Part shown: positions 1-64,000 of the stretch, piece after piece
How positions within the stretch are numbered: position 1 is the stretch's first letter
Layout of the letters: the number at the start of each line of letters is the position of its first letter
Origin: an uncultured Erysipelotrichaceae bacterium
GTDB taxonomy: Bacteria > Bacillota_I > Bacilli_A > RFN20 > CAG-826
DNA: 64,000 bases
Assembly: GCA_902800355.1 (NCBI GenBank)
Contig: CADCEE010000003.1
Coordinates: 662-64,661, forward strand
Direction of reading: 5' to 3'
Position numbers and translations under genes: made by a program
Notes under the pieces: model-generated
What the model was told of the DNA's origin: nothing
Seen by the model: only the letters and a program-made list of their open reading frames with translations
Database searches by the model: none

Positions 1-1
1 A

Positions 2-1201
2 GATCCTAATGCCTCCTTTAAAAAAGAAGGCGACGCGTTTATTGATGAACTCAATAATGAACTTTTTGATAAAGATTATGAATTAGTGGAAAATGATAGT
101 TCCGCTTTATTTAATGTGATATTTATTGAAACTGGTGGAAGTGAACAACACTTCATCAAAATTGAAAAAGAATTACCTCGACCAATTATTTTAATTAGCG
201 ACTGTTTAAATAATTCTTTACCAGCCTGTTTAGAAATTAAGTCTTTCTTATCTAATAATAAAGAAGACTGCATTTTACTATTTGGTAAAGAAAAAGAAAT
301 CGCTAGTGCCATTGTTGAAATCTCCAAAATTGAAATCGCTAAAAGATTTATTAGTGGGGCTAATTTAGGAGTTATTGGCAAACCTAGTGACTGGTTAATT
401 GCCTCATTAGTTGATTATGAAGAGGCTAAAAGAATATATAATGTGAACCTTATTGATATCACCTCTAAAGAACTCAAAATGGAGATTGATAATGGATTAA
501 TTGAAAACATTCCAAATAAGGCAAAATATGAGAAATTAGCGCAAAATAGCGAGGTTTTGACGGGAGCTTTAACGATTTATAGCGGTCTTAAGCGTATTAT
601 TGAGCGTTATAAACTTAAAGGATTTACCCTTAGATGTTTTGATTTAATTGAAGAATATAAGAACACCGCATGCCTTGCTTTAGCGATGCTTAATGATGAA
701 GGGATTATTGCAACTTGCGAAGGCGATGTTCCTAGTATGTTGTCAATGTTAATTATTAAAGCTTGTACTGATAAGGTGTCTTTCCAGGCTAATCCAAGTC
801 GAATCACTTTTGGCGATAAAGATAATGATAATGAAGTCTTATTCGCTCATTGTACTTTACCTTTAAGTATGGCCAATAAAATTGAATTCATGACCCATTT
901 TGAAAGTGGATTAGGAATTGGAGTAAGAGGTGAATTATCCAAAGGAGAAATCACAATCTTCAAATTATCTAGGGACTTAAAGAACTATTTATTAGTTTCT
1001 GGAGAAATTAAAGAAAACTTAAAATTACCAAATTATTGTAGAACCCAAATCTTAGTGAAACTTGAAGATGAGGATCTATATCCATTAATCAATAAAAGTT
1101 ATGGTAACCACGTGATAATTTCTTATGGTGATAATGGCTCAGAAATTATGAATGTTCTTCATTATTTCGCTGAACAAGCAAGCTTACACAATAAGGGTTA
1201 A
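2..1201 (+). CDS. sugar isomerase-like protein (L-fucose/L-arabinose isomerase family-like), 5' end probably outside window
   Basis: The frame is open from nt 2, with no stop before the GTG at 86 used by the ORF track, so the gene probably starts upstream. The central TCEGDVPSM region and overall size resemble FucI-like proteins. The family call is from memory only. Confidence 0.4.
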   Translation, partial: DPNASFKKEGDAFIDELNNELFDKDYELVENDSSALFNVIFIETGGSEQHFIKIEKELPRPIILISDCLNNSLPACLEIKSFLSNNKEDCILLFGKEKEIASAIVEISKIEIAKRFISGANLGVIGKPSDWLIASLVDYEEAKRIYNVNLIDITSKELKMEIDNGLIENIPNKAKYEKLAQNSEVLTGALTIYSGLKRIIERYKLKGFTLRCFDLIEEYKNTACLALAMLNDEGIIATCEGDVPSMLSMLIIKACTDKVSFQANPSRITFGDKDNDNEVLFAHCTLPLSMANKIEFMTHFESGLGIGVRGELSKGEITIFKLSRDLKNYLLVSGEIKENLKLPNYCRTQILVKLEDEDLYPLINKSYGNHVIISYGDNGSEIMNVLHYFAEQASLHNKG

Positions 1202-1202
1202 C

Positions 1203-1231
1203 TTGACATAATTATATTACCTATGTAGAAT
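1203..1231 (+). promoter_or_regulatory. sigma-A type promoter upstream of yloV
   Basis: TTGACA (1203-1208), 17-nt spacer, TAGAAT (1226-1231). Confidence 0.55.
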
Positions 1232-1273
1232 ACTCGTAGGTTTATATAAACCTAAAAAGTATACATTTAATTT

Positions 1274-2974
1274 ATGAAAACAATAGATGGTCTTACATTA
1301 AAGAAATTCTTGATAAGCGCCAGTAACAATTTATTCAATCATTATCCAGAAGTGGATGCTTTAAACGTCTTCCCTGTTCCTGATGGTGATACTGGTATTA
1401 ACATGAATCTCACTATGACTAGTGGGGCTAATGAGATTAACGGTATTAATGAAAATAATGCTTTTCTTATTGCTAAAACTTTCTCGCGCGGCTTATTAAT
1501 GGGCGCTAGAGGAAATTCTGGCGTTATTACTTCTCAAATCTTTAGGGGCTTCTCTAGCGTATTAGAAGGGGTAGAAGAAATTGATTGCTTCTTATTAGCG
1601 CAAGCTTTTAAAGCTGGTAGTGAAACTGCTTATAAAGCAGTTATGAGACCAGTTGAAGGTACAATTCTTACTGTTATTAGAGAATCTAGCGCTGCTTTAA
1701 ATCAAAAAGTTAAAGAAGGAATGTCGATTGAAAAGACACTCGAAATTTTACTTCAAGAAGCTAATGCTTCTTTAAATAGAACCCCAGAATTATTACCAAT
1801 TTTAAAAGAAGTTGGTGTTGTTGATAGTGGCGGTACTGGCTTAGTGAGAATCATTGAAGGTATGTATCTTGCTAGTATTGGTCAAGAAGTATCTAGAGAT
1901 GATAAAAATGTTTCCGCTGGAGCGATTGCTTCCGCTGCCGCTACTGCTATGGAAGAAGAGGAATTTGGATACTGCACTGAATTCATTATGTCTTTAGGTC
2001 CAGATTCTGTTAAAAAGATTTTTAATCAATCTAGATTTACTAACTGGCTTAATTCACACGGACAATCTTTAGTAGTTGTTAAAGATGATGACATCGTTAA
2101 AGTTCATGTTCATACTTTAACTCCTGGAGAAATTCTTAACTATGCTCAACAGTATGGTGAATTCTTAAAACTGAAGATTGAAAATATGACTGAACAACAT
2201 CACGCTTTAGCAGATGGAGCGGATGTTAAGCCTCATGTTGATTTAGTTTCTGAAATAGAGGCTACACCAAAAGCAAAAGAAGAAGAACAAGAATTACCAT
2301 CTGAAAAAATCACTAATGCAGTTATCGCTGTTAGTTCTGGAGAAGGTATATCTGCCTATTTTAAAGAATTAGGGGCAACTTATATTGTAAGTGGTGGACA
2401 AACCATGAATCCATCTAGTGAAGATTTCTTATCTGCGATTAGAAAGATTAACGCGGAAAATATCTTTATCTTACCAAATAACTCCAATATTGTTATGGCG
2501 GCATCTCAAGCTGCTGATATTGCTTCTGAAGAAGGTAAAAACGTCTTTGTAATTCCAAGTAAAACTATTCCTCAAGGAATAGTGGCTATGATGTCACTTG
2601 ATCAAGACACTGACCCAGAAGAAAATATGCGTAATATGAGATATTCACTTAAAAACGTGAAATCTGGAGAAGTGACGTTCTCTATTAGAGACTGCGAACT
2701 TAATGGCATTAGAATCCAAAAAGATGATTATATTGGAATCTATGAAAAAGAAATCGTTGTTGGTGTTAAAGATAAATTCACTGCTTTAGTGGAATTAGTG
2801 GATAAGATGATTGATGAAGAAAGCGCAATTCTTACCATCTTCTTAGGAGCGGACGTTAAACGAGAAGACTTCGTTAGTTCTAAAAAAGCTATTGAGGAAA
2901 AATATCCAGATCTTAATATTGATGTTAAAGACGGTAAACAAAACGTCTACTCATTCTTAATAAGTGTTGAATAG
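1274..2974 (+). CDS. yloV: DAK2 domain fusion protein YloV
   Basis: N-terminal Dak phosphatase-like motif VFPVPDGDTGINM. Length 566 aa. Sits directly upstream of recG as in Bacillus. Confidence 0.85.
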   Translation: MKTIDGLTLKKFLISASNNLFNHYPEVDALNVFPVPDGDTGINMNLTMTSGANEINGINENNAFLIAKTFSRGLLMGARGNSGVITSQIFRGFSSVLEGVEEIDCFLLAQAFKAGSETAYKAVMRPVEGTILTVIRESSAALNQKVKEGMSIEKTLEILLQEANASLNRTPELLPILKEVGVVDSGGTGLVRIIEGMYLASIGQEVSRDDKNVSAGAIASAAATAMEEEEFGYCTEFIMSLGPDSVKKIFNQSRFTNWLNSHGQSLVVVKDDDIVKVHVHTLTPGEILNYAQQYGEFLKLKIENMTEQHHALADGADVKPHVDLVSEIEATPKAKEEEQELPSEKITNAVIAVSSGEGISAYFKELGATYIVSGGQTMNPSSEDFLSAIRKINAENIFILPNNSNIVMAASQAADIASEEGKNVFVIPSKTIPQGIVAMMSLDQDTDPEENMRNMRYSLKNVKSGEVTFSIRDCELNGIRIQKDDYIGIYEKEIVVGVKDKFTALVELVDKMIDEESAILTIFLGADVKREDFVSSKKAIEEKYPDLNIDVKDGKQNVYSFLISVE

Positions 2975-2999
2975 CAATCGTCTGATTGCTATTTTATTT
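2972..2999 (+). terminator. intrinsic terminator-like hairpin after yloV
   Basis: tagcaatc/gattgcta 8-bp stem with loop gtct, followed by ttttattta. Confidence 0.55.
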
Positions 3000-3001
3000 A
3001 T

Positions 3002-4999
3002 ATGGGCGAGAAATTATCATCTTCTAAAAGAATGAATTACCTTCTTGGCAAGATGGGTATTTTTTTTTTTTTTTTTGTTTTATATCACCTACCTAAACGA
3101 TATGATGATTTTTCTTTAACTCATGAAAGACATTTAGTAGATAAAGAAAAAGTAACAATATATGCGAAAGTGGTGACTACTCCTAAAAAAGTATTAGCTA
3201 GAAAAACCACAATTGTGACCTTTGACGTTTTAACAGATACAAATACTTATTTTAAAGTAATTGCCTATAATAGACCCTATCTAACTAAGTCGGTGACTAT
3301 TAATGAATATTACACAATTACAGGTAGTTATGATAAATCTCGTAACTCCCTTAATTTAATTAATTTTGTAAAAGGAAAAATTGAAGATAATAAGGTTTTA
3401 AAGCCTGTTTATATTCTCCCTAAGGATTTAGCTAATAAAGACTATATTACTTTAGTAAATCGCTGTTTAGAGGCAGTTAAAGGGCATATACCAAGTCTAG
3501 TTCCTTATTCGCTTAGAGAAAAATACCGTTTATGTAATAAAGAATACGCTTTAAGAAAGGCTCATCAACCTCATAACTATGAAGATATTCATCAAGCATA
3601 CCGCTATTTAAAATATGAAGAAGCTTTAGAATTCTCTTTAAAGAATCAACTAATTAAAGAAGAGAATAAATCCCTTCAAAAAGTAAAAAAAGAACCGATT
3701 GATTTATCGAGCTGTGAAGAGTTTATTTCTTCTTTACCATATAAATTAACTGAAGATCAAATAGTAGCCTCTAAAGAGATTATTGAAGATATGAATCAGT
3801 CTTCTTTGATGTATCGCTTACTACAAGGTGATGTTGGCACTGGAAAGACACTAGTGTCTTTTATTGCTTTATTTGCTAATTTTAAAAGAGGAGATCAAGG
3901 AGCTTTAATGGCCCCAACTGACGCTCTAGCTAGACAACATTATGAAAACGCTAAAAAGTTATTTAAAGAAACTAAACTAAGAATTGTTTTGCTGGTAGGT
4001 TCAACGCCGTTAAGTGAAAAAAGAAGAATTTATGATGATATAGAAGAAGGCTTAGTAGATATAGTTATTGGTACACATGCTTTATTTGCAAAAGCCGTTA
4101 AATATAATTCTTTAGGATTAGTGATTATTGATGAACAACATCGCTTTGGCGTTAACCAAAGAAAAGCGCTTATGGATAAAGGTGAACATGCAGATTTACT
4201 GATGATGTCTGCTACTCCAATTCCACGTTCTTTAGCTTTGTCAATTTATGGTGATTTAGAGATATCAACTCTATATATGTTCCCTAATGTTAAAAGGGAC
4301 GTTTCTACAAAAATTGTTGATTCGGAAGATAGTAAAATCTTTGAATTTGTTGATAAAGCATTAGCAAAAAATCAGAAGGTTTATATAGTCGCTCCACTTA
4401 TCGAGTTTAGTGAAAATGATAAGTACTCAGTAGAGAAGTTATTTGCTCGATATTTGCTACGTTATAAGGAAAAAGTAGGGCTTTTGCACGGAAAAATGAA
4501 GCAAAATGAGAAAGAAGATGTATTAGATAGGTTCTCTAATGGGAACATTGATATCTTAGTTTCCACTCAAGTTATTGAAGTAGGAATTGATGTTAAAAGT
4601 GCGACCGTTATGGTTATTTATGACCCGAATAATTTTGGTCTAGCATCTTTACATCAATTAAGAGGAAGAATTGGTCGAGACGGCACTAAATCTATATGTT
4701 TATTAGCTATTGATGATTTAGAAGATAAAGAGAAATTAGAAATATTAACAACTAGTAATGACGGCTTTGAAATTGCTGAAAAAGATTTAGCGTTACGTGG
4801 TCCTGGAGAACTAGTGGGAATTAAGCAATCTGGTATTCCCGATTTTAGATATTTAAATATGATTGATGATATTAAAATCTTTGTGGTCGCAAGAGACGAC
4901 GCTAGAAAAATAATCGCTAATAAAAATAACGAAGAATATCGTTACTTATTAGCTCATTGTTCAAAGAGTATAGAATATAATCCTATAATTAAGGTATAA
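3002..4999 (+). CDS. recG: ATP-dependent DNA helicase RecG
   Basis: YHLPKRYDD N-terminal motif. Helicase motifs GDVGTGKT, IIDEQHRFG, MSATPIPRS, QLRGRIGR. Contains an in-frame T17 tract at 3060-3076. Confidence 0.9.
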   Translation: MGEKLSSSKRMNYLLGKMGIFFFFFVLYHLPKRYDDFSLTHERHLVDKEKVTIYAKVVTTPKKVLARKTTIVTFDVLTDTNTYFKVIAYNRPYLTKSVTINEYYTITGSYDKSRNSLNLINFVKGKIEDNKVLKPVYILPKDLANKDYITLVNRCLEAVKGHIPSLVPYSLREKYRLCNKEYALRKAHQPHNYEDIHQAYRYLKYEEALEFSLKNQLIKEENKSLQKVKKEPIDLSSCEEFISSLPYKLTEDQIVASKEIIEDMNQSSLMYRLLQGDVGTGKTLVSFIALFANFKRGDQGALMAPTDALARQHYENAKKLFKETKLRIVLLVGSTPLSEKRRIYDDIEEGLVDIVIGTHALFAKAVKYNSLGLVIIDEQHRFGVNQRKALMDKGEHADLLMMSATPIPRSLALSIYGDLEISTLYMFPNVKRDVSTKIVDSEDSKIFEFVDKALAKNQKVYIVAPLIEFSENDKYSVEKLFARYLLRYKEKVGLLHGKMKQNEKEDVLDRFSNGNIDILVSTQVIEVGIDVKSATVMVIYDPNNFGLASLHQLRGRIGRDGTKSICLLAIDDLEDKEKLEILTTSNDGFEIAEKDLALRGPGELVGIKQSGIPDFRYLNMIDDIKIFVVARDDARKIIANKNNEEYRYLLAHCSKSIEYNPIIKV

Positions 5000-5053
5000 T
5001 ACATATTATTGTGAGTATAAATTTTTAATTTAGAAGAAGAATAAGGAATTATT

Positions 5054-6025
5054 ATGATTAGAATTGGTATTGATTGTACTGGTGGAGATAACGGTTATGC
5101 CGTTATTGTTCCTGCCATTAAAAATTTCAAAGAAAAGAATAAGGAAGTTGAGTTTATTGCCTTTGGCAATGAAAAAGATTTAATAGATCTTAAAGGAGTA
5201 TGTGAAGTTGTTCACGCTCCTGATGTTGTTCCTATGGAAGCCGGACCTCTTGAAGCGATGAGAATGAAAGAGTCCTCTATTTATAAGATGTGTCAATATG
5301 CTAAAGAAGGAAAAATTGATGCTATGGTTTCTGCTGGATCTACTGGTGGATTCTTATCTTTATCAACTTTAATTCTTAAAACTATTGAAGGAGTTCATAG
5401 AGCAGCATTTATCGCTCCTTTCCCAACTAAGATTAAAGGTAAGAAAGTCGTTATTCTTGATATTGGAGCAAGCAATGAAAATTCTCCTGAGGAATTAGCC
5501 CAATTCGCTGTCATTGGTTCTTTATATTCTAAATATATTTTGGGAGTGGAAAATCCTTCTGTTTGCTTATTAAGCAATGGTACTGAAGAAGGCAAAGGTT
5601 CTCCAAGTGGGAAATTAGCTTATAAATTACTTAAAGATAAACCATATTTTAAAGGTAATATCGAAGCTAGAAACGCTCTTAGCGGAGAATGCGATGTCGT
5701 AGTTTGTGATGGCTTTACTGGCAACACCTTCTTAAAGAGTAGTGAAGGTATGGCAAAAATGATGTCTAATATGATTAAAGCTGCCTTTAAACGTAACTTA
5801 TTCTCTAAACTCGGATATCTATTTGTTAGAAAAGGAATTAAAGAGATGTCAGAGACCATGGACTATAAGTCCACCGGCGGAGCAATGCTACTTGGAATTA
5901 ATGGAGTGGTTGTAAAGGCCCACGGTAGTTCTGATAGTTACGCTTTTGAATGTGCTATTAATGTTGCTTATAAACTCGTACAAGAAAATATTATTGAAAA
6001 GATTAAGGAGGGAATTAAAGAATAA
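5054..6025 (+). CDS. plsX: phosphate acyltransferase PlsX
   Basis: IGIDCTGGDNG N-terminus, VCDGFTGN motif, conserved recG-plsX-rnc synteny. Confidence 0.92.
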   Translation: MIRIGIDCTGGDNGYAVIVPAIKNFKEKNKEVEFIAFGNEKDLIDLKGVCEVVHAPDVVPMEAGPLEAMRMKESSIYKMCQYAKEGKIDAMVSAGSTGGFLSLSTLILKTIEGVHRAAFIAPFPTKIKGKKVVILDIGASNENSPEELAQFAVIGSLYSKYILGVENPSVCLLSNGTEEGKGSPSGKLAYKLLKDKPYFKGNIEARNALSGECDVVVCDGFTGNTFLKSSEGMAKMMSNMIKAAFKRNLFSKLGYLFVRKGIKEMSETMDYKSTGGAMLLGINGVVVKAHGSSDSYAFECAINVAYKLVQENIIEKIKEGIKE

Positions 6026-6705
6026 TGGAATTATTAGATTTATTAAGTTCCTTTGAAATTAATCCTTGTGATATTGCTTATTACGAACTTGCTTTAACTC
6101 ACCCTTCTTGTAATTCAGATTTAAACACTAAACATCAAGATTATGAAAGGTTAGAGTTTGTTGGTGATTCAGTGATCGGTTTTGTTTCTGCTGATTTAAT
6201 TTATAAATTACACCCAGAGATGGACCAAGGCTATATGTCTAAACTTAGATCTTATTTAGTATGTTCTAAATCTTTAGCTAATTATTCTAGAAAATATAAC
6301 TTATACGAATTAATTCGTATTGGTCACTCTATTACTAGAGAGCAATTAGCGAAAAGTGACAAAATTCTGGAAGATGTTTTTGAAGCTTTTGTAGGTGCGA
6401 TTTATTTAGACCAAGGAATTGATATCGCTTACAAAGTCATTGAAAAAATCCTTTATGAAGATGTTAAACAAACTAATATAGATGACATTATTGATGCCAA
6501 AACAAGATTGCAAGAAGAAATTCAATCTGAATATCGTGAAGCGGTTAGATATGAATTAATTGATGAATTTGGTCCACCACATGATAGAACTTTTGTTTCT
6601 CAAGTGATGTTCAACGGATTAATTTTAGGTAAAGGACAAGGCAAATCTAAGAAAGCCGCAGAAGAAGCAGCTGCAAAAGATGCTTTAAGTAAAAGGAGTC
6701 TATAA
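6025..6705 (+). CDS. rnc: ribonuclease III
   Basis: RNase III signature ERLEFVGDSV plus a C-terminal dsRBD (GKSKKAAEEAAAKDAL). Confidence 0.93.
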   Translation: MELLDLLSSFEINPCDIAYYELALTHPSCNSDLNTKHQDYERLEFVGDSVIGFVSADLIYKLHPEMDQGYMSKLRSYLVCSKSLANYSRKYNLYELIRIGHSITREQLAKSDKILEDVFEAFVGAIYLDQGIDIAYKVIEKILYEDVKQTNIDDIIDAKTRLQEEIQSEYREAVRYELIDEFGPPHDRTFVSQVMFNGLILGKGQGKSKKAAEEAAAKDALSKRSL

Positions 6706-7691
6706 TGGGATTATTATCTTTTTTAAAAGATAAATTTTCTAAAAAGAAAGACACTAACGTTGATTCTTATTCCGAGGGAATGAGCAAATCACGTCAGAAT
6801 TTTTCTAATAGACTTAATGAATTAAGTAAGAAATATAAGAAAGTTAATCAAGACTATTTTGAAGAACTTGAAGAAATCTTAATTGAAAGTGATGTTGGTG
6901 TTAATTTAACTTTAAAAGTTATTGATGAGCTTCTTCAAGAAAGCCGTGAAAAGAAGATATCTGATGCTGATGAGTTAAACGAATTATTAATTGATCATTT
7001 ATTTAGTGGCTATATGGCTAAAGGTGAATCTTTAACTGATATTCGTTTTGTAGAAAATGGACCAACTGTGTTACTTGTTGTCGGTGTTAATGGAGTTGGT
7101 AAAACTACCACAATCGCTAAACTTGCAAATCGATATATTGAACAGGGCAAATCTGTTTTATTAGTTGCGGCAGATACTTTTAGAGCAGGGGCAAGCGAAC
7201 AATTACAAATCTGGGGCAATAGATTAAATATTAATGTAGTTACTGGACCATATAATTCTGATCCAAGTTCAGTTGCTTATGATGGTCTTAGCACAGCTAA
7301 GAAAGATAATATTGATTTAGTTATCGTTGATGTTTCTGGAAGATTACATAATAAACAATATTTAATGGATGAATTATCTAAATTAAAACGTGTTATTAAT
7401 AAATGTATTCCAGGTGCACCTCATGAGACTTTCTTAATTATTGATGCGACTACTGGTCAAAACGGCGTTGTTCAGGCAAAAGCATTTGCCGAAGTTACTG
7501 ACTTAACTGGGGTTGTTATTACTAAAATGGATGGCACTTCTAAAGGCGGTATCATTTTGGCTATTAGAGAAGAACTTGGTGTTCCAGTTAGATTTATTGG
7601 CTTAGGCGAAAAGATGACTGACTTAAAAGAATTTGATCTCGAAAGTTATATTTACGGGTTATGTGTAGGAGATAAAAATGGAGAAGATTGA
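6705..7691 (+). CDS. ftsY: signal recognition particle receptor FtsY
   Basis: GVNGVGKTTT P-loop, AADTFRAGA, DVSGR, TKMDGTSKGG. Confidence 0.93.
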   Translation: MGLLSFLKDKFSKKKDTNVDSYSEGMSKSRQNFSNRLNELSKKYKKVNQDYFEELEEILIESDVGVNLTLKVIDELLQESREKKISDADELNELLIDHLFSGYMAKGESLTDIRFVENGPTVLLVVGVNGVGKTTTIAKLANRYIEQGKSVLLVAADTFRAGASEQLQIWGNRLNINVVTGPYNSDPSSVAYDGLSTAKKDNIDLVIVDVSGRLHNKQYLMDELSKLKRVINKCIPGAPHETFLIIDATTGQNGVVQAKAFAEVTDLTGVVITKMDGTSKGGIILAIREELGVPVRFIGLGEKMTDLKEFDLESYIYGLCVGDKNGED

Positions 7692-8013
7692 GCAAACAGT
7701 TCGATACGTTAAACTCTATAATATCTACAAAGATTTTCTAACCCACAAACAATTAGAAGTATTTGGAGATTATTTTTTAGCTGACTTATCATTAAGCGAG
7801 ATTGCTGAATCTAGAAATATATCTAGAGCAGCGGTTGAAGACGCTATAAAAAAGTCTTGTCAAAAATTAGATGAATGTGAGGCTAAAGTGCACTTATTAG
7901 AGAAGAGCGACAAACTACTTAAATTATCGTCAAAACTTAAAGAAAAATGCCTCAATACTACCGAATTTAAAGAAATTGAAGAATTAGAAAAGGAGTTAGA
8001 TTATGGCATTTGA
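7678..8013 (+). CDS. ylxM: YlxM/UPF0122 putative DNA-binding protein
   Basis: Small HTH protein (LSLSEIAESRNISRAAVEDAIKK) located between ftsY and ffh, as in Firmicutes. Confidence 0.8.
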   Translation: MEKIEQTVRYVKLYNIYKDFLTHKQLEVFGDYFLADLSLSEIAESRNISRAAVEDAIKKSCQKLDECEAKVHLLEKSDKLLKLSSKLKEKCLNTTEFKEIEELEKELDYGI

Positions 8014-9344
8014 GAATCTAACTGAAAAGCTATCTAGAATATTTAAAAAGATACGTGGTCAAGCTCGTTTAACTGAGTCCAATATGGACGAAATGTTGAA
8101 GGAAATTCGCGTTGCTCTTTTAGAAGCAGATGTAAACTACAAAGTCGTTAAAGAATTTATTAACAATGTTAAGGAAAAAGCTATTGGCCAAGAGGTTTAC
8201 ACTAAGTTAAATCCTAGTCAAATGATTACCAAGATTGTTCATGATGAATTAGAGACTCTTCTTGGTGGTGGTGAAAATGAAATTAAATATCAAGCTAATA
8301 AACCAACTGTGATCTTACTTGTTGGTTTACAAGGTAGTGGTAAAACAACCACTGCTGGTAAGCTTGCATATTTAATGAAGAATAAGCTTCATAAGAAAGT
8401 ATTATTGGCTGCAGGCGATATCTATAGGCCTGCCGCTATTGATCAATTAGAGCAAATTGCTAAATCAATTGATGTTCCTTTATTTAAGAAGGGTACTGAT
8501 GTATCTCCAGTTGAAATATCAAAAGAAGCTAAAGCTTTGGCTTTTAATGATCATTATGATGTTTTAATTATCGATACCGCCGGTAGAATTGCAATTGATG
8601 AAGCCTTAATGGAAGAGCTTAATCAAATTAAAAAAGTAGTGGATTTTACTCCTTGTTGATGCAATGAGCGGTCAAGATGCAGTGAATGTTGCTAAAGCAT
8701 TTAATGACTCATTGTCATTAACTGGTGTTATTATTTCAAAATTAGATGGTGATGCGCGTGGTGGTTCTGCTTTAAGTATTAGACACATGACTGGAGTACC
8801 TATTAAGTTCTCTGGTGTTGGTGAAAAAGTATCTGATTTAGATATCTTCCATGCTGATAGAATGGCAGATCGTATCTTGGGCATGGGAGATGTCATGACT
8901 CTTGTAGAAAAGGTACAAGAAGAAGTGGATGAAAAAGAAGCTAAAAAAGCCGCTAATAAGATGATGAGCGGTAAATTTGGCTTAGATGATATGCTCGCTC
9001 AGATGAGGCAAGTTCAAAAACTAGGCTCATTAGGTGGATTGTTGAAACTAATTCCAGGTATGCCAAAGATTTCTCCTGAGCAACAAGCAATTGCCGAAAA
9101 AGAAATGCGTAATTTTGAAATTATTATAAATTCCATGACTTATGAAGAAAGACACAACCCATCTATTTTTCAATATTCTAGAAAAATAAGAGTGGCTAAT
9201 GGATGTGGCAAACAAGTAAGTGATGTTAATCGTGTCTTAAAGAAATACGAACAAATGAAAGATATGATGAAACAAATGGAGCAATACAAAAAAAGTGGCA
9301 GGATGCCACCAGGAATGCCACCAGGATTTGGTGGAATGAGATAA
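8003..9344 (+). pseudogene. ffh: signal recognition particle protein Ffh, interrupted by a frameshift near 8648-8651
   Basis: ORF 8003-8659 carries the N domain and the first half of the G domain (GLQGSGKTTT, DTAGR). ORF 8664-9344, in a different frame, carries DAMSGQDAVN, SKLDGDARGG and the Met-rich M domain. The downstream frame reads ILLLVDAM immediately after gta gtg g. Confidence 0.85.
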
Positions 9345-9346
9345 GT

Positions 9347-10114
9347 TTATTTAATAAACTTTTTGCCTTTTTCAATAGCAGCAAGTTCCCACTTCGCTGC
9401 TTTTTCTTTGTCTTCATCTAATAATTTTTTATCAGCTTTAGACAAGTTTACTTTTTTAAATAAATCCGGACGAAGCTCTTTTGTAAGATTAAGAGATTTT
9501 TTTCTTCTCCACTTATTAATTGCTTGATGATTTCCAGAATATAAAATGTCAGGAACTTTGTCTCCATTATATTCATATGGTTCAGTGTATTGAGGGTACT
9601 CTAATAAATTCTCGTCAAATGATTCTGATTCAATGCTTTCTTTAGCGATGGCTCCATCTAATAGCCTAATAATAGAGTCAGCGATTGCCATTGAGCCAAT
9701 TTCGCCACCAGTTAATATATAGTCACCGATAGAAATAGATTCATCAACGTATTTATTTACGCGTTCATCTATTCCTTCATAATGTCCACATAGTAGGATA
9801 ATGTGTACTTCTTTTGAAAGTTCTTTTGCTCTTTGCTGATTATAGGTCGTACCTCTTGGAGAAAGCATAATAACTTTTGAATGTTTTTCTTTATGATCAT
9901 TAATGCAATCTACAATTGGTTGACACTTCATAATAAGTCCGGCTCCTCCACCAATTGGAGCGGAGTCGACTCGATGATTTTTATCTTTTGTATAATCTCT
10001 AATATTAACTACTTCTACATCAACTATTTTCTTAGCTATTGCGCGCTTAATAATTGAGTTAGTTAGAAACCCATCAAACATTTCTGGGAATAAAGTTAAA
10101 ATTGTAATTTTCAT
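9347..10114 (-). CDS. trmD: tRNA (guanine37-N1)-methyltransferase TrmD
   Basis: Motifs MLSPRG, LLCGHYEGIDERV, ILTGGE. Confidence 0.93.
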   Translation of the reverse strand: MKITILTLFPEMFDGFLTNSIIKRAIAKKIVDVEVVNIRDYTKDKNHRVDSAPIGGGAGLIMKCQPIVDCINDHKEKHSKVIMLSPRGTTYNQQRAKELSKEVHIILLCGHYEGIDERVNKYVDESISIGDYILTGGEIGSMAIADSIIRLLDGAIAKESIESESFDENLLEYPQYTEPYEYNGDKVPDILYSGNHQAINKWRRKKSLNLTKELRPDLFKKVNLSKADKKLLDEDKEKAAKWELAAIEKGKKFIK

Positions 10115-10620
10115 AGCAATCCCTCAATAATTTCTATCAAAATCCGCTTATTTTCGATATCAACAGACTTGATAAACTGTTTTACAAAAGGCACAAAGAA
10201 GTCTCCTTTTCCTTTACGAGCAACTCTGAGGGTAAGTTGGGCAGGATATTCTTCAACTTCTTTAACTATACCTAATAAATTATTATCTTTATCAACAACG
10301 TTACATCCTTTTAAATCTGAGTAGAAATACATCCCTTTTTCTAAAGATATTTCATCCTTAATAGCATGTATTTCATATCCTTTTAATAGTTTAACTTCTT
10401 CAGGCGTATTTATCTCTTCTACCTTAAGAAAATCAAATGGTCCGTTTTGTCGATATTTGATAACTTTTAGTTCTTTTCTTTCGTTAGTTTGTGGGTTATA
10501 CAAAAACACTGTAGCGCCTGCCTTATATCTTTTAGATTGATTTGAGGTAGTGCTATAGATTTTTATGGTGCCATCTAGGCCAAATGAATCTTTGATAACT
10601 CCTAAACTAACGTATTCCAT
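10111..10620 (-). CDS. rimM: 16S rRNA processing protein RimM
   Basis: GVIKDSFGLDG N-terminus, C-terminal PRC-barrel-like region, synteny with trmD. Confidence 0.88.
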   Translation of the reverse strand: MEYVSLGVIKDSFGLDGTIKIYSTTSNQSKRYKAGATVFLYNPQTNERKELKVIKYRQNGPFDFLKVEEINTPEEVKLLKGYEIHAIKDEISLEKGMYFYSDLKGCNVVDKDNNLLGIVKEVEEYPAQLTLRVARKGKGDFFVPFVKQFIKSVDIENKRILIEIIEGLL

Positions 10621-10647
10621 AATTTAATAATAAGAAAAAGGAGGATA

Positions 10648-10911
10648 TTAATCCACCTTTTCGTCTTCGAATGATTCGAATTTGATGTGGATGCGTTTGT
10701 TTTCGCTTTTACCAGCAACGCCCACAACTTCTCTTAATGCATTCGCAATAATTCCTTTGTGACCAATTAATCGAGCGGTATCTTCTTTCTCCGCTGCAAT
10801 AATAATGAGTACATCTTTAGGAGTGGTTCCTTCGGAGACTCTAATGAAAATTGATTTTGGATCTTCTACAATATCGTCGATTAAGGTATGGACTATATTT
10901 TCGTAATCCAT
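10648..10911 (-). CDS. khpA: KH-domain RNA-binding protein (YlqC/KhpA-like)
   Basis: About 87 aa with KH GxxG loop (LIGHKGIIANALREV), located between rpsP and rimM. Confidence 0.8.
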   Translation of the reverse strand: MDYENIVHTLIDDIVEDPKSIFIRVSEGTTPKDVLIIIAAEKEDTARLIGHKGIIANALREVVGVAGKSENKRIHIKFESFEDEKVD

Positions 10912-10915
10912 AGAA

Positions 10916-11188
10916 TTATTTTCCTTTTTTGGCTTCTACAGTTTTAGCGTTAAGTCCTTTTCTGTTGAACATTGCTTTAACTGTTTCGGATGGTGTAGCA
11001 CCTAAAGCTAACCATTTTAATGCTAATTCTTCGTCGATAACTGCATTTTCGACACCTTTTTCTGGATCGAAATAACCGATTTGTTCGATATATCTTCCGT
11101 CTCTTGCGTATCTACTATCAGCGGCGACGATTCTAAAGAATGGATCTTTATGTCTACCAATTCTTGTTAATCTGATTTTAACTGCCAT
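10916..11188 (-). CDS. rpsP: 30S ribosomal protein S16
   Basis: MAVKIRLTRIGRHKDPFFRIVAADSR. Confidence 0.96.
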   Translation of the reverse strand: MAVKIRLTRIGRHKDPFFRIVAADSRYARDGRYIEQIGYFDPEKGVENAVIDEELALKWLALGATPSETVKAMFNRKGLNAKTVEAKKGK

Positions 11189-11217
11189 TTTTTGTTTCCT
11201 CCAAATTTTGCTCTACT

Positions 11218-11246
11218 ATAGTAAGTTTTATTTTTATATGTGTCAA
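11218..11246 (-). promoter_or_regulatory. promoter of the inverted rpsP-khpA-rimM-trmD operon
   Basis: On the minus strand: TTGACA (plus coordinates 11241-11246), 17-nt spacer, TACTAT (11218-11223), then the AGGAGG-type RBS ttggaggaaacaaaaATG. Confidence 0.55.
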
Positions 11247-11298
11247 GTATTTTTACTTTACAGCTAACAATATTTACACAATTTAATAAAATTAATGC

Positions 11299-11326
11299 TT
11301 GCAAAGAGTGTCCACTATGATATTAT
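11299..11326 (+). promoter_or_regulatory. promoter of rplS
   Basis: TTGCAA (11299-11304), 16-nt spacer, TATTAT (11321-11326). Leaves a leader of about 85 nt before the rplS RBS. Confidence 0.45.
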
Positions 11327-11416
11327 TATCAAGCATGTTTTAACATGATACGGGTGCTCCGCTGTCAGATGAGAATGAACACCAAGAGAACTAATATCTA
11401 TTAGGAGGCGTACAAA

Positions 11417-11764
11417 ATGAACAACAGATTAGTTGAAGAAATTACCGCATCCCAACTCAGAACAGATATTCCAGAATTCAAATCTGGTGACGAAGTCAAA
11501 GTTTCTGTTCGTATTATCGAAGGTAACAAATCCAGAATTCAAGTTTTCCAAGGTGTTGTTATCCAAAGAAGAGGTGGCGGTGTTAATGCTACGTTTACCG
11601 TTCGTAAGATGTCCAGTGGCATCGGTGTGGAAAGAACCTTCCCATTACATTCTCCAAGTATTGCGGGAATCGAAGTAATGAGAAAAGGTAAAGTGAGAAG
11701 AAATAAAATCACTTATATCCGTAAACGTTCAGGTAAAGCTGCTCGTATTAAGGAAGTTCTATAA
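11417..11764 (+). CDS. rplS: 50S ribosomal protein L19
   Basis: [37 protein letters not shown], preceded by a taggagg RBS. Confidence 0.96.
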
Positions 11765-11784
11765 TTCGTTAATTGTAGCTATTA

Positions 11785-11814
11785 AAAGGAATCGATTAAA
11801 CGGTTCCTTTTTTC
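11785..11814 (+). terminator. intrinsic terminator after rplS
   Basis: aaaggaatcg/cggttccttt 10-bp stem (one G-U), loop attaaa, then a T-run. Confidence 0.7.
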
Positions 11815-11850
11815 TTGTTTATTACGCGTATACAAAGTATAATTTAAAAC

Positions 11851-12678
11851 ATGACAAAGAAATTTTACAATAGTGAAAAATTTCAAGCATGGTTTTTCCC
11901 TATCTTATATTTCGTCCTTGCGATTTCTATTGTAATCACTAGCTGCTTTATCTTCAAAAAGAAGTATTATCAACCAATTGTTGTTAATGGACAGTCGATG
12001 TGGCCAACTTTAGCAGGTGGCGGAAGTTATACTGATGAAAAAATCAACTACCATATCAGGTATAACTATGGTATTGCTGACATTAGTAAAGGTTCTGTTG
12101 CTAGCCTTCATCGTTTCGATGTTGTTGTGACTTATTATCCTCAAGGATGGAATGGATATAACAAGGACTATAAAATCAAAAGAGTCTGGGGTTTTCCAGG
12201 TGAGACTGTCGCTTTAACTTATGATGATGAAACTTGTGAATATACTTTTAGGGCATATAAGCAAGGTAAACCAACTTATGAACTTAAATCCACAAGAAAA
12301 GATTTTACTCAAACGTTCGAGGCTATGTATTACGATAAAGACGGTAATAAATTATATAAAGATGTATCTTTAACTTATAGTGTAAACGAGTTTGTATTGC
12401 CTAATAAAACCTTTAGAACATCTCATCATAATCCAATTGGTACTAATGATAAAAAGCCTAGAGAGTTCCATAAAGATTTAAAAGATGACGAATATTTTGT
12501 GATGGGAGATAACTGGCAAGGTAGTACGGACTCTTATGAAAATATTCATCAAACAAATAGATTAACCGCAAATGACTTACAAGGAAGAGTAATATGCATT
12601 AATGCATATGCTACATATAATGACGTAACTGAAGAGACATTTGATATGCACAACATACCAGAAAGGTACGATTTCTAG
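11851..12678 (+). CDS. lepB: signal peptidase I
   Basis: N-terminal TM segment, Ser box NGQSMWPTL, KRVWGFPGE, GDNWQGSTDS. Has a long insertion relative to typical SipS. Confidence 0.8.
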   Translation: MTKKFYNSEKFQAWFFPILYFVLAISIVITSCFIFKKKYYQPIVVNGQSMWPTLAGGGSYTDEKINYHIRYNYGIADISKGSVASLHRFDVVVTYYPQGWNGYNKDYKIKRVWGFPGETVALTYDDETCEYTFRAYKQGKPTYELKSTRKDFTQTFEAMYYDKDGNKLYKDVSLTYSVNEFVLPNKTFRTSHHNPIGTNDKKPREFHKDLKDDEYFVMGDNWQGSTDSYENIHQTNRLTANDLQGRVICINAYATYNDVTEETFDMHNIPERYDF

Positions 12679-12679
12679 C

Positions 12680-13510
12680 ATGAGTCAAATACATTGGTTT
12701 CCCGGTCATATGAAAAAAGCCTTAAATGAAATTGAGGCTAAAATTAAATTAGTTGATATTGTTATTGAGATTTTAGACGCAAGAGCTCCATTAAGTTCTA
12801 TTAATCCAGAATTTGAAAAAAGAGTCCAAAATAAAAAACGTATTTTTGTCTTATCAAAAAATGATTTAGCAGATCCTGTAGAAACCAAAAAATGGGAAGA
12901 ATATTTTAAAAAAAGTGTAGATTCACTTTTAATTTTGAATCTTAATGAACAAAAATCCACTCAGATTATTTCTAATGAAGTGAAAAAACTAGGGGCTGAA
13001 AAGCACGCTAAAGAAGCTGCCAAAGGAATGAAACCACAACCACTTAAAACCATGATCATTGGTGTTCCTAATGTTGGTAAATCATCTTTAATTAATCGCT
13101 TAGCCAAAAGAAGTGCGGCCGGAGTGCAAAATAAACCTGGTTACACTAGAGGAGAGCAGTTTATTAAAGTAAATAACGATTTTATCTTATTAGACACTCC
13201 TGGTATCTTACCAATGAACTATGATGATAAGACCAAAGCCATTAATCTTGCGCTTTTAGGCTCAATAAGAGAAGAAATACTCCCTAATGAGGATTTATCT
13301 ATCTATCTCATCAAATACTTAAATAAGTTCTATCCAGAGGCTTTAAAAGAGAGATTTGGTGTTATCGACCTCTCTAACTTTGAAGATGTTATTACTCAAA
13401 TCTGCGCTAGACGGGCTTTACTAAACGACCGTGAAAGAGCGTATTCTTTGTTGTTAAAAGAATTTAAAGACGGTAAACTTGGCCGTATTACTTTAGAACA
13501 CGCACAATGA
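12680..13510 (+). CDS. rbgA: ribosome biogenesis GTPase A (YlqF/RbgA)
   Basis: MSQIHWFPGHMKKA start and circularly permuted GTPase motifs (SKNDL, NVGKSSLINRL, DTPGIL). I prefer the ATG at 12680 over the ORF-track start at 12641. Confidence 0.88.
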   Translation: MSQIHWFPGHMKKALNEIEAKIKLVDIVIEILDARAPLSSINPEFEKRVQNKKRIFVLSKNDLADPVETKKWEEYFKKSVDSLLILNLNEQKSTQIISNEVKKLGAEKHAKEAAKGMKPQPLKTMIIGVPNVGKSSLINRLAKRSAAGVQNKPGYTRGEQFIKVNNDFILLDTPGILPMNYDDKTKAINLALLGSIREEILPNEDLSIYLIKYLNKFYPEALKERFGVIDLSNFEDVITQICARRALLNDRERAYSLLLKEFKDGKLGRITLEHAQ

Positions 13511-14127
13511 GTTTAGATTACGAACAACAATATTATAGTAAAACTATAAAATATATTGCTGGCTGCGATGAAGCTGGTAGAGGCTGTTTATTAGGTCCGG
13601 TAGTAGCAGGGGCTGTTATTCTCCCTAAAGATTTTAAATGCGACTTAATTAACGACTCTAAGCAATTAAGCGAAAAACAAAGAGAGGAAGCTTATCAAAT
13701 TATTAAAGATAACGCGATCGCTTGGGCGGTAGCGGAAGTCTCTGCTGAAGAAATAGATAAAATTAATATTTTAAATGCTTCAAGAAAAGCAATGATTATG
13801 GCGCTTGATAAACTTAATCACAAAATAGATATGATTTTAACTGATGCGGTGAAGATGCAAACTGATTTACAATTTGAAGCAATAATCCATGGCGACGCTA
13901 AAGCAATGTGTATTGCCGCCGCTTCAATTATGGCAAAGGTTACTAGAGATCATATTTGTTATGAATTAGATAAAAAGTATCCAGCTTATCAAATTGCTAA
14001 ACATAAAGGATATGGCACAAAATTACATATGGAATTACTAAAAAAGTATGGCCCAATCAAGGGATTATATCGATTTAGCTATGCTCCTGTTAAAGCCTTT
14101 ACAATTGAAAAAATAAAACTTTTTTAA
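13507..14127 (+). CDS. rnhB: ribonuclease HII
   Basis: GCDEAGRGCLLGPVV, DSKQLS, HKGYGT. Confidence 0.92.
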   Translation: MSLDYEQQYYSKTIKYIAGCDEAGRGCLLGPVVAGAVILPKDFKCDLINDSKQLSEKQREEAYQIIKDNAIAWAVAEVSAEEIDKINILNASRKAMIMALDKLNHKIDMILTDAVKMQTDLQFEAIIHGDAKAMCIAAASIMAKVTRDHICYELDKKYPAYQIAKHKGYGTKLHMELLKKYGPIKGLYRFSYAPVKAFTIEKIKLF

Positions 14128-14129
14128 TT

Positions 14130-14191
14130 TTTTTTCACAAATTTTCGAAAAAAACGACTCTTTATATAGTGAGAGGTGTTTTTATGAATTC
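14130..14191 (+). repeat. 62-nt promoter/RBS/start-codon cassette, copy A (drives dprA)
   Basis: Identical at 49 of 62 ungapped positions to 43672-43733. Includes tttt-c-caaatttt-gaaaa, a TATATA block, a gagagg RBS and ATGAATTC. Confidence 0.7.
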
Positions 14192-14984
14192 GAGAGATTT
14201 TTTAATTGCCATGGCCGTTCATTATCAAGGAGATGTACGTGCTATGGTAGCTGCTATTTTAAGAAAAGAGTTTATCGATGAAGAGTTAGCAGAGATTCAT
14301 CTTAAAAGTGTAAAGAGCAAAGTTTTAACAATCCTTGATCCAGACTATCCAACTTATCTAAAAGAGTCACGTTATCCTCCAATTGTCCTATTTTATTATG
14401 GAGATATATCCCTTTTATTTAATAAAGAAGATAATGTAGCGGTAGTGGGAGGAAGAGAACCCACATCTCAAGGAGCAGAAAATGTTTATTATATCGTTCA
14501 AGGAATATGTAACCGTTATAACATTGTTTCCGGTTTAGCAAGGGGTATAGATAAAGTAGCGCATTTAGCAGCTTTAGAAAATGGAGGCAAGACGATTGCG
14601 GTCTTAGCTAATGGGATTGATTATTGTTATCCCTCTAGTAATTCCGAACTATATGAAACTATTAAAAAGAACAATTTAGTGATTTCGGAATATTATGGGA
14701 CTGTGCCTCCTGAAAAAAACAACTTCCATCAAAGGAATCGGCTCATAGCCGCTTTTGCTAAAGGCACTTTAGTAGGAGAAGCTAAAAAGGTTAGTGGAAC
14801 CCTTATCACAGCGAACTATACACTAGAGCTAAATAGGATATTAATGTCGATACCGTCAGGAAATATTCGTGATTCATTAAATGACTTATTTATTAAAGAA
14901 GGCTGCCCTATTGTGACTGAGCCTAATGATGTATTGGAATATCTTGATGATGAGAAAAAATCTTTATTATGTGAAGTTAAATAA
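14184..14984 (+). CDS. dprA: DNA processing protein DprA (Smf)
   Basis: DPDYPTYL, VAVVGGREPT, SGLARGIDKVAH, Rossmann-like DprA core. ATG at 14184 lies 7 nt after the gagagg RBS. Confidence 0.86.
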   Translation: MNSRDFLIAMAVHYQGDVRAMVAAILRKEFIDEELAEIHLKSVKSKVLTILDPDYPTYLKESRYPPIVLFYYGDISLLFNKEDNVAVVGGREPTSQGAENVYYIVQGICNRYNIVSGLARGIDKVAHLAALENGGKTIAVLANGIDYCYPSSNSELYETIKKNNLVISEYYGTVPPEKNNFHQRNRLIAAFAKGTLVGEAKKVSGTLITANYTLELNRILMSIPSGNIRDSLNDLFIKEGCPIVTEPNDVLEYLDDEKKSLLCEVK

Positions 14985-15065
14985 CATTGTTTATTTAAGA
15001 ATATATATAAGGATTTTTGCCGTTGACATTGACATTTTAAGTAAACATAATTGTGGGGCAATCTT

Positions 15066-17168
15066 ATGAAACTAGTAATCGTTGAATCTCCAACAAAATG
15101 TGAAACAATCAAAAGATATCTAGGCGAAAACTATGTTGTTAAAGCCTCGTATGGACACATACGAGACCTAGCCACAAAGGGTAAAGGAGGCCTAGGAATT
15201 GACATTGAACACAATTTCGCGCCCGCGTACGTTATTAATAATGATAAAAGAAAAGTAGTGTATGACTTAAAAAAGATTGCAGACGAATCTGATGAAGTGA
15301 TTCTGGCAACTGACCCGGACCGTGAAGGTGAAGCCATCGCTTGGCATTTAGCGCAAGTACTTGGTTTAAACGTGAAAACTAATAAAAGATTAGAATTCCA
15401 TGAAATTACTAGAGACTCAATTAACGAAGCTTTAAAAAATCCTAGAACAATTGATTTAGATTTAGTTGCTTCTCAAGAAACTAGGAGAATGTTAGACCGT
15501 ATTATTGGCTTTAAATTGTCTTCTTTATTGAACAAAAAGATCCATTCAAAAAGTGCCGGAAGAGTGCAGTCTGCAACTTTAAAATTAGTCTATGATCAAG
15601 AATTGGAAATTGATAAATTTGTCCCAGAAGAATATTGGAAAATTAATGCCTCTATTTTATTAAATAATAAGGAATTTGAACTCACTTTTGTTAGTGATGA
15701 AACTGGTAAGAAAAACATAGACACTAAAGAAGAAGCTGGACATATATTATCTTTATTAAAAGATAAATTAACAGTGGATTCTGTAGAAACTGTGGTGAAA
15801 ACTATTGAATCAAAAGTTCCTTTTACCACTTCAACTTTACAGCAAGAAGCTTTCTCTAGATTAAAGTTTAAAACCGATAAAACTCAAAGAGTCGCTCAGT
15901 CTTTATATGAAGGTATTTCTGTTAATGGAGAGCATGTTGGTTTAATTACCTATATGCGTACTGATTCTACTAGACTTGCCCCTATTTTTGTGGAGCGTGC
16001 TGGTAAATATATTTTAGAAACTTATGGCAAAGAATATTTAGGTAAACCAAAAGCGTTTAAAGCAGGTGAATTAACTCAAGACGCTCATGAAGCTATTAGA
16101 CCTACTAGTAATCATAGAACCCCTGAATCCATTAGAAGTTTCTTAACCCCAGAACAATATAATCTTTATAAATTAATTTATAATCGTACTTTAGCAAGTT
16201 TAATGAAAGGGAAGAAAGAAGAAACTTTAGTAGTCCATTTATCTTCTAATGGAGTGAAATTTAAATTAGAGTTTACTAGAACCTTATTCCCAGGATATGA
16301 AATCGTTTATAAAGATGAAGAAGAAACTAAACATTATAAGAATCTTCCATATATTAACGTTAAAGATGAATTAACATTGGTTAAAAAAGAGATTGAGCAA
16401 AAGTTTACCACTCCACCAAGTAGATATAGCGAGGCAAAAATCGTTAAATTAATGGAAGAAGTGGGTATTGGTAGACCTTCTACTTACGCTTCAACTATTT
16501 CTACACTTAAGAAAAGAAAATATGTTGATGAAGAAAAAGGTATTTTAATTGTTACCGATCAAGGTAAAAAGACCGCGCATGTATTAGAGAAATATTTCCC
16601 AAATATTGTGAACGCGAAATATACCGCGGATATGGAAACTAAATTAGATACAATTTCAGAAGGAGATTCCTCTTCTTTAGATATATTATCTAATTTCTAT
16701 AATGAATTTATGGATCAATTCAATAAAGTGCAAAAAGTGATGTATGTTGATGATCCTATTCCTACTGGTGAATTATGTCCAAAATGTGGCGCTCCTTTAA
16801 TTTATAAAGAAGGGAAAAACGGCCAATTTGTGGGTTGCTCTAATTATCCAGAATGTAAATACGTCCAAAAAGAAAAGAAGGAAGTTGTTTATACTGGTGA
16901 ACTTTGTCCAGAATGCGGCAAGCCACTTGTGGAAAGAAAAGATGCAAAAGGTAAAGTCTTTGTCGCTTGTAGTGGATATCCTCACTGCAAATATATCGTT
17001 AAAGAAGAAAAACCAGTGGATACCGTAGTGGAATTTGTAAAAAAATGCCCTGACTGTGAAACCGGTCAGCTTATTAAAAAGAAAGGCAAATATGGTTATT
17101 TCCTTGGGTGTACGAATTATCCAACTTGTAACCATATGGAAAAACTTTTGAAAAAAAGACGCAAATAA
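15066..17168 (+). CDS. topA: DNA topoisomerase I
   Basis: MKLVIVESPTK, ATDPDREGEAIAWH, active-site YMRTDSTR, and three C-terminal CxxC...CxxC zinc ribbons. Confidence 0.96.
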   Translation: MKLVIVESPTKCETIKRYLGENYVVKASYGHIRDLATKGKGGLGIDIEHNFAPAYVINNDKRKVVYDLKKIADESDEVILATDPDREGEAIAWHLAQVLGLNVKTNKRLEFHEITRDSINEALKNPRTIDLDLVASQETRRMLDRIIGFKLSSLLNKKIHSKSAGRVQSATLKLVYDQELEIDKFVPEEYWKINASILLNNKEFELTFVSDETGKKNIDTKEEAGHILSLLKDKLTVDSVETVVKTIESKVPFTTSTLQQEAFSRLKFKTDKTQRVAQSLYEGISVNGEHVGLITYMRTDSTRLAPIFVERAGKYILETYGKEYLGKPKAFKAGELTQDAHEAIRPTSNHRTPESIRSFLTPEQYNLYKLIYNRTLASLMKGKKEETLVVHLSSNGVKFKLEFTRTLFPGYEIVYKDEEETKHYKNLPYINVKDELTLVKKEIEQKFTTPPSRYSEAKIVKLMEEVGIGRPSTYASTISTLKKRKYVDEEKGILIVTDQGKKTAHVLEKYFPNIVNAKYTADMETKLDTISEGDSSSLDILSNFYNEFMDQFNKVQKVMYVDDPIPTGELCPKCGAPLIYKEGKNGQFVGCSNYPECKYVQKEKKEVVYTGELCPECGKPLVERKDAKGKVFVACSGYPHCKYIVKEEKPVDTVVEFVKKCPDCETGQLIKKKGKYGYFLGCTNYPTCNHMEKLLKKRRK

Positions 17169-17197
17169 AGCGCCTTTTTTGTTAAAATAACGTTGTT

Positions 17198-18112
17198 ATG
17201 AATAAACCTGAAAAAGAATTTTTAGATTATTTGAAGTATGTTAGAAACTGCTCTAGTCTAACGGTGAAATCTTATCAAGAAGATATCGATAAGTTTTTTG
17301 CTTTTTTACTAAAAGAAGGGATTAACATGGATGAAGTCGACCCGATTGTTATCCGTAATTTCTTTACGATGGAAATGACTAGCGGCGTCTCTAAAAGAAG
17401 TTGCAAAAGAAGATTAACAGCCTTGAAACAATTCTATAAATTTTTATATAAACAAAAACTTATTGAAGAAGATCCATTTCTATTTATTGATTCACCAAAA
17501 GTGGAGAAAAAATTCCCACGTGTTCTTTATAAAGAACAAATAGAAGAGATTTTAAAAGAAAATCATAAAAGAACTGATGAGTTAGCTATTAGAGATCAAG
17601 CGATTTTATCTTTGCTATATTATTGCGGTCTTAGAGCCAGCGAATTATGTGGAATTAACGTTCAAGATGTTTATTTAAAACAAAGGCTTGTGAAAGTATA
17701 TGGCAAGGGTCGAAAAGAAAGAATTGTGCCTTTTAGTGAGCAGTGTAAGTCTGACTTAGAAAACTATTTGAAGTTATGCCGACCAAAATTACTTGGAAGA
17801 AGTCCAATCGTCGAATTAAAAGACGGACAAAAATTAATCTTTAATAACAAAGGACAGCCTTTAACTGTTAGAGGCCTAGAATATATCTTAGATTCCATTG
17901 AGAAAAAGACTGAAACGTTTGTGAATTTACATCCACATATTTTAAGACATAGTTTCGCTACTCATCTATTAGAAAATGGAGCGGATCTCCGTGTCATTCA
18001 AGAATTACTCGGACATGAAAGTATAAACGCTACTCAGATTTATACCCATGTGACTGAAGAAGCAATGCAAGAGGCATATTCCTCTTATCATCCTCGAGCC
18101 CATAAGAAATAA
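17198..18112 (+). CDS. xerC: tyrosine recombinase XerC/CodV-like
   Basis: SAM-like N-domain. Catalytic region HILRHSFATHLLENGADLRVIQELLGH...IYTHV. Conserved dprA-topA-xerC neighbourhood. Confidence 0.85.
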   Translation: MNKPEKEFLDYLKYVRNCSSLTVKSYQEDIDKFFAFLLKEGINMDEVDPIVIRNFFTMEMTSGVSKRSCKRRLTALKQFYKFLYKQKLIEEDPFLFIDSPKVEKKFPRVLYKEQIEEILKENHKRTDELAIRDQAILSLLYYCGLRASELCGINVQDVYLKQRLVKVYGKGRKERIVPFSEQCKSDLENYLKLCRPKLLGRSPIVELKDGQKLIFNNKGQPLTVRGLEYILDSIEKKTETFVNLHPHILRHSFATHLLENGADLRVIQELLGHESINATQIYTHVTEEAMQEAYSSYHPRAHKK

Positions 18113-18137
18113 AAGATAAAAATATATATTTTTCTCG

Positions 18138-18166
18138 TTGATTAACTCTTTTTAGTTTGCTATGAT
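18138..18166 (+). promoter_or_regulatory. promoter of the rpsB-tsf operon
   Basis: TTGATT (18138-18143), 17-nt spacer, TATGAT (18161-18166). Confidence 0.5.
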
Positions 18167-18282
18167 TACTACGCTCTATAAGATATAGAGACTACACACA
18201 CCGTGGATTCAACTCCGTTGTCTCACATAAAATGTGAGGGTAGTTGTTAGAAGCGGTGGAGGCTAAACATAAGGAGGCTCAA

Positions 18283-19365
18283 ATGAGCGAAGAAAAGAAA
18301 GAATTAGTAGAAGAATCTACTGAAGTGGCTGCTAACCCAATGGAAGCAGTCGTGCATGATCCTGATGCACCAATTATCACCATGAAAAAGCTTTTAGAAG
18401 CTGGTGCACATTTTGGTCATCAAACCCGCAGATGGAATCCAAAGATGAAAAGATACATCTATGGAGCTAGAAACGGTGTCTACATTATCGATTTACAAAA
18501 GACAGTCGATTTAATTATCACTGCTTATAAAGCAATGAAAGAAATCGTCGATAATGGTGGAAAAGTTCTCTTTGTTGGAACTAAAAAACAATGTAAAGAA
18601 GCAGTGGAAGCAGAAGCTCTCCGTTCTGGAAGTTTCTACATCACTAACAGATGGTTAGGTGGAACCTTAACAAACTTCAAGACAATTCAAAGTCGTATTA
18701 GATACCTCAAAGAATTAGAAAGAAGAGATGAAGAAGGCGAACTCGACTTATTACCAAAAGTGGAAGCTGCCCAATTAAGAAAAGAAAAAGAAAAACTTTC
18801 TAAAAACTTAGAAGGTATTAAAGAAATGAGAAAGGTGCCAAATGCTTTATTTGTCATCGATCCAAATATTGAACATAACGCTGTTGCAGAAGCTAGAAAG
18901 TTAGGCGTCCCTGTGTTTGGTATTATCGATACCAACAGCGACCCAGATTTAGTGGACTACGTTATTCCTGCAAATGATGACGCCATTAGAAGTGTTAGCT
19001 TAATCTTAGCGGTTATCGCTGATGCCGTTGTGGAATCTAAAGGTGGTATCCCAGTTGTCGCTTACATTAAAGATGAAGGCGAAGACATCACCATGAAAGA
19101 AGTCATTAAGCAAACAGATAAAGAAAATGCTGAAAAATTAGCAAGAATCAGAGCTGAAAGAGCAGCTAGACAAGAAGCTTATGAAAAAGAGCAAGCTTTA
19201 AGACAAGCTTCTCATGATAAGGCTGCTGCAGTGGCTAAAGAACAAGCTGAATTAGCTGCTGAAAAGAAAGAAGAAAAACCTGCTGAAGAAAAGAAAGCAC
19301 CAGCCAAAAAGGCTCCTGCTAAAAAACCAGCTGCTAAAAAAGAAGCAAAACCTGAGGAAAAATAA
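18283..19365 (+). CDS. rpsB: 30S ribosomal protein S2 with N- and C-terminal extensions
   Basis: [15 protein letters not shown] core. ATG at 18283 follows the taaggagg RBS. The C-terminal tail of about 100 aa is rich in Ala, Lys and Glu ([16 protein letters not shown]). Confidence 0.93.
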
Positions 19366-19367
19366 TC

Positions 19368-20243
19368 ATGGGTGAAAGTTTAATTGATTTAATCAAAGTA
19401 TTAAGAGACCGTACTGGTGCTGGATTAATGGACTGTAAAGGCGCATTACTCGCTAATGACTGTGACGTTGAAAAAGCAACAGACTGGTTAAGAGAAAAAG
19501 GCTTAGCAAAAGCTGCTAAAAAGGCCGACAGAATTGCCGCTGAAGGTTTAGCAATCGTTAAAGTTTGCGGACATTGTGGCAAGGTCGTCGTTTTAGAAGT
19601 TAACTGTGAAACTGACTTCGTCGCCAAAGGCGATGCTTTCCGTGAATTAGTGGAAAGTGTTGCTGATGTGATCTTAAAGAACGAACCAGAATCAGTAGAA
19701 AAAGCTAAAGAATTAACACAAGACTTATTCACTGACGCCACTGTTAAAATGGGTGAGAAATTCGATTTAAGAAGATTTGTCATCATGCCAAAAGAAGAAG
19801 GCGCATGTATCGGTACATACATCCATATGGGTGGAAAGATTGCCGTTGCCGTTAGCGTTAAAGGCGGAGATGAAGAATTAGCTCATGACTTAGCAATGCA
19901 TATTGCTGCTAACAATCCACAATATTTAACAATGGCGGATGTTCCAGCAGATGCTAAAGAACACGAAATGTCTGTTCAAAAAGAAGCTGCTAAAAACGAT
20001 GAAAAACTCGCGAATAAACCAGCCCCTGTCTTAGAAAAAATCTTAGAAGGCAAAATTAATAAATACTTCGCAGAAATGACCTTAGAAGCGCAACCATTCT
20101 TAAAGGATGATAGCAAGACTGTTGGTCAATTAGTTTCTGAAAAAGGAGCGAAAGTTTTAGGCTTTGTTCGTTACCAAGTTGGTGAAGGTATCGAAAAGAG
20201 AAAAGATGATTTCGCTGCTGAAGTCATGTCACAAGCTAAATAA
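19368..20243 (+). CDS. tsf: elongation factor Ts
   Basis: LRDRTGAGLMDCKGAL N-terminal UBA-like domain, synteny with rpsB. Confidence 0.96.
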   Translation: MGESLIDLIKVLRDRTGAGLMDCKGALLANDCDVEKATDWLREKGLAKAAKKADRIAAEGLAIVKVCGHCGKVVVLEVNCETDFVAKGDAFRELVESVADVILKNEPESVEKAKELTQDLFTDATVKMGEKFDLRRFVIMPKEEGACIGTYIHMGGKIAVAVSVKGGDEELAHDLAMHIAANNPQYLTMADVPADAKEHEMSVQKEAAKNDEKLANKPAPVLEKILEGKINKYFAEMTLEAQPFLKDDSKTVGQLVSEKGAKVLGFVRYQVGEGIEKRKDDFAAEVMSQAK

Positions 20244-20257
20244 TTTAATTATTTAAA

Positions 20258-20284
20258 GAAGCACGATTTCGTGTTTCTTTTTTT
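20258..20284 (+). terminator. intrinsic terminator after tsf
   Basis: gaagcacg/cgtgtttc stem (one G-U), loop attt, T7 run. Confidence 0.7.
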
Positions 20285-20301
20285 ACAAAAGGAGGCCCAA
20301 A

Positions 20302-21021
20302 ATGTATAAAAGAGTCTTACTAAAACTTAGTGGCGAAGCCCTTGGAATTAAATCCTCTGATAACATTATCGATGTCGAATCCTTAAATGCTTTATGTGAA
20401 AGAATTAAAGTACTTCACGACGAAGGCATGGAAGTTGCGATAGTGATTGGAGCGGGTAATATTTGGAGAGGCAAAGTCGCTGATAAAATTGGTATTGAGC
20501 GTGTTCCTGCTGATTATATGGGAATGCTTGGTACAGTAATTAATGCAGTGGCGATGAGTAGCGCCCTTAAAAAGATGGGAGTGGATTCTGTTGTCTATAG
20601 TGCAATCCCTGCTATTGAAGGAGTAACCATTCCTTATGATGTGGAAAAAGTGAAAAAAGACTTATCTAACGGTAAGATTACTTTCTTAGCGGGAGGTACA
20701 GGCAAACCATTCTTTACCACCGATACTGCTGCTACTTTAAGAGCTATTGAAACCAAATGTGATGCCATCTTAATGGCAAAAAACGGAGTTAAGGGAGTTT
20801 ATGATAAAGACCCAACCGTTTATAGTGATGCTACTTTCTATCCAGAAATCACTTATCAAAAGATGAGAGAATTAAATGTTCAAATTATGGACCAGACTGC
20901 GATAGAATTAATAGAGAATACAAATATCCAAATCTTGGTGTTTTCCATGCAAGATTTAAATAATTTCCACAAAGCTGCTCGTGGAATTAATGTAGGCACT
21001 GTCTGCAAAAAAGGAGAATAA
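20302..21021 (+). CDS. pyrH: UMP kinase
   Basis: YKRVLLKLSGEAL, GAGNIWRG, aaggagg RBS. Confidence 0.96.
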   Translation: MYKRVLLKLSGEALGIKSSDNIIDVESLNALCERIKVLHDEGMEVAIVIGAGNIWRGKVADKIGIERVPADYMGMLGTVINAVAMSSALKKMGVDSVVYSAIPAIEGVTIPYDVEKVKKDLSNGKITFLAGGTGKPFFTTDTAATLRAIETKCDAILMAKNGVKGVYDKDPTVYSDATFYPEITYQKMRELNVQIMDQTAIELIENTNIQILVFSMQDLNNFHKAARGINVGTVCKKGE

Positions 21022-21026
21022 AAACT

Positions 21027-21572
21027 ATGGATGCATATGCACTTGAAGCGCAAGAAAAGATGAACAAAAGTATTGATTCATTTCGTGCTACTTTATCAAC
21101 TTTAAGAACCGGTAGAGCCTCACCAGCAATGCTTAACGGCATTGAGGTGGACTATTACGGCTCTCCTACTCCACTTAATCAAATCTCTTCAATTTCTGTT
21201 CCAGAACCAAGACAACTTTTGATTAAACCATATGATAAAAATGATGTGAAAAATGTTGTCGCGGCGATTAATGCTAGTGACTTAGGATTAAACCCAATTA
21301 ACGAAGGTGTTTGTGTCCGTTTAATTATCCCAGTTCTTACAGAAGAAAGAAGAAAAGATATTGTTAAACAAGCTCATAAATACGCTGAAGAAGCAAAAGT
21401 GGCAATTAGAAATATCAGAAGAGATTATATGGACATTTTAAAGATTGATGATTCCTACTCTGAAGACCTATTAAAAAGAGCCCAAGACGACGTCCAAAAG
21501 GTCACTGATGAGGCTATAAAAAACGTCGATAATATCCTTGCGGAAAAAGAAAAAGAAATCATGGCGATCTAA
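21027..21572 (+). CDS. frr: ribosome recycling factor
   Basis: LSTLRTGRASPAMLNGIEVDYYG and synteny. Confidence 0.96.
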   Translation: MDAYALEAQEKMNKSIDSFRATLSTLRTGRASPAMLNGIEVDYYGSPTPLNQISSISVPEPRQLLIKPYDKNDVKNVVAAINASDLGLNPINEGVCVRLIIPVLTEERRKDIVKQAHKYAEEAKVAIRNIRRDYMDILKIDDSYSEDLLKRAQDDVQKVTDEAIKNVDNILAEKEKEIMAI

Positions 21573-21609
21573 TGTAGCCAGTTTCTAAAAGAAAAAAATT
21601 ACATTAATA

Positions 21610-21632
21610 AGTGCGTTTCGGCGCACTTTTTT
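21610..21632 (+). terminator. intrinsic terminator after frr
   Basis: agtgcg/cgcact stem followed by T6. Confidence 0.65.
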
Positions 21633-21639
21633 GTATACT

Positions 21640-22377
21640 ATGAATAATAGTATGGAACAAAGTGAAAATAAATTACTACATGTAGCGTTCATTATGGACG
21701 GTAACGGACGATGGGCTAAAAGACGCGGATTACCTCGCCATTTAGGTCATAAAGCAGGATGTGATCGCATAATTGATATTTATGAGGAATGTCTTGCTCA
21801 GGGCGTATTAGCAATGTCTTTATACGCTTTTTCTACCGAGAACTGGAATCGACCAAAAAGTGAAATTAATCACTTGTTCAAATATTTAGAGATCTTTTTC
21901 AAAAAAGAGATTAAACGCATTATTAAAGACGGATCATGTGTCAGAATCTCTGGAGACATCTCTCGATTGCCAGAAAGAACACAGAAAGTGATTAATGATG
22001 CGGTAGAAAAAACTAAAGACTTAAAACGTTTCTATTTCAATATTTGCTTAAACTATGGTGGGAAAGCCGAAATAGTTAGAGCGGCGACATTATTCGCTAA
22101 AGAAGTGGAAGCAGGAAAAAGAAAACCAGAAGAATTAACCGAAGAATTATTTGAAAGCTATTTATATACAGCAGGTCTTCCTCCGGTGGACTTATTAATT
22201 AGAACATCAGGAGAATTAAGGACTAGTAATTATCTACCATGGCAATTAGCCTATTCAGAATTTATCTTCCCTGAGACTACATGGCCAGATTTTACAAAAG
22301 AAGAATTTAGAAAATGTATCAATATTTATTACGAAAGGAACAGGAGGTTTGGAACAATCAATGAAAAAGAAAGATGA
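21640..22377 (+). CDS. uppS: isoprenyl transferase (undecaprenyl diphosphate synthase family)
   Basis: HVAFIMDGNGRWA, FSTENWNRP, IRTSGELRTSN. Start is uncertain (TTG 21631 overlaps the terminator T-run, so ATG 21640 is preferred). Confidence 0.92.
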   Translation: MNNSMEQSENKLLHVAFIMDGNGRWAKRRGLPRHLGHKAGCDRIIDIYEECLAQGVLAMSLYAFSTENWNRPKSEINHLFKYLEIFFKKEIKRIIKDGSCVRISGDISRLPERTQKVINDAVEKTKDLKRFYFNICLNYGGKAEIVRAATLFAKEVEAGKRKPEELTEELFESYLYTAGLPPVDLLIRTSGELRTSNYLPWQLAYSEFIFPETTWPDFTKEEFRKCINIYYERNRRFGTINEKER

Positions 22378-23521
22378 TGTTATTGAAGTAGTTTCTGTAG
22401 CGGAAAAAGATGTCGAAACTATGCCTATTAACTCTAATGATGTTGAAACCCCTGTGAGAAGAGGTTTCTTCTCTAAAAAAGAAAAAAACCAAGGTTTCTT
22501 CAAAAAGAATGAATTATCTAGTGGCGCGAAAAAATCTATGCTCACTAGAATTATCTCCGCGATTGTCGGCTTAATAATTGTAGTCCCGGCCATTTTCTTA
22601 GGTGACTGGATTTATTTTGCAGTTATAACTTTTGCCTTAGGTGTGGCATGTTACGAAATCTTGGGCTGTACTAATAGAAGAACGGTTGTCACTCTTATTG
22701 TTTATTTTATATTTGTTGCTCTTATTGCTTATTGGCCGTTATTTAAATATATGGCTGTTAATGGAGCAGCAATTAGTAAAATTGACCAATATTATCAGAT
22801 GATTTATTTGCCAATCATCGTGGTTGTTGTTGGTGTTTTCCTAGTCTTCTTATTAACCGTTATTTATAAAGACTTCACGGTCCATGATGCGTGTTTCTTA
22901 ATTGCTATGGCGATTTTATTGGGATTTGGTTTCCAATGCTTATTCTATTTAAGATATTATCCAATTTCCCTTTATCAAAATGCTGAAGTAAAAGCATGGG
23001 ACTTTACTATAAGTAACACTATTAAACCTTCTATGTTATTAGTGTTTGTTATTCTTTCTACATTTATGACTGATACTGGCGCATATTTCGTCGGTGTCTT
23101 CTTTGGTAAAAACAAGATGAATGAAAGAATCTCTCCTAAGAAAACTTGGGAAGGATTTGTTGGCGGAGTGGTGATTTCCTTTGTTTTATCTAGTGTATTT
23201 GGAATCGTATTAACTGTTTGTGGATTCCCTATCTTTGGCGATAAAGATGGTAACTTCTTTGTTTCCTTAGCAGATAACTGGTATTTAATACTTATCTTAT
23301 CTCTTATCATTCCATTATTCGCCACTCTTGGTGACTTCGTTTTCTCCTCAATTAAAAGATATTGGGGAATTAAAGATTATGGAAAACTCATTCCTGGCCA
23401 TGGTGGAGTTTTAGATAGGCTAGATTCTATTTTGTTTACGGTGATCGTGGCTTCTATCTTCGTTTTTATGCTTTCTGCGATTAATGAAGGCAAGTTTAAC
23501 TGGGAACAATTCTTGGTATAG
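22361..23521 (+). CDS. cdsA: phosphatidate cytidylyltransferase with an extended N-terminus
   Basis: C-terminal signature SSIKRYWGIKDYGKLIPGHGGVLDRLDS and multiple TM segments. Start is ambiguous (TTG 22349 or ATG 22361). Confidence 0.85.
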   Translation: MKKKDDVIEVVSVAEKDVETMPINSNDVETPVRRGFFSKKEKNQGFFKKNELSSGAKKSMLTRIISAIVGLIIVVPAIFLGDWIYFAVITFALGVACYEILGCTNRRTVVTLIVYFIFVALIAYWPLFKYMAVNGAAISKIDQYYQMIYLPIIVVVVGVFLVFLLTVIYKDFTVHDACFLIAMAILLGFGFQCLFYLRYYPISLYQNAEVKAWDFTISNTIKPSMLLVFVILSTFMTDTGAYFVGVFFGKNKMNERISPKKTWEGFVGGVVISFVLSSVFGIVLTVCGFPIFGDKDGNFFVSLADNWYLILILSLIIPLFATLGDFVFSSIKRYWGIKDYGKLIPGHGGVLDRLDSILFTVIVASIFVFMLSAINEGKFNWEQFLV

Positions 23522-23523
23522 TT

Positions 23524-24681
23524 ATGAAAATATGTTTACTTGGGGCATCTGGATCAATTGGTAAACAAACCATTGATGTAATTGATAAAAACCCTAAAGA
23601 TTTTTCTTTAGTGGCCTTTTCAGTTGGTAAAAGAACTAGATGCATTTCTTATATATTAAGAAAGCACCCAGAAGTGAAATATATTTGTATTTCTAATAAA
23701 TCTAAAGCTAGAGAATATTCTAGAAGATATCCTAATATCTCCTTTTATAGCGGAGATAACGGTTTAGTTGAATTAATTAGAAATAGCGATTCAGAAATGG
23801 TGGTTAACGCTTTGGTGGGATTTGTGGGTTTACTTCCTTCAATTGAAGCCATTAAATGTCATAAGAAATTAGCTTTAGCAAATAAAGAGTCGTTAGTGGT
23901 TGGAGGAGACTTAATTAATTCTTTTTTAAAAGAATATAACGGGGAATTATATCCTATCGATAGTGAACATTCCGCTTTATGGAAGTGTTTAAAAGTTGAT
24001 TCTTTAGATGTTAATAAATTAATTCTCACTGCTTCTGGAGGATCTTTTAGAAAATTATCTAGAGAAGAGTTAAAAGATGTTACTCCTGAAGATGCTTTAA
24101 AGCATCCTACCTGGAAGATGGGAAATAAAATTACCATCGATAGCGCAACAATGTTGAATAAGTGTTTTGAAATTATCGAGGCTGGTTATTTATTTAATTA
24201 CCCATATTCAAAAGTGGGGGTTACGCTTCACGATGAATCTTATTTACATAGTTATGTTTCTTTAACTAGTGGAGGGTATCGTGGAGAAATTTCTAAGCCA
24301 GATATGAGAAATCCAATCAAGTTCGCCTTATATCAAGGAAATATTCCTTTTAAGACATCTTATTTTAAGTCGTTAGATGATTTAAAAGGTCTACATTTCC
24401 ACTCTTTTGATATTGCTCGATTCCCTGCAATTAAATTCGCCAAAGTAGTCTTAGATAAAAAAGGGACTATGGGGACGATATTAAATCGTAGTAACGAAGA
24501 AGCAGTATACGCTTTCTTAGACCATAAGATTAGCTTCTTAGACATTGAAAGAATTATTGAACTTAGTTTAAAGAATATGAAATATATCGCTAAACCAACT
24601 TTAGAAGATATCCTTGAAATTGATAGATTAACTAAAGAATATTCTCATAAACTCATTAAAGAGTTAGGAGGACATAGATGA
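23524..24681 (+). CDS. dxr: 1-deoxy-D-xylulose 5-phosphate reductoisomerase
   Basis: LLGASGSIGKQT, LANKESLV, DSEHSA, LTASGGSFR. Confidence 0.9.
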   Translation: MKICLLGASGSIGKQTIDVIDKNPKDFSLVAFSVGKRTRCISYILRKHPEVKYICISNKSKAREYSRRYPNISFYSGDNGLVELIRNSDSEMVVNALVGFVGLLPSIEAIKCHKKLALANKESLVVGGDLINSFLKEYNGELYPIDSEHSALWKCLKVDSLDVNKLILTASGGSFRKLSREELKDVTPEDALKHPTWKMGNKITIDSATMLNKCFEIIEAGYLFNYPYSKVGVTLHDESYLHSYVSLTSGGYRGEISKPDMRNPIKFALYQGNIPFKTSYFKSLDDLKGLHFHSFDIARFPAIKFAKVVLDKKGTMGTILNRSNEEAVYAFLDHKISFLDIERIIELSLKNMKYIAKPTLEDILEIDRLTKEYSHKLIKELGGHR

Positions 24682-26261
24682 TGACGTTTCTATATATCCT
24701 TCTTTTCTTAGTTTGTTTATCTACTCTTATCATGGTCCATGAAGCCGGACACTTAATTACCGCAAAGATTTTTAAGGTGTATTGTTTTGAATACGCTTTA
24801 GGATTTGGACCTCGACTATTATCTTTTAAACGTAAAAATGGAGAAACTAGATTCTCTTTAAGAGCGATTCCATTTGGTGGGTTTGTTTCAATGTATGGAG
24901 AGGCTGACGCTGTTCCACCAGAATTTGAAGGAGTACAGATTGATGCTAGTCGCTCTATAAATAACATCAAACACTGGAAACGCGCCATTATTATGACCGC
25001 CGGTATTTTGATGAATTTTGTTTTAGCGATGGTGGTATTCTTTATTGTGAATATTGCTTTCCCAACTTATACCGCTAGAACCGCTCATATTACAGTTAGA
25101 CCAGATTCTATTGCCGCTAATGCTGGACTTAAGAGTCAAGACTTTGTCTATGCTCCTAGATTAAGCTATGGAGATAGTTTTTATATTTTCTATGACGATA
25201 ACGCTGATATGAATTATGTATCTAGTCCAAGCGATAAAGCTTTTATGGGTTTTGATTATTCTAAAATGACGATTAAGAACTCTGATATCGCTGATAAAGC
25301 AGTCGTCTTTAAAAAGGTGCAATTAGGTGATATCACCAGTAGCGCCACAATATTAACTTTTGAGCAATTCTTTAATAAAGAATATGTCTTAGATAGTGAA
25401 GACTATTTGCTAAATGGATATTTCCACTGGGCCGGATGTAAAGATAAGACTGTTTATTTCTACATTGTAGAAAATTATTTAGATACTGATCAATATATGG
25501 TTCCTTTAGAAGATAAAACAATTCTCGTTTCTATTACTTTAACCGATGAAGAGTTTAAGAAATTTGTTCTTGTTCCTGATGGAACTAAGATTTACATCAT
25601 GGGTAATGTTGTTAACGAGAAAATTATTGAAGGAGAAAAGTCTACTATCTACTTCAAATCTAAAGAGTATCGTTCTTATTATCCTAACGTTGAAGAAAAT
25701 CTTATTAAGCGAACCAATTTAAGTCCAACATCTGTGGATTTCGCTGTTGATGTTTTTGATGAAAAAAATAAAACATTAGCAGGACATCACCCAATAAATG
25801 TTTCTGTTGTTAATAATAATCTTGATAGCAAACTAGGTATTGCTATGCAATTAGATGAATATCGAAATAGTTATGGCGAGTCAGTCACTAAGAGCTTTAA
25901 AGACTTTGGTAATTCCACAACTTTAATCTTTAGAGGTTTAGGCTCTTTATTTACTAAAGACGGCTGGAAAAATGTTGGAGGAATTATCGCTATTGGGGTG
26001 GTCACTACTCAAACTTTAGAACAAAACGGCTTTGGTAATTTCTTATTTATGTGGGCGATGATTTCCGTTAACTTAGGAATTGTTAATTTACTCCCATTCC
26101 CAGGATTAGATGGATGGCAGTTCTTAGTGACAATTGTAGAAGGTGTAGCTCATAAAGAGATACCTCCTAAAGTTAAAAATACAGTTTCCGCGATTGGAAT
26201 TATGTTACTTTTCGCTTTGATGATTATGATTGTTATCAAGGACATTATTATGGTGGTTTAA
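24678..26261 (+). CDS. rseP: RIP metalloprotease RseP (M50 site-2 protease), unusually long
   Basis: HEAGH zinc motif in TM1, NLLPFPGLDG near the C-terminus, and a large central insertion. Confidence 0.85.
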   Translation: MMTFLYILLFLVCLSTLIMVHEAGHLITAKIFKVYCFEYALGFGPRLLSFKRKNGETRFSLRAIPFGGFVSMYGEADAVPPEFEGVQIDASRSINNIKHWKRAIIMTAGILMNFVLAMVVFFIVNIAFPTYTARTAHITVRPDSIAANAGLKSQDFVYAPRLSYGDSFYIFYDDNADMNYVSSPSDKAFMGFDYSKMTIKNSDIADKAVVFKKVQLGDITSSATILTFEQFFNKEYVLDSEDYLLNGYFHWAGCKDKTVYFYIVENYLDTDQYMVPLEDKTILVSITLTDEEFKKFVLVPDGTKIYIMGNVVNEKIIEGEKSTIYFKSKEYRSYYPNVEENLIKRTNLSPTSVDFAVDVFDEKNKTLAGHHPINVSVVNNNLDSKLGIAMQLDEYRNSYGESVTKSFKDFGNSTTLIFRGLGSLFTKDGWKNVGGIIAIGVVTTQTLEQNGFGNFLFMWAMISVNLGIVNLLPFPGLDGWQFLVTIVEGVAHKEIPPKVKNTVSAIGIMLLFALMIMIVIKDIIMVV

Positions 26262-26262
26262 T

Positions 26263-29200
26263 ATGCAAGAAAAAATGAAAAGCTTTTTAAACTCAATCCA
26301 TATCGAGAATATCGATGATTTTGATCTTGATTTTGAAATGGTGGGTCGTAATCGTTTTAACTATCAACAAATTGATATGATTATCTCTAAACAAGTTCCT
26401 TGGACTTATGAGTTACTAAGACAATTTCAAGACGGGCTAAACACCATTAATTATCCATATACATTACATTTCTCTTATAAGAGTAGACCAACCACCAAAG
26501 ACGCGATTAATTTATTTGATGACTGGTTTAGATATTTGTATCGTAGCGATAGTGATATTGAACTTATTCCTGTTAGTGATTCTCTTATTCAAATTAACTA
26601 TCTAGACGAATCTTTTAAGAAAAGAAATGAATTTATTGTTAATGACTTTAAAGATTTCTTAAGCTTCATCAGTTATGATTTTATCGATATTGAAGAGAAT
26701 GTCTTACCTCCTAAAGAAGTAGGAGTAATCGCTGATGAAGAGACCAGAAAAGAAACAGTGGAGAATGCTTCTGAAACCGCAGTAGAAGATATTGAGCAGG
26801 CTAAAGAAGAACCAGAAATCTTGGATAGAAATGATGTATCCGCTTTAGTAGAAAAAGAACAAAGCGAGAAAAATGCTTTAGTAGAAGATCAACTCTTAAA
26901 AGAAATGAAGAAAAACCGCGAAATCATGCTTAAAGAGCGTGAAAGAGCAAGATTAAATAGACGCGGTAAATACGTATATATAGAGAAAATCGAAGATATT
27001 ACTCCAGAAAGCGATCATGTTGACTTTAATGGCAAAGTTTTCGCTAAAGAAGTAATTGAAAGAGGCGATAGAAAACGTCTTAATTTTGAAGTAGTCGATG
27101 AATTTGGTGGGGCTATTGCCTGTAATATGTATCAAAACTCTCAAGTTGATGATGATTTTGTGAGCCAAATATTAAACGCTAACGTTAGAGTTAGAGGGGT
27201 GGCCTATGTTGATGATTATTCTCATCAATTAGTGGTTAAGGCCCACTATATCGATTTACTTCCACCTAAAGAAATTGTTCCTGATGCTACTCCAATAAAA
27301 AGAGTGGAACTCCATTTACATAGTAACATGTCCACTCAAGACGGTATTGGAACGATGAATGATTATTGTGCTTATGCTAAAAAACTTGGCCATACCGCTA
27401 TGGCGATAACTGACCATGGCTGCGTACAAGGATTCCCTGATGCTCAAGCTGCTGGTAAGAAACATGATATAAAAATGCTTTATGGCTGCGAATTTTACAT
27501 GGTTGATGACCAGATTAAATACGTGTTTAATCCAAAACCAGTCGAGTTAAATAAAGCAAGTTATGTCGTATTCGACTTTGAAACTACAGGATTAAGTGCG
27601 AGATATGAAAAAATTATCGAATTTGGTGCAGTAAAAATTGAACATGGTGCAGTGGTTAACCAAATTGATATTTTGATTAATCCTGAAAGAGAAATTACTC
27701 CAAAGATTACTAAACTCACCAACATTACTAATGAGATGGTGAAATCCGCCCCAACTATTAAAGAAGCGATGCCAAAGATTTTAGAATTTATTGGCGATTC
27801 TATTTTAGTTACTCATAACGCATCATTTGATATCGCCTTCTTAAACGAAGCGTTAATTAGTTTAGGGCAAAAAGAAATTAGCAATGGTGTAGTCGATACT
27901 TTAATGTTGTCTAGATATGCCTATCCTGATGCTAGAGCCCATAACTTAGGTTCACTTTGTCGTAGACTAGAAGTTAAATACGATGAAGAAAGCGCCCATA
28001 GAGCGGACTACGACGCCTTTGTTTTAAGTGAAGTATGGCAAGCCCTTTTAGTCCAACTTACTAAAGATAATATCCACCTAAAACATGAAGAACTTCAAAA
28101 TCTTGAATTAGTAAAAGAAGGTATTGTTCATTTAAGACCAAAACACGTTATAGCGATGGCTAAAAATATTGAAGGTCTAAAAGACTTATATCGTTTGGTG
28201 TCTATTTCTAATATTGATTATTTTGCTAATCTTCCTCGTATTCCTAGAAGAATTATTAGTGAATACCGTAAAAACTTACTCATTGGTTCTGCTTGTTTTA
28301 ACGGGGATGTATTTGAAACCGCGAGATATTACTCCAAAGATAGACTTAAAGAAGTTTGTTCTTTCTATGATTATATCGAAGTACAACCTCCAGAGAACTA
28401 TTCTTTCTTAGTGAATATGGGAGAACTCACTCAAGAAGATGTATTAACTTATATCAAAGATATAATAGAGGCCGCTAAAGAGATTAATAAGACAGTAGTG
28501 GCTACTGGAGATGTTCACTATGTTACTCCAGAACAAAAAGTCTTTAGAGATGTTTATATCTCTGCTCCTCAAGTTGGTAAAGTTAATCACCCACTTAATC
28601 CATATTCTAGAAGAGACGTCTCTCCTTTTGAAAACCCTGATCAACATTATCGTTCTACTGAAGAAATGTTAGAGTGTTTCTCATTCTTAGATAAAGATTT
28701 AGCGGAAGAAATAGTGATCACTAACACCAACAAGATTGCGGATATGATTGATCCTATTTTACCTGTTCCTAATGACCACTTATATACTCCACAAATTGAA
28801 AACGTTGAAAATAAGCTAAAAGACTTATGTTTCTCTAACGCCCATAAATTATATGGAGACCCACTTCCAGAATTTATTCAAAATCGATTAGACACCGAAC
28901 TTAACGGTATTATTTCTAATGGATATTCTGTTATTTATTACATTGCTCATGAATTAGTGAAAAAATCTAATGAAGATGGCTATATTGTCGGTAGCCGTGG
29001 TTCTGTTGGTAGTTCATTTGTTGCCACTATGAGTGGAATTACTGAAGTTAATCCGCTTCCACCTCATTATATTTGTTCTCACTGTCACCATTTAGAGTGG
29101 GGAAAAGAGAATTATCCAGAAGTCAGAAGTGGATTTGATTTACCTCCTAAGAAGTGTCCGGTGTGTGGAGAAGAATTAATTAGAGACGGACAAAATATTC

Positions 29201-30735
29201 CATTTGAAACATTCCTAGGATTTGAAGCGGATAAAGTTCCTGATATTGACTTAAACTTCCCAGGAGATTATCAAGCTACCGCTCACGAATATACAAAAGT
29301 CTTATTAGGTAAAGACAACGTCTTTAGAGCAGGAACAATTGAAACAGTTGCAGATAAAACTGCTTTTGGTTTTGCTCGAGGTTACATTGAAAGAAAATAT
29401 ATCGCTAACGGGATGAGCGAAGAAGACGCCAAAGAAGCAGCGATGAAATATCCTAAAGTGAAATTAGATTATTTAGCTAGCGGATGTGTAGGCGTTAAAC
29501 GTACTACCGGACAACATCCTGGTGGTATTGTTGTTATTCCTAGCGACCATACAGTTTATGATTTTACTCCAATTCAGTGGCCTGCAGATGAAGTTGATAG
29601 CGCCTGGAAAACTACTCACTTCGACTTCCATTCTATCCATGACACTATTTTAAAACTTGATATGCTTGGTCACGTTGACCCAGTCGCCTTAAAAATGATG
29701 TGTGATTTAACACATATTGATATTAAAGATATTCCAATGAATGATCCGGAAGTTTTAGCCTTGTTCTCTAAGACTGATTCTTTAAAATTAAATAATAATT
29801 ATTTAAATCAGTCTACCGGTGCGATGGCGATTCCAGAATTTGGTACTGATTTCGTTAGAGGTATATTAGAAAAAACTAAACCAACAACGTTCTCTGATTT
29901 GGTGATTATTTCTGGATTATCACACGGTACTAATGTATGGAACGGTAACGCGGAAACTTTAATTGATAATAAAACGACAACCTTACAAGAAGTGATTGGA
30001 TGTCGTGATGATATTATGGGATATCTTATTTCTAAAGGATTACCTTCTAGAGTGTCTTTTGCCATTATGGAAGATGTCCGTAAAGGAAGAGGCTTAAAAC
30101 CAGAATATGAAGAAGCGATGTTAGCGCACGGTGTCCCTTCTTGGTATATTGCCTCATGTAAGAAAATTAAATACATGTTCCCTAAAGGCCATGCGGTGGC
30201 TTACGTCACTATGGCTATAAGAGTGGGCTATTTTAAAGTCCATTATCCTTTAGAATTTTATGCTACTTTCTTCTCGGTTAGATCCAAACAATATGACATC
30301 ATCCCAATGATTAAGGGAGAAGATGCGATTATTAATCGTTTAGAACAACTAAGAGTCAAAGAAAAGACCACAGGAGAGAAATTAACTCCAAAAGAAGAAG
30401 AACAATATAAGACTCTTCAAATCGCTGTAGAAATGACAGAAAGAGGCTATAAATTTGAAAATATTGATCTATATCGAAGTGATGCGACTAAATTTGTAGT
30501 GGATCACGAAGCTAAAGCTCTTATTCCTCCATTTATCACTATTGATGGCTTAGGAGAAAATAACGCGATTACCGTTATTGAAGAGAGAACAAAAAAACCA
30601 TTTACTTCTAAAGAAGATTTACTTAGAAGAACTAAATTAACTTCCACGAATGTCAAAGATCTTTCTGACATGGGTGTTTTAGATAATTTAAATGAAAGCG
30701 ACCAGCTTTCCTTGTTTGACTTTGGAGACTTTTAA
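26263..30735 (+). CDS. polC: DNA polymerase III PolC-type
   Basis: PHP VELHLHSNMS, 3'-5' exonuclease VVFDFETTGLS / HNASFD, zinc finger CSHCHH...CPVCG, PDIDLNF. ATG at 26263 lies just after the rseP stop. Confidence 0.96.
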   Translation: MQEKMKSFLNSIHIENIDDFDLDFEMVGRNRFNYQQIDMIISKQVPWTYELLRQFQDGLNTINYPYTLHFSYKSRPTTKDAINLFDDWFRYLYRSDSDIELIPVSDSLIQINYLDESFKKRNEFIVNDFKDFLSFISYDFIDIEENVLPPKEVGVIADEETRKETVENASETAVEDIEQAKEEPEILDRNDVSALVEKEQSEKNALVEDQLLKEMKKNREIMLKERERARLNRRGKYVYIEKIEDITPESDHVDFNGKVFAKEVIERGDRKRLNFEVVDEFGGAIACNMYQNSQVDDDFVSQILNANVRVRGVAYVDDYSHQLVVKAHYIDLLPPKEIVPDATPIKRVELHLHSNMSTQDGIGTMNDYCAYAKKLGHTAMAITDHGCVQGFPDAQAAGKKHDIKMLYGCEFYMVDDQIKYVFNPKPVELNKASYVVFDFETTGLSARYEKIIEFGAVKIEHGAVVNQIDILINPEREITPKITKLTNITNEMVKSAPTIKEAMPKILEFIGDSILVTHNASFDIAFLNEALISLGQKEISNGVVDTLMLSRYAYPDARAHNLGSLCRRLEVKYDEESAHRADYDAFVLSEVWQALLVQLTKDNIHLKHEELQNLELVKEGIVHLRPKHVIAMAKNIEGLKDLYRLVSISNIDYFANLPRIPRRIISEYRKNLLIGSACFNGDVFETARYYSKDRLKEVCSFYDYIEVQPPENYSFLVNMGELTQEDVLTYIKDIIEAAKEINKTVVATGDVHYVTPEQKVFRDVYISAPQVGKVNHPLNPYSRRDVSPFENPDQHYRSTEEMLECFSFLDKDLAEEIVITNTNKIADMIDPILPVPNDHLYTPQIENVENKLKDLCFSNAHKLYGDPLPEFIQNRLDTELNGIISNGYSVIYYIAHELVKKSNEDGYIVGSRGSVGSSFVATMSGITEVNPLPPHYICSHCHHLEWGKENYPEVRSGFDLPPKKCPVCGEELIRDGQNIPFETFLGFEADKVPDIDLNFPGDYQATAHEYTKVLLGKDNVFRAGTIETVADKTAFGFARGYIERKYIANGMSEEDAKEAAMKYPKVKLDYLASGCVGVKRTTGQHPGGIVVIPSDHTVYDFTPIQWPADEVDSAWKTTHFDFHSIHDTILKLDMLGHVDPVALKMMCDLTHIDIKDIPMNDPEVLALFSKTDSLKLNNNYLNQSTGAMAIPEFGTDFVRGILEKTKPTTFSDLVIISGLSHGTNVWNGNAETLIDNKTTTLQEVIGCRDDIMGYLISKGLPSRVSFAIMEDVRKGRGLKPEYEEAMLAHGVPSWYIASCKKIKYMFPKGHAVAYVTMAIRVGYFKVHYPLEFYATFFSVRSKQYDIIPMIKGEDAIINRLEQLRVKEKTTGEKLTPKEEEQYKTLQIAVEMTERGYKFENIDLYRSDATKFVVDHEAKALIPPFITIDGLGENNAITVIEERTKKPFTSKEDLLRRTKLTSTNVKDLSDMGVLDNLNESDQLSLFDFGDF

Positions 30736-30737
30736 TT

Positions 30738-30814
30738 CGGGAAGTAGCGCAACTTGGTAGCGCGCAAGTTTCGGGTACTTGAGGTTACGGGTTCAAATCC
30801 CGCCTTCCCGACCA
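30738..30814 (+). tRNA. tRNA-Pro (anticodon CGG)
   Basis: Hand-folded cloverleaf: acceptor CGGGAAG/CTTCCCG, anticodon loop TTCGGGT, T-loop TTCAAAT, encoded CCA. Confidence 0.88.
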
Positions 30815-30828
30815 ATTAATTAACGATT

Positions 30829-31611
30829 ATGGGAAAATTAAAACAACTTTACAATTCTAGATTCGAATCTCGTATCCATGAGATTGATTTGATGCGTGGA
30901 TTTTTAATCTTGCTTGTGGTGTTTGATCATCTCATGTGGTTTATTAACTACTACATTTTCCATTATAGTAGTGGATTCCTCACTTGGTATTGGACTAGCA
31001 ATTTAAGATTTGTTGTTCGTCAAGTTGTTTTAATGCTTTTCATGTTTACTTGTGGAGTATCTTGCCACTTATCTAGAAATAATAAAAAGCGAGGTTTATT
31101 ACTTTTAGGGGTATCGATATTTATTATGCTTGGTACCCATATCTTACAGTTAACATCTTTATTTGGCTCTAGAGTGGTGATCGTGGATATTAATATTTTA
31201 GGGGTTATTGCCTTATCAATATTGCTATACGCTTTATGTCAAAGACTAAGTTCAAAGAATTTGTTCTTTGTGGTGGGATTATTAATTCTATTTTATGTAT
31301 TAATCACTGTTACTTATAATCAATACAATGATGGAACTTATAATCCTTTAACAGCGATGTTATATTGTCCTTTTAATCCAATTAAAGCGGGATATGTTGG
31401 GGATTATCTTCCTTTATTCCCTTATGTTATTTTCTTATTCTTAGGAGTGATATTCGCTAGATACGTCTATAAAGAAAAAAAGAGTGTCATTTCTAAAAAA
31501 GGAAGATGGGAAAAACCAATTTGTTTACTTGGTCGACATACCTTAGTAATTTATATTGCTCATGAAGTAATATTTACTGGTCTATTTATGCTGATAGGAG
31601 TGTTTATCTAA
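30829..31611 (+). CDS. membrane acyltransferase-like protein (DUF1624 / HGSNAT catalytic-domain-like)
   Basis: N-terminal RIHEIDLMRGFLILLVVFDH motif and about 8 TM segments. Confidence 0.5.
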   Translation: MGKLKQLYNSRFESRIHEIDLMRGFLILLVVFDHLMWFINYYIFHYSSGFLTWYWTSNLRFVVRQVVLMLFMFTCGVSCHLSRNNKKRGLLLLGVSIFIMLGTHILQLTSLFGSRVVIVDINILGVIALSILLYALCQRLSSKNLFFVVGLLILFYVLITVTYNQYNDGTYNPLTAMLYCPFNPIKAGYVGDYLPLFPYVIFLFLGVIFARYVYKEKKSVISKKGRWEKPICLLGRHTLVIYIAHEVIFTGLFMLIGVFI

Positions 31612-31612
31612 T

Positions 31613-33247
31613 ATGGTAGAAGAATTAACTTTATATCAGGCATATAAATATGGAGCGGAAAAAGTTCCTAAAGAAACAGCGATTTATTATTTTAACGGTA
31701 AATTATCTTTTGCTAAGCTCTTAGAAAAAATTGATGAGATGGCCGCCATTTTACAAAATCAATTTTTAATCAAAAAAGGAGAGTCGGTTTTAGTATCTCT
31801 TCCTAATATCCCACAAACAATTATTTTGTTCTATGCGATTAATAAAATTGGAGCGATTTGTAATATGGTTCATCCAAATTCACCTTGTGAAGTGATGCAG
31901 CACTATTACGATGACTCTAACTGTAAGTTAGCGTTCCTATTTGATCAAAAAGTTTACAAAGAATTAATCGATTACCGTAAATTTAACGGTCACATTGTTG
32001 TTTGTCAGGCAGGAAGTTTTTTACCTCGCTATCAAAAGCGTGCTTATAAGATTCAAAATTCCTGGGCTACTAAGATGCTTAGAAAAGAAAAGAAATTCTT
32101 CTTCTATGATGATTTAAAGCGTATCAAGATTGATGGAGTGGAAGTTCCTTTACTTAAAGAAGAGACTTGTGTCTTGCTTCATAGTGCCTCTACTACTGGG
32201 GAAGCAAAAACTATTTGTTTAAGTTCTCGTAGCTTCAATTTTACCGCTAGTAGGATTAGCGAAATTATGTGTATGAGTCCTAGCGAATTTATTGGTAAAT
32301 CTCTTGTTTCAGTTCTCCCTAGTTTCCATGGGTTTGGTTTATGTATGACCATGCACGCGCCACTTGTGAATTCTTTTGGAGTAGTTCTTATTCCTAAATT
32401 CTCTGCTAAAGCAGTTTCTAAGATGATGAATAAATGTAAAAATGTCATCTGTATATGTGGAGTACCATCTGTCTTTAAAGCTTTATTAAACGAGAAGTCA
32501 TTTATTAAAAATAAACACTTAAAAGAGTTAGGTAGTTGTTTCTCTGGAGGCGATAGCCTTAACAGCAAAATTAAAGAAGTCTTTGATGCGGTGATGATTA
32601 AAAGAAAATCAAATTGCCGTTTATTTGAAGGATATGGCTTGACCGAAGCTTTATCAGTGTGTTCTGTTAACACCCATAGACATCATAAATATGGCTCAAT
32701 TGGTTATCCTATTTCTGGAGTTAAATTCCGTATTTTAGATGATAACGACAAAGTATTAAAACCTGGCCAAATTGGAGAAATTTCTATTAAGAGTGATAAT
32801 AATATGCTTGGTTATTATAAAGATGAGGAAGCATCTAAAAATGTCTACACTAGTGATGGTTATTTAAAAACTGGAGACCTTGGCTATATTGATGAAGATG
32901 GATTCTTATATTTTAAAACTCGTAAAAAACGTGTTATTAAGGTATCTGGAGTAGCGGTTTTCCCTAGTGAAATTGAAGAAGTCATTTCTCGTATGTCAGG
33001 AATTACAGCTGTTTGCGTTATTCAAATCCCTGATGAGAAATTAATTAATGCAGTTAAAGCGGTAATAGTGGGCAAAAACAAAAACAAAGAACGTATTGTT
33101 TCTGAATGCCAAAAGAAATTAATTTCTTGGGCTGTTCCAAAAGAAATAGAGTTTGTTGATTCTTTGCCATACACTAAATATCACAAAATCAACTATATGA
33201 AAGTTCAAGAGGAGGAGAACAAGAAACGTCAAATCCCTGAATCATAA
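31613..33247 (+). CDS. AMP-dependent acyl-CoA synthetase/ligase
   Basis: AMP-binding motifs HSASTTGEAKT, EGYGLTE, TGDLGYIDEDGFLYFKTRKKRVIKVSG. Confidence 0.82.
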   Translation: MVEELTLYQAYKYGAEKVPKETAIYYFNGKLSFAKLLEKIDEMAAILQNQFLIKKGESVLVSLPNIPQTIILFYAINKIGAICNMVHPNSPCEVMQHYYDDSNCKLAFLFDQKVYKELIDYRKFNGHIVVCQAGSFLPRYQKRAYKIQNSWATKMLRKEKKFFFYDDLKRIKIDGVEVPLLKEETCVLLHSASTTGEAKTICLSSRSFNFTASRISEIMCMSPSEFIGKSLVSVLPSFHGFGLCMTMHAPLVNSFGVVLIPKFSAKAVSKMMNKCKNVICICGVPSVFKALLNEKSFIKNKHLKELGSCFSGGDSLNSKIKEVFDAVMIKRKSNCRLFEGYGLTEALSVCSVNTHRHHKYGSIGYPISGVKFRILDDNDKVLKPGQIGEISIKSDNNMLGYYKDEEASKNVYTSDGYLKTGDLGYIDEDGFLYFKTRKKRVIKVSGVAVFPSEIEEVISRMSGITAVCVIQIPDEKLINAVKAVIVGKNKNKERIVSECQKKLISWAVPKEIEFVDSLPYTKYHKINYMKVQEEENKKRQIPES

Positions 33248-33253
33248 TTTTAT

Positions 33254-33338
33254 GTGGCTATGGCGGAATTGGTAGACGCGCTAGTTTCAGACGCTAGTGG
33301 AGAAATCCATGGAGGTTCAAGTCCTCTTAGCCACACCA
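33254..33338 (+). tRNA. tRNA-Leu (anticodon CAG)
   Basis: Acceptor GTGGCTA/TAGCCAC, anticodon loop TTCAGAC, long variable arm, T-loop TTCAAGT, encoded CCA. Confidence 0.88.
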
Positions 33339-33348
33339 ATTATTCATT

Positions 33349-33368
33349 ACGGGTATAACCCGTTTTCT
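33349..33368 (+). terminator. short terminator-like hairpin after tRNA-Leu(CAG)
   Basis: acggg/cccgt stem, loop tataa, then tttc. Confidence 0.4.
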
Positions 33369-33376
33369 TATAAAAT

Positions 33377-34759
33377 ATGAGCAAAATCCATTTATCAGAC
33401 CATTTTACTTATAAGAAAATACTGAGATTTACCATCTCTCCAATTTTAATGATGTTTATCACTTCAATATATTGGATAGTAGATGGTTTCTTTTTAACTA
33501 ATTACGCTTCTAGTAGCGCTTTTGCAGGTGTTAATTTGATCTTTCCAATCATTATGATTGTCGCTTGTGTTGGCTTTATGTTTGGAGCAGGAGGAGCCGC
33601 GTTAGTTTCTAAATATTTAGGAGAGAAAAGAAACGAAAAGGCTAATAAAACTTTTTCTTTAATCACTTATACAACTTTAATTTCAGGTCTAGTGCTTGGA
33701 CTTGCCTTCTTTTTTGCGATTAGACCAATTGCTCAAGGCTTTGCTTCGATTAATTCTGTCGCTACATCAGAAGAGATGATTGATAATGCGGAAATTTATG
33801 GACGCATTATGATGGGTGGAGTGGTTTTATTTATGTTACAGGGATATTTCCACTGCATGTTCTCTGTTAATGAGACTAGCCACTTAGGATTTATTTTCTC
33901 TTTATCTAGTGGATTAGTAAATATGTTACTAGATTATATTCTAGTAGGAGTTTGTGGTTATGGTGCTTCTGGAGCGGCTTTTGCTTCTTTAGCGGGAATG
34001 TTTATCTCTGCAATTGGTCCGTTATTATATTTCTTTATAAGAAAGAAGAATTTAATTAGATTAGGTAAAGCGGAATTTGATATCAAAGATATATTTAAAA
34101 GTGTCACTAATGGGAGTAGTGAATTCGTTGGTAATGTTTCTAGTAGTTTGATTGCTATTTTATTTAATATGCAACTATTAAAATATATTGGCGAAATTGG
34201 AGTAGCAGCATATGGAGTAATTGGTTATGTCTGCTTTATTTTCTTTTCGATATTCTCTGGATATACGATGGGGATATCTCCGGTTATTGCTTATAACTAT
34301 GGAGCAAAAAATAAAAGCGAATTATCTAATGTGATAAAACTCAGTTTTAATTTTGTAGCGGTGTCTGGATTTTTAATGACTATATTATCTTTAGCATTAT
34401 CTAGGCCATTATCGATGATATTCGCTAATAACTATCCTGAATTATTAGAATTATCTGTTAGGGCTATGGTAATTTATTCAGCTTGTTATTTTATTGCCGG
34501 TTTCTCGATGTTTGGCTCTGGCTTATTTACCGCGCTTAATAATGGATTATTGTCTGCCTTGATATCGATATGTCGAACTTTAGTGTTTCAAGTTTCTTCA
34601 GTGATGCTACTTCCTTTAATTATGGGAGTGGACGGAATATGGCTTTCTATTGTTGTTGCCGAATTATTAGCGACAATCCTAACTTTAATCATTGTTTTTA
34701 AAAAACAAAATACATATGGATACTCATTAACTCCAAAATGGAGAAAAGAGCCAAAATAA
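33377..34759 (+). CDS. MATE family efflux transporter
   Basis: 460 aa, 12 TM, typical MATE N-terminus (ISPILMMFITSIYWIVDGFF). Confidence 0.85.
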   Translation: MSKIHLSDHFTYKKILRFTISPILMMFITSIYWIVDGFFLTNYASSSAFAGVNLIFPIIMIVACVGFMFGAGGAALVSKYLGEKRNEKANKTFSLITYTTLISGLVLGLAFFFAIRPIAQGFASINSVATSEEMIDNAEIYGRIMMGGVVLFMLQGYFHCMFSVNETSHLGFIFSLSSGLVNMLLDYILVGVCGYGASGAAFASLAGMFISAIGPLLYFFIRKKNLIRLGKAEFDIKDIFKSVTNGSSEFVGNVSSSLIAILFNMQLLKYIGEIGVAAYGVIGYVCFIFFSIFSGYTMGISPVIAYNYGAKNKSELSNVIKLSFNFVAVSGFLMTILSLALSRPLSMIFANNYPELLELSVRAMVIYSACYFIAGFSMFGSGLFTALNNGLLSALISICRTLVFQVSSVMLLPLIMGVDGIWLSIVVAELLATILTLIIVFKKQNTYGYSLTPKWRKEPK

Positions 34760-34801
34760 CTCTTTATATTAATTATTCATTAGTAATATAATATTGCTAA
34801 T

Positions 34802-34887
34802 GCCCGAGTGGTGAAATTGGTAGACGCAATGGACTCAAAATCCATCGGTTAACAGCCATGTCGGTTCGAGTCCGACCCCGGGCACCA
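34802..34887 (+). tRNA. tRNA-Leu (anticodon CAA)
   Basis: Acceptor GCCCGAG/CCCGGGC (one A-C mismatch), anticodon loop CTCAAAA, long variable arm, T-loop TTCGAGT, CCA. TATAAT at 34787-34792 lies upstream. Confidence 0.85.
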
Positions 34888-34960
34888 AATATAGCAATAA
34901 TAAAGTAATAAATTACTTTAGATATAGAATATTATATAAGTTAATTGGAGGGGAATAATC

Positions 34961-35791
34961 ATGTCAAAAGCGGATCAAATCTTTGTTCAAAATATGAAAG
35001 ACATTTTAGAAAATGGTTTTTCTGATGAAAAATTAGATGTTAGACCACATTGGGAAGATGGAACCCCCGCGCATACGATTAAGAAATTTTGTATTGTTAA
35101 TCGCTATAATTTACAAGAAGAACTTCCAATTTTAACAATTAGAAGAACTGCCTTTAAATCATGTTTAGATGAATTACTTTGGATTTGGCAAAAGAAATCT
35201 AATAACATCCACGATTTAAAAAGCCATATTTGGGATTCTTGGGCGGATGAAACTGGCTCTATTGGTAAAGCATATGGCTATCAACTTGGAATTAAACACC
35301 AATATAAAGAAGGGGAGTTTGATCAAGTCGATAGAGTGCTATATGACTTAAAACATAATCCTCAATCTAGAAGAATCTTAACTAATATTTATAATTTTCA
35401 AGACTTACATGAGATGAATTTATATCCTTGTGCCTATTCTATGACTTTTAATGTCAGTGGTGACACGCTTAACGGTATTTTAAATCAAAGAAGTAATGAT
35501 ATGTTAACTGCGAATAACTGGAATGTTTTACAGTATTCATTATTATTAATAATGTTTGCTCAAGTTTCTGGACTTAAAGCCGGTGAATTAGTCCATGTTA
35601 TCGCTGATGCACATATCTATGATCGACATGTTGATATTGTTAAAGAAGTGATCGCTAAACCACAACATAAAGCCCCTAAACTTTGGGTTGATCCAAGTAT
35701 TAAAAACTTTTATGATTTCACTGTTGATTCTTTCAAGTTAATTGACTATGAATTTGAACCTTTAGATAAGAAAATTCCGGTAGCGATTTAA
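34961..35791 (+). CDS. thyA: thymidylate synthase
   Basis: RRILTNIYN, catalytic LYPCAYSMTF, NQRSNDM. ggagggg RBS. Confidence 0.96.
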   Translation: MSKADQIFVQNMKDILENGFSDEKLDVRPHWEDGTPAHTIKKFCIVNRYNLQEELPILTIRRTAFKSCLDELLWIWQKKSNNIHDLKSHIWDSWADETGSIGKAYGYQLGIKHQYKEGEFDQVDRVLYDLKHNPQSRRILTNIYNFQDLHEMNLYPCAYSMTFNVSGDTLNGILNQRSNDMLTANNWNVLQYSLLLIMFAQVSGLKAGELVHVIADAHIYDRHVDIVKEVIAKPQHKAPKLWVDPSIKNFYDFTVDSFKLIDYEFEPLDKKIPVAI

Positions 35792-35793
35792 TT

Positions 35794-36306
35794 ATGATTA
35801 TAACTATTTTATGTGTTGATAAAGCCTGGGGTATTGGAAGACGTAACGGTCTATTATTTTCTCTTCCTAAGGATATGAAGTTTTTTAAAGAAACTACTTT
35901 AAATCATGTAGTGGCTTTAGGAGAAAATACTTTATTGTCCTTCCCTAATTCTAAGCCGCTTAAAAATAGACATCACATCGTGATTAGCCAAGACGAATCT
36001 CATAACTATGTAGGAGTGGAAAATGTCCATGACTTCCAAGAGTTTTTAAAAGCGATTGCTAAACATGCAGAAAACGAAGATGTCTATATCATTGGAGGAG
36101 CTTCAATTTATCGACAAACTCTTCCATATGTTAATAAAGTTTTATTAACAAAAGTTGATGCGATTGGAGGAGCGGAGCTTTTCTTCCCTAACTTAGATAA
36201 AGACCCTTATTTCGAATTAAAAGAACAATCTGAAGTTATTGAAGATAATGGATATAATATTCGATTTTGCACGTATATTAATAAGCACCCATTAAAGATT
36301 AAGTAG
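35794..36306 (+). CDS. folA: dihydrofolate reductase
   Basis: WGIGRRNGLLFSLPKDMKFFKETT, IIGGASIY. Coupled to thyA. Confidence 0.9.
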   Translation: MIITILCVDKAWGIGRRNGLLFSLPKDMKFFKETTLNHVVALGENTLLSFPNSKPLKNRHHIVISQDESHNYVGVENVHDFQEFLKAIAKHAENEDVYIIGGASIYRQTLPYVNKVLLTKVDAIGGAELFFPNLDKDPYFELKEQSEVIEDNGYNIRFCTYINKHPLKIK

Positions 36307-36316
36307 GACGATATTT

Positions 36317-36393
36317 GCCGTCTTAGCTCAATCTGGCAGAGCAACTGAATCGTAATCAGTAGGTTGTAGGTTCAATTCCTATAGACGGCACCA
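36317..36393 (+). tRNA. tRNA-Thr (anticodon CGT)
   Basis: Acceptor GCCGTCT/AGACGGC, anticodon loop ATCGTAA, T-loop TTCAATT, CCA. Confidence 0.88.
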
Positions 36394-36580
36394 ATTAGTT
36401 AATTTAGCCCCCTTAAAAGGGGTTTTATTATTTTTATAAATATTTGTTCTTAACAAATTAATATAAAACCCATAAAATAGTAGCAGTTATTTTATGCAGA
36501 GAATAAACAGACATCGTCTTATTTTTCTAAAGGTGTCTCTTGCTTTGTATAGATAGTTCGTTCTTAAGAAAGGAGAGCTT

Positions 36581-38338
36581 ATGTTCAAGCTATTATTTAA
36601 AAACATGACGGCTAGACAATGGGTCGCAGTAGTGTTTATTTTCCTACTCACCTTAGCTCAAGTCTATTTCATGATGACAATCGTCTCCTATATTGGCTTG
36701 TTAACCGCTGCTGTTGGTGCTGCTAGTACACAAGGTACTGAAGCGGTATGGTTAAATGGATTAGGAATGATTGTTTGTGCTGTAGCGATGGTGGTTGTTG
36801 ATATCATCATCAAAATCATTGCTAGTGCGACTGCTAGTGGTACAGTTACTCGATTAAGACAAAAGTTATATGAAAGAGTCAATGAATTCGCAATTGCAGA
36901 CTTTGCGTCTTTCTCAACTGAATCTTTAATTACTAGAACCACAAACGACATTCAAAATGTTCACCTTGCTTGGTTAACATTCTTAAAGACCGCATTTGTG
37001 GCTCCTGTCACCATGGTCTGGTCTGTTATCTTACTTGCAACACAAGCAAACGCTAAATTAACAATTGTTACTGTAGTTTGGGTTGTCTTATTAGTCGCTG
37101 CTGTTGCCATCTTATTATTTATGGTGACACCTAAATTTAGAATCATTCAAAAATTAACCGATGCTCTTAACGTTTCAAGTAGAGAAAATCTTACCGGCGT
37201 GAGAGTGGTTAGAGCCTTTAATGCTGAAACTTATCAAGAAGAAAAATTCGACAAAGTTAATGTCCCATATACAAAGACTCAAATCTTTATTGGTCGTGTA
37301 TTAGCCTTCTTTACCCCATTTGTGATGATGGTTATGATGGGCTTATCTTTATCTATTTTATGGGTTAGTGCTTATATTATTAATGGATTAAGCCTTGAGG
37401 CCGCTACCAATGCCTTTAACTCTAATAACTCATTCGTCATGCTTGCTAGCCAAATCGTTATGTCATTCATTTTAGTGATTACCTTAATTGTTATTTGGCC
37501 AAGAGCCTCTGTTAGTGCGAAACGTATTCGTGAAGTTATTGGTCATTCAGTTTCTGTTTTAGACACTGATCATCCAGTAGAGTTCAAAGAAAAAGGAACC
37601 ATCGAATTTAAAAACGTTGGCTTTGCTTATCCTGGCAGCGATAAAGAAGCGGTTTCCAATATCTCCTTTAAAGTTAATAAAGGTGAAACCATTGCTTTTA
37701 TCGGGGCAACTGGTAGTGGAAAAACCACAATTATTAATTTAATTCCTCGTATGGCAGACTGCACTAGTGGTGAAGTTTTAGTCGATGGAGTTAATGTTAA
37801 AGATGTTTTACAATCCGATTTAAGAGATCGTATTGGTTACGCTCCTCAAAGAGGGTTCTTATTTAAAGGTAATATTAAAGATAATATTGCCTTAAAAGAT
37901 CCAAATATGACTTTAGCCGATGTTAAATGGGCTGCTGAAATCGCTGATGCGGATGGCTTTGTTATGAATAAACGTAACGGCTATGATTCTGAAGTTGCTC
38001 AAGGCGGATCTAACTTCTCTGGTGGACAAAAACAGAGACTTTGTATCGCTAGAGCAATTGCCCCTAAACCAGAAATTTTAATCTTTGATGATTCTTTCTC
38101 AGCCTTAGACTATCGTACTGATAAAGTTGTTAGAGGAAGAATTGCGGAAAGACTTCCAGAAGCCACTAGAGTGATTATTGCTCAACGTGTTGGTACTATT
38201 ATGGACGCTGACCAAATCGTCGTATTAGACCATGGTCAAATGGTGGGCTTAGGTAAACATAAAGACTTAATTAGAAATTGTCCAGTTTACCAAGAAATTG
38301 CCTTATCTCAATTAAGTAAGGAGGAATTAGGATTATGA
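36581..38338 (+). CDS. ABC exporter, fused permease/ATPase subunit 1 (multidrug-type heterodimer)
   Basis: 6-TM domain, then Walker A GATGSGKTT, signature FSGGQKQR, Walker B ILIFDD. Confidence 0.88.
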   Translation: MFKLLFKNMTARQWVAVVFIFLLTLAQVYFMMTIVSYIGLLTAAVGAASTQGTEAVWLNGLGMIVCAVAMVVVDIIIKIIASATASGTVTRLRQKLYERVNEFAIADFASFSTESLITRTTNDIQNVHLAWLTFLKTAFVAPVTMVWSVILLATQANAKLTIVTVVWVVLLVAAVAILLFMVTPKFRIIQKLTDALNVSSRENLTGVRVVRAFNAETYQEEKFDKVNVPYTKTQIFIGRVLAFFTPFVMMVMMGLSLSILWVSAYIINGLSLEAATNAFNSNNSFVMLASQIVMSFILVITLIVIWPRASVSAKRIREVIGHSVSVLDTDHPVEFKEKGTIEFKNVGFAYPGSDKEAVSNISFKVNKGETIAFIGATGSGKTTIINLIPRMADCTSGEVLVDGVNVKDVLQSDLRDRIGYAPQRGFLFKGNIKDNIALKDPNMTLADVKWAAEIADADGFVMNKRNGYDSEVAQGGSNFSGGQKQRLCIARAIAPKPEILIFDDSFSALDYRTDKVVRGRIAERLPEATRVIIAQRVGTIMDADQIVVLDHGQMVGLGKHKDLIRNCPVYQEIALSQLSKEELGL

Positions 38339-40119
38339 GTAAATTAATGAAAAAAGCTAGTTCTAACAAACTTGGTAGCCTAGTTAAAGCATTCCGTAAA
38401 TACTATGTTCCTTTTGTTATCTCCATTGTCTTACTTATTGCTTCAGTTGTTCTTACTATTCTTACTCCAGGCACAATTAGAGAATTAACTAACGCGATTA
38501 ATCCAAAAGACAAGCAAATAGTTGATGGCCTTGTTGTTTTAGATTTAGCGAATGTGTTAAAGTTAGCCATTCAATTAGTGATTTATATCTCTTTATCCTT
38601 TATCACTGGTTTTATCTCTGGATATATTCTTAACACGATTATTCAAAAGTTCTCTAAAGATTTAAGAAGAGACATCGCCGCTAAAATCAATAAGATGCCT
38701 CTTAATTATTTCGACACCACTCAATTTGGTGACATCTTATCCGTTATTACTAACGACGTTGATACCTTATCAACTTCATTACAAAACTCTATTTCATTAC
38801 TTGTTAACTCAGTAGTAATGTTAGTTGGTGTTATTATTGCAATGTTTATTGCAAGTTGGCAAATGGCCCTTGTCGTCCTCTGCTCATTACCAATCATGTT
38901 AATTATTATCCTATTAACATTTAAGAAGGCTTTACCATTATTCAATGAGAACCAAAAGGTTCTTGGCGAAGTTAACGCGACAGTTGAAGAAAACTATTCT
39001 GGTCAACTTGTTATCAAAGCCTTTAACGCTGAAAAACTTAAGATTTCTGAATTCAAGAAGAAAAACGATTTACTTGGCTCAATCTTATATAGATCCCAAG
39101 CTTGGGGTGGATTAATTGAACCTGCTATGCAATTTGTTTCTTATTTAACTTATGCAGCAGTCTTAATTACCGCTGGCTTATTAATTGCTAAAGATCCAGT
39201 GAAATTTGATATGGGTATTATTACTGGCTTTATCGTTTATGTTTCTTTATTCCAAGAACCACTCGCTCAAATTGGTCAAGCCAGCTCAACCATTCAACTT
39301 GGTACTGCGGCTTGTAACCGTGTCTTTGATTTCTTAGAAAAAGAAGAATTACCTGTTGAAGAACAAAAAGAATTCTTACTTGATCACTCTAAAATTAGAG
39401 GAGAAGTGGAATTCAAAGATGTGTGCTTTGGTTATGATCCAAATAAACTCACTATTAAACATTTCTCTGGTAAGATTAAACCAGGTATGAAAGTAGCGAT
39501 TATTGGTCCTACTGGTGCTGGTAAAACCACTTTAGTTAACTTATTAATGAGATTCTATGAATTAACTAGTGGAGATATTTTAGTTGATGGAGTATCCATC
39601 AAAGATATGACTAGAGCAGAGTTACGTGATATCTTCGGTATGATCTTACAAGAAACATGGGTTATTAATGGCTCCTTAAGAGAAAATATTGTCTATAACC
39701 TTAAGAATGTTGATGAGAATAGACTTAATGAAATCTTAGAAGAGACTAACTTATCTCACTTTGTGAGCACTCTCCCACAAGGTATAGACACGGTCATTCA
39801 AAAGGAAAGCGCTTTATCCGCTGGTCAAAAACAATTAGTAACTATCGCTAGAGCAATGACAGAAAACGCTCCAATGCTTATTCTAGATGAAGCAACTAGT
39901 AACGTTGATACTAGAACCGAAATCTTAATTCAAAAGGCGATGGATTCTCTTACTAAAGGTAGAACTAGCTTTGTTATCGCTCATAGATTATCCACCATTA
40001 AAAACGCTGATTTAATCTTCGTTATGAAAGATGGTAATATCGTTGAGACTGGTAACCATGATTCCTTAATGAAGCTTGGTGGATTATACTCTGAAATCTA
40101 TAATTCACAATTCAATTAA
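38335..40119 (+). CDS. ABC exporter, fused permease/ATPase subunit 2
   Basis: GPTGAGKTT, LSAGQKQL, MLILDEATS. Overlaps the upstream partner by 4 nt. Confidence 0.9.
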   Translation: MSKLMKKASSNKLGSLVKAFRKYYVPFVISIVLLIASVVLTILTPGTIRELTNAINPKDKQIVDGLVVLDLANVLKLAIQLVIYISLSFITGFISGYILNTIIQKFSKDLRRDIAAKINKMPLNYFDTTQFGDILSVITNDVDTLSTSLQNSISLLVNSVVMLVGVIIAMFIASWQMALVVLCSLPIMLIIILLTFKKALPLFNENQKVLGEVNATVEENYSGQLVIKAFNAEKLKISEFKKKNDLLGSILYRSQAWGGLIEPAMQFVSYLTYAAVLITAGLLIAKDPVKFDMGIITGFIVYVSLFQEPLAQIGQASSTIQLGTAACNRVFDFLEKEELPVEEQKEFLLDHSKIRGEVEFKDVCFGYDPNKLTIKHFSGKIKPGMKVAIIGPTGAGKTTLVNLLMRFYELTSGDILVDGVSIKDMTRAELRDIFGMILQETWVINGSLRENIVYNLKNVDENRLNEILEETNLSHFVSTLPQGIDTVIQKESALSAGQKQLVTIARAMTENAPMLILDEATSNVDTRTEILIQKAMDSLTKGRTSFVIAHRLSTIKNADLIFVMKDGNIVETGNHDSLMKLGGLYSEIYNSQFN

Positions 40120-40141
40120 GTTATAACTTAATAGATTTAAG

Positions 40142-40171
40142 GCCTAGAAACATTAGTTTCTGGGCTTTTTT
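40142..40171 (+). terminator. intrinsic terminator after the ABC operon
   Basis: gcctagaaac/gtttctgggc 10-bp stem, loop atta, T6. Confidence 0.8.
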
Positions 40172-40193
40172 CTTGTTATACGATAAAAAATAT

Positions 40194-40223
40194 TTGCTTT
40201 TATTAATAATAACTATATATAAT
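40194..40223 (+). promoter_or_regulatory. promoter of the tRNA-Val/tRNA-Gly pair
   Basis: TTGCTT (40194-40199), 18-nt spacer, TATAAT (40218-40223). Confidence 0.45.
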
Positions 40224-40255
40224 ATGTATCGCTGCTTATATAGAAGCAGTGGGTT

Positions 40256-40331
40256 GGGTATTTAGCTCAGCTGGGAGAGCATCTGTTTGACGTACAGAAG
40301 GTCGGCGGTTCGATCCCGTCAGTACCCACCA
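40256..40331 (+). tRNA. tRNA-Val (anticodon GAC)
   Basis: Acceptor GGGTATT/AGTACCC, anticodon loop TTGACGT, T-loop TTCGATC, CCA. Confidence 0.88.
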
Positions 40332-40378
40332 AAATTATGAAAATTCCCCCAAGCGATTGAGGGATTTTTAATAGATAC

Positions 40379-40452
40379 GCACCTGTGATTCAATGGTAGA
40401 ATGTTAGCTTCCCAAGCTGAACACGCGGGTCCGATTCCCGTCAGGTGCTCCA
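40379..40452 (+). tRNA. tRNA-Gly (anticodon CCC) with non-canonical T-loop TCCGATT
   Basis: Acceptor GCACCTG/CAGGTGC, anticodon loop TTCCCAA, T-arm GCGGG TCCGATT CCCGT, discriminator T, CCA. Confidence 0.8.
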
Positions 40453-40463
40453 TTATTAAAAAT

Positions 40464-40488
40464 GGCAGTTAACAAAAACTGCCTTTTT
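40464..40488 (+). terminator. intrinsic terminator after tRNA-Gly(CCC)
   Basis: ggcagtt/aactgcc stem, loop aacaaa, T5. Confidence 0.7.
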
Positions 40489-40508
40489 ATTTAAAATAAA
40501 AATAGTCT

Positions 40509-40967
40509 ATGAAAAAGAATAAAGAAACAGTCCTAGCTTATATAGAAAGAGATGACTCATTTTTAATGCTTTTAAGAAACAAAAAGAAGCATGATATTAA
40601 CGCGAATAAATGGATAGGTGTAGGAGGTCATTTAGAAAAAGAAGAAACTCCTATAGATGCTTTATTTAGAGAAATCAAAGAAGAAACAGGATTAGATGTA
40701 ATTTCTTATAGTAAAAAGGGATTAATTCATTTTAATTATGACGATATATCTGAATTAATGCATTTATACGTTGTTAGCGACTTTAAAGGTAATCTAATTG
40801 AGTGCGATGAAGGTACATTGAGTTGGATTAAAAAAAGTGATTTATTCTCCTTAGAATTATGGGAAGGAGATAAGATCTTCCTTAAGAAGTTAATTAATAA
40901 CGAACCATATTTTGAATTAGAATTAAATTATCTTAAAGATAAATTAATATCATATAGATTTATATAG
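40509..40967 (+). CDS. NUDIX hydrolase (MutT-like)
   Basis: Nudix box GVGGHLEKEETPIDALFREIKEETGL. Confidence 0.82.
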   Translation: MKKNKETVLAYIERDDSFLMLLRNKKKHDINANKWIGVGGHLEKEETPIDALFREIKEETGLDVISYSKKGLIHFNYDDISELMHLYVVSDFKGNLIECDEGTLSWIKKSDLFSLELWEGDKIFLKKLINNEPYFELELNYLKDKLISYRFI

Positions 40968-40990
40968 TAAAAAGTTGGACAATCAGAGAA

Positions 40991-41045
40991 ATATGAATGA
41001 TTGTTCATTTTTATTGTTGCAAATATGAATAGATGTTCATATAAT
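40991..41045 (+). promoter_or_regulatory. ArsR/SmtB-type operators plus promoter of the arsR-ATPase operon
   Basis: Dyads ATATGAAtgattgTTCAT (40991-41008) and ATATGAAtagatgTTCATAT (41023-41042). The second dyad fills the 17-nt spacer between TTGCAA (41017-41022) and TATAAT (41040-41045). Confidence 0.65.
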
Positions 41046-41064
41046 ATACTCGAGGTAAGTAATT

Positions 41065-41403
41065 ATGTATATCAACGAACATGTAATAAATAAGATGCAA
41101 GATACCTTAAAGCTAGCAGGAGATGCGACTAGACTTAAGATTCTATTTTGTCTATTAGATGAATTAGATACTTCTAGTAGTGATCCTCATCATTTGATTG
41201 AAAAATGCGTTAATGATATTGCTTTACAAATTGGATGTAGTCAGTCTTTAGTGTCCCATCAATTAAAAGATTTAAAAGATGGTGATTTTGTTAAATCTAG
41301 AAAAGAAGGCACCAAAATTTATTATTCATTAAAAGATGAACATGTTAAGCAAATCATGCAAATTACTTATGAGCATGTTTTAGAAGGAGAACATCATGAT
41401 TAA
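41065..41403 (+). CDS. ArsR/SmtB family metal-responsive repressor
   Basis: wHTH region LAGDATRLKILFCLL ... IGCSQSLVSHQLKDLKDGDFV. Overlaps the ATPase gene by 8 nt. Confidence 0.85.
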   Translation: MYINEHVINKMQDTLKLAGDATRLKILFCLLDELDTSSSDPHHLIEKCVNDIALQIGCSQSLVSHQLKDLKDGDFVKSRKEGTKIYYSLKDEHVKQIMQITYEHVLEGEHHD

Positions 41404-43531
41404 GAAGAGTTATCATATCACTGGTTTTGATTGCGCGCACTGCGCTCTTAAAAGTGAAAAACATTTAAATAAACATCCTGCCATTAATAATGCAGTAATC
41501 GATTTTGCTAAAGACAAATTATTTATTGAATATAAAGATAAAGAATTAACTATTGATGATATTTTAAAATCAATCGCAGAAGTTGAATCTGATCCAATTG
41601 AAATTGAAGATGCTTCTAAACAAAAAAAGAGATACAAAATCTTTAATAAAGATTTCTGGTATACATTAGCTAGAGTTATTATTGGTGTCACTATTATCTT
41701 AGTGTGCTCGATTGCTTTAACTCATGAACAATTCTATCTTCAATTAGGACTATACGCTTTTGGAATTGTTTTATTAACTTATGATGTTACTTGGAAAGTA
41801 ATTCTTCATATTATTCATAAAGAAAATCCAATTGATGAATCTCTTTTAATTACTTTATGTACGTTAGGTGCCTTTATTGTGGCAATTATCGCTCATGAAT
41901 CTCATTTCTTTATGGAAGCTTTAATGGTGGTGACTTTATATCAAGTTGGCAAGATTATTGAAGGGATTGCCACTAATAAATCTAAAGAGGCTGTCGCTAG
42001 AGCGGTCAATTTAAGAATTGAACACGCAGCTAGATTAGTTAATGGTGAAATTCAAGAAGTCTCTCCAGATATGCTCAATGTAAATGATGTGGTTGTAGTG
42101 ACTGCTGGAGAATATATTCCTGTTGATGCTGTGGTTATTTCTGGAGAAGGTCAAGTTGATACTTCTAGTTTAACTGGAGAATTTGTTCCGGTATCAGCAA
42201 AAGAAGATATGGAATTATATTCTGGATATTTATTAAAAGAAGGAACTTTAAATTTAAGAGTTATTAGAACTTATCAGAATTCTGCGGTTAGTAAGATTAT
42301 TGATTTAATTTCTAATAGCGGGGCTAAAAAATCTAAGGCTGATGAATTTGTTTCTAGATTTGCTAAATGGTACACCCCAATTGTCTTTATTGTTTCTTTA
42401 CTTGTTGCAGTTATTGGAGGAGCAATTACCAATAACTGGAAAGACTGGATTATCTTAGGGCTTAAGATGATGGTAGTAGCATGTCCTTGTGCAATTGTTA
42501 TTTCCGTTCCACTTGCTTATTTTGCCGCCTTAGGATTAGCGAGTAAAAACGGTATTGTCTTTAAAGGCACTAACTATATTGATGAGCTTAATCGTATGGA
42601 AAAACTAGTGACTGATAAGACTGGTACTTTAACTAAAGGCGTCTTTGAAATAAGCAAAATTGTTCCTATCGGAGTTAAAGAGGATTTCTTACTTGATGTG
42701 ATGTCTAGTGTTGAATCTTTAAGTAACCATCCTATTGGAAAAACTATAGCAAAATTAAGAAAAAGCTCAGTTTTGAGCGAAAATTTTGAAGAATTAGCAG
42801 GTTTAGGGGTATGCGCTACTTATAACGGCGATATGGTCTTAATTGGTAATTCTAAGCTTTTAAAAGAATATGAAATTAACTTTGAAGAAGTTGATGAAAA
42901 CGGCGTAGTTGTATACTGCGTTTATGATGGTAAATACATTGGATATTTAGTGATATCTGATGAGGTTAGAGAGAGCAGTAAAGAGTTAGTTTCATCACTT
43001 CAAAATAGTGGAGTGGATGTTGTTCTACTTACTGGAGATAAAGAACATAATACACAAAAATTATGTAATGAATTAGGAATTAAAAAATATTATTCTTCTT
43101 TACTCCCAGATCAAAAGATTGAATGTTTAGAAAAAGAACTTTCTAATAAATACGCGACTGGTTTTATTGGGGATGGTATCAATGATGCTGCCTCCATCAA
43201 AAGAGCGGATATTGGCTTTGCAATGGGTGCAATTGGTAGTGACGCTGCGATTGAAAGTGCTGATGTTGTGATCATGAATGATGAACCAATGAAAGTTTAT
43301 GACTCTATTAGAATTGCTAAGATTGCTAGACATACATCAGTATTTAATATTATCTTTGCGTTAAGTGTAAAAATTGGAGTAGAGTTAGCGGCAATTATTA
43401 CTAGCTTATTAGGAAAGGGCGAACTTATTCCAATGTGGTTAGCGGTATTAGCAGACACTGGATTAACTGTATTAATGGTCATTAATTCTTTATTAATCTT
43501 ATATAGAAAAATTAAACGTAAAAGTGTTTAA
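41396..43531 (+). CDS. cadA: heavy-metal translocating P1B-type ATPase (Cd/Zn/Co-type)
   Basis: N-terminal HMA domain with GFDCAHC, TM CPC motif (VVACPCAIV), DKTGTLT, GDGINDA. Confidence 0.9.
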   Translation: MIKKSYHITGFDCAHCALKSEKHLNKHPAINNAVIDFAKDKLFIEYKDKELTIDDILKSIAEVESDPIEIEDASKQKKRYKIFNKDFWYTLARVIIGVTIILVCSIALTHEQFYLQLGLYAFGIVLLTYDVTWKVILHIIHKENPIDESLLITLCTLGAFIVAIIAHESHFFMEALMVVTLYQVGKIIEGIATNKSKEAVARAVNLRIEHAARLVNGEIQEVSPDMLNVNDVVVVTAGEYIPVDAVVISGEGQVDTSSLTGEFVPVSAKEDMELYSGYLLKEGTLNLRVIRTYQNSAVSKIIDLISNSGAKKSKADEFVSRFAKWYTPIVFIVSLLVAVIGGAITNNWKDWIILGLKMMVVACPCAIVISVPLAYFAALGLASKNGIVFKGTNYIDELNRMEKLVTDKTGTLTKGVFEISKIVPIGVKEDFLLDVMSSVESLSNHPIGKTIAKLRKSSVLSENFEELAGLGVCATYNGDMVLIGNSKLLKEYEINFEEVDENGVVVYCVYDGKYIGYLVISDEVRESSKELVSSLQNSGVDVVLLTGDKEHNTQKLCNELGIKKYYSSLLPDQKIECLEKELSNKYATGFIGDGINDAASIKRADIGFAMGAIGSDAAIESADVVIMNDEPMKVYDSIRIAKIARHTSVFNIIFALSVKIGVELAAIITSLLGKGELIPMWLAVLADTGLTVLMVINSLLILYRKIKRKSV

Positions 43532-43542
43532 TATAGTGGAAT

Positions 43543-43619
43543 GCGCCATTAACTCAACTGGATAGAGTGTCAGACTTCGAATCTGGAAGTTGAGGGTTCG
43601 AGTCCTTCATGGCGCGCCA
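43543..43619 (+). tRNA. tRNA-Arg (anticodon TCG)
   Basis: Acceptor GCGCCAT/ATGGCGC, anticodon loop CTTCGAA, T-loop TTCGAGT, CCA. Confidence 0.88.
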
Positions 43620-43632
43620 CAATATTTGATTA

Positions 43633-43658
43633 GGCCACATAAAAGTGTGGTCTTTTTT
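43633..43658 (+). terminator. intrinsic terminator after tRNA-Arg
   Basis: ggccacat/gtgtggtc stem (two G-U), loop aaaa, T6. Confidence 0.65.
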
Positions 43659-43671
43659 AATTTTTTTAAAA

Positions 43672-43733
43672 TTTTTTCGCAAATTTTTGAAAATTACCAC
43701 TCTTATATATATGAGAGGTATTTTTATGAATTC
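43672..43733 (+). repeat. 62-nt promoter/RBS/start-codon cassette, copy B (drives the DUF1016 pseudogene)
   Basis: Matches 14130-14191 at 49 of 62 ungapped positions. Contains AAATTTTTGAAAATT (43681-43695). Confidence 0.7.
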
Positions 43734-44148
43734 AATTATCGACACTAAGTTCTTAAGCGAAATTAAGGAACTGGTTAACTCTGCCAAACAAAGAGTAGTA
43801 ACTTCAATCAACATCGCTATGGTTTATACCTATTATGAGATTGGAAGACGAATAGTGAAACAAGAATAGAAAGGGAATAATCGGGCTAAATATGGCAAAG
43901 ATCTTTTGAATAAATTGTCTTTTGAATTAACAAAAGAGTTTGGGACAGGTTATTCATTGACCAATTTAAAATTAATTAGAAAGTTCCATTTACTTTATAG
44001 CAATAAAAAAAGTCAACCACTGGTTGACCATTCTAAATTCTTGAATTTTAAAAATTATCCACTTACAAACGATAGACATCGATTCCTTCCAAATTTGGGT
44101 CTAAAAAGAAACGATGGAAATTTTCGCGAAAAGATAAAAAGAAAATGA
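43726..44148 (+). pseudogene. remnant of a DUF1016/YhcG-family PD-(D/E)XK nuclease gene (N-terminal part only, in-frame TAG)
   Basis: MNSIIDTKF...VYTYYEIGRRIVKQE-TAG-KGNNRAKYGKDLLNKLSFELTKEFGTGYSLTNLKLIRKF matches the YhcG N-terminal domain and resembles the intact paralog at 55950-56960. ORFs 43645-43869 and 43906-44148 share one frame, split by the TAG at 43867. The nuclease domain is absent. Confidence 0.65.
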
Positions 44149-44165
44149 AAATAATCAGAAAAAAA

Positions 44166-44217
44166 TTTAAATAAAAAAGAACGGCGACCCGAAACCTAAT
44201 TCGTACATAGCCGTTCT
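44166..44217 (-). terminator. candidate terminator for deoD (minus strand)
   Basis: agaacggc/gccgttct 8-bp stem (44178-44217). On the minus strand it is followed by ttttttatttaaattttt. Confidence 0.5.
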
Positions 44218-44284
44218 TCTATTAATAAAGTAGCATAGCTTATTGTTGTTATCAATGTTAATTATAATTTTTGAAATACAAAGT

Positions 44285-45004
44285 TTAGCAATAATGTTCA
44301 GCAGTCGCTATAGCGAGTTCAATCATTCTTGCTAAGCCAAAGGCTCTTTCTTCGGATGTGAGCTTTTCATCATGATTAATGAAGCTGTCTGTGACTGTTA
44401 ATAAGCATAATGCTCTTTTACCAAATCTAGCGGCGTTAGCGTATAAGGCATAAGATTCCATCTCCACACCCATCACGCCTAAGGCAGCCCATCTTTTCCA
44501 GATTTCTGGATCGTAATCATAGAAGACATCAGCAGCGAAGATATTTCCTCCGTGATATGGAATATTAGCTTTTTTTGCTTCTTCATAAGCGGTGACCATT
44601 AAATCAAAGTCTGCAACTGCAGAATATGTTCCATTTAATTTAAATTGACTCATCCAGTTACTATCAGTACAAGCTCCAGAACAAATTAATACATCTTTTA
44701 AACTGATGTTTGGTTGATATGTTCCACATGTACCTACTCTAATAATGATTTCTACTCCATAACTCATAAAGAGTTCACTAGAATAAATACCAATAGAAGG
44801 CATACCCATTCCTGAGGCCATAACTGATAATTTTTTATTATTTTTAGTGTATCCGGTATATCCTAAGATACCTCTAACATTTGTTACTTCTTTATAATCG
44901 TGTAAATAAGTTTCAGCGATCCACTTTGCTCTAATTGGATCTCCAGGCATTAAAACAACCTTAGCGAAATCGCCTTTTTCAGCATTTATATGAGGTGTTC
45001 CCAT
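44285..45004 (-). CDS. deoD: purine nucleoside phosphorylase DeoD-type
   Basis: MGTPHINAEKGDFAKVVLMPGDPIRAKWIAE, GMGMPSIGIYS, VEMES. Confidence 0.93.
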   Translation of the reverse strand: MGTPHINAEKGDFAKVVLMPGDPIRAKWIAETYLHDYKEVTNVRGILGYTGYTKNNKKLSVMASGMGMPSIGIYSSELFMSYGVEIIIRVGTCGTYQPNISLKDVLICSGACTDSNWMSQFKLNGTYSAVADFDLMVTAYEEAKKANIPYHGGNIFAADVFYDYDPEIWKRWAALGVMGVEMESYALYANAARFGKRALCLLTVTDSFINHDEKLTSEERAFGLARMIELAIATAEHYC

Positions 45005-45106
45005 ACTATATCTCCTTTATTTGCACATCTATTGTACAACAATAACTAGTTATCACCAAACTTTTTCTATATTGAAGTTTAAATAGATAATCAGTAAACT
45101 GATTTT

Positions 45107-45514
45107 ATGAAAAAAGTTAGAAATGCCTATGTATTAGAAACTAGTGATTTAAAAATCCTAGAGACAGTGTCTTTACTAAATAAAGATAACTATTATCCTC
45201 TACCAGAAGGAGTTTATAAAATCCTTTCTGGAATAGATGATGAAGAAACTAAAAATTTTAGTGAACTATTAACATATAAGACATTAATATCTTATAACTC
45301 GAAAAAAGTATCACGTTTAATAGTGATGCTTATTAGATATCACTATTTAGAAAGAGTTTATGATCCTAGTAGCGATAAACTCTATTTAAAAGTTGCTCCA
45401 AAAGGAGAAACTGAATTAGTGAAATATCATAAAATACATAAATATAAATTTGCAAAAAAAGAGGTTAACTTTGAGCCGACAATTGTGAAACTCGATTTGA
45501 CTAAAATTAAGTAA
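45107..45514 (+). CDS. hypothetical protein, possibly an RQC-like winged-helix domain
   Basis: 135 aa. The pattern GVYKILSGIDDEE...ISYNSKKVSRLIVMLIRYHYLERV...LKVAPKGE resembles RecQ C-terminal/HTH_40-type domains. Weak, from memory. Confidence 0.3.
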   Translation: MKKVRNAYVLETSDLKILETVSLLNKDNYYPLPEGVYKILSGIDDEETKNFSELLTYKTLISYNSKKVSRLIVMLIRYHYLERVYDPSSDKLYLKVAPKGETELVKYHKIHKYKFAKKEVNFEPTIVKLDLTKIK

Positions 45515-45575
45515 TAAATTGATAGTCTAGTCCAATAATTGTAAAATTATTAAGCTGACTATAGGAGGATAGAAT

Positions 45576-46352
45576 ATGTTATTTGCTTGGGATACGATGC
45601 ACATTGCACAATTTATAATTTCGTTATTTGTCATTATTGGAATGTATGGATTCCTATTTTTGATGTATAGCAAGATTGTTAAACGTCTTGCTGGATATTT
45701 ATTTGTTTCTATCTCCTTTGTTGTTGTTTTATTAACATTTATCTTCAACCTTACCTATGTCTTTGTTGCTTGTGTTGGTTTATCTTCTGTTGGAGTCACT
45801 ATCTCTTTGTTTACCAACTTAGGAGACTTAAGACAATTCTTAGCTAATCCATTTAAAGGTAGTAGAGTGAAATCTGGTAAGATGGAAGTTGAGAAGATTT
45901 ATAATAGAGAGTTATTATATAAAACCATTGAAAAAGCGGTCATTAATTTAAGCAAAACTAGAACTGGTGCGATTATGACTTTTGAAAAGAATACTTCTTT
46001 ACAAGATGTCATTAAAAATGGTGTCGCTGTTAGAGCACCGGTATCTGCGGAATTGTTAGTGACCATCTTCTATCCAGGAACTCGTTTACACGATGGAGCG
46101 GTTGTCATCCACGGTAATGAAATTGTCGCTGCTAGTGTTTTCTATACCCCAACTACTAAGCCATTTGCTGGTAAATATGGTAGCCGTCATAGAGCCGCTT
46201 TAGGTATCTCAGAAATCTCTGATAGTGTGACTGTTGTTGTTTCTGAAGAAACCGGAAGAATTTCTTTTGCGGTCAACGGGCAACTTGATCCAGTCGACCA
46301 AGAATCCTTCTTAAGAGTGTTTGAAAACTACATGGATGGAGTGGCTCAATAA
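45576..46352 (+). CDS. cdaA: diadenylate cyclase CdaA
   Basis: Three N-terminal TM helices, then a DAC domain with TGAIMTFE, RLHDGAVVI, GSRHRAALGISE, VVVSEETG. taggagg RBS. Confidence 0.9.
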   Translation: MLFAWDTMHIAQFIISLFVIIGMYGFLFLMYSKIVKRLAGYLFVSISFVVVLLTFIFNLTYVFVACVGLSSVGVTISLFTNLGDLRQFLANPFKGSRVKSGKMEVEKIYNRELLYKTIEKAVINLSKTRTGAIMTFEKNTSLQDVIKNGVAVRAPVSAELLVTIFYPGTRLHDGAVVIHGNEIVAASVFYTPTTKPFAGKYGSRHRAALGISEISDSVTVVVSEETGRISFAVNGQLDPVDQESFLRVFENYMDGVAQ

Positions 46353-46363
46353 TAGGTTAATAA

Positions 46364-46972
46364 ATGGATTCCAAACAAGTTTACGATTTTATACTCAAAG
46401 TTCAATCTATTAGCAAGATTGGACTTGTTTATTCTAAAGACCCTTATGCGTTAACTAATTACAAAGAGTTAAACGATTTAAGCACAAAATTTTTAGAAGA
46501 TTTTTTAGAAGTCAAATTTGACCGCCCTAATTATTTCCAAAGGGATATCTACCCGACACCAAATGTTTCTGTGAGGACTATCATCTTTAACGAAGACAAA
46601 TCTAAGGTCTTAATGGTTAGAGAAGCCGCTTTACATGCATATTCTCTTCCTGGGGGCTGGGCGGATTTATATGATTCACCTTCTCAAACTGCAAAAAATG
46701 AATGTAAACAAGAAGCAGGAGCGGAAATAGAAATTGTTAGACTTGTTGGTCTAACTAGTAGAACTCCATTTAAAGCTCCAACTTCTATTCCAGAATATGT
46801 TGCAATATTTGAGGCTAAATTAACCAAGTTAAATAAAGAACATGAATATGAGACTGATGATGTCGGATTCTTCGATATTGATAATCTTCCAGAGATATCA
46901 AAAAAGACATCTAAAGGTGAGTTATTAAGGTTTATTAAGGCCGCGAAAAACGGAGAAACAATATTTGATTAA
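46364..46972 (+). CDS. NUDIX hydrolase with Nudix N-terminal domain (ADP-ribose pyrophosphatase-like)
   Basis: N-terminal KVQSISKIGLVYSKDPYALTNYKEL domain. Nudix region LPGGWADLYDSPSQTAKNECKQEAG. Confidence 0.75.
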   Translation: MDSKQVYDFILKVQSISKIGLVYSKDPYALTNYKELNDLSTKFLEDFLEVKFDRPNYFQRDIYPTPNVSVRTIIFNEDKSKVLMVREAALHAYSLPGGWADLYDSPSQTAKNECKQEAGAEIEIVRLVGLTSRTPFKAPTSIPEYVAIFEAKLTKLNKEHEYETDDVGFFDIDNLPEISKKTSKGELLRFIKAAKNGETIFD

Positions 46973-47014
46973 AATGACCTTTAAATAATGGTCATTTTTT
47001 GTTAATATACAGGC

Positions 47015-47626
47015 ATGATTTTATTAACTCCTGGTCAAACTTTATATATATCTTTAGCAACAGTAGGAGTGCTATTAATCTTATTTTTATTCGCTTTTCT
47101 ATATTATAGAAATCGATATGTTAGAAAACACGCTAGAGAATTAACATATTTAAAACTTAGTAGAATATGTGAGCATAATGACTATTTATTATTAAATGAC
47201 TATCGTATTGATTTTGATGACTCTAATACAGGTCTAATTGATCACTTAGTGATTTCAAATAAATACATCATTATCATCAGTGTCTTTTCTATTTCTGGAG
47301 TGTTATCTGGAAAATTCCAAGGCGAAGAATTGGTGAATGTGAATAAAAAAGGAACTAGTATTGTTGCTAATCCAATTAATTACAACATTAACTTAACAAA
47401 AAGATTATCTTTGTTTAACGATTTAAATCATTCCTTCTTAAAAGGCTTAGTGGTCATTAATAATGACTCTGATATTAAAATTGAAGGACATAGTGACCAA
47501 TTCCAAATCGTTAAAAGAAAAGATTTAGCAAAGACTATTAAGAAATTTGATCAAGAGAATATCAAAAATCTCAATGAAGAAAGTATTGTTCGCTTTATTA
47601 ATAAATTAAACGAGGAGAATAAATAA
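47015..47626 (+). CDS. NERD domain-containing membrane-anchored protein
   Basis: N-terminal TM. NERD-like core HNDYLLLNDYRIDFDDSNTGLIDHLVISNKYIIIIS. Confidence 0.65.
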   Translation: MILLTPGQTLYISLATVGVLLILFLFAFLYYRNRYVRKHARELTYLKLSRICEHNDYLLLNDYRIDFDDSNTGLIDHLVISNKYIIIISVFSISGVLSGKFQGEELVNVNKKGTSIVANPINYNINLTKRLSLFNDLNHSFLKGLVVINNDSDIKIEGHSDQFQIVKRKDLAKTIKKFDQENIKNLNEESIVRFINKLNEENK

Positions 47627-47658
47627 AAAACAACCCTTACGAGTTGAATTAATCGTTT

Positions 47659-47732
47659 TGGAGCAGGCGACGGGAATCGGACCCGCATAACTACCTTGGC
47701 AAGGTAGTGTTCTACCACTGAACTACGCCTGC
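47659..47732 (-). tRNA. tRNA-Gly (anticodon GCC) with non-canonical T-loop TCCGATT
   Basis: Minus-strand read: GCAGGCG TA GTTC AGTGGTA GAAC A CTACC TTGCCAA GGTAG TTAT GCGGG TCCGATT CCCGT CGCCTGC T CCA. Confidence 0.82.
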
Positions 47733-47751
47733 AATTCAAAATTGCTAAATT

Positions 47752-47779
47752 ATTATAACAAAACTAGTTGATTATGCAA
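47752..47779 (-). promoter_or_regulatory. promoter of tRNA-Gly(GCC)
   Basis: On the minus strand: TTGCAT (plus coordinates 47774-47779), 16-nt spacer, TATAAT (47752-47757). Confidence 0.5.
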
Positions 47780-47818
47780 TATAATTTGTAAGAATTATTT
47801 AAAAAGGAGAAAGCTAAG

Positions 47819-49480
47819 ATGGTGTCAGATAAAGAATTAGCAGAATTAATATTCCCTGAAGTAAAAGAAAGTATTGATGATTTAGAGGCTAGATACCCAC
47901 TTCGTCAACTACAAGAGGGTGCGGAAGTTACTAGATTCGCTCCAAGCCCAACAGGATTTTTACATACTGGTAGTCTATTTACTTCGATGGTTTGTCATAA
48001 AGTCGCTGGTGACTCTAATGGAATCTTTTATGTTCGACTTGAAGATACTGACACTAAAAGAGAAATTGAAGGTAGTGGACTCCAACTATTAGAACAATTG
48101 AAACTATTTAATATTGTCCCAAATGAAGGTTATTTAGGTGACCATCAAGTAGGAAAATATGGACCATATGTTCAATCCGAAAGAGCGGACATCTATAAAG
48201 TGGTCATTAAACATTTATTAGAAGAAGGTAAAGCTTATCCTTGTTTCTGTTCACAAGAAGAACTTGATGATATTAGAGCCAAGCAAGAAAAAGCAAAAAT
48301 TATTCCAGGATATTATGGACCATTTGCGAAATATCGTTATTTAAATAACGACGAAAGAAAAGAAAGAATTTTAAAAGGTGATCCATACGTTATCCGCTTT
48401 AAATCATCTGGAAATCATATTCATAAGATCAAAGTCACTGATTTAGTGCACGGCAATTTTGAAATCGCGGAAAATGATATGGATATCGTTATCTTTAAAA
48501 GTGATGGTTTACCAACTTATCACTTCGCTCACGTTTGTGATGATCACTTTATGAGAACAACCACAGTTATCCGTGGAGAGGAGTGGATTGCAAGTTTACC
48601 AATTCACTTAGAATTATTTAAGGCCTTAGGCTGGACCGCTCCTAAATATGCCCATTTACCAGTTATTATGAAAATTGGAGAAAACGGCAATAAACGTAAA
48701 TTATCTAAAAGATTAGATAATGAAGCGGCAGTTAGCTATTTCTTAAAAGATGGTTATCCTAGCGAAGCCCTTATTATGTATTTAATGACAATCGCTAATT
48801 CTAATTTTGAAGAATGGATCTTTGAACATAAATTTGAGCATATGGAAGAATTCAAATTCTCCTTTGATAAGATGTCTTTAGAAGGCGCTTTATTTGATAT
48901 GGGTAAACTTAATTTCTTCTCTAGAGAAATTTTATCTAAGAAGTCTAAAGAAGAAATGTTAGAGATGACATTAAAATATTCTAAAGAATATGATGAAAAA
49001 CTTTATAATTTAGTGTCATCTGACCCTGAATACTTTAAAAAGATTATTAACATCGAAAGAGAAAAAGAAAATCCTAGAAAAGACTATGAGAAATTAGGTG
49101 GATTATATGACCTTATTTCCTTCTTCTATAAAGATTTATATGAAGAATATGTTAAGACTAACGGGCTTGTCTATAATGAGAAATTCTCGTTAGAACAAGT
49201 TAAAGAAGTTTTATCCGCTTTAAAAGAGTTAGACATTACTAAAGATGAACAAACTTGGTTCTCTCAAATGAAATCTATTGGCGAATCTCTTGGCTTCTCA
49301 AGTGATAGAAAAGCCTTTAAGGCTAATCCAGAAGCCTATAAAGGCATGATTGGTGATGTCGCTGAAATATTAAGAATCACCTTAACAACTAAAAAGAATT
49401 CCCCTAATTTATATTATGTGATGCAAGTCCTTGGATTAGAGGAATGCCATAGAAGAATTAATCAAGTTCTTTCTAAATAA
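47819..49480 (+). CDS. gltX: glutamate--tRNA ligase (long form)
   Basis: RFAPSPTGFLHTGS (HIGH-type) and KLSKR motifs. aaaggag RBS. Confidence 0.9.
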   Translation: MVSDKELAELIFPEVKESIDDLEARYPLRQLQEGAEVTRFAPSPTGFLHTGSLFTSMVCHKVAGDSNGIFYVRLEDTDTKREIEGSGLQLLEQLKLFNIVPNEGYLGDHQVGKYGPYVQSERADIYKVVIKHLLEEGKAYPCFCSQEELDDIRAKQEKAKIIPGYYGPFAKYRYLNNDERKERILKGDPYVIRFKSSGNHIHKIKVTDLVHGNFEIAENDMDIVIFKSDGLPTYHFAHVCDDHFMRTTTVIRGEEWIASLPIHLELFKALGWTAPKYAHLPVIMKIGENGNKRKLSKRLDNEAAVSYFLKDGYPSEALIMYLMTIANSNFEEWIFEHKFEHMEEFKFSFDKMSLEGALFDMGKLNFFSREILSKKSKEEMLEMTLKYSKEYDEKLYNLVSSDPEYFKKIINIEREKENPRKDYEKLGGLYDLISFFYKDLYEEYVKTNGLVYNEKFSLEQVKEVLSALKELDITKDEQTWFSQMKSIGESLGFSSDRKAFKANPEAYKGMIGDVAEILRITLTTKKNSPNLYYVMQVLGLEECHRRINQVLSK

Positions 49481-49510
49481 ATATAAACGGTGGTATAATT
49501 ACCACCAACT

Positions 49511-49587
49511 GGCCCAATGGAGAAGCGGCTTAACTCATTGCCCTCTCAAGGCAACATTCACGGGTTCGAATCCCGTTTGGGTCACCA
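49511..49587 (+). tRNA. tRNA-Glu (anticodon CTC)
   Basis: Acceptor GGCCCAA/TTGGGTC, anticodon loop CTCTCAA, T-arm ACGGG TTCGAAT CCCGT, CCA. Overall close to the Bacillus tRNA-Glu layout. Confidence 0.88.
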
Positions 49588-49630
49588 ACTTAAAAAAATA
49601 GGATAATACAAATATGTATTATCCTTTTTT
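49585..49630 (+). repeat. hairpin repeat R1 (tRNA-Glu 3' CCA plus terminator)
   Basis: ccaacttaaaaaaataggataatacaaatatgtattatcctttttt. The 10-bp stem aggataatac/gtattatcct plus T-run also acts as a strong intrinsic terminator (49600-49630). Confidence 0.8.
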
Positions 49631-49746
49631 CTTTGATTACATCGAAATAGAAAGAAACATCGCTCATAAATACAACATTGAAGAAAGCATATTTAGAATG
49701 AAAAAGAGAGCCTGTGATTATGACTCTCATATTATTCAAAAATAAA

Positions 49747-50028
49747 CTACAGCTTTTTGATTTCTTCTTTTATAAAGTTGATGACATCATCTTTAGGGAT
49801 TCTTTCCAACTCTCTACATATATCATCAGCTTTTTTGTCGTTGTTTTTACGCTCAATTAAGTAATCAACTGTCACGTTAAATAAATCTGCTAATTGAATA
49901 AGCTGGTTGATTTTCGGCTCATATATTCCGTTTTCCCAATTGAGTATTGTTTGACCAGAAACACCAAGTTTGCTGGCTATTTCATTTTGAGTTAGACCAC
50001 TCTTATTTCGAAGTTCTCTTAGTCTCAT
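49747..50028 (-). CDS. XRE-family HTH regulator (controller-protein-like)
   Basis: LRELRNKSGLTQNEIASKLGVSGQTILNWENG. Divergent from the MTase operon. Confidence 0.85.
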   Translation of the reverse strand: MRLRELRNKSGLTQNEIASKLGVSGQTILNWENGIYEPKINQLIQLADLFNVTVDYLIERKNNDKKADDICRELERIPKDDVINFIKEEIKKL

Positions 50029-50050
50029 TTTCTTTTCCCTCTAGAAAAAT

Positions 50051-50133
50051 AATCAAAGAAACCTTGATTTCTTTAGTAGTAAAATCAAGTTAAACTTTGT
50101 AAAATGTAATAGAAATCAAGCATACCTTGGTTT
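50051..50133. promoter_or_regulatory. divergent control region with repeated AAATCAAG/CTTGATTT half-sites
   Basis: AATCAAagaaaccTTGATT (50051-50069). AAATCAAGcataCCTTGGTTT (50113-50133). Further copies: aaaatcaagtt and atttcaaggtttt. Confidence 0.5.
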
Positions 50134-50158
50134 TTAGATTGGATTTCAAGGTTTTCTT

Positions 50159-51055
50159 ATGAAGGAAAAAGAGTTAAGGGATATTTATAAAAGCAATGGA
50201 GAATTAAAGAACAGTCCTTTTAATACTGTTTATTTTAAAAGCTCCTCAAAAATGAAGGAGATTCCATCAAATAGTGTAGATTGCATTATTACTTCGCCTC
50301 CGTATTTCAATATCAAAGACTATTTTATGGATGGCAGACAAGAAAACGTTGTCACTAATGCAAATACAAATGATGTCGGAAATATTGATTCTTTTAAGGA
50401 ATACATAAGCAGTCTTGTTCCAATCTGGAAGGAATGCTTTAGAGTTCTTAAGCCTAATGGCAAGTTGTGTATCAATGTACCTTTGATGCCGATGATTAAA
50501 AAGGATATGAACACTCATTACAACAGAGACATTTTTGACATTCAAAGTGAGATACAAAACTCTATCTTGGCAAAAACTGATTTCTATTTAATGGACTTAT
50601 ACATTTGGAATCGTAAGAATTCAACCAAAAAGCTAATGTTTGGTTCTTATCCATATCCAGCTAATTTTTACGCTCAAAATACTACCGAGTTCATTACAAT
50701 CTATGTTAAAGACGGCAAACCATTACCTGTTTCTAAAGAAGACAAAGAGAAAAGCAAGTTAACCGAAAAAGAGTGGGTCGAATACACCAAACAAATATGG
50801 GATATTGCTATACCAAACAAAAGCGATTTAGCATTCGGTATCCACTCAGCTATCATGCCTGAAGAAATTGCTAGAAGATGCATTAAATTATTCTCATTTT
50901 ATAATGGCGTAGTTTTGGATCCGTTCACTGGCAGCGGAACAACTTTAAAAGTTGCTAAAGAATTAGGAAGACAATATGTCGGCTATGAACTATATGATTC
51001 TTATGCCGAAATAATACAAAAGAAATTAGATAGTGTTGAGGTGAAAAAGAAATGA
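50159..51055 (+). CDS. DNA methyltransferase, beta-class N4/N6 (SPPY)
   Basis: Motif IV IITSPPYFN comes before motif I VLDPFTGSGTT (order IV then I, D12/N4-N6 MTase family). Confidence 0.88.
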   Translation: MKEKELRDIYKSNGELKNSPFNTVYFKSSSKMKEIPSNSVDCIITSPPYFNIKDYFMDGRQENVVTNANTNDVGNIDSFKEYISSLVPIWKECFRVLKPNGKLCINVPLMPMIKKDMNTHYNRDIFDIQSEIQNSILAKTDFYLMDLYIWNRKNSTKKLMFGSYPYPANFYAQNTTEFITIYVKDGKPLPVSKEDKEKSKLTEKEWVEYTKQIWDIAIPNKSDLAFGIHSAIMPEEIARRCIKLFSFYNGVVLDPFTGSGTTLKVAKELGRQYVGYELYDSYAEIIQKKLDSVEVKKK

Positions 51056-51831
51056 TTCACCAAGACTCTATAGACTTAATGGACGTTTTTGAATTTCTAA
51101 AAGAAGTTAAAGACAAATCAGTTGATTTAGCTATTATTGATCCGCCATATAATCTTAATCAAGGAGATTGGGATACATTTAAAAGTCATAGTGAATTCAT
51201 GAAATTCACAACCAAGTATCTTAATTTAGTGATTAATAAACTGAAGGATAATGGATCTCTCTATATTTTTAATACAGCTTTTAACTCGGCTTTTATTTTG
51301 TCTTATTTAGTCGAAGCAGGTTTGGATTATAGAAACTGGATTGTTTGGTATAAAAAAGATGGTTTCAGTGCGTGCAAAAAGAAATATGTTAATAGCCAAG
51401 AGACTATTTTATATTTTACAAAATCAAAAAAAGACTTTGTCTTTAACTGCGATGATATAAGAGAACCATATTTATCAAGCGACAGAATAGCTGCTGCTCA
51501 ATCAAAGGGCATTTTGAAAAATGGGAAGAGATGGTTTCCAAATCCTAATGGAAAACTTTGCCCTGATGTTTGGGAGTTCACGTCAGTTAGACATACAAAT
51601 AAGAAAAATGGAAAAACGGTAAAACAATCACACCCTACTCCAAAACCTGAGCCAATGATTGAAAGAATGATAAAAGCAAGTTCTAACGATGGCGACTTAG
51701 TTTTGGATCTTTTCAGTGGTACAGGAACTACCGCTTATATTGCAAAAAAACTTAATCGACATTTTATCGGTTGTGAAAACAACAATGAATACTATCGAAT
51801 CATTAAGGAGCGACTGAAAAATGGGAATTAG
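51052..51831 (+). CDS. DNA methyltransferase, beta-class N6-adenine-like (DPPY)
   Basis: AIIDPPYNL then VLDLFSGTGTT. Overlaps the upstream MTase by 4 nt. Confidence 0.88.
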   Translation: MIHQDSIDLMDVFEFLKEVKDKSVDLAIIDPPYNLNQGDWDTFKSHSEFMKFTTKYLNLVINKLKDNGSLYIFNTAFNSAFILSYLVEAGLDYRNWIVWYKKDGFSACKKKYVNSQETILYFTKSKKDFVFNCDDIREPYLSSDRIAAAQSKGILKNGKRWFPNPNGKLCPDVWEFTSVRHTNKKNGKTVKQSHPTPKPEPMIERMIKASSNDGDLVLDLFSGTGTTAYIAKKLNRHFIGCENNNEYYRIIKERLKNGN

Positions 51832-53053
51832 GGAGAATCTTGCTAAAATCGATCCAAGCAAAAAATGTCTGCGCTTTTTAGGCGAAAGAATACTTGACGT
51901 TAACTATCGAGGAATTCAACTTTCTCAACACAATAGGTATGATGTGGTTTTTATAACAACAATGCTTACTGAAATGTATAATCTCGTTGGTCGCAACAAG
52001 ATGTTTATAAGAACTTCTGATCTAAGCAAAAGGCCATATAATTACCCAGAAGAAAAAGTTTATGCACAATATGTAAATAATCTATGTGCCAAACTTGAAA
52101 GATGTACTCAGGATTCGGTGAGAAAAAACTTCTTTGTTGATTTACATAGAATGGGTTTTATCTATAGATACAATGAACATGGATACAAAATTGGACCTTT
52201 TGAGAGAAGTCAGATTAAATCTGTTTCGCTGACCCCGCTTGGAGCAGAGCTTGTGAAAAACGCAGCTGATATTTTTCAAAGAAATTTAATTTATACAAAA
52301 GCGATTGACACTTTGACAAATGGCTTAGCAGATGAATTATTGGATGTGGTTTCAATAAACGATAAGTTAACCATGACAGAATTTCAATTTTTCATGTCTT
52401 TTATTGATCAAAAACTAAATGGTCATTTGTATACAAAATCTGAATTGGTTGATTATGTATTAGAATTTAGGAGTATGAGCGGATTTCAAAGACAAGCAGT
52501 GGTGGATATTGTTGCCGAGTATTGTGATCCTAAGAAATTTGGTGGAAGCAAATTGAACAAACGTGATTTCCACAACTGGAAAAATGAAACCCAGCAAATT
52601 TTTATGCTTCTGGACCAAACTGTTTTGTTTGAATTGAGACAAGAAAAACTTGTTATTCGTTTAGGTGAGGCCAGTTTATTTGACGACGATACAAAACTCA
52701 AGAGATCACTCAAAGAAAAAGAAGAATACTTTAAAAATCACGAAGTCAAAAAACAACCAGGATTCGAATTGCACCACGTTATACCTTTATTAACTGCTAA
52801 ATCAAAAAACGAATTTGCAGTTTTGGATGTTTGGGAAAACATGGTTTACATTGATGGTTATACACACTCCAAGATTACTCATACAAATAATAAAAATACA
52901 AACCTTTCGTTCGATAATGACGACATTGTGCTTACAGATCCAGCTGGTGTTGTTGACGAGATTGATTGTGAAAAAGACACAAATGTCATTTATAACACCA
53001 AGAACAAGGCAGTGATGAAAGAATTTAATGAATCGGCACTAAATGCTATATAA
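51821..53053 (+). CDS. putative restriction endonuclease with C-terminal HNH-like motif
   Basis: Overlaps MTase 2 by 11 nt (same operon). C-terminal GFELHHVIPLL...WENMVYIDGYTHSKITH resembles a beta-beta-alpha-Me/HNH site. I do not recognise the N-terminal 300 aa. Confidence 0.5.
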   Translation: MGIRENLAKIDPSKKCLRFLGERILDVNYRGIQLSQHNRYDVVFITTMLTEMYNLVGRNKMFIRTSDLSKRPYNYPEEKVYAQYVNNLCAKLERCTQDSVRKNFFVDLHRMGFIYRYNEHGYKIGPFERSQIKSVSLTPLGAELVKNAADIFQRNLIYTKAIDTLTNGLADELLDVVSINDKLTMTEFQFFMSFIDQKLNGHLYTKSELVDYVLEFRSMSGFQRQAVVDIVAEYCDPKKFGGSKLNKRDFHNWKNETQQIFMLLDQTVLFELRQEKLVIRLGEASLFDDDTKLKRSLKEKEEYFKNHEVKKQPGFELHHVIPLLTAKSKNEFAVLDVWENMVYIDGYTHSKITHTNNKNTNLSFDNDDIVLTDPAGVVDEIDCEKDTNVIYNTKNKAVMKEFNESALNAI

Positions 53054-53073
53054 AATTGGTTGGTGTAGAATTT

Positions 53074-53159
53074 GTTCCATGAGGTGTAGAATTGTTTAAA
53101 ATCTTTACACCCTGCCAACTTAATTAAATAGGATTGATACAAAATATTTATCCTTTTTT
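53074..53159 (+). repeat. hairpin repeat R2
   Basis: 53115-53159 ccaacttaattaaataggattgatacaaaatatttatcctttttt resembles R1. 53096-53121 and 53126-53143 recur in R3. The hairpin plus T-run (53130-53159) can terminate the R-M operon. Confidence 0.7.
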
Positions 53160-53168
53160 ATTTTGTGC

Positions 53169-53199
53169 TTGACCTAGAGTTAACTCTAACTTTTACAAT
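53169..53199 (+). promoter_or_regulatory. MerR-type promoter with 19-nt spacer and perfect dyad operator
   Basis: TTGACC (53169-53174), 19-nt spacer containing TAGAGTTAACTCTA (53175-53188), TACAAT (53194-53199). Confidence 0.75.
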
Positions 53200-53219
53200 A
53201 TAAATACGAGGTGATAAAT

Positions 53220-53669
53220 ATGAGTTATTCCATATCAGAAGTTGCTAAGATGCTTAATGTCTCAACATATACGATTAGATACTACGATAAAGAAGGATTA
53301 TTTCCTTTAGTAAAAAGAGTGAACGGCATACGTGTATTTGAAGATAAGGATTTTCCGTGGCTTAGAATGCTTAACTGTTTAAAAAACTTAAATATGCCGA
53401 TTAAGAAGATAAAAGAATATGTTGATCTAGCTTTAAAAGGTGATGAAACATTAAAGGAAAGATATCAACTTATCTTAGAACAAGAAGAAATTATTAAAAA
53501 ACAAATCAAAGAACTTAAATATTACAAAAAGCAAATCGATTTTAAAAAAGCATATTACGAAAAAGCTCTAGAAGCAGGAACAGAAGAAGTGGTGAAAGAT
53601 TGGCCAAATCCAGAAGCGACTTTAGATGTCGATGAATTGCCAAAAATAATAGGAGACAAAGATGAATAG
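53220..53669 (+). CDS. MerR family transcriptional regulator
   Basis: YSISEVAKMLNVSTYTIRYYDKEGLF HTH followed by a coiled coil. ATG at 53220 follows the gaggtg RBS. Confidence 0.88.
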   Translation: MSYSISEVAKMLNVSTYTIRYYDKEGLFPLVKRVNGIRVFEDKDFPWLRMLNCLKNLNMPIKKIKEYVDLALKGDETLKERYQLILEQEEIIKKQIKELKYYKKQIDFKKAYYEKALEAGTEEVVKDWPNPEATLDVDELPKIIGDKDE

Positions 53670-54102
53670 GCTATTAAGTTTTATTTTACCGGTACTTATC
53701 CTAACTAGTTGTAATAATAAAACAAATTCACCAGAAACACCTATAGATAAGGAAATAAATATGACACTATCAATTGATAATCAAGAATTAGACGTCTACT
53801 GGGAAGATAATGACTCAGTTAATGCTATAAAAGGGATATTACCATTAACTATTAATATGCATCAATATGGCGGTTTTGAACAAACAGGTTCTATTGGTCA
53901 AAGTATTGTTAGAAACGATTCGCAAATCAATGTAGTGCCAGGAGATATCGTTTTATATAACGGTAACGCTATTTCAGTTTTTTATAATAATAGCTCTTGG
54001 TCATATACTAGACTCGGACACATTAATCTAGATAATAGTGAACTAAATGTTTTGCTAAATAAATCGTCTGTTACGTTTGTTATAAAAGGAGAAGAAAAAT
54101 GA
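53662..54102 (+). CDS. lipoprotein, cyclophilin-like fold protein
   Basis: Lipobox ILTSC. The pattern LPLTINMHQYGGFEQTG...PGDIVLYNGNAISVFY resembles cyclophilin-like domain proteins often found next to flavodoxins. Confidence 0.55.
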   Translation: MNRLLSFILPVLILTSCNNKTNSPETPIDKEINMTLSIDNQELDVYWEDNDSVNAIKGILPLTINMHQYGGFEQTGSIGQSIVRNDSQINVVPGDIVLYNGNAISVFYNNSSWSYTRLGHINLDNSELNVLLNKSSVTFVIKGEEK

Positions 54103-54635
54103 AAAAAGTATTAATTATTTCAACAAGTATTAGAAGCGGAAGCAATTCTGAATTCTTAGCCCATGAATTTGAAAAAGGGGCAAAAGAAGCGGGGCATGAT
54201 GTTGAATTTATTTCTTTAAAGGATAAACAAATTGCCTTTTGTAGAGGCTGTTTAGCGTGCCAAAAAACTCATAAGTGCATTATTAATGATGACGCGATTG
54301 AAATTGCGGATAAGATGTGTGAAAGTGAAGTTATCGTTTGGGTGTCACCAATCTATTATTATGAAATGTCTGGTCAAATGAAAACCTTGATTGACAGATG
54401 CAATTCCTTATATTCAAGAGATTATAAATTTAAAGACATTTATTTCTTAACTGTTGCCGCAGAAGATGAACAATATGTTCCTATTAAAGCAATTAATGGC
54501 TTACAAGGTTGGATTGATTGCTTTGAAGGCGTGGAGCTTAAAGACACTTTATTTATCGGCGGAATGAACGGGCTTAACGAAATCAAAAATAGTGAAAAAT
54601 TAAAACAAGTATATGAAATGGGGAGGAATATCTAA
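54099..54635 (+). CDS. flavodoxin-like NAD(P)H-dependent FMN reductase family protein
   Basis: MKKVLIISTSIRSGSNSEFLA N-terminus, CRGCLACQKTHKC, SPIYYYEMSGQMK. Confidence 0.8.
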   Translation: MKKVLIISTSIRSGSNSEFLAHEFEKGAKEAGHDVEFISLKDKQIAFCRGCLACQKTHKCIINDDAIEIADKMCESEVIVWVSPIYYYEMSGQMKTLIDRCNSLYSRDYKFKDIYFLTVAAEDEQYVPIKAINGLQGWIDCFEGVELKDTLFIGGMNGLNEIKNSEKLKQVYEMGRNI

Positions 54636-55600
54636 TGCTTAAACTAGTTAGTGAATGGGATAAAGTTTTCCCAAAAGATGAAACTATCAATCATCAAAAA
54701 GTAACCTTTAAAAATCATTTTGGCATTGAACTTGCTGCGGATATGTATTGGCCAAAAGAAGGAAATAAGTTTCCCGCAATTGCGGTATCTGGTCCTTTTG
54801 GTGCGGTTAAGGAACAATTAAGTGGACTATACGCTCAAGAGATGGCTAAAAGAGGATTCTTAACCATTGCCTTTGATCCATCTTTTACTGGTGAAAGCGG
54901 TGGGGAACCACGATATATGAATTCACCAGATATCAACGTTGAAGATTTCCAAGCTGCAGTAGATTATTTATCAAATTTAAATAATGTTGACCACGATAAA
55001 ATCTCTATCATCGGTATTTGTGGTTGGGGTGGCATGGCTATTCAAACCGCATGCATTGATACAAGAGTTAAAGCGACAGTCGCTATTACTATGTACGATA
55101 TGTCTAGAGTGACTGGCAATGGCTATTACGATGAAGGAAATAATGAAGAAAGTAGATATCAAGCAAGAGTGGCTATTAATAATCAAAGAACATTAGATTA
55201 TAAGAATGGTAATTATAAACTAGGCGGAGGAGTAGTGGACGATCCAACTGACGCTCCTTGGTTTGTTAAACAATATTATGACTACTATAAAACTCCACGC
55301 GGATATCATGTTCGTAGTTTAAATAGCAATGGTGGATGGAATGTTACTGCAAGTACTTCTTTATTGAATACAAGATTATTTACCTATGCCTCAGAGATTA
55401 GAAGTGCTGTTTTAATTGTTCATGGTGAAAAAGCCCATTCTTTATATTTTGGTCAAGATGCGTTTAAGTTATTAAAAGGCGACAATAAAGAATTTTTATT
55501 AGTCAAAGACGCTACACACTGCGACTTATATGATGGTGGCATAAATCACGATAAGATTCCTTTTGACAAGATTGAAGGATTTATTAAAAAGAATATTTAA
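54635..55600 (+). CDS. alpha/beta hydrolase, dienelactone-hydrolase-like (Cys nucleophile elbow)
   Basis: GICGWGG elbow (G-x-C-x-G-G as in DLH). C-terminal HCDLYD-type His region. Confidence 0.72.
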   Translation: MLKLVSEWDKVFPKDETINHQKVTFKNHFGIELAADMYWPKEGNKFPAIAVSGPFGAVKEQLSGLYAQEMAKRGFLTIAFDPSFTGESGGEPRYMNSPDINVEDFQAAVDYLSNLNNVDHDKISIIGICGWGGMAIQTACIDTRVKATVAITMYDMSRVTGNGYYDEGNNEESRYQARVAINNQRTLDYKNGNYKLGGGVVDDPTDAPWFVKQYYDYYKTPRGYHVRSLNSNGGWNVTASTSLLNTRLFTYASEIRSAVLIVHGEKAHSLYFGQDAFKLLKGDNKEFLLVKDATHCDLYDGGINHDKIPFDKIEGFIKKNI

Positions 55601-55614
55601 ACTAATATTTATTC

Positions 55615-55720
55615 GTTCCAAAGGTCTCAAGTCATTAAAATATTTACACCATGCCAAATTCACTTATAATACTATGTATTATAAAATAGGATTGATACAA
55701 ACGTGTCAGTCCTTTTGTTT
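55615..55720 (+). repeat. hairpin repeat R3 (bidirectional terminator)
   Basis: 55635-55660 matches R2 53096-53121 at 23/26. 55684-55701 matches R2 53126-53143 at 18/18. The insert ataatactatgtattat resembles the R1 stem. The 11-bp stem aggattgatac/gtgtcagtcct (55688-55713) is followed by ttttgtttt. Confidence 0.7.
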
Positions 55721-55960
55721 TATTTCTTCAGCTTCAATAAAATCAACCCAGCTTCCATAGTCATAATTTCTTTTTGTTTCAGAAGTGTGAATTATTCTAA
55801 CGTAAGGAACTTTTCTTTTTATATCATCGGGCAATATTTCTAATGGATTTATATTATCAATGTTTTCTTCCTCAACGGTTGCCGTCTTGTACACTATTTG
55901 TATTCCATAAACGCTTCCTCTACCCCATTTTAAAATGAATCTTTTCATGTTATTTATCAT
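55706..55960 (-). CDS. hypothetical 84-aa protein, translationally coupled to the DUF1016 gene
   Basis: Overlaps the 3' end of the DUF1016 gene by 11 nt. I recognise no family. Coding status rests on ORF length and the operon context only. Confidence 0.35.
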   Translation of the reverse strand: MINNMKRFILKWGRGSVYGIQIVYKTATVEEENIDNINPLEILPDDIKRKVPYVRIIHTSETKRNYDYGSWVDFIEAEEIKQKD

Positions 55961-56960
55961 CGCTTTCTTCTAATTCATCAATTGTTGGAAGAGATGATTT
56001 GTATTTTTCTGGAATCAAATTTGATAATTGATATTCGGATATGCCAACTGGTAAACCTACCCCATTAATTATGTGTTTAGCTAATGAATTGTCTTTGTTC
56101 TTACAAACCAAAATTCCAACTGTTTTGTTATCTATTTCACCCTTTAGTGTTGCGTCAATAGCGGCGACATAGCCAATTAGTTGTCCCATATGTTCTGGCT
56201 TGAATTGACCAGTTTTAATTTCTATCACTACATAGCAATGTGCTTTAATGTTATAAAACAATAAATCGCAATACATTTCGGTGTCGCCTAGTAGCAAGCG
56301 AACTTCTTTTCCAACATACGCAAATCCATTTCCTAATTCCAAAAGGAATGATTCAATATGCTTTGTCAGTTCATCTTTTAACTCCTTTTCGTCGTAATTT
56401 TCTCTTATTGCTAGAAAATCAAACTCATAAGGATCCTTCATTATTTGATTTGTTATTTCGATATTAACAGATGGTAGCGATACTTTAAAATTATCTACAG
56501 TGTTTTGATTTCTTTCAAAAACATTTGCTAATATGCGACTTTCCAAATCATATCTAGACAAATTGTTTTCAACTGTTGTTTTGATATAGAACAAACTTTT
56601 CTCTATTGTCTTGCATTTATCAATGATGATTCTATGGTGCCCCCAAGGTACTAATAGCAATTGTTCCACAACTTGTGGGAAAATATGTTTATACAGAGTA
56701 TAAAATTTTTCCGCATATCTCAGATTTTGATGATTTAATCCTTTGGCGTTAGGAATAGCCTTTTTAAGTTCAATGCTCAACAAATCATAGAAATGATTTC
56801 CGTAACTTGCTTTGAATGATGTTTTAGAAATCTCTTTACCTAATTCGTAATAGAATTTAATTAGATTACTGTTGACATGGATAGCGGCTTTAATTTGAGC
56901 CTTTTTATAATTTTGGGAAAGGCTTTCAACCCATTTTTGAAATTTTGTGTCGATCAACAT
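55950..56960 (-). CDS. DUF1016/YhcG-family PD-(D/E)XK nuclease
   Basis: YhcG N-terminal domain (ELGKEI...YGNHFYDLLSIELKK...NLRYAEKFY) and C-terminal nuclease core GFAYVGKEVRLLLGDTEMYCDLLFYNIKAHCYVVIEIKTGQFKPEHMGQLIGY. taggagg RBS. Confidence 0.85.
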   Translation of the reverse strand: MLIDTKFQKWVESLSQNYKKAQIKAAIHVNSNLIKFYYELGKEISKTSFKASYGNHFYDLLSIELKKAIPNAKGLNHQNLRYAEKFYTLYKHIFPQVVEQLLLVPWGHHRIIIDKCKTIEKSLFYIKTTVENNLSRYDLESRILANVFERNQNTVDNFKVSLPSVNIEITNQIMKDPYEFDFLAIRENYDEKELKDELTKHIESFLLELGNGFAYVGKEVRLLLGDTEMYCDLLFYNIKAHCYVVIEIKTGQFKPEHMGQLIGYVAAIDATLKGEIDNKTVGILVCKNKDNSLAKHIINGVGLPVGISEYQLSNLIPEKYKSSLPTIDELEESDDK

Positions 56961-57002
56961 TGTTTTATCCTCCTATATCATCGACAAGGTGATTTAGAAG
57001 GA

Positions 57003-57332
57003 AATAAAAACCATCCAACCTAAAACACCTTTTGTAACTAACTGCTGATATCCCTATCAACCATAGTTACTGGTGTTTCATCACTGATTCAGTTGGATGG
57101 CCTCTGATTCAAATATTAACTATTTGTGTGGAGCGTGGATAATAATGTGTGAGCATTCATTGTTTTCTGCTCTCCTAACACATTAAGTTATCTTCTGGGC
57201 GATGCTTTCCACAATGCAAGATCCTAACACATCCAATCTTGCAGTCTCTATTAGGGTGCCCTATCGTGTACCTGCGTATGGTCGACTTTGTTTATAACTA
57301 GTTCATAGCGCCGATAGTCTGCTAATAGATAC
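57003..57332 (-). ncRNA. candidate structured RNA of about 330 nt (independent ncRNA or long regulatory leader of the DUF1016 operon)
   Basis: No ORF of 60 aa or more on either strand. The minus-strand promoter at 57339-57367 points into it. It has six hand-found helices, including three nested ones. It ends in a 90-nt hairpin (57011-57100, GGGA apical loop on the minus strand) followed by TTTTTATTT. Higher G+C than the flanks (27/60 in 57241-57300 by hand count). Confidence 0.4.
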
Positions 57333-57338
57333 TTTTTT

Positions 57339-57367
57339 ATAATAACATTTACTATAATTATTCTCAA
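57339..57367 (-). promoter_or_regulatory. promoter for the structured RNA / DUF1016 unit
   Basis: On the minus strand: TTGAGA (plus coordinates 57362-57367), 17-nt spacer, TATTAT (57339-57344). The first helix starts about 10 nt downstream. Confidence 0.45.
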
Positions 57368-57630
57368 TTAATTTATTAATAAATTATTGTATTAAATAAC
57401 ATTGAACATAGAGTGCTACATGGAATTTGGGTCACAGGTTGTGACCTAATTTCATTTATTAATAAATTATTGTATTTAAATGATATTTGAATATATGTTG
57501 CTCCACGGAATTTTGAGAACAGGTTGTTCCCCAATTTCATTTATTAATAAATTATTGCATTTAAATGATGTTTGAATATATGACGCTCCATAGAATTTGG
57601 TGCACAGTCCGTGCACTAATTTCATTTTCA
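57364..57630. repeat. three tandem 83-85 bp repeats plus a truncated fourth start
   Basis: The conserved block atttattaataaattattg starts at 57371, 57454 and 57539, with a partial copy at 57624. Each unit ends in a hairpin: ggtcaca/tgtgacc (57430-57446), gagaaca/tgttccc (57515-57531), gtgcac/gtgcac (57600-57616). Confidence 0.9.
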
Positions 57631-57648
57631 AAGCAAAAATTAAATTCT

Positions 57649-57680
57649 AGCAATCTTGAGCTATATACAATTGCTTTTTT
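57649..57680. terminator. bidirectional terminator-like hairpin
   Basis: agcaat/attgct stem, 15-nt loop, flanked by ttttttaaaaaa. Confidence 0.55.
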
Positions 57681-57692
57681 AAAAAATGTTTA

Positions 57693-57735
57693 AGAGGGTT
57701 GATAGATAACATCGCCCTAGCCTTTTTTATTTCTT
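57693..57735 (+). repeat. possible fourth, degenerate copy of the R-type hairpin repeat
   Basis: agagggttgata...ccttttttatttcttt shares the AGGxTTGATA 5' arm and the CCTTTTTTATTT tail with R2/R3. Folds as aggg(t)-gat/atc-g-ccct plus a T-run. Confidence 0.35.
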
Positions 57736-57768
57736 TATTTTTACTTCAGTATTAGAATAGTTGAGAAT

Positions 57769-58398
57769 ATGAAATATCTTGTTATTATCTCAACTTTATT
57801 TGTAATTGGCTCATTAATTGGCTGGGTTATTGAATTATTCTTCAGAAGATTTGTTTCGCAGCACAAATGGATGAATCCTGGTTTTTTAATGGGACCATAT
57901 TTACCAATATATGGCTTTGGAGTCATTGTCTTATATGCGGTTAGTAATATTCCTTTAGGAATTACTAATCACGCAGTTGATATTGTTGTTCGTATTCTAA
58001 TTATCGGAGTAGGGATGACAGTTGTGGAATTTTTAGCGGGATTAATATTTATTAAAGGTTTAAAAGTTAAGCTTTGGGATTATAGTGATCGTAAAGGAAA
58101 TATTATGGGTATTATTTGCCCTTCGTTTTCTTTAATTTGGTTAGCGGTTGGATCCCTATATTATTTCCTAATTAATCCGTTTTTAGTAAGTGGAATTTCC
58201 TGGATTAGTGAAAATTTAATTTACACTTATTTTGTAGGAGCAGTTATAGGAGCGATGGTGGTGGATTTTGCTTATTCAATCCACTTAGCCACTAAAGCAA
58301 AATATTATAAAGAACTTGCTGACTTAAGATTTGAAGACTTCAAAAAAGAATTACGAAATAGAATTAAACAACTCCGTAAAACAAAAGAAGATATCTAG
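57769..58398 (+). CDS. polytopic membrane protein (putative ABC-transporter type IV / DUF1113-like family)
   Basis: IGSLIGWVIELFFRR...NPGFLMGPYLPIYGFG pattern typical of that family, from memory. About 6 TM. Confidence 0.55.
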   Translation: MKYLVIISTLFVIGSLIGWVIELFFRRFVSQHKWMNPGFLMGPYLPIYGFGVIVLYAVSNIPLGITNHAVDIVVRILIIGVGMTVVEFLAGLIFIKGLKVKLWDYSDRKGNIMGIICPSFSLIWLAVGSLYYFLINPFLVSGISWISENLIYTYFVGAVIGAMVVDFAYSIHLATKAKYYKELADLRFEDFKKELRNRIKQLRKTKEDI

Positions 58399-58442
58399 TT
58401 TTAAAGTTGATATTGGAGTAACGATTTTTATAAAATAAAACC

Positions 58443-59894
58443 ATGACGAAAACAAAGAAAATCTGCTTGTTATTTGTTTTAGCTAGCTTAGTATCATTTT
58501 CTTCATGCTCTACTACTAGCAATAATCCAGAAATAGTGGATCCAGGCGACCCAGTCGACCCTATTGAACCTGTTGACCCAGTTGAACCAGATGATTACAA
58601 AGTAATTGAAAACATTTCTAAAAGAATGCCAGCGGAATTTGAACCCGTTAGTAGAATTAAAATGTGTTATCCAAATAACATGCCTTTAAGCGTCTATAAA
58701 GAAATTGCTAAAGATAACAAAATTCTTTTACTTGTTAATCCTGATAGCCGAAATAAATCGAGAATTAATGAAGCAAAATCATCTTTTAATGATGAAGGAA
58801 TTAATTTAGACAATGTGACATTTGTTGATATGAATATAGATGACGATTATAGCTATTGGGTAAGAGATTTTTCTCCGTTTTATGTTTTTAATAATTTAGA
58901 TCTATCAATTGTGGATTTTAATTATAATCGTCCATATAGAACAGAGCAAAATGACGTTTCTATTAAGCTTTCTAATTATTTAGATATGAGTTATACAAAA
59001 ATGAATCTCACTCATACAGGTGGCAATTTAATGCAAGACGGAAGGTTTACTGCTTTTAGTGATGATTTAGTGGTCCAAGAAAATAGTAATAATGCGACTA
59101 AAGTTAAAACGAGTATGAAAAATTATTGTGGAGTTGATAACTATGCTATCACTATTGATCCACAAGGTGATTATATCGCCCATATAGATTGCTGGGGGAA
59201 AATAGTAGCGCCTGATAAGATAATCGTGGCTAAATTACCGGCTACAAATTCTCGCTATGATTATTATGAACAAGTGGCAGAAGAATTAGGAAAATTGAAA
59301 TGTATTTATGGATATAATTACCGCATTTATCGAATTGATGAACCAGGTGGAGAAGTTGTTGCTCCATATACTAATTCATTAATTGCGAATAAACACGTCT
59401 ATATGCCTTTAGGAGATAATTCTTCCTATAATCAAAAGGCTCTCAAAGTCTATCAAGAAGCTTTACCAGGATATATAGTTCATGGAGTTAAAGGGTATGA
59501 TAGTTCCTCATATAATGCTTTTTTAAATACTGACGCGCTTCATTGCCGCACTCATGAGATTCCTAATAGCAATATGCTTTTTATTGATTCTAGAGAAGTG
59601 CTTAATGGGACGGTTGCTATAGCAGAAAAATATTTAGTGAAAACAAATATAGTTAGCTATGCTAAACAAGACATTAAAAACGTTGATATCTTTTACTCTA
59701 TTAATGGCGCTGATTATATAAAAGATGAAATGATACAATTTAAAGAAACATCAAATTATTTATATACATTTTCTAATCTTAATAGTGGTGACTCGGTCAA
59801 ATATTATATTGAAGCAAGTGATGAAGCAAATAATAAAAATGTGGATCCTACTTGCGGTAAATTAGATCCACATTCATTTACTATTTCTTCTTAG
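58443..59894 (+). CDS. lipoprotein with agmatine deiminase/peptidyl-arginine deiminase-like (PAD_porph) domain
   Basis: Lipobox SFSSC. Pro/Asp/Val linker. MPAEFEPVSRIKMCYP, WVRDFSPFYV, HIDCWGKIV, catalytic-Cys region DALHCRTHE. Extra C-terminal domain. Confidence 0.75.
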   Translation: MTKTKKICLLFVLASLVSFSSCSTTSNNPEIVDPGDPVDPIEPVDPVEPDDYKVIENISKRMPAEFEPVSRIKMCYPNNMPLSVYKEIAKDNKILLLVNPDSRNKSRINEAKSSFNDEGINLDNVTFVDMNIDDDYSYWVRDFSPFYVFNNLDLSIVDFNYNRPYRTEQNDVSIKLSNYLDMSYTKMNLTHTGGNLMQDGRFTAFSDDLVVQENSNNATKVKTSMKNYCGVDNYAITIDPQGDYIAHIDCWGKIVAPDKIIVAKLPATNSRYDYYEQVAEELGKLKCIYGYNYRIYRIDEPGGEVVAPYTNSLIANKHVYMPLGDNSSYNQKALKVYQEALPGYIVHGVKGYDSSSYNAFLNTDALHCRTHEIPNSNMLFIDSREVLNGTVAIAEKYLVKTNIVSYAKQDIKNVDIFYSINGADYIKDEMIQFKETSNYLYTFSNLNSGDSVKYYIEASDEANNKNVDPTCGKLDPHSFTISS

Positions 59895-60687
59895 ATAATA
59901 ATATCTTCTTAATGATCCAGTTTTGTAATCTATCTGGCAAAATGTTAAGCAATAATAGAAGCTTGTTACGATTTATTTTATAGACGTATTTAGGCTTCTT
60001 TTTCTTTAAAATCTTATAAGTTAGATTAGCAATTTTTTCTGGAGGAATCTTTCTAGCTTCTACTTTATTGGTGATATCCATAAATTTATTAGCGTTATAT
60101 TTATATAATTCAGTAGAGCCAGAAAACCTTTTTATGCCACTTGTGGAATCGTCTAATAAGGTTGTATTAACCGCTCCTGGGCGAATAACAATTACTTGTT
60201 TATTTAATAACTGTAATTCCATTCTTAAAGAATAAGCATATTTTTCTATTGTGGACTTGGTGATGCCGTATATCCCAGTAAAAGGAAGTGGATCTAATGG
60301 GGCTAATTCACTAGATACAACAATGACTTTCCCTCTTTCCTTTAATAAAGGAAGATAGATTTTATTTAGCCTATAAATTGCAAAAACATTAATGTCAAAG
60401 ATTCTAATAAATGCTTCTTCAGACATTTCCACTAGTGAGTTAACGTCATAAATACCCGCCATAGAAATAATAGCCTCAATCTCTTTAACTTTATGAGACA
60501 CTTCAATGTAACTTGTTTCTATCGACTTTAAATCTCTTAAATCAGTTTTGATATAAGTGAGGTCTTTAATTTCTTCTTTCGGGGCTTTAATATCTAAACC
60601 AAAAACATGATAACCGTTTTCAATTAATTTCTTAGCGGTGGTTAGTCCCATACCGCCAGAGACACCAGATAAGACAACATATTTCAT
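59881..60687 (-). CDS. SDR family oxidoreductase
   Basis: LSGVSGGMGLTTAKKL Rossmann motif, catalytic YGITKSTIEKY. I chose the start at MKYVVLSG (60687); the ORF extends to 60723. Confidence 0.83.
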   Translation of the reverse strand: MKYVVLSGVSGGMGLTTAKKLIENGYHVFGLDIKAPKEEIKDLTYIKTDLRDLKSIETSYIEVSHKVKEIEAIISMAGIYDVNSLVEMSEEAFIRIFDINVFAIYRLNKIYLPLLKERGKVIVVSSELAPLDPLPFTGIYGITKSTIEKYAYSLRMELQLLNKQVIVIRPGAVNTTLLDDSTSGIKRFSGSTELYKYNANKFMDITNKVEARKIPPEKIANLTYKILKKKKPKYVYKINRNKLLLLLNILPDRLQNWIIKKILLSKKK

Positions 60688-60764
60688 ATTTCTATTATAT
60701 AGGAGAGTAAATATATAGTGCATAATAGTAATTATTTGCTAAAATAGATAATCGATATTCGATT

Positions 60765-61391
60765 ATGAGTGCACAAATAATTCTCTTGGTTATCTATTTA
60801 GGATTAGCGTTAGCAATGGATGCTTTTGCGGTTTCTATTACGGACGGCTTAGTTTATAAAGATATCAATAAAAAGAAGGCTTTATTTATCGCTACCACAT
60901 TTGGAGTGATGCAAGCAGTAATGCCTTTAATTGGCTATTGGCTAGTAGAGGTTATTGAAGTAGCGGTGGGCAATGATAAATACGCGAGTATAATGGCCCT
61001 AGTGGTCACTTGGCTTGCCTTTGCTTTATTAATATTTATTGGTTTAAAGATGTTACTTGAAGGCATAAAAGAATTAAGAAAGCCATTAGAAGAAAAGAAA
61101 GTCAAATTATTCTCTTATAAAGAAGTACTTATTATGGGTGTTGCTACCGCGATTGACGCTTTAGCATCAGGGGTAGCGTTACACTCTAATATGTCTAATA
61201 ATGTCACTATTTGGTTACATGTTTCTATAATCTTAGTTATCACATTTATCCTATCTTTAGTTGGAGTGATACTTGGAAAACAAATTGTTAAATTATTTAA
61301 AGGCAAATATGAGATCACTCAAATTATTGGTGGATGTATTCTTTTAACTCTTGCTGTTTGGGTGGTTTTATCACATTACTTAGGTATATAA
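60765..61391 (+). CDS. mntP: manganese efflux pump MntP family protein
   Basis: LALAMDAFAVSITDGL and the second-half repeat ATAIDALASGVAL. 6 TM. Confidence 0.82.
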   Translation: MSAQIILLVIYLGLALAMDAFAVSITDGLVYKDINKKKALFIATTFGVMQAVMPLIGYWLVEVIEVAVGNDKYASIMALVVTWLAFALLIFIGLKMLLEGIKELRKPLEEKKVKLFSYKEVLIMGVATAIDALASGVALHSNMSNNVTIWLHVSIILVITFILSLVGVILGKQIVKLFKGKYEITQIIGGCILLTLAVWVVLSHYLGI

Positions 61392-61405
61392 AAGAAGGTT
61401 AAAAT

Positions 61406-62968
61406 ATGAATAAGATAAAAATTACACTTACTGGGGCTAGTGGAAATATGGGAGAAAGGATTTTTGCTTATTTGCTCCCTGAAGAATATATCGAAGAAAT
61501 TAGAATTCTTGATCATGATAAAAAAGGCACAAAAAAGATTTTAAAAGCCAATAAGAAATATAGAAACAAAGTGAAAGTATTTGTTGGCTCATTAGCAAAT
61601 AAAAAAATTGTTAAAGAATTAATTAAAGACACTGACTATGTTATTAATTTAGCGGCCGCTATCCCTCCAGAAAGCGATAAACATCCAGATCACGCTATTG
61701 AAGTAAATGAAATTGGAGTCAAAGTGCTTGTTGAAGCTATCGAAGAGATAAAAGAACATCAACCAAAACTAATACACACTTCTACCGTGGGCTTATATGG
61801 AGATAGATGTGACAAACATTTATATGGAGAAGTTGGTGATCCATTATTAATTTCTCCTTTTGACATTTATGCTTTAACGAAGATGCGTGGAGAATTCATG
61901 GTCTTAGAATCTAGTATCACTAACTGGGCTGTGATTAGACAAACCGCGATGTTATATGACAAGATGCTCGCTAAAAATATTGACGATGGGTTAATGTTTC
62001 ACACTTGTGTGAACTCTCCTTTGGAATGGTCTACTGCTAGAACTAGTGCGACCTTATATAGAAATATCATTAGAGCGGATGTTAAAGGTGAATTAAATAC
62101 TGATAACTTCTGGAAACATTGTTTTAATTTAACAGGTGGAGAGAAAAGCCGTATTATCGGATTTGAAACCATGGAATTAGGTTTTAAGATGATAGGTGCT
62201 AATTTCTTTCAATTTTTTGAACCTAATTATAATGCGACAAGAAATTTCCATGGTTTATGGTACTCAGACGGGGATAAATTAGATAATTTGTTCCATTATG
62301 TTGGAGAGAATGCCTATGATTTCTGGGATAAAGTCGCTAAAGACCACAAATTATTCTCTTTAGGCCGTATTGTTCCTAAAAAATTACTTAAAGCATTTAT
62401 TATTAAACCTTTATTAAAAGATGATAACGCGCCTATGTATTGGTATAAGCATAAAGATGAAGCCAGAATGGTTGCTTATTTTGGTGGAAGCAAGAAATAT
62501 GAAGAATTACCAAAGAAGTGGGATGGCTTTAATATTTTATGTAAAGGTAGAGATCTAGACGGCAATAGTGTTGATTATGAATATTTAAGAACTCATCCTA
62601 CTAGACTAAATCATTTCTTTGATATTGATAAACCAAGAACCGAACTCTCGATTGATGATTTAAGAAAAGTTGCTGAGGCTCATGGTGGAAAATTAATTAC
62701 CAAAGAATTTAAGATGGGTGATATTTTTAAAAAAGTAGAATGGGAGACTCAAGACGGCGAAAGATTTATTGCCTCCCCACATACAGTTTTATATTGTGGT
62801 CACTGGTATAATGTGTCTTATAAAGAACATGCCTGGGATTTTGACCGCTTAAGCAAAAAAGATAAAATTTATGCGCAAGTTTGGTATGATAGACATGAGC
62901 AAAATGAAGACAATTATTACTATTTTGATGATAAATTCAACGCTCACTATAAAAAAATTAGGGAATAA
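61406..62968 (+). CDS. NAD-dependent epimerase/dehydratase family protein with C-terminal extension
   Basis: ITLTGASGNMG Rossmann motif, YALTK catalytic pair. About 190 aa of unassigned C-terminal domain. Confidence 0.6.
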   Translation: MNKIKITLTGASGNMGERIFAYLLPEEYIEEIRILDHDKKGTKKILKANKKYRNKVKVFVGSLANKKIVKELIKDTDYVINLAAAIPPESDKHPDHAIEVNEIGVKVLVEAIEEIKEHQPKLIHTSTVGLYGDRCDKHLYGEVGDPLLISPFDIYALTKMRGEFMVLESSITNWAVIRQTAMLYDKMLAKNIDDGLMFHTCVNSPLEWSTARTSATLYRNIIRADVKGELNTDNFWKHCFNLTGGEKSRIIGFETMELGFKMIGANFFQFFEPNYNATRNFHGLWYSDGDKLDNLFHYVGENAYDFWDKVAKDHKLFSLGRIVPKKLLKAFIIKPLLKDDNAPMYWYKHKDEARMVAYFGGSKKYEELPKKWDGFNILCKGRDLDGNSVDYEYLRTHPTRLNHFFDIDKPRTELSIDDLRKVAEAHGGKLITKEFKMGDIFKKVEWETQDGERFIASPHTVLYCGHWYNVSYKEHAWDFDRLSKKDKIYAQVWYDRHEQNEDNYYYFDDKFNAHYKKIRE

Positions 62969-62970
62969 CT

Positions 62971-63846
62971 ATGAAAATAGCAATATATTACTTCTCTGGA
63001 ACCGGTAACACTGAATTAGTCTGCAAGAAATGGGCTGAAGAAGCTAAAAAACATCATATCGAATGTGATTTATTTAAAGTTGAAGATGTCAAAGAAGAAA
63101 AAATAGATGTTTCTAACTATGACAAAGTAGGTATTGCTTACCCAATTCACGCTTTCAATGCACCTAGAGTGCTTTGGAAATTTACTACTAGAATCGCTAA
63201 ACTTTCCGCTAAAAAGCCAGCATTTATCATTATGGTGAGTGGTGAATATATGACATTGAACCATTCTAGCGATTATAAAGTAGCGCGTATTTTAAAAAGA
63301 AGAAATCTTGTTATTGAAAGTGAATATCATTACTTAATGCCTTATAACATGATTTTTAGACATACAGAAAAGCGAGCCTATGAAATGTATAAGACAATGC
63401 TTGCGTTATCAGAATTAGATGTTAAGGAATATCTTGCTGAGAATAAACCTCATAAACTTAAAGAGCATCTATCAGTGCATTTCTTTATTTGGCTTATCAG
63501 AATTGAACAACTATACGCCCCTTTATATGGGAAGATGCTTAGAATTAAGAAAAAGAAATGTATTAAATGCATGAAATGTGTGAACTCTTGTCCTTTAAAT
63601 AACATCAAATATGCAGATGGAAAATTCAAGTTTGGATGGCACTGTACGTTATGTGCACGCTGCTCATTCAATTGTCCTACTAATGCCTTCTCTTGTGGCT
63701 TCTTACAGTTCTGGAAAGTGAATGGAAGATATAAGTTTAAAGAGCCTGAAATTGAAGAAGTAGATAAGCACAAAAGATACTGCAAAAAGAGCTATATCAG
63801 ATACTATAAAGAGGCAAGCGAACGCCTTAATCAAATAGAGAAATAA
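62971..63846 (+). CDS. flavodoxin-like plus 2x[4Fe-4S] ferredoxin-domain protein (EFR1-like)
   Basis: MKIAIYYFSGTGNTELV. CIKCMKCVNSCP and CTLCARCSFNCP clusters. Confidence 0.7.
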   Translation: MKIAIYYFSGTGNTELVCKKWAEEAKKHHIECDLFKVEDVKEEKIDVSNYDKVGIAYPIHAFNAPRVLWKFTTRIAKLSAKKPAFIIMVSGEYMTLNHSSDYKVARILKRRNLVIESEYHYLMPYNMIFRHTEKRAYEMYKTMLALSELDVKEYLAENKPHKLKEHLSVHFFIWLIRIEQLYAPLYGKMLRIKKKKCIKCMKCVNSCPLNNIKYADGKFKFGWHCTLCARCSFNCPTNAFSCGFLQFWKVNGRYKFKEPEIEEVDKHKRYCKKSYIRYYKEASERLNQIEK

Positions 63847-63977
63847 TTTCTTAGTAATATACAAATATGGGGCTTTTTCCGATAAAATTTGCGAAAAAAC
63901 CCATTATTTTTTCAAAATTTCTTTACACACACGCCTATATGTATATAATTAAGTATAGATAGGAGATTTTTGTCTAT

Positions 63978-64000
63978 GAAAAAGAGTCATAAAATTACAT
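63978..64000 (+). CDS. start of an unidentified gene (truncated by the window end)
   Basis: taggaga RBS then ATGAAAAAGAGTCAT. Upstream lies the AAAATTTGCGAAAAAA / TTTTTTCAAAATTTC motif pair. Confidence 0.3.

Follow-up and report, generated by a model that had tools for sequence, protein, structure and literature searches.

How did three blocks of accessory and anti-phage genes come to stand in a row next to tRNA-Glu in the genome of an uncultured rumen bacterium? The window analysed here is a stretch of 64,000 nt, in which the features of the region are as follows.

49511-49587, + strand: tRNA-Glu, anticodon CTC (ARAGORN and Rfam)
49586-49633, + strand: R1, attL-type junction and tRNA terminator (hairpin calls, alignment, relatives)
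49634-53061, + strand: cassette 1, type II restriction-modification module (Pfam, PADLOC)
49747-50028, - strand: Xre/RstR-like HTH gene, cassette 1 (Pfam)
50159-51055 and 51052-51831: two N6/N4 DNA methyltransferases, cassette 1 (Pfam; PADLOC MTase_II)
51821-53053: restriction enzyme, cassette 1 (PADLOC REase_II, E=1.9e-118)
53062-53159, + strand: R2, complete attP-type site (alignment; nhmmer E=2.6e-16)
53160-55609, + strand: cassette 2 (Pfam, NCBIfam)
53211-53669: MerR regulator, cassette 2
53662-54102: cyclophilin-like protein, cassette 2
54099-54635: FMN reductase/flavodoxin-like protein, cassette 2
54635-55600: alpha/beta hydrolase, cassette 2
55610-55726, + strand: R3, decayed attP-type site (nhmmer E=7e-15; alignment, hairpin calls)
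55706-57692, - strand: cassette 3 (Pfam, PADLOC, Rfam, repeat search)
55706-55960: 84-aa ORF, cassette 3
55950-56960: DUF1016/YhcG PD-(D/E)xK nuclease, cassette 3 (Pfam; PADLOC PDC-S02, E=8.8e-124)
57025-57137: COG3943 RNA, cassette 3 (Rfam RF02941, 92 bits)
57138-57351: conserved leader extension, cassette 3
57402-57656: three 85-nt tandem units, cassette 3 (repeat search)
57693-57735, + strand: R4, degenerate terminal hairpin AGGGTTGATAG..CCCTAGCCTTTTTTATTT just 5′ of the CmpB gene (comparison with relatives)
57769-58398, + strand: CmpB-like membrane protein
58443-59894, + strand: PAD_porph deiminase-family protein

As the sequence-only reading had claimed, no integrase, transposase or relaxase domain was detected in any ORF between 49.7 and 63.8 kb, and tblastn with three large serine recombinases gave no match in the 64-kb window. 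We consider it reasonably likely, from the sequence and its comparison with relatives, that at least three integrase-less cassettes form an array from 49588 to about 57735, having been inserted serially by site-specific recombination with the terminal CA of tRNA-Glu as the target, and the array probably continues to about 59.9 kb.

The blocks are separated by related repeats. In R1, the tRNA CA is followed by a 12-nt spacer (ACTTAAAAAAAT), a hairpin AGGATAATAC..GTATTATCCT (49600-49625) and a T run. R2, the best-preserved internal site and near consensus, consists of direct repeats GGTGTAGAATT at 53062 and 53083, a box (TTGTTTAAAA), a left arm whose final CA lies at 53116-53117, a 12-nt spacer, a hairpin from 53130 beginning with AGGATTGATAC, and a T run; in the left-arm core, R2 and L150 do not differ (related loci are designated by L numbers). 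R3 retains GTTCCA, its first direct repeat, but by comparison with L095 and L105 has lost the second one together with half of the box; the CCA closing its left arm is at 55654-55656 and the consensus hairpin at 55688-55713. R1 and R3 were both called as terminator-like hairpins, with 11 pairs each followed by a T run. All features described in the sequence-only reading were found where it had placed them: 40 identical columns in the alignment of R1 (49585-49630, 46 nt) with R2 (53115-53159, 45 nt), a 26-mer identical at 23 of 26 positions between R2 (53096-53121) and R3 (55635-55660), an exact 18-mer (AAATAGGATTGATACAAA) at 53126 and 55684 with no further copy in the window, the R2 direct repeats in the form GGTGTAGAATT(T)GTT, and, between the CCA and the hairpin of R3, an insert of about 20 nt (TATAATACTATGTATTATA) that looks like the R1 stem ATAATAC..GTATTAT. 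Two matches to the pattern CCAACTTAANNAAATAGGAT, and no more, are present in 64 kb (0.34 matches in shuffled sequences with 3 mismatches allowed), the 26-mer gave 0.00 matches in shuffles at ≤3 mismatches, and the patterns shared by R1, R2 and R3 did not recur elsewhere in the 64 kb.

R4 had been proposed as a weaker fourth copy. Taken alone it is indeed weak, and none of the programs assigned it to the repeat family, but comparison with relatives backs the assignment. L004, the closest long contig, carries an R-like hairpin (ATAGGCTGATGC..CATTAGCCTTTTTT) at the same spot, both hairpins run into a common TAGCCTTTTTTATTTCTTTATT tail before CmpB, and intact hairpins occupy this position in L106, L161, L288 and L300. 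Membership of R4 in the family is further supported because, beyond tRNA-Glu, the similarity to L004 resumes only at 57710, inside R4 and at that hairpin, next to CmpB. The degeneracy of R3 and R4 was counted against serial site-specific insertion in our assessment.

In relatives, synteny upstream of tRNA-Glu (PNP to GluRS) is kept, and gene content 3′ of it differs in nearly every case. The suggested comparison of this flank located the breakpoint precisely: similarity to L002, L004, L005, L007, L009 and L018 stops exactly at 49587, the CCA end, and that to L051 within about 1 base of it, so that the relatives do not have the 8-kb block in common. The terminal CA (49586-49587) would accordingly be placed as the insertion point and the left half of attB. 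Within the same species, neither an empty site nor an excised circle nor another arrangement was found, and contigs with identical GluRS or CmpB proteins have an unchanged order wherever they extend into the array. GC content was 0.30-0.34 throughout, with no signal of foreign composition. Both results count against the insertion model, as does the lack of a gene for the recombinase in the 64-kb window.

The R sites belong to a widespread family. Its left half consists of phased direct repeats (2-5 of them), a TTGTATCAAAA box and an arm of about 15 nt with CA as its last bases, followed by a right half of 12 nt and a hairpin AGGATTGATAC...GTCAGTCCTTTTTT. The hairpin is carried by more than 120 metagenome contigs (rumen, gut, digester) and four viral contigs. 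Of 87 cases, 31 lie directly 3′ of a tRNA CCA, and nine kinds of tRNA gene (Glu, Leu, Val, Pro, Ser, His, Gln, Thr, Trp) are followed by the site from its CA on; in most of the remaining cases direct repeats, box and CA stand before the hairpin. The junction always follows a CA, 12 nt before the hairpin, and in L051, L138 and L288 the CA is the exact point at which a left half gives way to unrelated right-hand DNA. The direct repeats are a conserved but element-specific part of the site. Across 31 sites, the best dyad axis runs between the C and the A of this CA (summed score 9.4; any other axis ≤6.3); complementarity is 0.5-1.0 at a distance of 17-25 nt and does not exceed 0.5 in the central 0-12 nt. 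The attP sites of large serine recombinases have a dyad with inverted motifs 17-25 nt out.

That the R repeats are mere related intrinsic terminators, or a REP-like dispersed repeat, standing between the modules by coincidence is extremely improbable. R1 and R3 do score as terminators, and a hairpin of some kind follows the CCA of each tRNA gene in the window at about 12 nt, but the other eight tRNA genes each carry their own, different terminator, contrary to a generic scattered hairpin. With an nhmmer R profile, all matches in the window and in 81 related loci lay 3′ of tRNA-Glu, at its array, except for one weak match in L036. Moreover, about 60 nt of conserved non-hairpin sequence precede the hairpin, and the junctions coincide with breakpoints of similarity between genomes, by which this explanation is already largely refuted.

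The three modules recognized earlier between the repeats (restriction-modification; MerR/hydrolase; DUF1016, structured RNA and tandem repeats) were borne out by Pfam, PADLOC and Rfam. By these domain assignments, the cargo is mainly defence, with the type II restriction-modification system and the DUF1016/PDC-S02 candidate. A possible MerR-type promoter of cassette 2 can be read at 53168-53199 (TTGACC - 19 nt - TACAAT); a promoter scan with 16-18 nt spacers did not list it. The same units recur in other arrangements. The DUF1016 cassette, third in the window, is first in L138, where it directly follows tRNA-Glu and ends in a standard direct-repeat/box/CA arm; it is also present in L163 and left remnants in L011 and L004. 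A 148-aa HTH/zinc-ribbon cassette in L011, L293/L295 and L298-L300 has a constant R site and differing neighbours, and in L011 tRNA-Glu and four further R sites within 3.6 kb bound units of 0.3-1.7 kb. In L003, the HTH gene of cassette 1 is kept, and the methylase and nuclease genes differ.

The sequence-only reading had the region run from 49585 to 57735. The variable stretch itself was confirmed, but its end probably lies at about 59894 instead, because beyond R4 L004 has only CmpB in common with the window and the PAD gene had no match in any of 80 related loci. CmpB and PAD are therefore probably further variable units rather than core flank; in L288 and similar contigs, CmpB and a small ORF lie between a tRNA-Glu(ttc) hairpin and a direct-repeat/CA arm.

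Sites homologous to R2 and R3 adjoin serine-recombinase genes in phage-like and island-like elements. In L013, a tandem serine-recombinase pair lies on the reverse strand about 230 nt past tRNA-Glu(ctc) and an R1-like hairpin; the chromosomal site of this pair is the tRNA-Glu site of the window. A serine recombinase follows the left-half CA directly, on the reverse strand, in L288-L291, L294, L296 and L297, and in L142 a recombinase reading frame reaches the junction. In L083, L232 and L285, a serine-recombinase pair precedes the site by 0.7-2.4 kb, the site in L219 is about 3.9 kb upstream of such a pair, and a serine recombinase is near the site in L153 and L085/L162. A tyrosine-recombinase profile built from three seeds, searched against 1.9 Mb, matched the three seeds alone, namely those of L013, L004 and a Xer-like gene at 17 kb in the window. 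As this profile was narrow and was complemented by Pfam scans of roughly a hundred ORFs, some tyrosine recombinases may be missed. Of the two enzyme types, a serine recombinase is the more likely.

The proposed serial accretion with att-like duplication at the tRNA end thus gains support from homologous sites beside serine recombinases, the CA junctions, the left-half joins and the reshuffling. Each incoming circle would carry one attP-type site, its left half comprising 2-5 phased direct repeats, the box and about 15 nt to the CA, and its right half twelve nt and a terminator hairpin. Crossover at the CA would place the element's hairpin behind the tRNA, as R1, and its left half before the sequence that formerly followed the tRNA. 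The internal junctions R2 and R3 would resemble a full attP because that former sequence is a hairpin of the same family. The tRNA junction would stay a usable target, so that new cassettes stack next to the tRNA and older ones are pushed outward. The enzyme would most likely belong to the large serine recombinases, which often come as tandem pairs, and would act in trans from a related prophage or island. With R2 near consensus and R3 and R4 decayed, the array may now be partly fixed. R-type sites appear to be used by mobile elements of related gut bacteria to insert at tRNA gene ends. Two points weigh against a serine enzyme. To our knowledge, phased direct repeats are not needed in serine-integrase attP sites, such pairs being typical of tyrosine-integrase arm sites, for example in phage mv4 at a tRNA-Ser 3′ end. 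Nor, as far as we know, do serine integrases normally recombine attP with attL, so stacking would need relaxed recognition of the right half or CcrAB-like non-directionality.

The same architecture might instead be the work of a heterobivalent tyrosine integrase acting in trans, as in mv4, with the phased direct repeats as arm-type sites and strand exchange beginning at the CCA. We regard this as rather unlikely. In its favour, the mv4 attP has 11-bp arm-site pairs, direct repeats in both arms; about 100 nt 3′ of the hairpin, phased repeats occur a second time in L083 and L232; 25-35 nt of tRNA 3′ end replace the left arm in L085 and L115/L149, as in a classical tyrosine-type attP; the L013 prophage encodes a tyrosine recombinase too; and, as far as the Islander account goes, tyrosine integrases are the classical integrators at tRNA genes. 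However, inverted core-type motifs are lacking at 0-12 nt around the CA, the conserved inverted motifs at 17-25 nt are too distant for a 7-bp overlap with core sites, and left-arm and right-arm repeats within one element differ in sequence. With the narrow profile and Pfam, no tyrosine recombinase was found adjoining about 90 R-bearing loci, where serine recombinases recur.

It is less probable still that the three blocks are deletion remnants of full-size prophages or islands integrated in turn, the cassette-sized units never having been mobile. A full prophage with recombinases does occupy the tRNA-Glu site in L013, the HTH gene behind R1 is similar to the RstR/CI repressors of phages, decay is seen in R3 and R4, and the DUF1016 remnants of L004 and L011 indicate that deletions happen at the locus. 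The units are nevertheless precisely bounded, by a hairpin at the left and by direct repeats at the right that begin from a few to about 20 nt past a stop codon (R2 of the window, L011, L293), and units of 0.6-1.2 kb recur with constant boundaries and different neighbours, which random deletions are not expected to give. Growth by ordinary homologous recombination through the common 50-90 bp hairpin segment, without a dedicated recombinase, is very improbable. Over 45-90 nt (spacer, hairpin and the motif after it), neighbouring junctions are nearly identical, which is close to the shortest homology that RecA-dependent exchange requires, but the joins at the CA in L051, L138 and L288 are to non-homologous DNA, box and repeats of the left half are conserved though homology-driven exchange needs neither, and serine recombinases are associated with the junctions.

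Among known systems, the closest precedents are SCC composite islands and Dehalococcoides ssrA islands. SCCmec, pseudo-SCC and the Enterococcus cassette chromosome (CcrAB at rlmH) have tandem serine-recombinase pairs, as do some relatives here, enter one by one at the 3′ end of a single conserved gene, and include recombinase-less cassettes, mobilizable in trans according to the usual reading, between repeated integration-site sequences. The SCC target is a protein-coding gene rather than a tRNA, and SCC cassettes are much larger; we know of no SCC site with the direct-repeat, box and hairpin architecture. Integron arrays and CALINs share small units, often single genes, each ending in a structured recombination site, stacking by a fixed primary site with the newest presumably closest to it, reshuffling of the same cassettes between genomes, and cargo rich in defence genes. 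In contrast to integrons, there is no IntI tyrosine recombinase here, the primary site is a tRNA end rather than attI, the cassettes have promoter-like sequences and regulators of their own, and attC symmetry was not evident by eye in the R sites. The array is integron-like at the population level and not a member of the integron family.

The Dehalococcoides islands likewise stand in tandem 3′ of a small stable-RNA gene, bounded by short insertion-site repeats; 15 of them are without an integration module and were read as cis-mobilizable, built by accretion (McMurdie et al. 2011, PMC3146451). Their module, on the reverse strand by attL, pairs a CcrB-like large serine recombinase with another serine recombinase, an arrangement matched in L013 and L288. 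They differ from the present array in inserting at the tmRNA T-loop with a 20-bp repeat, whereas the tRNA terminal CA is used here and almost no RNA-gene sequence is duplicated, and in being multi-gene islands, whereas units here are 0.6-3.5 kb and go down to single genes; the R site, unlike theirs, contains phased direct repeats and also serves to terminate the tRNA transcript, and the host phylum is different. As far as PMC3146451 describes them, the cis-mobilizable elements related to Streptococcus ICESt1/ICESt3 are also att-flanked, without integrase and transfer genes, and in tandem at one site; those elements, however, use tyrosine integrases at the 3′ end of a protein-coding gene and are larger. 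Prochlorococcus tycheposons form tRNA-adjacent islands from repeated integration, with new elements displacing older ones inward, degraded remnants, and defence and adaptation cargo, but 910 of 937 use a tyrosine recombinase (Hackl et al., bioRxiv 2020.12.28.424599), and they are flanked by partial tRNA copies and usually have their own integrase and replication genes.

The nearest public genomes to that of the window are MAGs labelled Bacillales or Bacilli bacterium (UBA2450, RGIG3320), with GluRS identities of 96–98%, and the source is the rumen. Four related hairpin repeats (R1 to R4) lie behind tRNA-Glu(ctc) and delimit three cassettes, as follows.

49511–49587, tRNA-Glu(ctc), directly after the GluRS gene
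49586–49633, R1
Behind R1 (cassette 1), an HTH gene (minus strand), two N6/N4 methyltransferases and a 410-aa type II restriction enzyme (PADLOC E=1.9e-118)
53062–53159, R2
Between R2 and R3 (cassette 2), a MerR regulator, a cyclophilin-like protein, an FMN reductase and an alpha/beta hydrolase
55610–55726, R3
Between R3 and R4, minus strand (cassette 3), an 84-aa ORF, a DUF1016/YhcG nuclease (PADLOC candidate defence family PDC-S02, E=8.8e-124), a COG3943 RNA and three 85-nt tandem units
57025–57137, minus strand, the COG3943 RNA (Rfam RF02941, full length, 92 bits), upstream of the DUF1016/PDC-S02 gene
57693–57735, R4
57769–58398, CmpB, beyond R4

A putative MerR-type promoter (TTGACC, a 19-nt spacer with a palindrome, TACAAT) is located at 53168–53199 between R2 and the MerR gene, and because it sits directly after R2, cassette 2 may carry its own regulated promoter. 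The composition profile showed no GC or skew signal in the variable region, base composition being flat.

The repeat relationships described in the sequence-only reading were reproduced. R1 and R2, said to share roughly 40 of 46 positions, are identical at 40/46 aligned positions, and the two further blocks shared by R2 and R3 were recovered, one of 26 nt with 23 identities and one of 18 nt without mismatch. The insert of R3 likened to the R1 stem corresponds to ~20 nt gained in R3, and R4, already regarded as the weaker copy, is degenerate and weak taken alone. Three R search patterns detected no further copies in the 64 kb, shuffled sequences giving 0.0–0.34 matches with up to three mismatches. 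R1 and R3 scored as good terminator hairpins. The hairpins ~12 nt past the CCA of the other eight tRNA genes in the window each differ from R, and the R hairpin is therefore not a generic tRNA terminator of this genome.

For comparison of the flank, 80 loci around GluRS homologues were taken from one-genome-per-species collections (loci and metagenome or viral contigs compared with the window carry L numbers). The upstream order PNP, 135-aa ORF, DAC, NUDIX, NERD and GluRS is kept in close relatives, and nucleotide similarity stops with the final tRNA base (49587) in L002, L004, L005, L007, L009 and L018, and within ~1 base of it in L051. The expectation that the tRNA-Glu flank would vary held, as almost every relative has a different set of genes behind the tRNA and an identical 8-kb block is not common to them. 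L003 keeps R1 and the HTH gene, followed by different methylase and nuclease genes; in L004 (RGIG3320), which among relatives with long contigs is the nearest, similarity resumes only at 57710, inside R4, and from there on the only common gene is CmpB. The PAD gene (58443–59894) had no match in any of the 80 related loci, so the variable stretch probably extends to ~59.9 kb. Exact look-up of the GluRS and CmpB proteins revealed neither an empty site nor another cassette number within the same species, and the same-species contigs reaching into the array (L287 left out) showed the same arrangement as the window. A search for CmpB homologues yielded further arrays; a strictly empty tRNA-Glu(ctc) site was not among the results.

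Directly after tRNA-Glu, L002, L007, L009, L012, L016 and L051 carry another conserved flank, CGCAGGTTAATACTCGCTACAAAATTACTGATTAATCAGTAAGAAACACGATTGTAGCGAGTTTTATTTT, which is a nested hairpin. Flanks of this kind and of the R type alternate between close relatives; the former may represent a native terminator or a site used by a different element family. On the other side of the tRNA, the NERD-domain gene (47015–47626, between NUDIX and GluRS) shows 82–90% identity among the closest relatives versus 95–98% for GluRS and NUDIX, and 44–50% in more distant relatives, the neighbouring genes being at 70–88%. A second hot spot after tRNA-Arg is possible: the window holds only a short DUF1016_N remnant there (43543–44285), L002, L003 and L018 carry a full DUF1016 gene (26–29% identity) upstream of PNP, and L004 contains at 1–2432 a phage-like segment with a serine recombinase and a tyrosine recombinase 99% identical to that of the L013 prophage.

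In relatives, the R site is a composite element of ~110 nt. Two direct repeats, alike within an element and different between elements (GTGTTCGG, GGTGTAGAA, TGCTGCG, TGTAGCG), form its 5′ part, and are followed by a TTGTATCAAAA box, ~15 nt ending in CCA or CA, a 12-nt spacer, and a hairpin composed of AGGATTGATAC-loop-GTGTCAGTCCT and a T run. The sequence up to CA is termed here the left half, and the 12 nt plus hairpin the right half. The part from CA onward also directly follows tRNA-Glu in the window, L011, L014 and the distant L063, and the composite site doubles as a tRNA terminator. R2 is near the consensus, and R3 is without the second direct repeat and half of the box. The clearest array is that of L011, with tRNA-Glu and four further R sites within 3.6 kb, units of 0.3–1.7 kb, and direct repeats starting a few to ~20 nt past the stop codon. 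Directly past the R1 hairpin, ACATCG, ACATCG and ACATTG occur at 18-nt spacing (49640–49681), and L083 and L232 have other triple phased repeats ~100 nt past their hairpins. Protein-binding repeats may be present on the right side of the site as well.

The exact hairpin pattern was found on 4 IMG/VR contigs and at least 120 metagenome contigs (rumen, human gut, digesters), making the window array one case of a much more widespread, conserved and composite site, presumably for recombination. Of 87 scored occurrences of the hairpin, 31 lie behind the CCA of a tRNA gene (Glu, Leu, Val, Pro, Ser, His, Gln, Thr, Trp), with a spacer that is nearly always 12 nt and is 15 nt after tRNA-Val. Most non-tRNA occurrences have 2–5 phased direct repeats, the box and CA in front. 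Varied cargo or phage early genes lie 3′ of the hairpin (DUF2800 nuclease, AAA_24, helicase, GmrSD, DUF5131/radical SAM, R-M), and the gene directly 5′ of the direct repeats is cargo, judged from reading the sequences (Fic, AAA ATPases, HNH protein, transporters). The 380–400-aa ORFs in the latter position are integrase-like by size and were likewise read as cargo. The R site marks slots for accessory and anti-phage genes behind tRNA genes of poorly known uncultured Bacilli. A DNA search of GenBank phages with the phage-type junction gave tRNA-Ser matches only, a protein search with the DUF2800 gene gave relatives at ≤38% identity only, and no published account of the site family was found in the literature searched for it. 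Inspection by eye for a tRNA-like fold of the left arm showed no consistent pairing across copies. In L011, a GC-rich, structured-looking stretch (13600–13880) precedes a PNP_UDP-like cassette gene, and no Rfam family reaches its gathering score there.

All sites can be aligned 12 nt before the hairpin, and the two bases to the left are CA. The left half is joined exactly at this CA to unrelated right-hand DNA in L051 (another terminator), L138 (non-hairpin DNA) and L288 (the 3′ end of a recombinase gene), and the terminal CA of the tRNA is the presumed insertion point. Among 31 sites of the direct-repeat type, the best dyad axis falls between C and A, with complementarity of 0.5–1.0 at 17–25 nt from the axis, where TTGTATCAA faces TTGATACAA, and of ≤0.5 at 0–12 nt. 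Serine-integrase attP sites measure ~50 bp and are built as imperfect inverted repeats around a 2-bp crossover. The R site spans ~52 bp, with outer inverted motifs around a central dinucleotide, a geometry that would fit such a layout. Serine-integrase attP sites are not known to include phased direct repeats. The geometry is unlike that of tyrosine integrases, in which a 7-bp overlap is flanked by core sites (mv4 data).

In R2 and R3 of the window, only 3 nt of the tRNA (CCA) recur; sites of relatives repeat at most 6 nt, apart from a few (L085, L115/L149) with longer tRNA fragments of 25–35 nt. The junctions of L085 (reverse complement, ~8700–8780) and L162 (~4800–4880) differ in one stretch only: a second direct repeat with left arm (35 nt in total) in L162 corresponds in L085 to a tRNA 3′ end of exactly the same length, comprising T arm, acceptor strand and CCA. 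This difference is unexplained by a single crossover at CA.

The homologues of R1–R3 include sites that adjoin serine-recombinase genes in DNA resembling prophages and islands. A large serine recombinase (Resolvase, Recombinase and zinc-ribbon domains), often with a second one, lies next to an att-type site only in relatives, namely L013, L083, L219, L232, L285 and a group of seven contigs (L288–L291, L294, L296, L297; the L288 group). In L013, the tandem pair is on the reverse strand ~230 nt past tRNA-Glu(ctc) and an R1-like hairpin, at the same chromosomal site as in the window and inside a prophage-like element. In the L288 group, the gene is on the reverse strand directly after the left-half CA, and in L142 the recombinase reading frame extends up to the junction. 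Serine-recombinase pairs lie 0.7–2.4 kb upstream of the site in L083, L232 and L285; in L219, the site is ~3.9 kb upstream of the pair; and L153 and L085/L162 carry fragments or full copies. When the L083 serine recombinase was searched against IMG/VR and 80 loci were kept, R-like sites were present only in L206 (the same as L083), L232, L219 and, with a variant hairpin, L285. As most IMG/VR homologues are without an R-like site, the association holds for a subset of this recombinase family.

The array itself was said in the sequence-only reading to have no integrase, transposase or relaxase, and Pfam indeed detected none in the sixteen main ORFs at 49.7–63.8 kb, nor a Phage_integrase-family domain at 45.6–63.8 kb; tblastn of the window with serine recombinases gave no matches. 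The sole tyrosine recombinase found in the window is an Xer-like gene at 17.2–18.1 kb. A profile built from three tyrosine recombinases recovered only those three in 1.9 Mb, which is weak negative evidence on further ones because a three-seed profile is narrow. No integrase was found in the scanned array ORFs of L003, L004, L011, L051, L063 and L014, or by Pfam in ~75 ORFs of variable regions and R-flanking genes; the cargo in those ~75 ORFs comprises R-M, GmrSD, Fic/RhuM-like proteins, AAA ATPases, acetyltransferases, transporters and surface proteins. Judged from neighbourhood and geometry, the enzyme acting on the R site is probably a serine recombinase.

The same cassettes occupy different array positions elsewhere. 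The DUF1016 cassette, third in the window, is first after tRNA-Glu in L138, where it ends in a standard direct-repeat/box/CA arm; it is also present in L163, with remnants in L011 and L004. A cassette encoding a 148-aa HTH/zinc-ribbon protein keeps its R site but has different neighbours in L011, L293/L295 and L298–L300. CmpB, the apparent fixed right flank, lies directly after the tRNA-Glu(ttc) hairpin in the L288 group, with its own direct-repeat/CA arm. Junction-to-junction distances were 0.3–2.9 kb in the relatives scored. These changes of position lend indirect support to units that may be mobilizable by the recombinase of a related element. One CmpB protein (P0029, 88% identical to that of the window) is residue-identical on contigs of three neighbourhoods (L288–L297), always 30–50 nt past an R-type hairpin.

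In the insertion model we propose, a circle with one full site would recombine at the CA of the tRNA. The tRNA would thereby receive the hairpin of the element (R1), and the left half of the element would land before the earlier hairpin, recreating a full site (R2, R3). Repeated rounds would stack cassettes, the newest closest to the tRNA. Such stacking would require the tRNA-plus-hairpin junction to stay a good target, as it might if target choice depends little on the right half, or if the two enzymes are non-directional in the manner of CcrAB. The array of the window appears largely fossil, because R3 is decayed and R4 degenerate, though R2 is near consensus.

Other explanations of the repeats fit less well. 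A dispersed terminator or REP-like repeat would also give recurring hairpins; it is largely ruled out by an nhmmer search with an R profile of the window and 81 loci, which matched only downstream of tRNA-Glu, at the array, bar one weak match, and the tie of the hairpin to the variable region suggested earlier stands. A classical tRNA island of the Islander type or a tycheposon would share the tRNA location, but fits poorly, as no tyrosine integrase was found in or near the window array and only the CCA of the tRNA recurs there. Phased repeats and a terminal CA recall the ends of Tn7-like or other transposons; no transposase was found in the Pfam-scanned ORFs of the variable region, and the hairpin is duplicated with every unit. 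IS3-type genes were found inside the L288-group element only. Xer/dif-type mobility (IMEX, pdif module) would also involve paired inverted motifs, which in dif are laid out as 11-6-11 bp; those of the R site are ~34 nt apart, not 6. Integrons have cassette size, reshuffling and defence cargo in common with the R array, but their defining IntI recombinase beside attI is absent from it. The attC sites of integrons consist of paired R″/L″-L′/R′ boxes (RYYYAAC...GTTRRRY), and by eye these did not match the conserved parts of R (direct repeats, TTGTATCAAAA box, CA, 12 nt, terminator hairpin).

Among known systems, the R array comes nearest to two: SCC-type composite islands and the ssrA islands of Dehalococcoides. 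The latter lie in tandem, a CcrB-like serine recombinase being encoded on the reverse strand at attL, and in many of them the integration module is missing (PMC3146451). Streptococcal cis-mobilizable elements and tycheposon islands have the accretion logic in common with the R array, but use tyrosine integrases; as in cis-mobilizable elements, the R units are flanked by att-type sites related to those of autonomous elements, and genes for recombination or transfer were not found inside them. Accretion of such att-bounded units without an integrase is known as such, and what would be new is its occurrence at the terminal CA of tRNA genes, with cassette-sized units, a composite site that also acts as terminator of the tRNA, and an enzyme that is probably a serine recombinase. 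If the serine-recombinase reading is true, accretion of the SCCmec/ssrA-island kind would extend to tRNA ends and integron-sized cassettes, the box, CA, 12 nt and hairpin would serve as a sequence tag for cargo boundaries in fragmented metagenome assemblies, and new serine-integrase/att pairs with tRNA-end specificity would be available to test. If it is false, an explanation is still needed for the site family and for direct repeats that are specific to each element.

A broader proposal, which we hold only tentatively and consider rather doubtful, is that uncultured rumen and gut Bacilli possess an integron-like cassette system at the tRNA 3′ CCA driven by a serine rather than a tyrosine recombinase. 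A CcrAB-like pair could repeatedly insert, excise and reshuffle single-gene cassettes, many for defence, at various tRNA genes (Glu, Leu, Ser, Pro and others), with the phased, element-specific direct repeats as a new accessory component. The right half would mimic the tRNA terminator, and therefore the tRNA junction would still be target-like and the far junction attP-like.

Several minor features accompany the DUF1016 gene. Past the COG3943 RNA, 57138–57351 (~215 nt, minus strand) is relatively GC-rich and lies within an 82%-identical alignment to L138; given this conservation, the structured leader may extend beyond what the Rfam model covers. A permissive-threshold Rfam search around the tandem repeats gave nothing besides the COG3943 RNA. 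The three 85-nt units (57402–57656) each contain a hairpin whose stems differ yet pair (GGTCACA/TGTGACC, GAACA/TGTTC, GTGCAC/GTGCAC), followed by a box-like motif, TTGTATTTAAA. Such units also occur in L004 (12776–12896), L011 (12869–12908) and L115 (~1856–1901), and L138 has the standard direct-repeat/box/CA arm in their place. The deletions of the DUF1016 gene in L004 and L011 both end directly before GGAATTT and a tandem-unit hairpin.

Follow-up and report, generated by a model that had tools for sequence, protein, structure and literature searches.

An extended form of the COG3943 RNA motif as a conserved, probably regulatory leader of interchangeable toxin and candidate defence genes in rumen Bacilli

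The window analyzed here, a stretch of 64,000 nucleotides from an uncultured Erysipelotrichaceae bacterium, contains a gene for a DUF1016 nuclease that is preceded by a gap in which there are essentially no open reading frames (ORFs) of ≥60 aa; one ORF of 61 aa, which lies antisense to a CmpB-like gene, overlaps the final 28 nt of the gap. The question raised by this locus is what the gap encodes, and whether its product serves the nuclease or something more general. A preliminary description, made from the sequence alone, had placed there a structured RNA of ~330 nt, running from a promoter to a terminator and resembling no known family. When we re-derived the coordinates, the promoter, three nested helices, two hairpins, terminator hairpin, Shine-Dalgarno sequence (SD) and nuclease start codon were all located where they had been reported, and comparison with homologous loci, including covariation, supports a structured RNA of that length. 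The minus strand from ~57332 to ~57003 thus probably encodes a multi-domain leader RNA of ~330 nt, which would be transcribed from an extended -10 promoter. Listed from the promoter on, the 5′ elements are as follows:

57339..57367, minus strand: promoter; -35 box TTGAGA (57367-57362), TG (57347-57346), -10 box TATTAT (57344-57339), spacer 17
57195..57330, minus strand: 5′ domain, ~135 nt, conserved and covarying, absent from Rfam
57329-57322/57254-57247, minus strand: helix H1, 8 bp
57317-57312/57266-57261, minus strand: helix H2, 6 bp
57311-57304/57280-57274, minus strand: helix H3, 7 bp and a bulge
57298-57290, minus strand: mini-hairpin H4
57243-57236/57222-57215, minus strand: helix H5, conserved loop GUGUUAGG; the hairpin spans 57243-57215, with loop UGGAUGUGUUAGG
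57213-57208/57132-57127, minus strand: long-range helix H6, UGUGGA with UCCACA
57192-57188/57142-57138, minus strand: long-range helix H7, GAUAA with UUAUC
57184-57144, minus strand: cap hairpin, variable, enclosed by H6 and H7

In a consensus scan, the promoter (TTGAGA-17-TATTAT) has 10/12 consensus matches as well as the TG of an extended -10 element, and it would give an RNA 5′ end at ~57332. A TATAAT-like -10 box lies at a constant distance from H1 in all homologous loci, and the sequence further 5′ is without conservation among them. Across nine loci, the mean pairwise identity of the 5′ domain is 91% and that of the adjoining motif described below, in the same comparison, is 87%; the coding sequences of these loci are 79% identical and their third codon positions 59%, and the region 5′ of the promoter has only 38% identity, far below the leader. 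The 346-nt stretch that includes the leader has an MFE z-score of -3.85, with none of 100 shuffles folding equally well. The helices backed by covariation in 36 homologues are, however, weightier evidence against chance.

The seven helices comprise 43 pairs, of which 93.7% of cells are paired in the 36 sequences, compared to 27-46% in slid controls; we note that the counted helices were derived from the very sequences used for counting, and that the metagenome loci were chosen by a 20-mer from the 5′ domain. In the same 36 sequences, 25/43 pairs are changed on both sides (8-13 in slid controls), and the covariation score is 0.467, a value reached by 0/500 shuffles and to be set against a control maximum of 0.111. 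There are 79 wobble G-U cells and 23 A-C cells, an excess that speaks for an RNA on the minus strand of the window. Both long-range helices take part: H6 is 99.5% paired, with G-C changed to A-U in nine sequences and U-A changed to G-C or C-G in 11, so that it has two compensated positions, and H7 has changes on both sides in 5/5 pairs. Reading frames within the leader were considered and rejected: an ORF that crosses the 5′ domain in antisense (57202-57297, plus strand) is not preserved in homologues, where it has 10-86 codons and often no start, and the ORFs on the sense strand have their starts within the promoter.

The peripheral arms of the RNA are modular. Other loci carry different hairpin modules, or a short loop, in place of the variable cap hairpin, and a second version of the H2-H4 arm exists, which occurs in L117 and L125. 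This bears on the proposal that two copies of CCTAACACAT allow alternative pairing. The cap hairpin that holds the second copy occurs only in the window and in three other loci (L004, L071, and L088), which are of the window's lineage, and switching by this route is consequently not conserved; we rejected it as the core mechanism. Two further pairings, a pseudoknot between GUGUUA of the H5 loop and UAACAC at the base of P3, and GGUGU with a downstream ACACC, are possible on paper, with all observed changes giving wobble pairs.

The claim that the RNA resembles no known family did not hold for its 3′ part. A cmscan search against Rfam matched 57025-57137 to the COG3943 RNA motif (RF02941) with 92.0 bits, above the gathering score of 71.8 (E = 1.4e-15), over model positions 1-108 of 108, so that the match is not truncated. 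By the preliminary description's own reckoning, a confident match of this kind removes the novelty of this segment, which comprises:

57025..57137, minus strand: COG3943 RNA motif, Rfam RF02941, with conserved CACGCUCCACAC; the 3′ third of the RNA
57126-57122/57114-57110, minus strand: helix P1
57099-57096/57082-57079, minus strand: helix P2
57076-57025, minus strand: long helix P3

The alignment contains all three helices, with a few non-canonical pairs in P2 and P3; in the window, P2 is only 4 bp and has a long loop. The conserved blocks CACGCUCCACAC, GGCCAUC, AACACCAG, and GGUGU are present. Matches of 74-107 bits were also obtained at nine DUF1016 loci and at 18 of the 20 metagenome loci tested; the motif is 5′ of DUF1016 in the window, and 5′ of COG3943/RhuM-type genes in related loci. 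In contrast, nothing in Rfam matched the 5′ domain up to E = 10; nor, up to the same limit, did any riboswitch model match this RNA, or the T-box model any part of 56900-57800. We also considered an ANTAR-type two-hairpin target and rejected it, since on inspection the P1 and P2 loops lack a kept A1/G4 hexaloop pattern. The COG3943 motif stems from a comparative screen (Weinberg et al., 2017; PMC5737381), the main text of which does not mention it. In the literature searched, no paper names RF02941 or the "COG3943 motif", and the titles and abstracts of the DUF1016/YhcG papers listed contain nothing on an RNA.

The leader is therefore a larger version of a known orphan RNA, and its new part consists of the 5′ domain and the long-range helix H6, which joins that domain to the motif. 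The window RNA resembles the motif in its three hairpins and in the conserved CGCUCCACAC, GGCCAUC, ACACCAG, and GGUGU. It differs from the Rfam model of 108 positions in three respects. First, CACGCUCCACAC is unpaired in the model, whereas here it is paired with an upstream strand through H6, which explains the strong conservation of the supposedly "unpaired" CGCUCCACAC. Second, the RNA extends ~200 nt further 5′, through the conserved, covarying domain and the swappable cap. Third, at its 3′ end it runs on into a terminator in competition with P2, and then into an anti-SD sequence. The elements at this end are:

57002..57100, minus strand: intrinsic terminator; CCAUCCAAC (57100-57092) pairs with GUUGGAUGG (57019-57011) and encloses P3, the whole hairpin being 57100-57011
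57010-57002, minus strand: U-run UUUUUAUUU, directly 3′ of the terminator hairpin
56961..57001, minus strand: post-terminator platform, consisting of anti-SD, second (A)CACC box, and SD
57001-56995, minus strand: anti-SD CCUUCUA
56992-56988, minus strand: second (A)CACC box
56975-56969, minus strand: SD UAGGAGG, followed by the nuclease ATG at 56960

The terminator is supported by MFE folds, its core is 96.7% paired in 26 sequences, and its distal part covaries (CCAAC/GUUGG, CCUC/GAGG, and CAC/GUG). The 5′ strands of the terminator and of P2 overlap and have the segment CAUC(C) in common, and each of the two structures is formable in at least 96% of cells. In one locus, L101, CCAUC is changed to CCGUC and the change is compensated in the 3′ strands of both P2 and the terminator; covariation of the switch is thin, as most positions are invariant and only one or two sequences are compensated. 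Folds of nascent and complete transcripts give P2 first and the terminator afterwards, and the completed terminator is 11-19 kcal/mol more stable than the P2 alternative. Beyond the U-run, a CUCCUUUUGAGGACACC-like sequence is conserved regardless of the gene downstream. The anti-SD:SD duplex has a mean of -9.9 kcal/mol in 43 distinct loci, compared to -5.6 in shuffles, and L005 has a compensatory CCCUC/GGGGG; masking of the SD is absent or weak in four loci (L054, L056, L068, and L103), and L029 is without the anti-SD.

Given that P2 and the terminator compete for CAUC(C), we consider the RNA most likely to be a cis-acting transcription attenuator with a second, translational lock, a reading that we hold somewhat more readily than all others combined. 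The 5′ domain (H1-H5) would be clamped by H6 and H7 onto the supposedly single-stranded CGCUCCACAC of the motif, with the swappable hairpin capping these helices. During transcription, P1, P2, and P3 would form. Once GUUGGAUGG (57019-57011) had been made, it would take CAUCC from P2 and so complete the terminator, and RNA polymerase would by default halt at the U-run and release the 330-nt RNA; it is the greater stability of the terminator that suggests termination as the default. A putative signal, be it a small molecule, a protein, or an RNA, would stabilize the 5′ domain and P2 and thereby allow read-through into the downstream gene, and in the read-through transcript the anti-SD just 3′ of the terminator could still mask the SD. 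The earlier suggestion of a leader that depends upon read-through is thus favored by the comparative evidence, namely a terminator set against a conserved hairpin and a conserved anti-SD beyond it, with read-through itself being the presumed step.

What the leader would control is not confined to the nuclease. In the window, the downstream "cargo" consists of:

55950..56960, minus strand: cargo gene 1, a DUF1016_N + YhcG_C PD-(D/E)XK nuclease of 336 aa (Pfam, PADLOC)
55706..55948, minus strand: cargo gene 2, a small protein of 80 aa, with its ATG 2 nt past the nuclease stop
55688..55714, no strand assigned: hairpin, terminator-like on both strands in a terminator scan, at the 3′ edge of the cassette
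55640-55714: repeated element of ~70 nt that contains this hairpin

The nuclease matches PF17761 (E = 2.5e-30, 105.8 bits, cut-off 32.8), PF06250 (E = 4.2e-53, 179.8 bits, cut-off 32.5), and the PADLOC candidate defence family PDC-S02 (E = 8.8e-124). The small downstream ORF had been described as an unrecognized protein of 84 aa. It is still unrecognized, with no match in Pfam or NCBIfam and a non-significant one in PHROG (E = 0.026), but its start is most likely the ATG at 55948 (80 aa) rather than 55960 (84 aa), a call also made in identical metagenome contigs. It lies 3′ of DUF1016 in 14/27 loci and has 137 homologues, of which the 120 listed each have an identity of at least 64%. AlphaFold2 predicts a beta-rich fold (pLDDT 94.7), for which the PDB holds no match (best E = 0.46).

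We found ~60 related loci, in which the leader recurs as one unit that starts with the -10 box, includes the terminator, and ends with the anti-SD and ACACC box. These loci come from rumen bacteria (rumen Bacilli). The unit precedes five unrelated types of cargo: the DUF1016 nuclease, RhuM-Fic (3′ of the RNA in 10 metagenome loci), BrnT-BrnA, DUF4314, and an unnamed family of 110-120 aa. The cargo is always co-oriented with the leader, its ORF begins 55-113 nt past the end of P3, and each of the five families is preceded by a conserved -10 box, U-run, anti-SD, and ACACC box. When genes were picked by their protein alone, 10/10 DUF1016 loci and 4/4 RhuM-Fic sites carried the leader. In two chromosomal positions, represented by L062 and L074 and by the window and L088, the leader stays the same and the ORF alone is exchanged. 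As toxin or candidate defence genes (PADLOC PDC-S02 and PDC-S23/S05, and BrnT), the cargo forms a coherent set, but it suggests no metabolite. The BrnT-BrnA cargo apparently has its own promoter and operator, so that the SD of the leader is left orphaned. When viral contigs were scanned by pattern for the motif, only chance matches came up, with the exception of L029; this contig is labelled viral, and the neighbors of the motif are giant LRR surface proteins, for which reason a phage context is not established. A blastn search with the leader found no match in plasmid and phage collections. That the same RNA stands before interchangeable toxin or defence genes makes it most likely a shared on/off leader, and the signal should accordingly be one common to all cargo types rather than specific to the nuclease.

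The main rival to the attenuator is a stable sRNA: the terminated ~330-nt RNA would itself be the functional product, acting in trans, for example as an RNA antitoxin, and read-through would be incidental. We consider this unlikely, albeit less so than any other alternative. A strong default terminator should make the short RNA the main product, Rfam types the motif as "Gene; sRNA" and not as cis-regulatory, and the cargo consists of toxin-like or candidate defence genes. There is also a precedent in RCd22 of Clostridioides difficile, an RNA of the abiF motif from the same 2017 screen, which binds and neutralizes its toxin in cis and in trans (10.1101/2025.04.15.648962). However, one RNA would need to neutralize five unrelated proteins, one of which, BrnT, already has a protein antitoxin, BrnA, encoded downstream. 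In addition, the anti-SD and ACACC box are conserved past the terminator, where a free-standing sRNA would have no use for them; orientation and spacing relative to the cargo are constant; and the RNA lacks internal tandem repeats like those of type III systems.

A second possibility is that conservation acts mainly at the level of DNA, with the leader being a constant "landing pad" for the exchange of cargo by recombination and the RNA fold being secondary. The homology of L062 and L074 ends at the start of the cargo and resumes at its stop, and the window and L088 have flank and leader in common and differ in their cargo. Moreover, tRNA genes adjoin about half of the loci, and the ~70-nt repeated element, of which the window has a second copy at 53111-53165, marks the 3′ boundary of the cassette in some of the loci and both boundaries in L005, L054, and L068. 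We nevertheless think it improbable that this is the main reason for conservation. Compensatory changes keep the helices, the preponderance of G-U over A-C cells indicates selection on a single strand and not on duplex DNA, the positions of promoter, terminator, and anti-SD are conserved, and no integrase or recombinase was found in the flanks of the loci examined. A recombination anchor is, in any case, compatible with a regulatory role.

Finally, although a large structured RNA directly 5′ of a PD-(D/E)XK nuclease gene could call to mind a guide or scaffold like the HEARO/omega RNA of IscB, and had been proposed as a partner of the nuclease, this is very improbable: the same RNA precedes four other, unrelated families (RhuM-Fic, BrnT, DUF4314, and the small unnamed protein), it has no hypervariable unstructured segment, as its 5′ end lies within H1 and its variable region is made of structured hairpin modules, and DUF1016 homologues at ≤48% identity are without it.

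Returning to the attenuator, we would tentatively go one step further and suggest that the RNA may be a generic sensor, which gates interchangeable anti-phage or toxin genes in response to a single infection or stress signal and whose constant sequence doubles as an anchor for cargo swaps. The COG3943 motif might then be no more than the end that holds the expression platform, in a modular RNA of >330 nt with its ligand-binding core in the 5′ domain, and the whole could be the RNA counterpart of the protein regulators common to defence islands. Our analysis indicates that the motif, an orphan RNA, makes up the 3′ third of a far longer RNA of modular build, and the defined promoter, antiterminator/terminator pair, and anti-SD of the latter make it the correct construct for probing. 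The pattern of cargo suggests one RNA-level control common to toxin and defence genes of the rumen Bacilli considered here, and a conserved leader that is the fixed socket into which cargo is exchanged. A ligand or binding factor, should there be one, would reveal what the cells sense before they switch such genes on.

Among known systems, T-box leaders are long and possess a sensor-like domain and mutually exclusive antiterminator and terminator helices, followed by the SD of the regulated gene. The window RNA resembles these and other attenuating riboswitches in its length, promoter, folded sensor-like domain, exclusive antiterminator and terminator, and SD. As in riboswitches, it has a structured, covarying domain (the 43 pairs described above) and a terminator that cannot form together with P2, a helix of its conserved part, albeit with the thin covariation noted above. 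It differs in its toxin or defence-type cargo, which belongs to no metabolic pathway and leaves a candidate ligand without a metabolic clue, and in its modular peripheral arms. RCd22 likewise is a structured RNA from the same kind of screen that lies directly 5′ of a toxic defence gene; it is a type III-like RNA antitoxin of AbiF and lowers expression at the level of transcription (10.1101/2025.04.15.648962). RCd22, however, binds one cognate protein, AbiF, whereas the window RNA precedes five unrelated families, one of them with its own protein antitoxin. Unlike type III toxin-antitoxin RNAs, it contains no tandem repeats, the only tandem array at the locus being 5′ of the promoter and outside the RNA, and its cargo is not of a single kind; unlike HEARO/omega guides, its variable region is structured and it also accompanies non-nuclease cargo. 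With regard to integron cassettes, no integrase was found in the flanks, and the ~70-nt hairpin element marks some of the cassette ends. BrxR/CapW-type WYL regulators are DNA-binding proteins that are encoded beside diverse defence systems and shared by them. The likeness to these would be one of functional analogy, in that one conserved regulatory module precedes many different defence cargos, but here the shared module would be an RNA leader rather than a DNA-binding protein.

All the elements that the preliminary description listed in the 808-nt gap upstream of the DUF1016 nuclease gene (55950-56960) are present on the minus strand where it placed them, and no ORF lying within the gap reaches 60 aa. 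Across 346 nt, the fold is better than that of 100/100 dinucleotide shuffles (z = -3.85). The leader RNA of ~330 nt had not been matched to RNase P, tmRNA, SRP, T-box or common riboswitch consensus sequences, but its 3′ third does match a known family: Rfam RF02941 (COG3943 RNA; gathering score 71.8 bits) matches 57025-57137 (minus strand) with 92 bits over all 108 model positions, and this segment is a member of that family. In the RF02941 model, CACGCUCCACAC is unpaired and is accompanied by three hairpins, of which P1 and P2 are short and P3 is long. The "90-nt four-segment hairpin" is real, but its inner part is P3 of the known motif, and with the U-run the whole is a terminator. No riboswitch or T-box model matched the leader in the Rfam model search. 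The features referred to below are as follows.

57367-57339, minus strand: promoter TTGAGA-17-TATTAT with a TG extended -10 (promoter scan)
57213-57208 with 57132-57127, minus strand: helix H6, UGUGGA with UCCACA, joining the 5′ domain to the motif
57192-57188 with 57142-57138, minus strand: helix H7, covariation at 5/5 pairs
57100-57092 with 57019-57011, minus strand: terminator, an extra 9-bp stem enclosing P3, then a U-run

Aligning the upstream regions revealed a second, nearly invariant block (57330-57195; the 5′ domain, helices H1-H5), for which the absence of an Rfam match stands. Mean pairwise identity is 0.91 in this block, 0.87 in the COG3943 motif, 0.79 in the coding sequence, 0.59 at third codon positions, 0.49 in the cap hairpin (57184-57144), and 0.38 upstream of the -10 box. 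We assessed seven helices, among them the nested trio and the hairpin already noticed, in 36 distinct sequences whose variable cap had been masked with N. Paired cells amounted to 93.7% (27-46% with partners slid by 1-3 columns), both sides had changed at 25 of 43 pairs (8-13 in slid controls), and the covariation score was 0.467 (≤0.111 in controls; reached by 0/500 shuffles), counts that favour the helices because these were read from the same 36 sequences. H6, whose UCCACA partner falls within the block that Rfam treats as unpaired, is 99.5% paired, with G-C replaced by A-U in 9 sequences and U-A by G-C or C-G in 11. The cap closing H7 is a plain loop or one of several interchangeable hairpin modules, depending on the locus. 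Alternative pairing of two copies of a 10-mer, as formerly proposed, is rejected as a core mechanism, since only the window's lineage has the hairpin that contains the second copy. G-U pairs outnumber A-C (79 vs 23), an excess which argues for constraint on the minus strand as RNA.

The preliminary description had asked whether DUF1016 genes elsewhere carry the element. All nine orthologous loci (80-92% protein identity) from rumen or gut MAGs have an RF02941 match 70-175 nt upstream of the ATG, whereas no COG3943-type RNA was found upstream of DUF1016 homologues of ≤48% identity. A tenth locus, L009 (1100-3000), is a decayed copy with an IS110-type transposase gene between the leader SD and the DUF1016 ATG, and its 5′ domain also carries a deletion; in another decaying copy, L092, a truncated leader is fused to a DUF1016 remnant. 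Probing with a 20-mer from the 5′ block, which biases sampling towards one 5′-domain arm type, yielded 51 metagenome loci and a single contig from the viral collection, nearly all of which show the motif landmarks at equal spacing where contig extent allows; 18 of 20 loci tested passed the Rfam threshold. None of the loci examined holds two leader copies, and sequenced plasmid and phage collections gave zero matches to the leader.

The unit conserved independently of cargo, that is, of the genes downstream, extends from the -10 box to a point slightly beyond the terminator, with GGUGUUUU, then the 3′ strand of the terminator, its U-run, and CUCCUUUUGAGGACACC; the SD region that comes next differs with cargo type. 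This unit precedes five unrelated families.

Cargo families downstream of the conserved unit
DUF1016 nuclease: 26 loci; PADLOC PDC-S02; followed by an 80-aa protein in 14/27 loci
RhuM-Fic: 10 loci; PADLOC PDC-S23/S05
Unnamed "YHFR" family, 110-120 aa: 7 loci; no Pfam or PADLOC match
BrnT with BrnA, a protein antitoxin: 4 loci
DUF4314: 3 loci; DUF1016 is next in L073 and L082

Loci L062 and L074 have flanking genes and leader in common; homology breaks at the cargo start and returns at the cargo stop, one locus carrying DUF1016 and the other RhuM-Fic. Similarly, the window and L088 share a CmpB-like divergent gene, tandem repeats, and leader, with DUF1016 as cargo in the former and BrnT in the latter. 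In the BrnT-BrnA loci (L071, L083, L088, L079) the leader SD is orphaned, followed in L083 by an 8-codon mini-ORF, and brnT is preceded by a TATAAT box and palindrome, so that a promoter and operator of its own may have been retained by this cargo. For the small ORF downstream of the window's nuclease gene, 55948 is the most likely start, and its length is then 80 aa rather than the 84 aa first reported. Its product (55706-55948, minus strand) belongs to a narrow family of 137 homologues (≥64% identity among the 120 matches listed), and its confidently predicted fold is beta-rich (pLDDT 94.7) and matches nothing in the PDB.

The loci are flanked by ordinary housekeeping genes, and no integrase was found there. 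Of 51 loci, about 24 have tRNA genes next to the cassette (among them L006, L007, L010, L011, L055, L057, L060, L062, L074, L085, L090, L097, L098, and L101), usually convergent and immediately following the cargo; examples are tRNA-Trp, which follows the 110-120-aa cargo, and the Pro/Arg/Cys genes of L062 and L074. The window's nearest tRNA is ~6 kb from the cassette; nine tRNA genes lie within ~19 kb at 30738-49584. Just upstream of the leader promoter, an 85-bp unit occurs three times in tandem (57371-57627), each with the palindrome AATTTATTAATAAATT (57370-85, 57453-68, 57538-53); the outer two contain a GC hairpin and T-run, plus-strand terminators by scan (57427-49, 57597-619). These repeats also precede the leader in L004, L071, and L088; in other leader subgroups the -35 is overlaid by palindromes of different sequence, which are possible operators. 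Immediately following the 80-aa ORF is a ~70-nt element (55640-55714), AAAAGGA..TTGTATCAATCCTATTT..TTGGCA.GGTGTAAA, with a second copy 2.5 kb away (53111-53165); in L005, L054, and L068 it occurs in one orientation on both sides of the promoter-leader-cargo cassette, and it may mark the edge of a cassette or be a site of recombination. A 410-aa ORF (51821-53053) adjoins a MerR-type gene. Regions neighbouring other loci contain a c-di-GMP-I riboswitch (L062, 6609-6734) and a SAM riboswitch (L076, 6885-6974), both unrelated to the leader.

We also picked RhuM-Fic genes at four further chromosomal sites purely by protein similarity. At each site both domains, the 3′ one and a 5′ one, precede the gene, and at two of the four H1, H5, and H6 are kept while the H2-H4 arm is exchanged for a different ~75-nt arm, which indicates that the leader RNA is modular. 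This second version, present in loci L117-L124 (about 2092-2232 in L117) and L125-L128, retains the GUGUUA loop of the H5 hairpin; the near-invariant CAAAGUCGACCAUACGCAGG is lost with the H2-H4 arm.

P2 (CAUC(C) with GGAUG) and the terminator (GGCCAUCC... with ...GGAUGGC) have their 5′ strand in common. The fold predicted without the terminator 3′ strand is the Rfam P1-P2-P3; when that strand is included, P2 is displaced by the terminator with a gain of 11-19 kcal/mol. Each of the two pairings is possible in ≥96% of cells, and in L101 a change of CCAUC to CCGUC is matched in both P2 (GAUG to GACG) and the terminator (GGAUGG to GGACGG), whose distal part covaries. Downstream of the U-run lies an anti-SD capable of pairing with the SD (mean duplex -9.9 kcal/mol vs -5.6 for shuffles), with a compensatory change in L005 and a few loci as exceptions. 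The reading best supported by these comparisons, to which we give somewhat better than an even chance, is that the leader is a cis-acting attenuator.

The serious rival, which we consider unlikely, is a free-standing sRNA or RNA antitoxin, as has been shown for the abiF-motif RNA; the strong terminator and toxic cargo agree with it, but the cargo is too diverse, BrnA is present, and conservation extends past the terminator. The precise ORF swaps would suit a DNA-level recombination anchor, which might coexist with regulation, yet covariation and the G-U excess speak against it and make it quite improbable. That the RNA partners the nuclease, for instance as its guide, is contradicted by the non-nuclease cargo, and we give a guide RNA hardly any credence.

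As a cis-acting attenuator, the leader would terminate by default; a signal stabilising both the 5′ domain and P2 would allow read-through, and translation would be subject to a further lock. Since the cargo is interchangeable, this signal should be general and not nuclease-specific. In Rfam and the literature searched, we found no description of the 5′ domain, the helices that join it to the motif, the platform formed by terminator and anti-SD, or the arrangement of a constant leader with variable cargo. Judged from its sequence, the whole RNA would resemble long attenuating leaders in the way it works.

What the first reader, a model, noticed from the sequence alone, without database searches (positions are those of the whole stretch)
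57364..57630. Three 83-85 bp tandem repeats whose terminal hairpins vary by compensatory changes
The units start at 57371, 57454 and 57539, with a truncated fourth at 57624. Units 2 and 3 are almost identical over about 65 nt (tttcatttattaataaattattgYatttaaatgatRtttgaatatatg..gctcca...aattt), with about 8 differences. The last 20 nt differ at 9 positions, yet all three units fold there: ggtcaca-ggt-tgtgacc, gagaaca-ggt-tgttccc and gtgcac-agtcc-gtgcac. Three stem positions covary (g-c / a.c / t-a; t-a / g-c / g-c; c-g / a-t / c-g). The flanks ttgg...ctaa extend the stems, and a TTTCATTT tail follows on the plus strand. Selection seems to keep the hairpin but not its sequence. One reading is three tandem small-RNA paralogs, each with its own weak promoter (TTGYAT-16-TATATG), a conserved single-stranded GCUCCA segment (complementary to GGAG of ribosome-binding sites) and a terminator. 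That layout resembles multicopy sRNA families in Firmicutes. Alternatively the units are protein-binding or origin-like iterons, or upstream elements of the adjacent structured-RNA promoter.
Basis: partly seen in the sequence, partly recalled or inferred. Interest (0 to 1): 0.7.

Follow-up and report, generated by a model that had tools for sequence, protein, structure and literature searches.

The report
Variable tandem repeat of terminator-like hairpins
Three copies of an 85-base intergenic segment, each ending in a terminator-like hairpin, sit just upstream of the promoter of a structured non-coding RNA in an uncultured rumen bacterium; the repeat is real and varies in copy number between strains, but it is probably redundant terminator or promoter-upstream DNA rather than a family of small-RNA genes.

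Summary
TRF finds 3.0 copies of an 85-bp unit at 57371-57627, and each unit ends in a GC-rich hairpin. I found the same array at the same locus in 14 further contigs, with about 1.8, 2 or 4 units. Across 18 distinct units, three stem positions show changes on both sides and 92% of cells pair. However, one of those positions is unpaired in half the units. The commonest array has a broken first hairpin. Every array keeps at least one strong hairpin.

GCTCCA is not conserved in first units.

The array abuts the fully conserved promoter of a ~325-nt non-coding RNA on the minus strand. The 3' part of that RNA is the Rfam COG3943 motif. A perfect plus-strand TATAAT overlaps this promoter's -10 in the known bidirectional geometry.

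My best reading (confidence 0.4) is a copy-number-variable duplication whose hairpins terminate plus-strand divergent transcription before cmpB. Rivals are promoter-upstream or pseudo-promoter DNA, a neutral repeat, and tandem small RNAs. No transcript data exist. Interest is low to moderate.

The parts
57371..57453 (+). Repeat unit 1 (type A, 83 bp), next to the ncRNA promoter
   Evidence: TRF. Covariance model R1 scores 100 bits. The same unit type is first in all 15 arrays.
57454..57538 (+). Repeat unit 2 (type B, 85 bp)
   Evidence: TRF. R1 scores 99 bits.
57539..57623 (+). Repeat unit 3 (type C, 85 bp), followed by the shared tail ATTT at 57624-57627
   Evidence: TRF. R1 scores 96 bits.
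57371..57384 (.). Perfect 14-bp AT palindrome ATTTATTAATAAAT, also at 57454-57467 and 57539-57552. In unit 1 it lies at about -39 to -52 of the ncRNA promoter, the position of an UP element.
   Evidence: It is perfect in 6 of 7 distinct first units but only 6 of 11 distinct distal units.
57427..57449 (+). Hairpin 1, TTGGGTCACA-ggt-TGTGACCTAA, followed by TTTCATTTAT; terminator-like
   Evidence: Folding energy -16.7 kcal/mol, z -2.65.
57513..57534 (+). Hairpin 2, TTGAGAACA-ggt-TGTTCCCCAA; an A.C mismatch on the plus strand (G.U on the minus strand); weak
   Evidence: -6.3 kcal/mol on plus, -7.7 on minus.
57597..57619 (+). Hairpin 3, TTGGTGCAC-agtcc-GTGCACTAA, followed by TTTCATTTTC; terminator-like
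   Evidence: Folding energy -16.3 kcal/mol, z -3.8.
57339..57367 (-). Promoter of the ncRNA: TTGAGA-17-TG-T-TATTAT, predicted start near 57332
   Evidence: 10 of 12 matches, with TG. The core promoter (the TTGAGA -35 and TATTAT -10 hexamers) is identical in every locus seen; only one spacer base varies, G for A at 57360 in the L231 and L238 type.
57338..57343 (+). Perfect plus-strand TATAAT overlapping the minus-strand -10, with the -7 and -11 positions reciprocally paired; this is the geometry of bidirectional promoters (starts 18 bp apart)
   Evidence: Read directly from the sequence. Conserved in all loci. Geometry as described in PMC10268837.
57005..57332 (-). Conserved structured ncRNA of about 325 nt; the Rfam COG3943 motif occupies 57025-57137
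   Evidence: Rfam match of 92 bits. Conservation ends right after the terminator. Thirteen pairs show covariation across two lineages.
55950..56960 (-). yhcG (DUF1016, PD-(D/E)XK nuclease) gene behind the ncRNA; every other locus has brnT-brnA here
   Evidence: Pfam. Gene tables.
57769..58398 (+). cmpB-like membrane protein gene (PF06541), with its own TAGAAT at 57753-57758 and no Shine-Dalgarno sequence
   Evidence: Pfam. The TAGAAT is conserved in loci with and without the array.

Best explanation
The array is a lineage-specific tandem duplication, variable in copy number, of an 83-85-bp intergenic segment. It lies between the promoter of a ~325-nt COG3943-class ncRNA (minus strand) and the cmpB gene (plus strand).

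The part of each unit that is kept over time is a GC-rich stem-loop followed by a T-rich tail on the plus strand, which is the form of an intrinsic terminator. I propose that plus-strand transcription starts at the symmetrical -10 region of the strong ncRNA promoter: a perfect TATAAT sits on the plus strand, with a predicted start near 57350. That transcription is stopped at the first intact hairpin. The result would be a non-coding divergent transcript of about 100-280 nt, and cmpB would be shielded, since it has its own promoter right at its start codon.

The first unit's AT-rich palindrome doubles as the UP-element region of the ncRNA promoter. Extra units arise and are lost by unequal recombination or slippage. 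They are redundant and drift, so some lose the palindrome or the stem.

Shown: the repeat, its copy-number variation, the hairpins and their compensatory changes, their terminator-like form, and the promoter geometry.

Inferred: that the plus strand is transcribed, that the hairpins terminate it, and that this is what selection acts on.
For: - Repeat and copy number: about 1.8, 2, 3 or 4 units at the same locus in 15 contigs.
- Stem maintenance: 91.9% of cells paired, three pairs with changes on both sides, 0 of 500 shuffles as high, and sliding the partners drops pairing to 19-49%.
- Redundancy: every array keeps at least one strong hairpin (-9 to -16 kcal/mol) while others are broken (L231 unit 1, -4.1; L033 unit 2, -5.5).
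- Strand: the plus strand folds better in 14 of 18 units, and G.U pairs are conserved at columns 55-84 and 61-79.
- Terminator form: hairpins 1 and 3 match the terminator pattern, against 0.5 expected in shuffles. They rank 2nd and 3rd of 19 such sites in 20 kb, and their tails resemble those of terminators behind real genes.
- Source of plus-strand transcription: a plus-strand TATAAT at 57338-57343 overlaps the conserved minus -10 in the known bidirectional geometry.
- Independence of cmpB: it has its own conserved TAGAAT 10 nt before the ATG, also in loci without the array. One locus (L230) has lost everything from the loop of hairpin 2 up to that promoter.
- Not a general partner of either neighbour: the array is absent from cmpB orthologues at 88-90% identity and from a second lineage of the ncRNA.
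Against: - There are no transcript data for either strand.
- The plus-strand promoter has no good -35 (TAGTCT) and no TG extension.
- A.C mismatches, which would be G.U on the minus strand, are about as frequent as plus-strand G.U inside the variable stem (9 against 12 cells). Strand assignment is therefore weak.
- A terminator needs only the hairpin, yet the rest of unit 1 is as conserved as the ncRNA (94%). This may only reflect that the whole block of ncRNA, array and spacer is 92-96% identical between genomes whose cmpB third codon positions are 75-79% identical.
- Two hairpins I saw by eye upstream of the ncRNA in the second lineage were not called terminators by the scan.
Confidence: 0.4

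Rival explanations
1. Promoter-upstream DNA of the ncRNA gene, read on the minus strand. The units would be upstream activating or UP-element DNA, operator sites, or duplicated (pseudo-)promoters that feed or tune the ncRNA promoter.
For: - The array abuts the -35 of the fully conserved ncRNA promoter in all 15 loci.
- The first-unit palindrome sits at about -39 to -52 and is kept perfect in 6 of 7 distinct first units, but decays in distal units.
- The best-conserved -10-like hexamers in the unit are on the minus strand. Columns 42-37 read TATGTT, TATATT or TATAAT, with A2 and T6 in 18 of 18 units. Columns 21-16 read TATAAT or TACAAT in 17 of 18.
- A 13-nt identity, TCTATGTTCAAAT, links the minus strand of type-A units to the -10 and start region of the ncRNA promoter of a second lineage.
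- The unit period of 83-85 bp is about 8 helical turns.
Against: - There is no -35 or TG for the minus-strand hexamers. That position falls in the variable hairpin arm.
- -10-like hexamers are common in DNA of 25% GC.
- Similarity of the real promoter to the units is not significant for the window's units (p = 0.41) and marginal for one unit type (p = 0.02).
- This reading does not explain why a variable-sequence hairpin is maintained.
- The second ncRNA lineage works without any array.
Confidence: 0.2
2. A non-functional tandem duplication of intergenic DNA. The unit happened to contain a hairpin, and the complementary arms are kept or restored by a mutational process (template switching within quasi-palindromes, or gene conversion between units) rather than by selection.
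For: - Copy number varies freely between about 1.8 and 4.
- Units look like recombinants. The type B' unit has a B-like 5' arm with an A-like 3' arm and two mismatches.
- One central stem position is unpaired in 9 of 18 units.
- The palindrome and hairpins decay in several units.
- The apparent conservation can be explained by recent spread of the whole block.
- The array is absent in relatives and in the second ncRNA lineage.
Against: - There are at least four compensated double changes among only three stem types.
- No array has lost all of its hairpins.
- The hairpins have good terminator-like tails.
Confidence: 0.2
3. One reading: two to four tandem small-RNA genes on the plus strand. Each would have its own promoter, a single-stranded GCUCCA anti-Shine-Dalgarno seed and a terminator.
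For: - The unit layout is palindrome, then TTGTAT, then an AT-rich -10 region, then GCTCCA, then a terminator-like hairpin.
- Some type-B units have a better -10 two bases downstream: TTGTAT-18-TATGAT, a 5 of 6 match.
- The plus strand folds better than the minus strand.
Against: - The proposed -10 has A2 and T6 in 0 of 18 units. TTGYAT is present in 7 of 18.
- With the better TATGAT -10, the start would fall after GCTCCA, leaving an RNA that is only the hairpin.
- GCTCCA reads GCTACA in 5 of 7 distinct first units.
- The promoter scan calls no plus-strand promoter in the array.
- Hairpins are broken in several units.
- The RNA would be only about 40 nt.
- There is no Rfam match.
Confidence: 0.12
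4. Protein-binding iterons of a replication origin, partition site or recombination site.
For: Direct repeats that contain a 14-bp perfect palindrome.
Against: - An 85-bp unit is far longer than typical iterons.
- The block has no rep, par or recombinase gene.
- Cumulative GC skew rises monotonically across the window.
- The palindrome decays in distal units.
- There is no match in the plasmid or phage collections.
Confidence: 0.03

Closest known systems
Tandem intrinsic (Rho-independent) terminators and insulators, such as the paired T1-T2 terminators behind rRNA operons (own knowledge)
   Same: GC-rich stem-loops followed by T-rich tails, repeated in one orientation, so that one copy can fail without loss of termination. 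Here every array keeps at least one strong hairpin.
   Different: The hairpins here sit between divergent genes, not behind a gene. The transcript they would stop is only inferred. Each terminator is embedded in an 85-bp repeat that also carries an AT-rich palindrome.
Bidirectional bacterial promoters with divergent starts 18 bp apart (Warman et al. 2021, as described in PMC10268837)
   Same: The minus-strand -10 TATTAT and the plus-strand TATAAT overlap so that the -7T and -11A positions are reciprocally paired.
   Different: Divergent initiation has not been measured here, and the plus-strand -35 is poor.
Multicopy tandem small-RNA families of Firmicutes, such as Listeria LhrC1-5 (own knowledge)
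   Same: Tandem units, a C/U-rich motif and a terminator hairpin per unit.
   Different: LhrC genes are about 110 nt, each with a recognisable promoter and several UCCC motifs. Here the units are 85 bp in total, no unit has a canonical -10 at the proposed place, and the motif is not conserved in the first unit.
Pneumococcal BOX elements, with a variable number of boxB modules (own knowledge)
   Same: A modular intergenic repeat with variable copy number of a hairpin-forming module.
   Different: BOX elements are dispersed at many loci. This unit was found at a single locus in everything searched.
Type III antitoxin RNA repeats (ToxI and relatives; own knowledge)
   Same: Tandem direct repeats followed by a terminator, lying next to a toxin-antitoxin locus.
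   Different: The neighbouring brnT-brnA is a type II system on the other side of the ncRNA, and the window has yhcG instead. The gene downstream of the array is a membrane protein, not a ToxN-type RNase.

Membership tests
Intrinsic (Rho-independent) terminator | GC-containing stem of at least 5 bp with a short loop | tested here: met
   Hairpins 1 and 3 have 9-10 pairs, 4 of them G-C, with loops of 3-5. Hairpin 2 is weak.
Intrinsic (Rho-independent) terminator | T-rich tract immediately 3' of the stem on the transcribed strand | tested here: met
   The tails are TTTCATTTAT and TTTCATTTTC on the plus strand, comparable to tails behind genes in this window. There is no T-run on the minus strand.
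Intrinsic (Rho-independent) terminator | An RNA 3' end at the tail, with a transcript arriving from upstream | not testable with these tools
   No transcriptome data. Only a plus-strand TATAAT in bidirectional geometry supports incoming transcription.
Tandem multicopy sRNA genes (LhrC-like) | A promoter in each unit | tested here: not met
   At the proposed -10, 0 of 18 units have A2 and T6 (CATAGA, TATATG, TATAAC). TTGYAT occurs in 7 of 18. No plus-strand promoter is called in the array.
Tandem multicopy sRNA genes (LhrC-like) | A conserved single-stranded seed in every copy | tested here: inconclusive
   GCTCCA occurs in 8 of 18 distinct units, GCTACA in 5, ACTCCA in 3 and others in 2.
Tandem multicopy sRNA genes (LhrC-like) | A terminator in each unit | tested here: inconclusive
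   Strong in most units but broken in L231 unit 1, L033 unit 2 and L133 unit 3, and weak in type-B units.
Tandem multicopy sRNA genes (LhrC-like) | Detected transcripts of unit size | not testable with these tools
   No expression data.
Any described RNA family (Rfam 15) | A covariance-model match | tested here: not met
   Within the array there are only chance-level hits with E above 5. The adjacent ncRNA matches RF02941.
Iterons of a replication origin or partition site | Short (about 17-22 bp) repeats next to rep or par genes, in an origin context | tested here: not met
   The unit is 85 bp. There is no rep or par gene, GC skew is monotonic, and there are no plasmid or phage matches.
Dispersed intergenic repeat (BOX, REP or MITE-like) | Many copies at unrelated loci | tested here: not met
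   Units are found only at the syntenic site, in the window, in 51 related loci and in the collection scans. The whole source genome could not be searched.
Type III toxin-antitoxin antitoxin repeats | A repeat array directly upstream of a ToxN/AbiQ-type RNase gene | tested here: not met
   The downstream gene is PF06541 (CmpB-like membrane protein).
CRISPR array | Short identical repeats separated by unique spacers | tested here: not met
   The units are contiguous, and the variable 20 nt is a self-complementary stem.

The most novel reading that the evidence does not exclude
The array is transcribed and works together with the neighbouring COG3943-class ncRNA. In that RNA, the conserved GCUCCaCA segment forms a long-range helix with an upstream UGNGGA, supported by covariation. 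The units carry the same GCUCCAC word on the plus strand and its complement UGGAGC on the minus strand. Short array RNAs, or a 5'-extended ncRNA, could therefore compete for or mask one strand of that helix and switch the fold or activity of the ncRNA. Dosage would be set by unit copy number.
Probability: 0.06. Interest if true: 0.65.

Novelty: new member of a known kind. Interest (0 to 1): 0.3.

Why it matters
If the hairpins are terminators for divergent transcription, this would be a natural example of a strong non-coding-RNA promoter being insulated from its neighbour by a redundant terminator array that expands and contracts. That is of modest interest for understanding bidirectional promoters and intergenic repeat turnover.

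The array also marks the boundary of a ~325-nt structured RNA of unknown function, the COG3943 class. Here that RNA travels with toxin-antitoxin or nuclease genes. The RNA, not the repeat, is the more interesting object at this locus.

Tried and rejected
- **Rfam.** A scan of the array at a permissive threshold gave only chance hits.
- **Collection scans.** The genome-collection scan for paired palindromes gave 70 stretches, of which only L033 was a true relative. The viral scan gave nothing real. The plasmid and phage collections gave no match.
- **cmpB orthologues.** Orthologues at 88-90% identity, and one at 95% preceded by a TetR gene, have no array. The array is therefore not a cmpB regulatory element.
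- **Coding potential.** The ATG inside TATATG opens 26-42-codon frames in units 2 and 3. There is no Shine-Dalgarno sequence, and the ATG is absent from type-A and most type-C units. Rejected.
- **Conservation as evidence of selection.** Unit 1 is 94% identical between loci, against 82% at cmpB third positions. However, the whole block including the spacer is similarly conserved. The comparison cannot separate selection from recent spread.
- **Homology of units to the real ncRNA promoter.** Not significant for the window's units.
- **Divergent-orientation terminators in the second lineage.** Hairpins I saw by eye upstream of the ncRNA there were not confirmed by the scan.
- **Apparent 151-nt deletion in the L232 ncRNA.** This is a scaffold gap of Ns.
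- **Known regulator motifs and alternative sigma factors.** I compared the palindrome by eye with CodY, Fur, PerR and CIRCE consensus sites recalled from memory, and the unit with alternative sigma-factor consensus sequences. There was no convincing match. This was not a formal test.

Full report
**Observation**

The window holds a tandem repeat at 57371-57627 with period 85, 3.0 copies, 81% matches and TRF score 330. Unit starts are at 57371, 57454 and 57539. The 'fourth unit' is no more than the shared tail TAATTTCATTT.

Each unit contains, in order:
- a perfect 14-bp palindrome, ATTTATTAATAAAT;
- an AT-rich stretch;
- GCT(C/A)CA;
- the invariant GAATTT;
- a variable GC-rich stem;
- AATTTC.

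Units 1 and 3 fold into strong hairpins on the plus strand (-16.7 and -16.3 kcal/mol; z -2.65 and -3.8). Unit 2 has an A.C mismatch and is weak. Two of the three hairpins fit an intrinsic-terminator pattern, against 0.5 expected in shuffles. In the surrounding 20 kb they rank second and third among 19 such sites, and their tails resemble those behind real genes. The unit occurs nowhere else in the 64-kb window.

**Context**

To the left, on the minus strand, lies yhcG (DUF1016; 55950-56960). It is preceded by a match to Rfam COG3943 RNA (57137 to 57025, 92 bits).

A strong minus-strand promoter, TTGAGA-17-TG-T-TATTAT, lies at 57367 to 57339 and directly abuts unit 1. Alignment of related loci shows conservation from this promoter down to a terminator near 57005. 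Conservation stops exactly there. The RNA is therefore about 325 nt, and the Rfam motif is its 3' part. A second, more distant lineage has the same architecture, and across the two lineages 13 predicted pairs show changes on both sides.

To the right is a cmpB-like membrane protein gene (57769-58398). It has a conserved TAGAAT 10 nt before its ATG and no Shine-Dalgarno sequence. This holds in loci with and without the array.

**Relatives**

Identical intergenic DNA is present in other metagenome assemblies of the same species. Collection scans and look-ups by cmpB and brnT proteins brought the total to 15 contigs with the array at the same place, including the window. They come mostly from rumen or gut samples. 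The one named genome is 'Bacillales/Caryophanales bacterium UBA2450'.

Copy number across these contigs:
- 2 in most loci;
- 3 in the window;
- 4 in L133;
- about 1.8 in L230, where a deletion runs from the loop of the second hairpin to 30 nt before cmpB.

In all the other loci the gene behind the ncRNA is brnT-brnA, not yhcG.

The array is absent from the following:
- cmpB orthologues at 88-90% identity, and one at 95% identity, which have other neighbours;
- the second ncRNA lineage;
- the plasmid and phage collections.

A covariance model of the unit finds no copy outside the syntenic arrays, either in the window or in 51 loci.

**Hairpins**

I aligned 18 distinct full units (A3). With the stem defined as columns 55-59 paired with 80-84, plus 61-68 paired with 72-79:
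- 91.9% of cells form standard pairs;
- three pairs have changes on both sides: 63-77 (G-C or U-A), 64-76 (U-A or G-C) and 65-75 (C-G or A-U);
- no shuffle out of 500 reaches the observed pairing or covariation;
- sliding the partners drops pairing to 19-49%.

The constraint is loose, however. Pair 63-77 is unpaired in 9 of 18 units. The first unit of the commonest array (L231 type, 7 contigs; the same first unit is also in L238) folds at only -4.1 kcal/mol, and the last unit of L033 at -5.5. Every array nevertheless retains at least one hairpin of -9 to -16 kcal/mol.

The plus strand folds better in 14 of 18 units, and two conserved G.U pairs exist only on that strand. Inside the variable stem, however, A.C cells (G.U on the minus strand) are about as common as G.U cells (9 against 12). 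The strand is therefore suggested, not proven.

The events behind the covariation are few, about four, because the units fall into three or four paralogous types. Some units look like recombinants between types.

**The small-RNA model**

- The proposed -10 (TATATG) lacks the essential final T. At that alignment position, 0 of 18 units have A at position 2 and T at position 6; the variants are CATAGA, TATATG, TATAAC and TATTTG.
- TTGYAT is present in 7 of 18 units.
- GCTCCA is GCTACA in 5 of 7 distinct first units.
- Some type-B units have a better -10 two bases downstream (TATGAT). Its start site would fall after GCTCCA, leaving only the hairpin as RNA.
- The promoter scan calls no plus-strand promoter in the array.
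- The best-conserved -10-like hexamers are on the minus strand: TATGTT, TATATT or TATAAT in 18 of 18 units, and TATAAT or TACAAT in 17 of 18. They lack a -35, and such hexamers are common in DNA of 25% GC.

Promoter evidence inside the units is therefore equivocal on both strands and does not support one gene per unit.

**A source of plus-strand transcription**

The minus-strand -10 of the ncRNA promoter (TATTAT, 57344 to 57339) overlaps a perfect plus-strand TATAAT (57338-57343). The -7T and -11A positions of the two are reciprocally paired. This is the geometry described for bacterial bidirectional promoters, whose divergent starts lie 18 bp apart (PMC10268837). The sequence is identical in all loci. 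A plus-strand start near 57350 would give a transcript of about 105 nt ending at hairpin 1, or a longer one where hairpin 1 is broken. This step is inferred.

**Conservation**

Unit 1 is 94% identical between loci, like the ncRNA, against 82% at cmpB third codon positions. The whole block of ncRNA, array and spacer is 92-96% identical between the window and the other genomes, while cmpB third positions are 75-79% identical.

The block also lies between a terminator hairpin (55688-55713) and a diverged copy of that hairpin near 57704-57733. Relatives without the block have that terminator directly in front of cmpB. The block may therefore have spread recently, and its conservation cannot be taken as proof of selection on the units.

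**Verdict**

The repeat is real, specific to one lineage, and varies in copy number. Its hairpins are maintained loosely and redundantly.

The most likely reading (confidence about 0.4) is a duplicated intergenic module whose hairpins act as plus-strand terminators for divergent transcription from the ncRNA promoter. The first unit's palindrome would serve as the AT-rich upstream region of that promoter.

The rivals are:
- promoter-upstream or pseudo-promoter DNA for the ncRNA (0.2);
- a neutral repeat whose palindromic arms are kept by mutational mechanisms (0.2);
- tandem small RNAs (0.12);
- iterons (0.03).

None of these can be settled without transcript mapping. The finding is a new instance of known kinds of element, a tandem intergenic repeat and terminator hairpins. 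Interest is low to moderate.

Noticed in passing
window 57005-57332 (minus strand); also L033, L228, L231, L243, L244, L247, L248: The Rfam COG3943 motif is only the 3' part of a conserved structured RNA of about 325 nt with its own promoter and terminator. Across two lineages, 13 pairs show changes on both sides. These include a hairpin with the conserved loop ACGUGUUAGG, and a long-range helix UGNGGA:UCCN'CA that pairs the supposedly single-stranded GCUCCaCA tail of the Rfam model with sequence about 95 nt upstream.
   Followed up: partly
window 55950-57005, compared with L033, L133, L178, L228, L231 and L243-L248: Conservation stops exactly at the ncRNA terminator. The gene behind it is yhcG (DUF1016 nuclease) in the window, but the brnT-brnA toxin-antitoxin pair in every other locus of both lineages. 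Some brnT copies with the same protein sequence lack the RNA.
   Followed up: partly
window 55688-55713 and about 57704-57733: A terminator hairpin behind the peptidase gene has a diverged direct copy just after the array. Together they bracket the ~2-kb block made of the 84-aa ORF, yhcG, the ncRNA and the array. Relatives lacking the block (L079, L083, L085) have this terminator directly in front of cmpB. This suggests the block is an insertion.
   Followed up: partly
window 57753-57771: cmpB has no Shine-Dalgarno sequence and a conserved TAGAAT 10 nt before its ATG. The same holds in distant loci, suggesting a leaderless or near-leaderless mRNA.
   Followed up: no
minus strand of type-A units (in the window unit at 57401-57413, with one base missing) and L243 1105-1117: A 13-nt identity, TCTATGTTCAAAT, links the minus strand of first-type units in the related arrays to the -10 and start region of the ncRNA promoter in the second lineage. 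The window's own unit 1 has it with one base missing (TCTATGTTCAAT). It is either chance or a hint that the units derive from a promoter copy.
   Followed up: partly
window 30738-49587: Nine tRNA genes are scattered singly through about 19 kb, eight of them on the plus strand, in a 33% GC chromosome segment whose GC skew rises steadily.
   Followed up: no
window 55643-55713: A near-consensus plus-strand promoter-like site (TTTACA-16-TATAAT, 11 of 12 matches) lies only 18 nt before the terminator hairpin at 55688-55713. It could be a chance match or a very short transcript.
   Followed up: no
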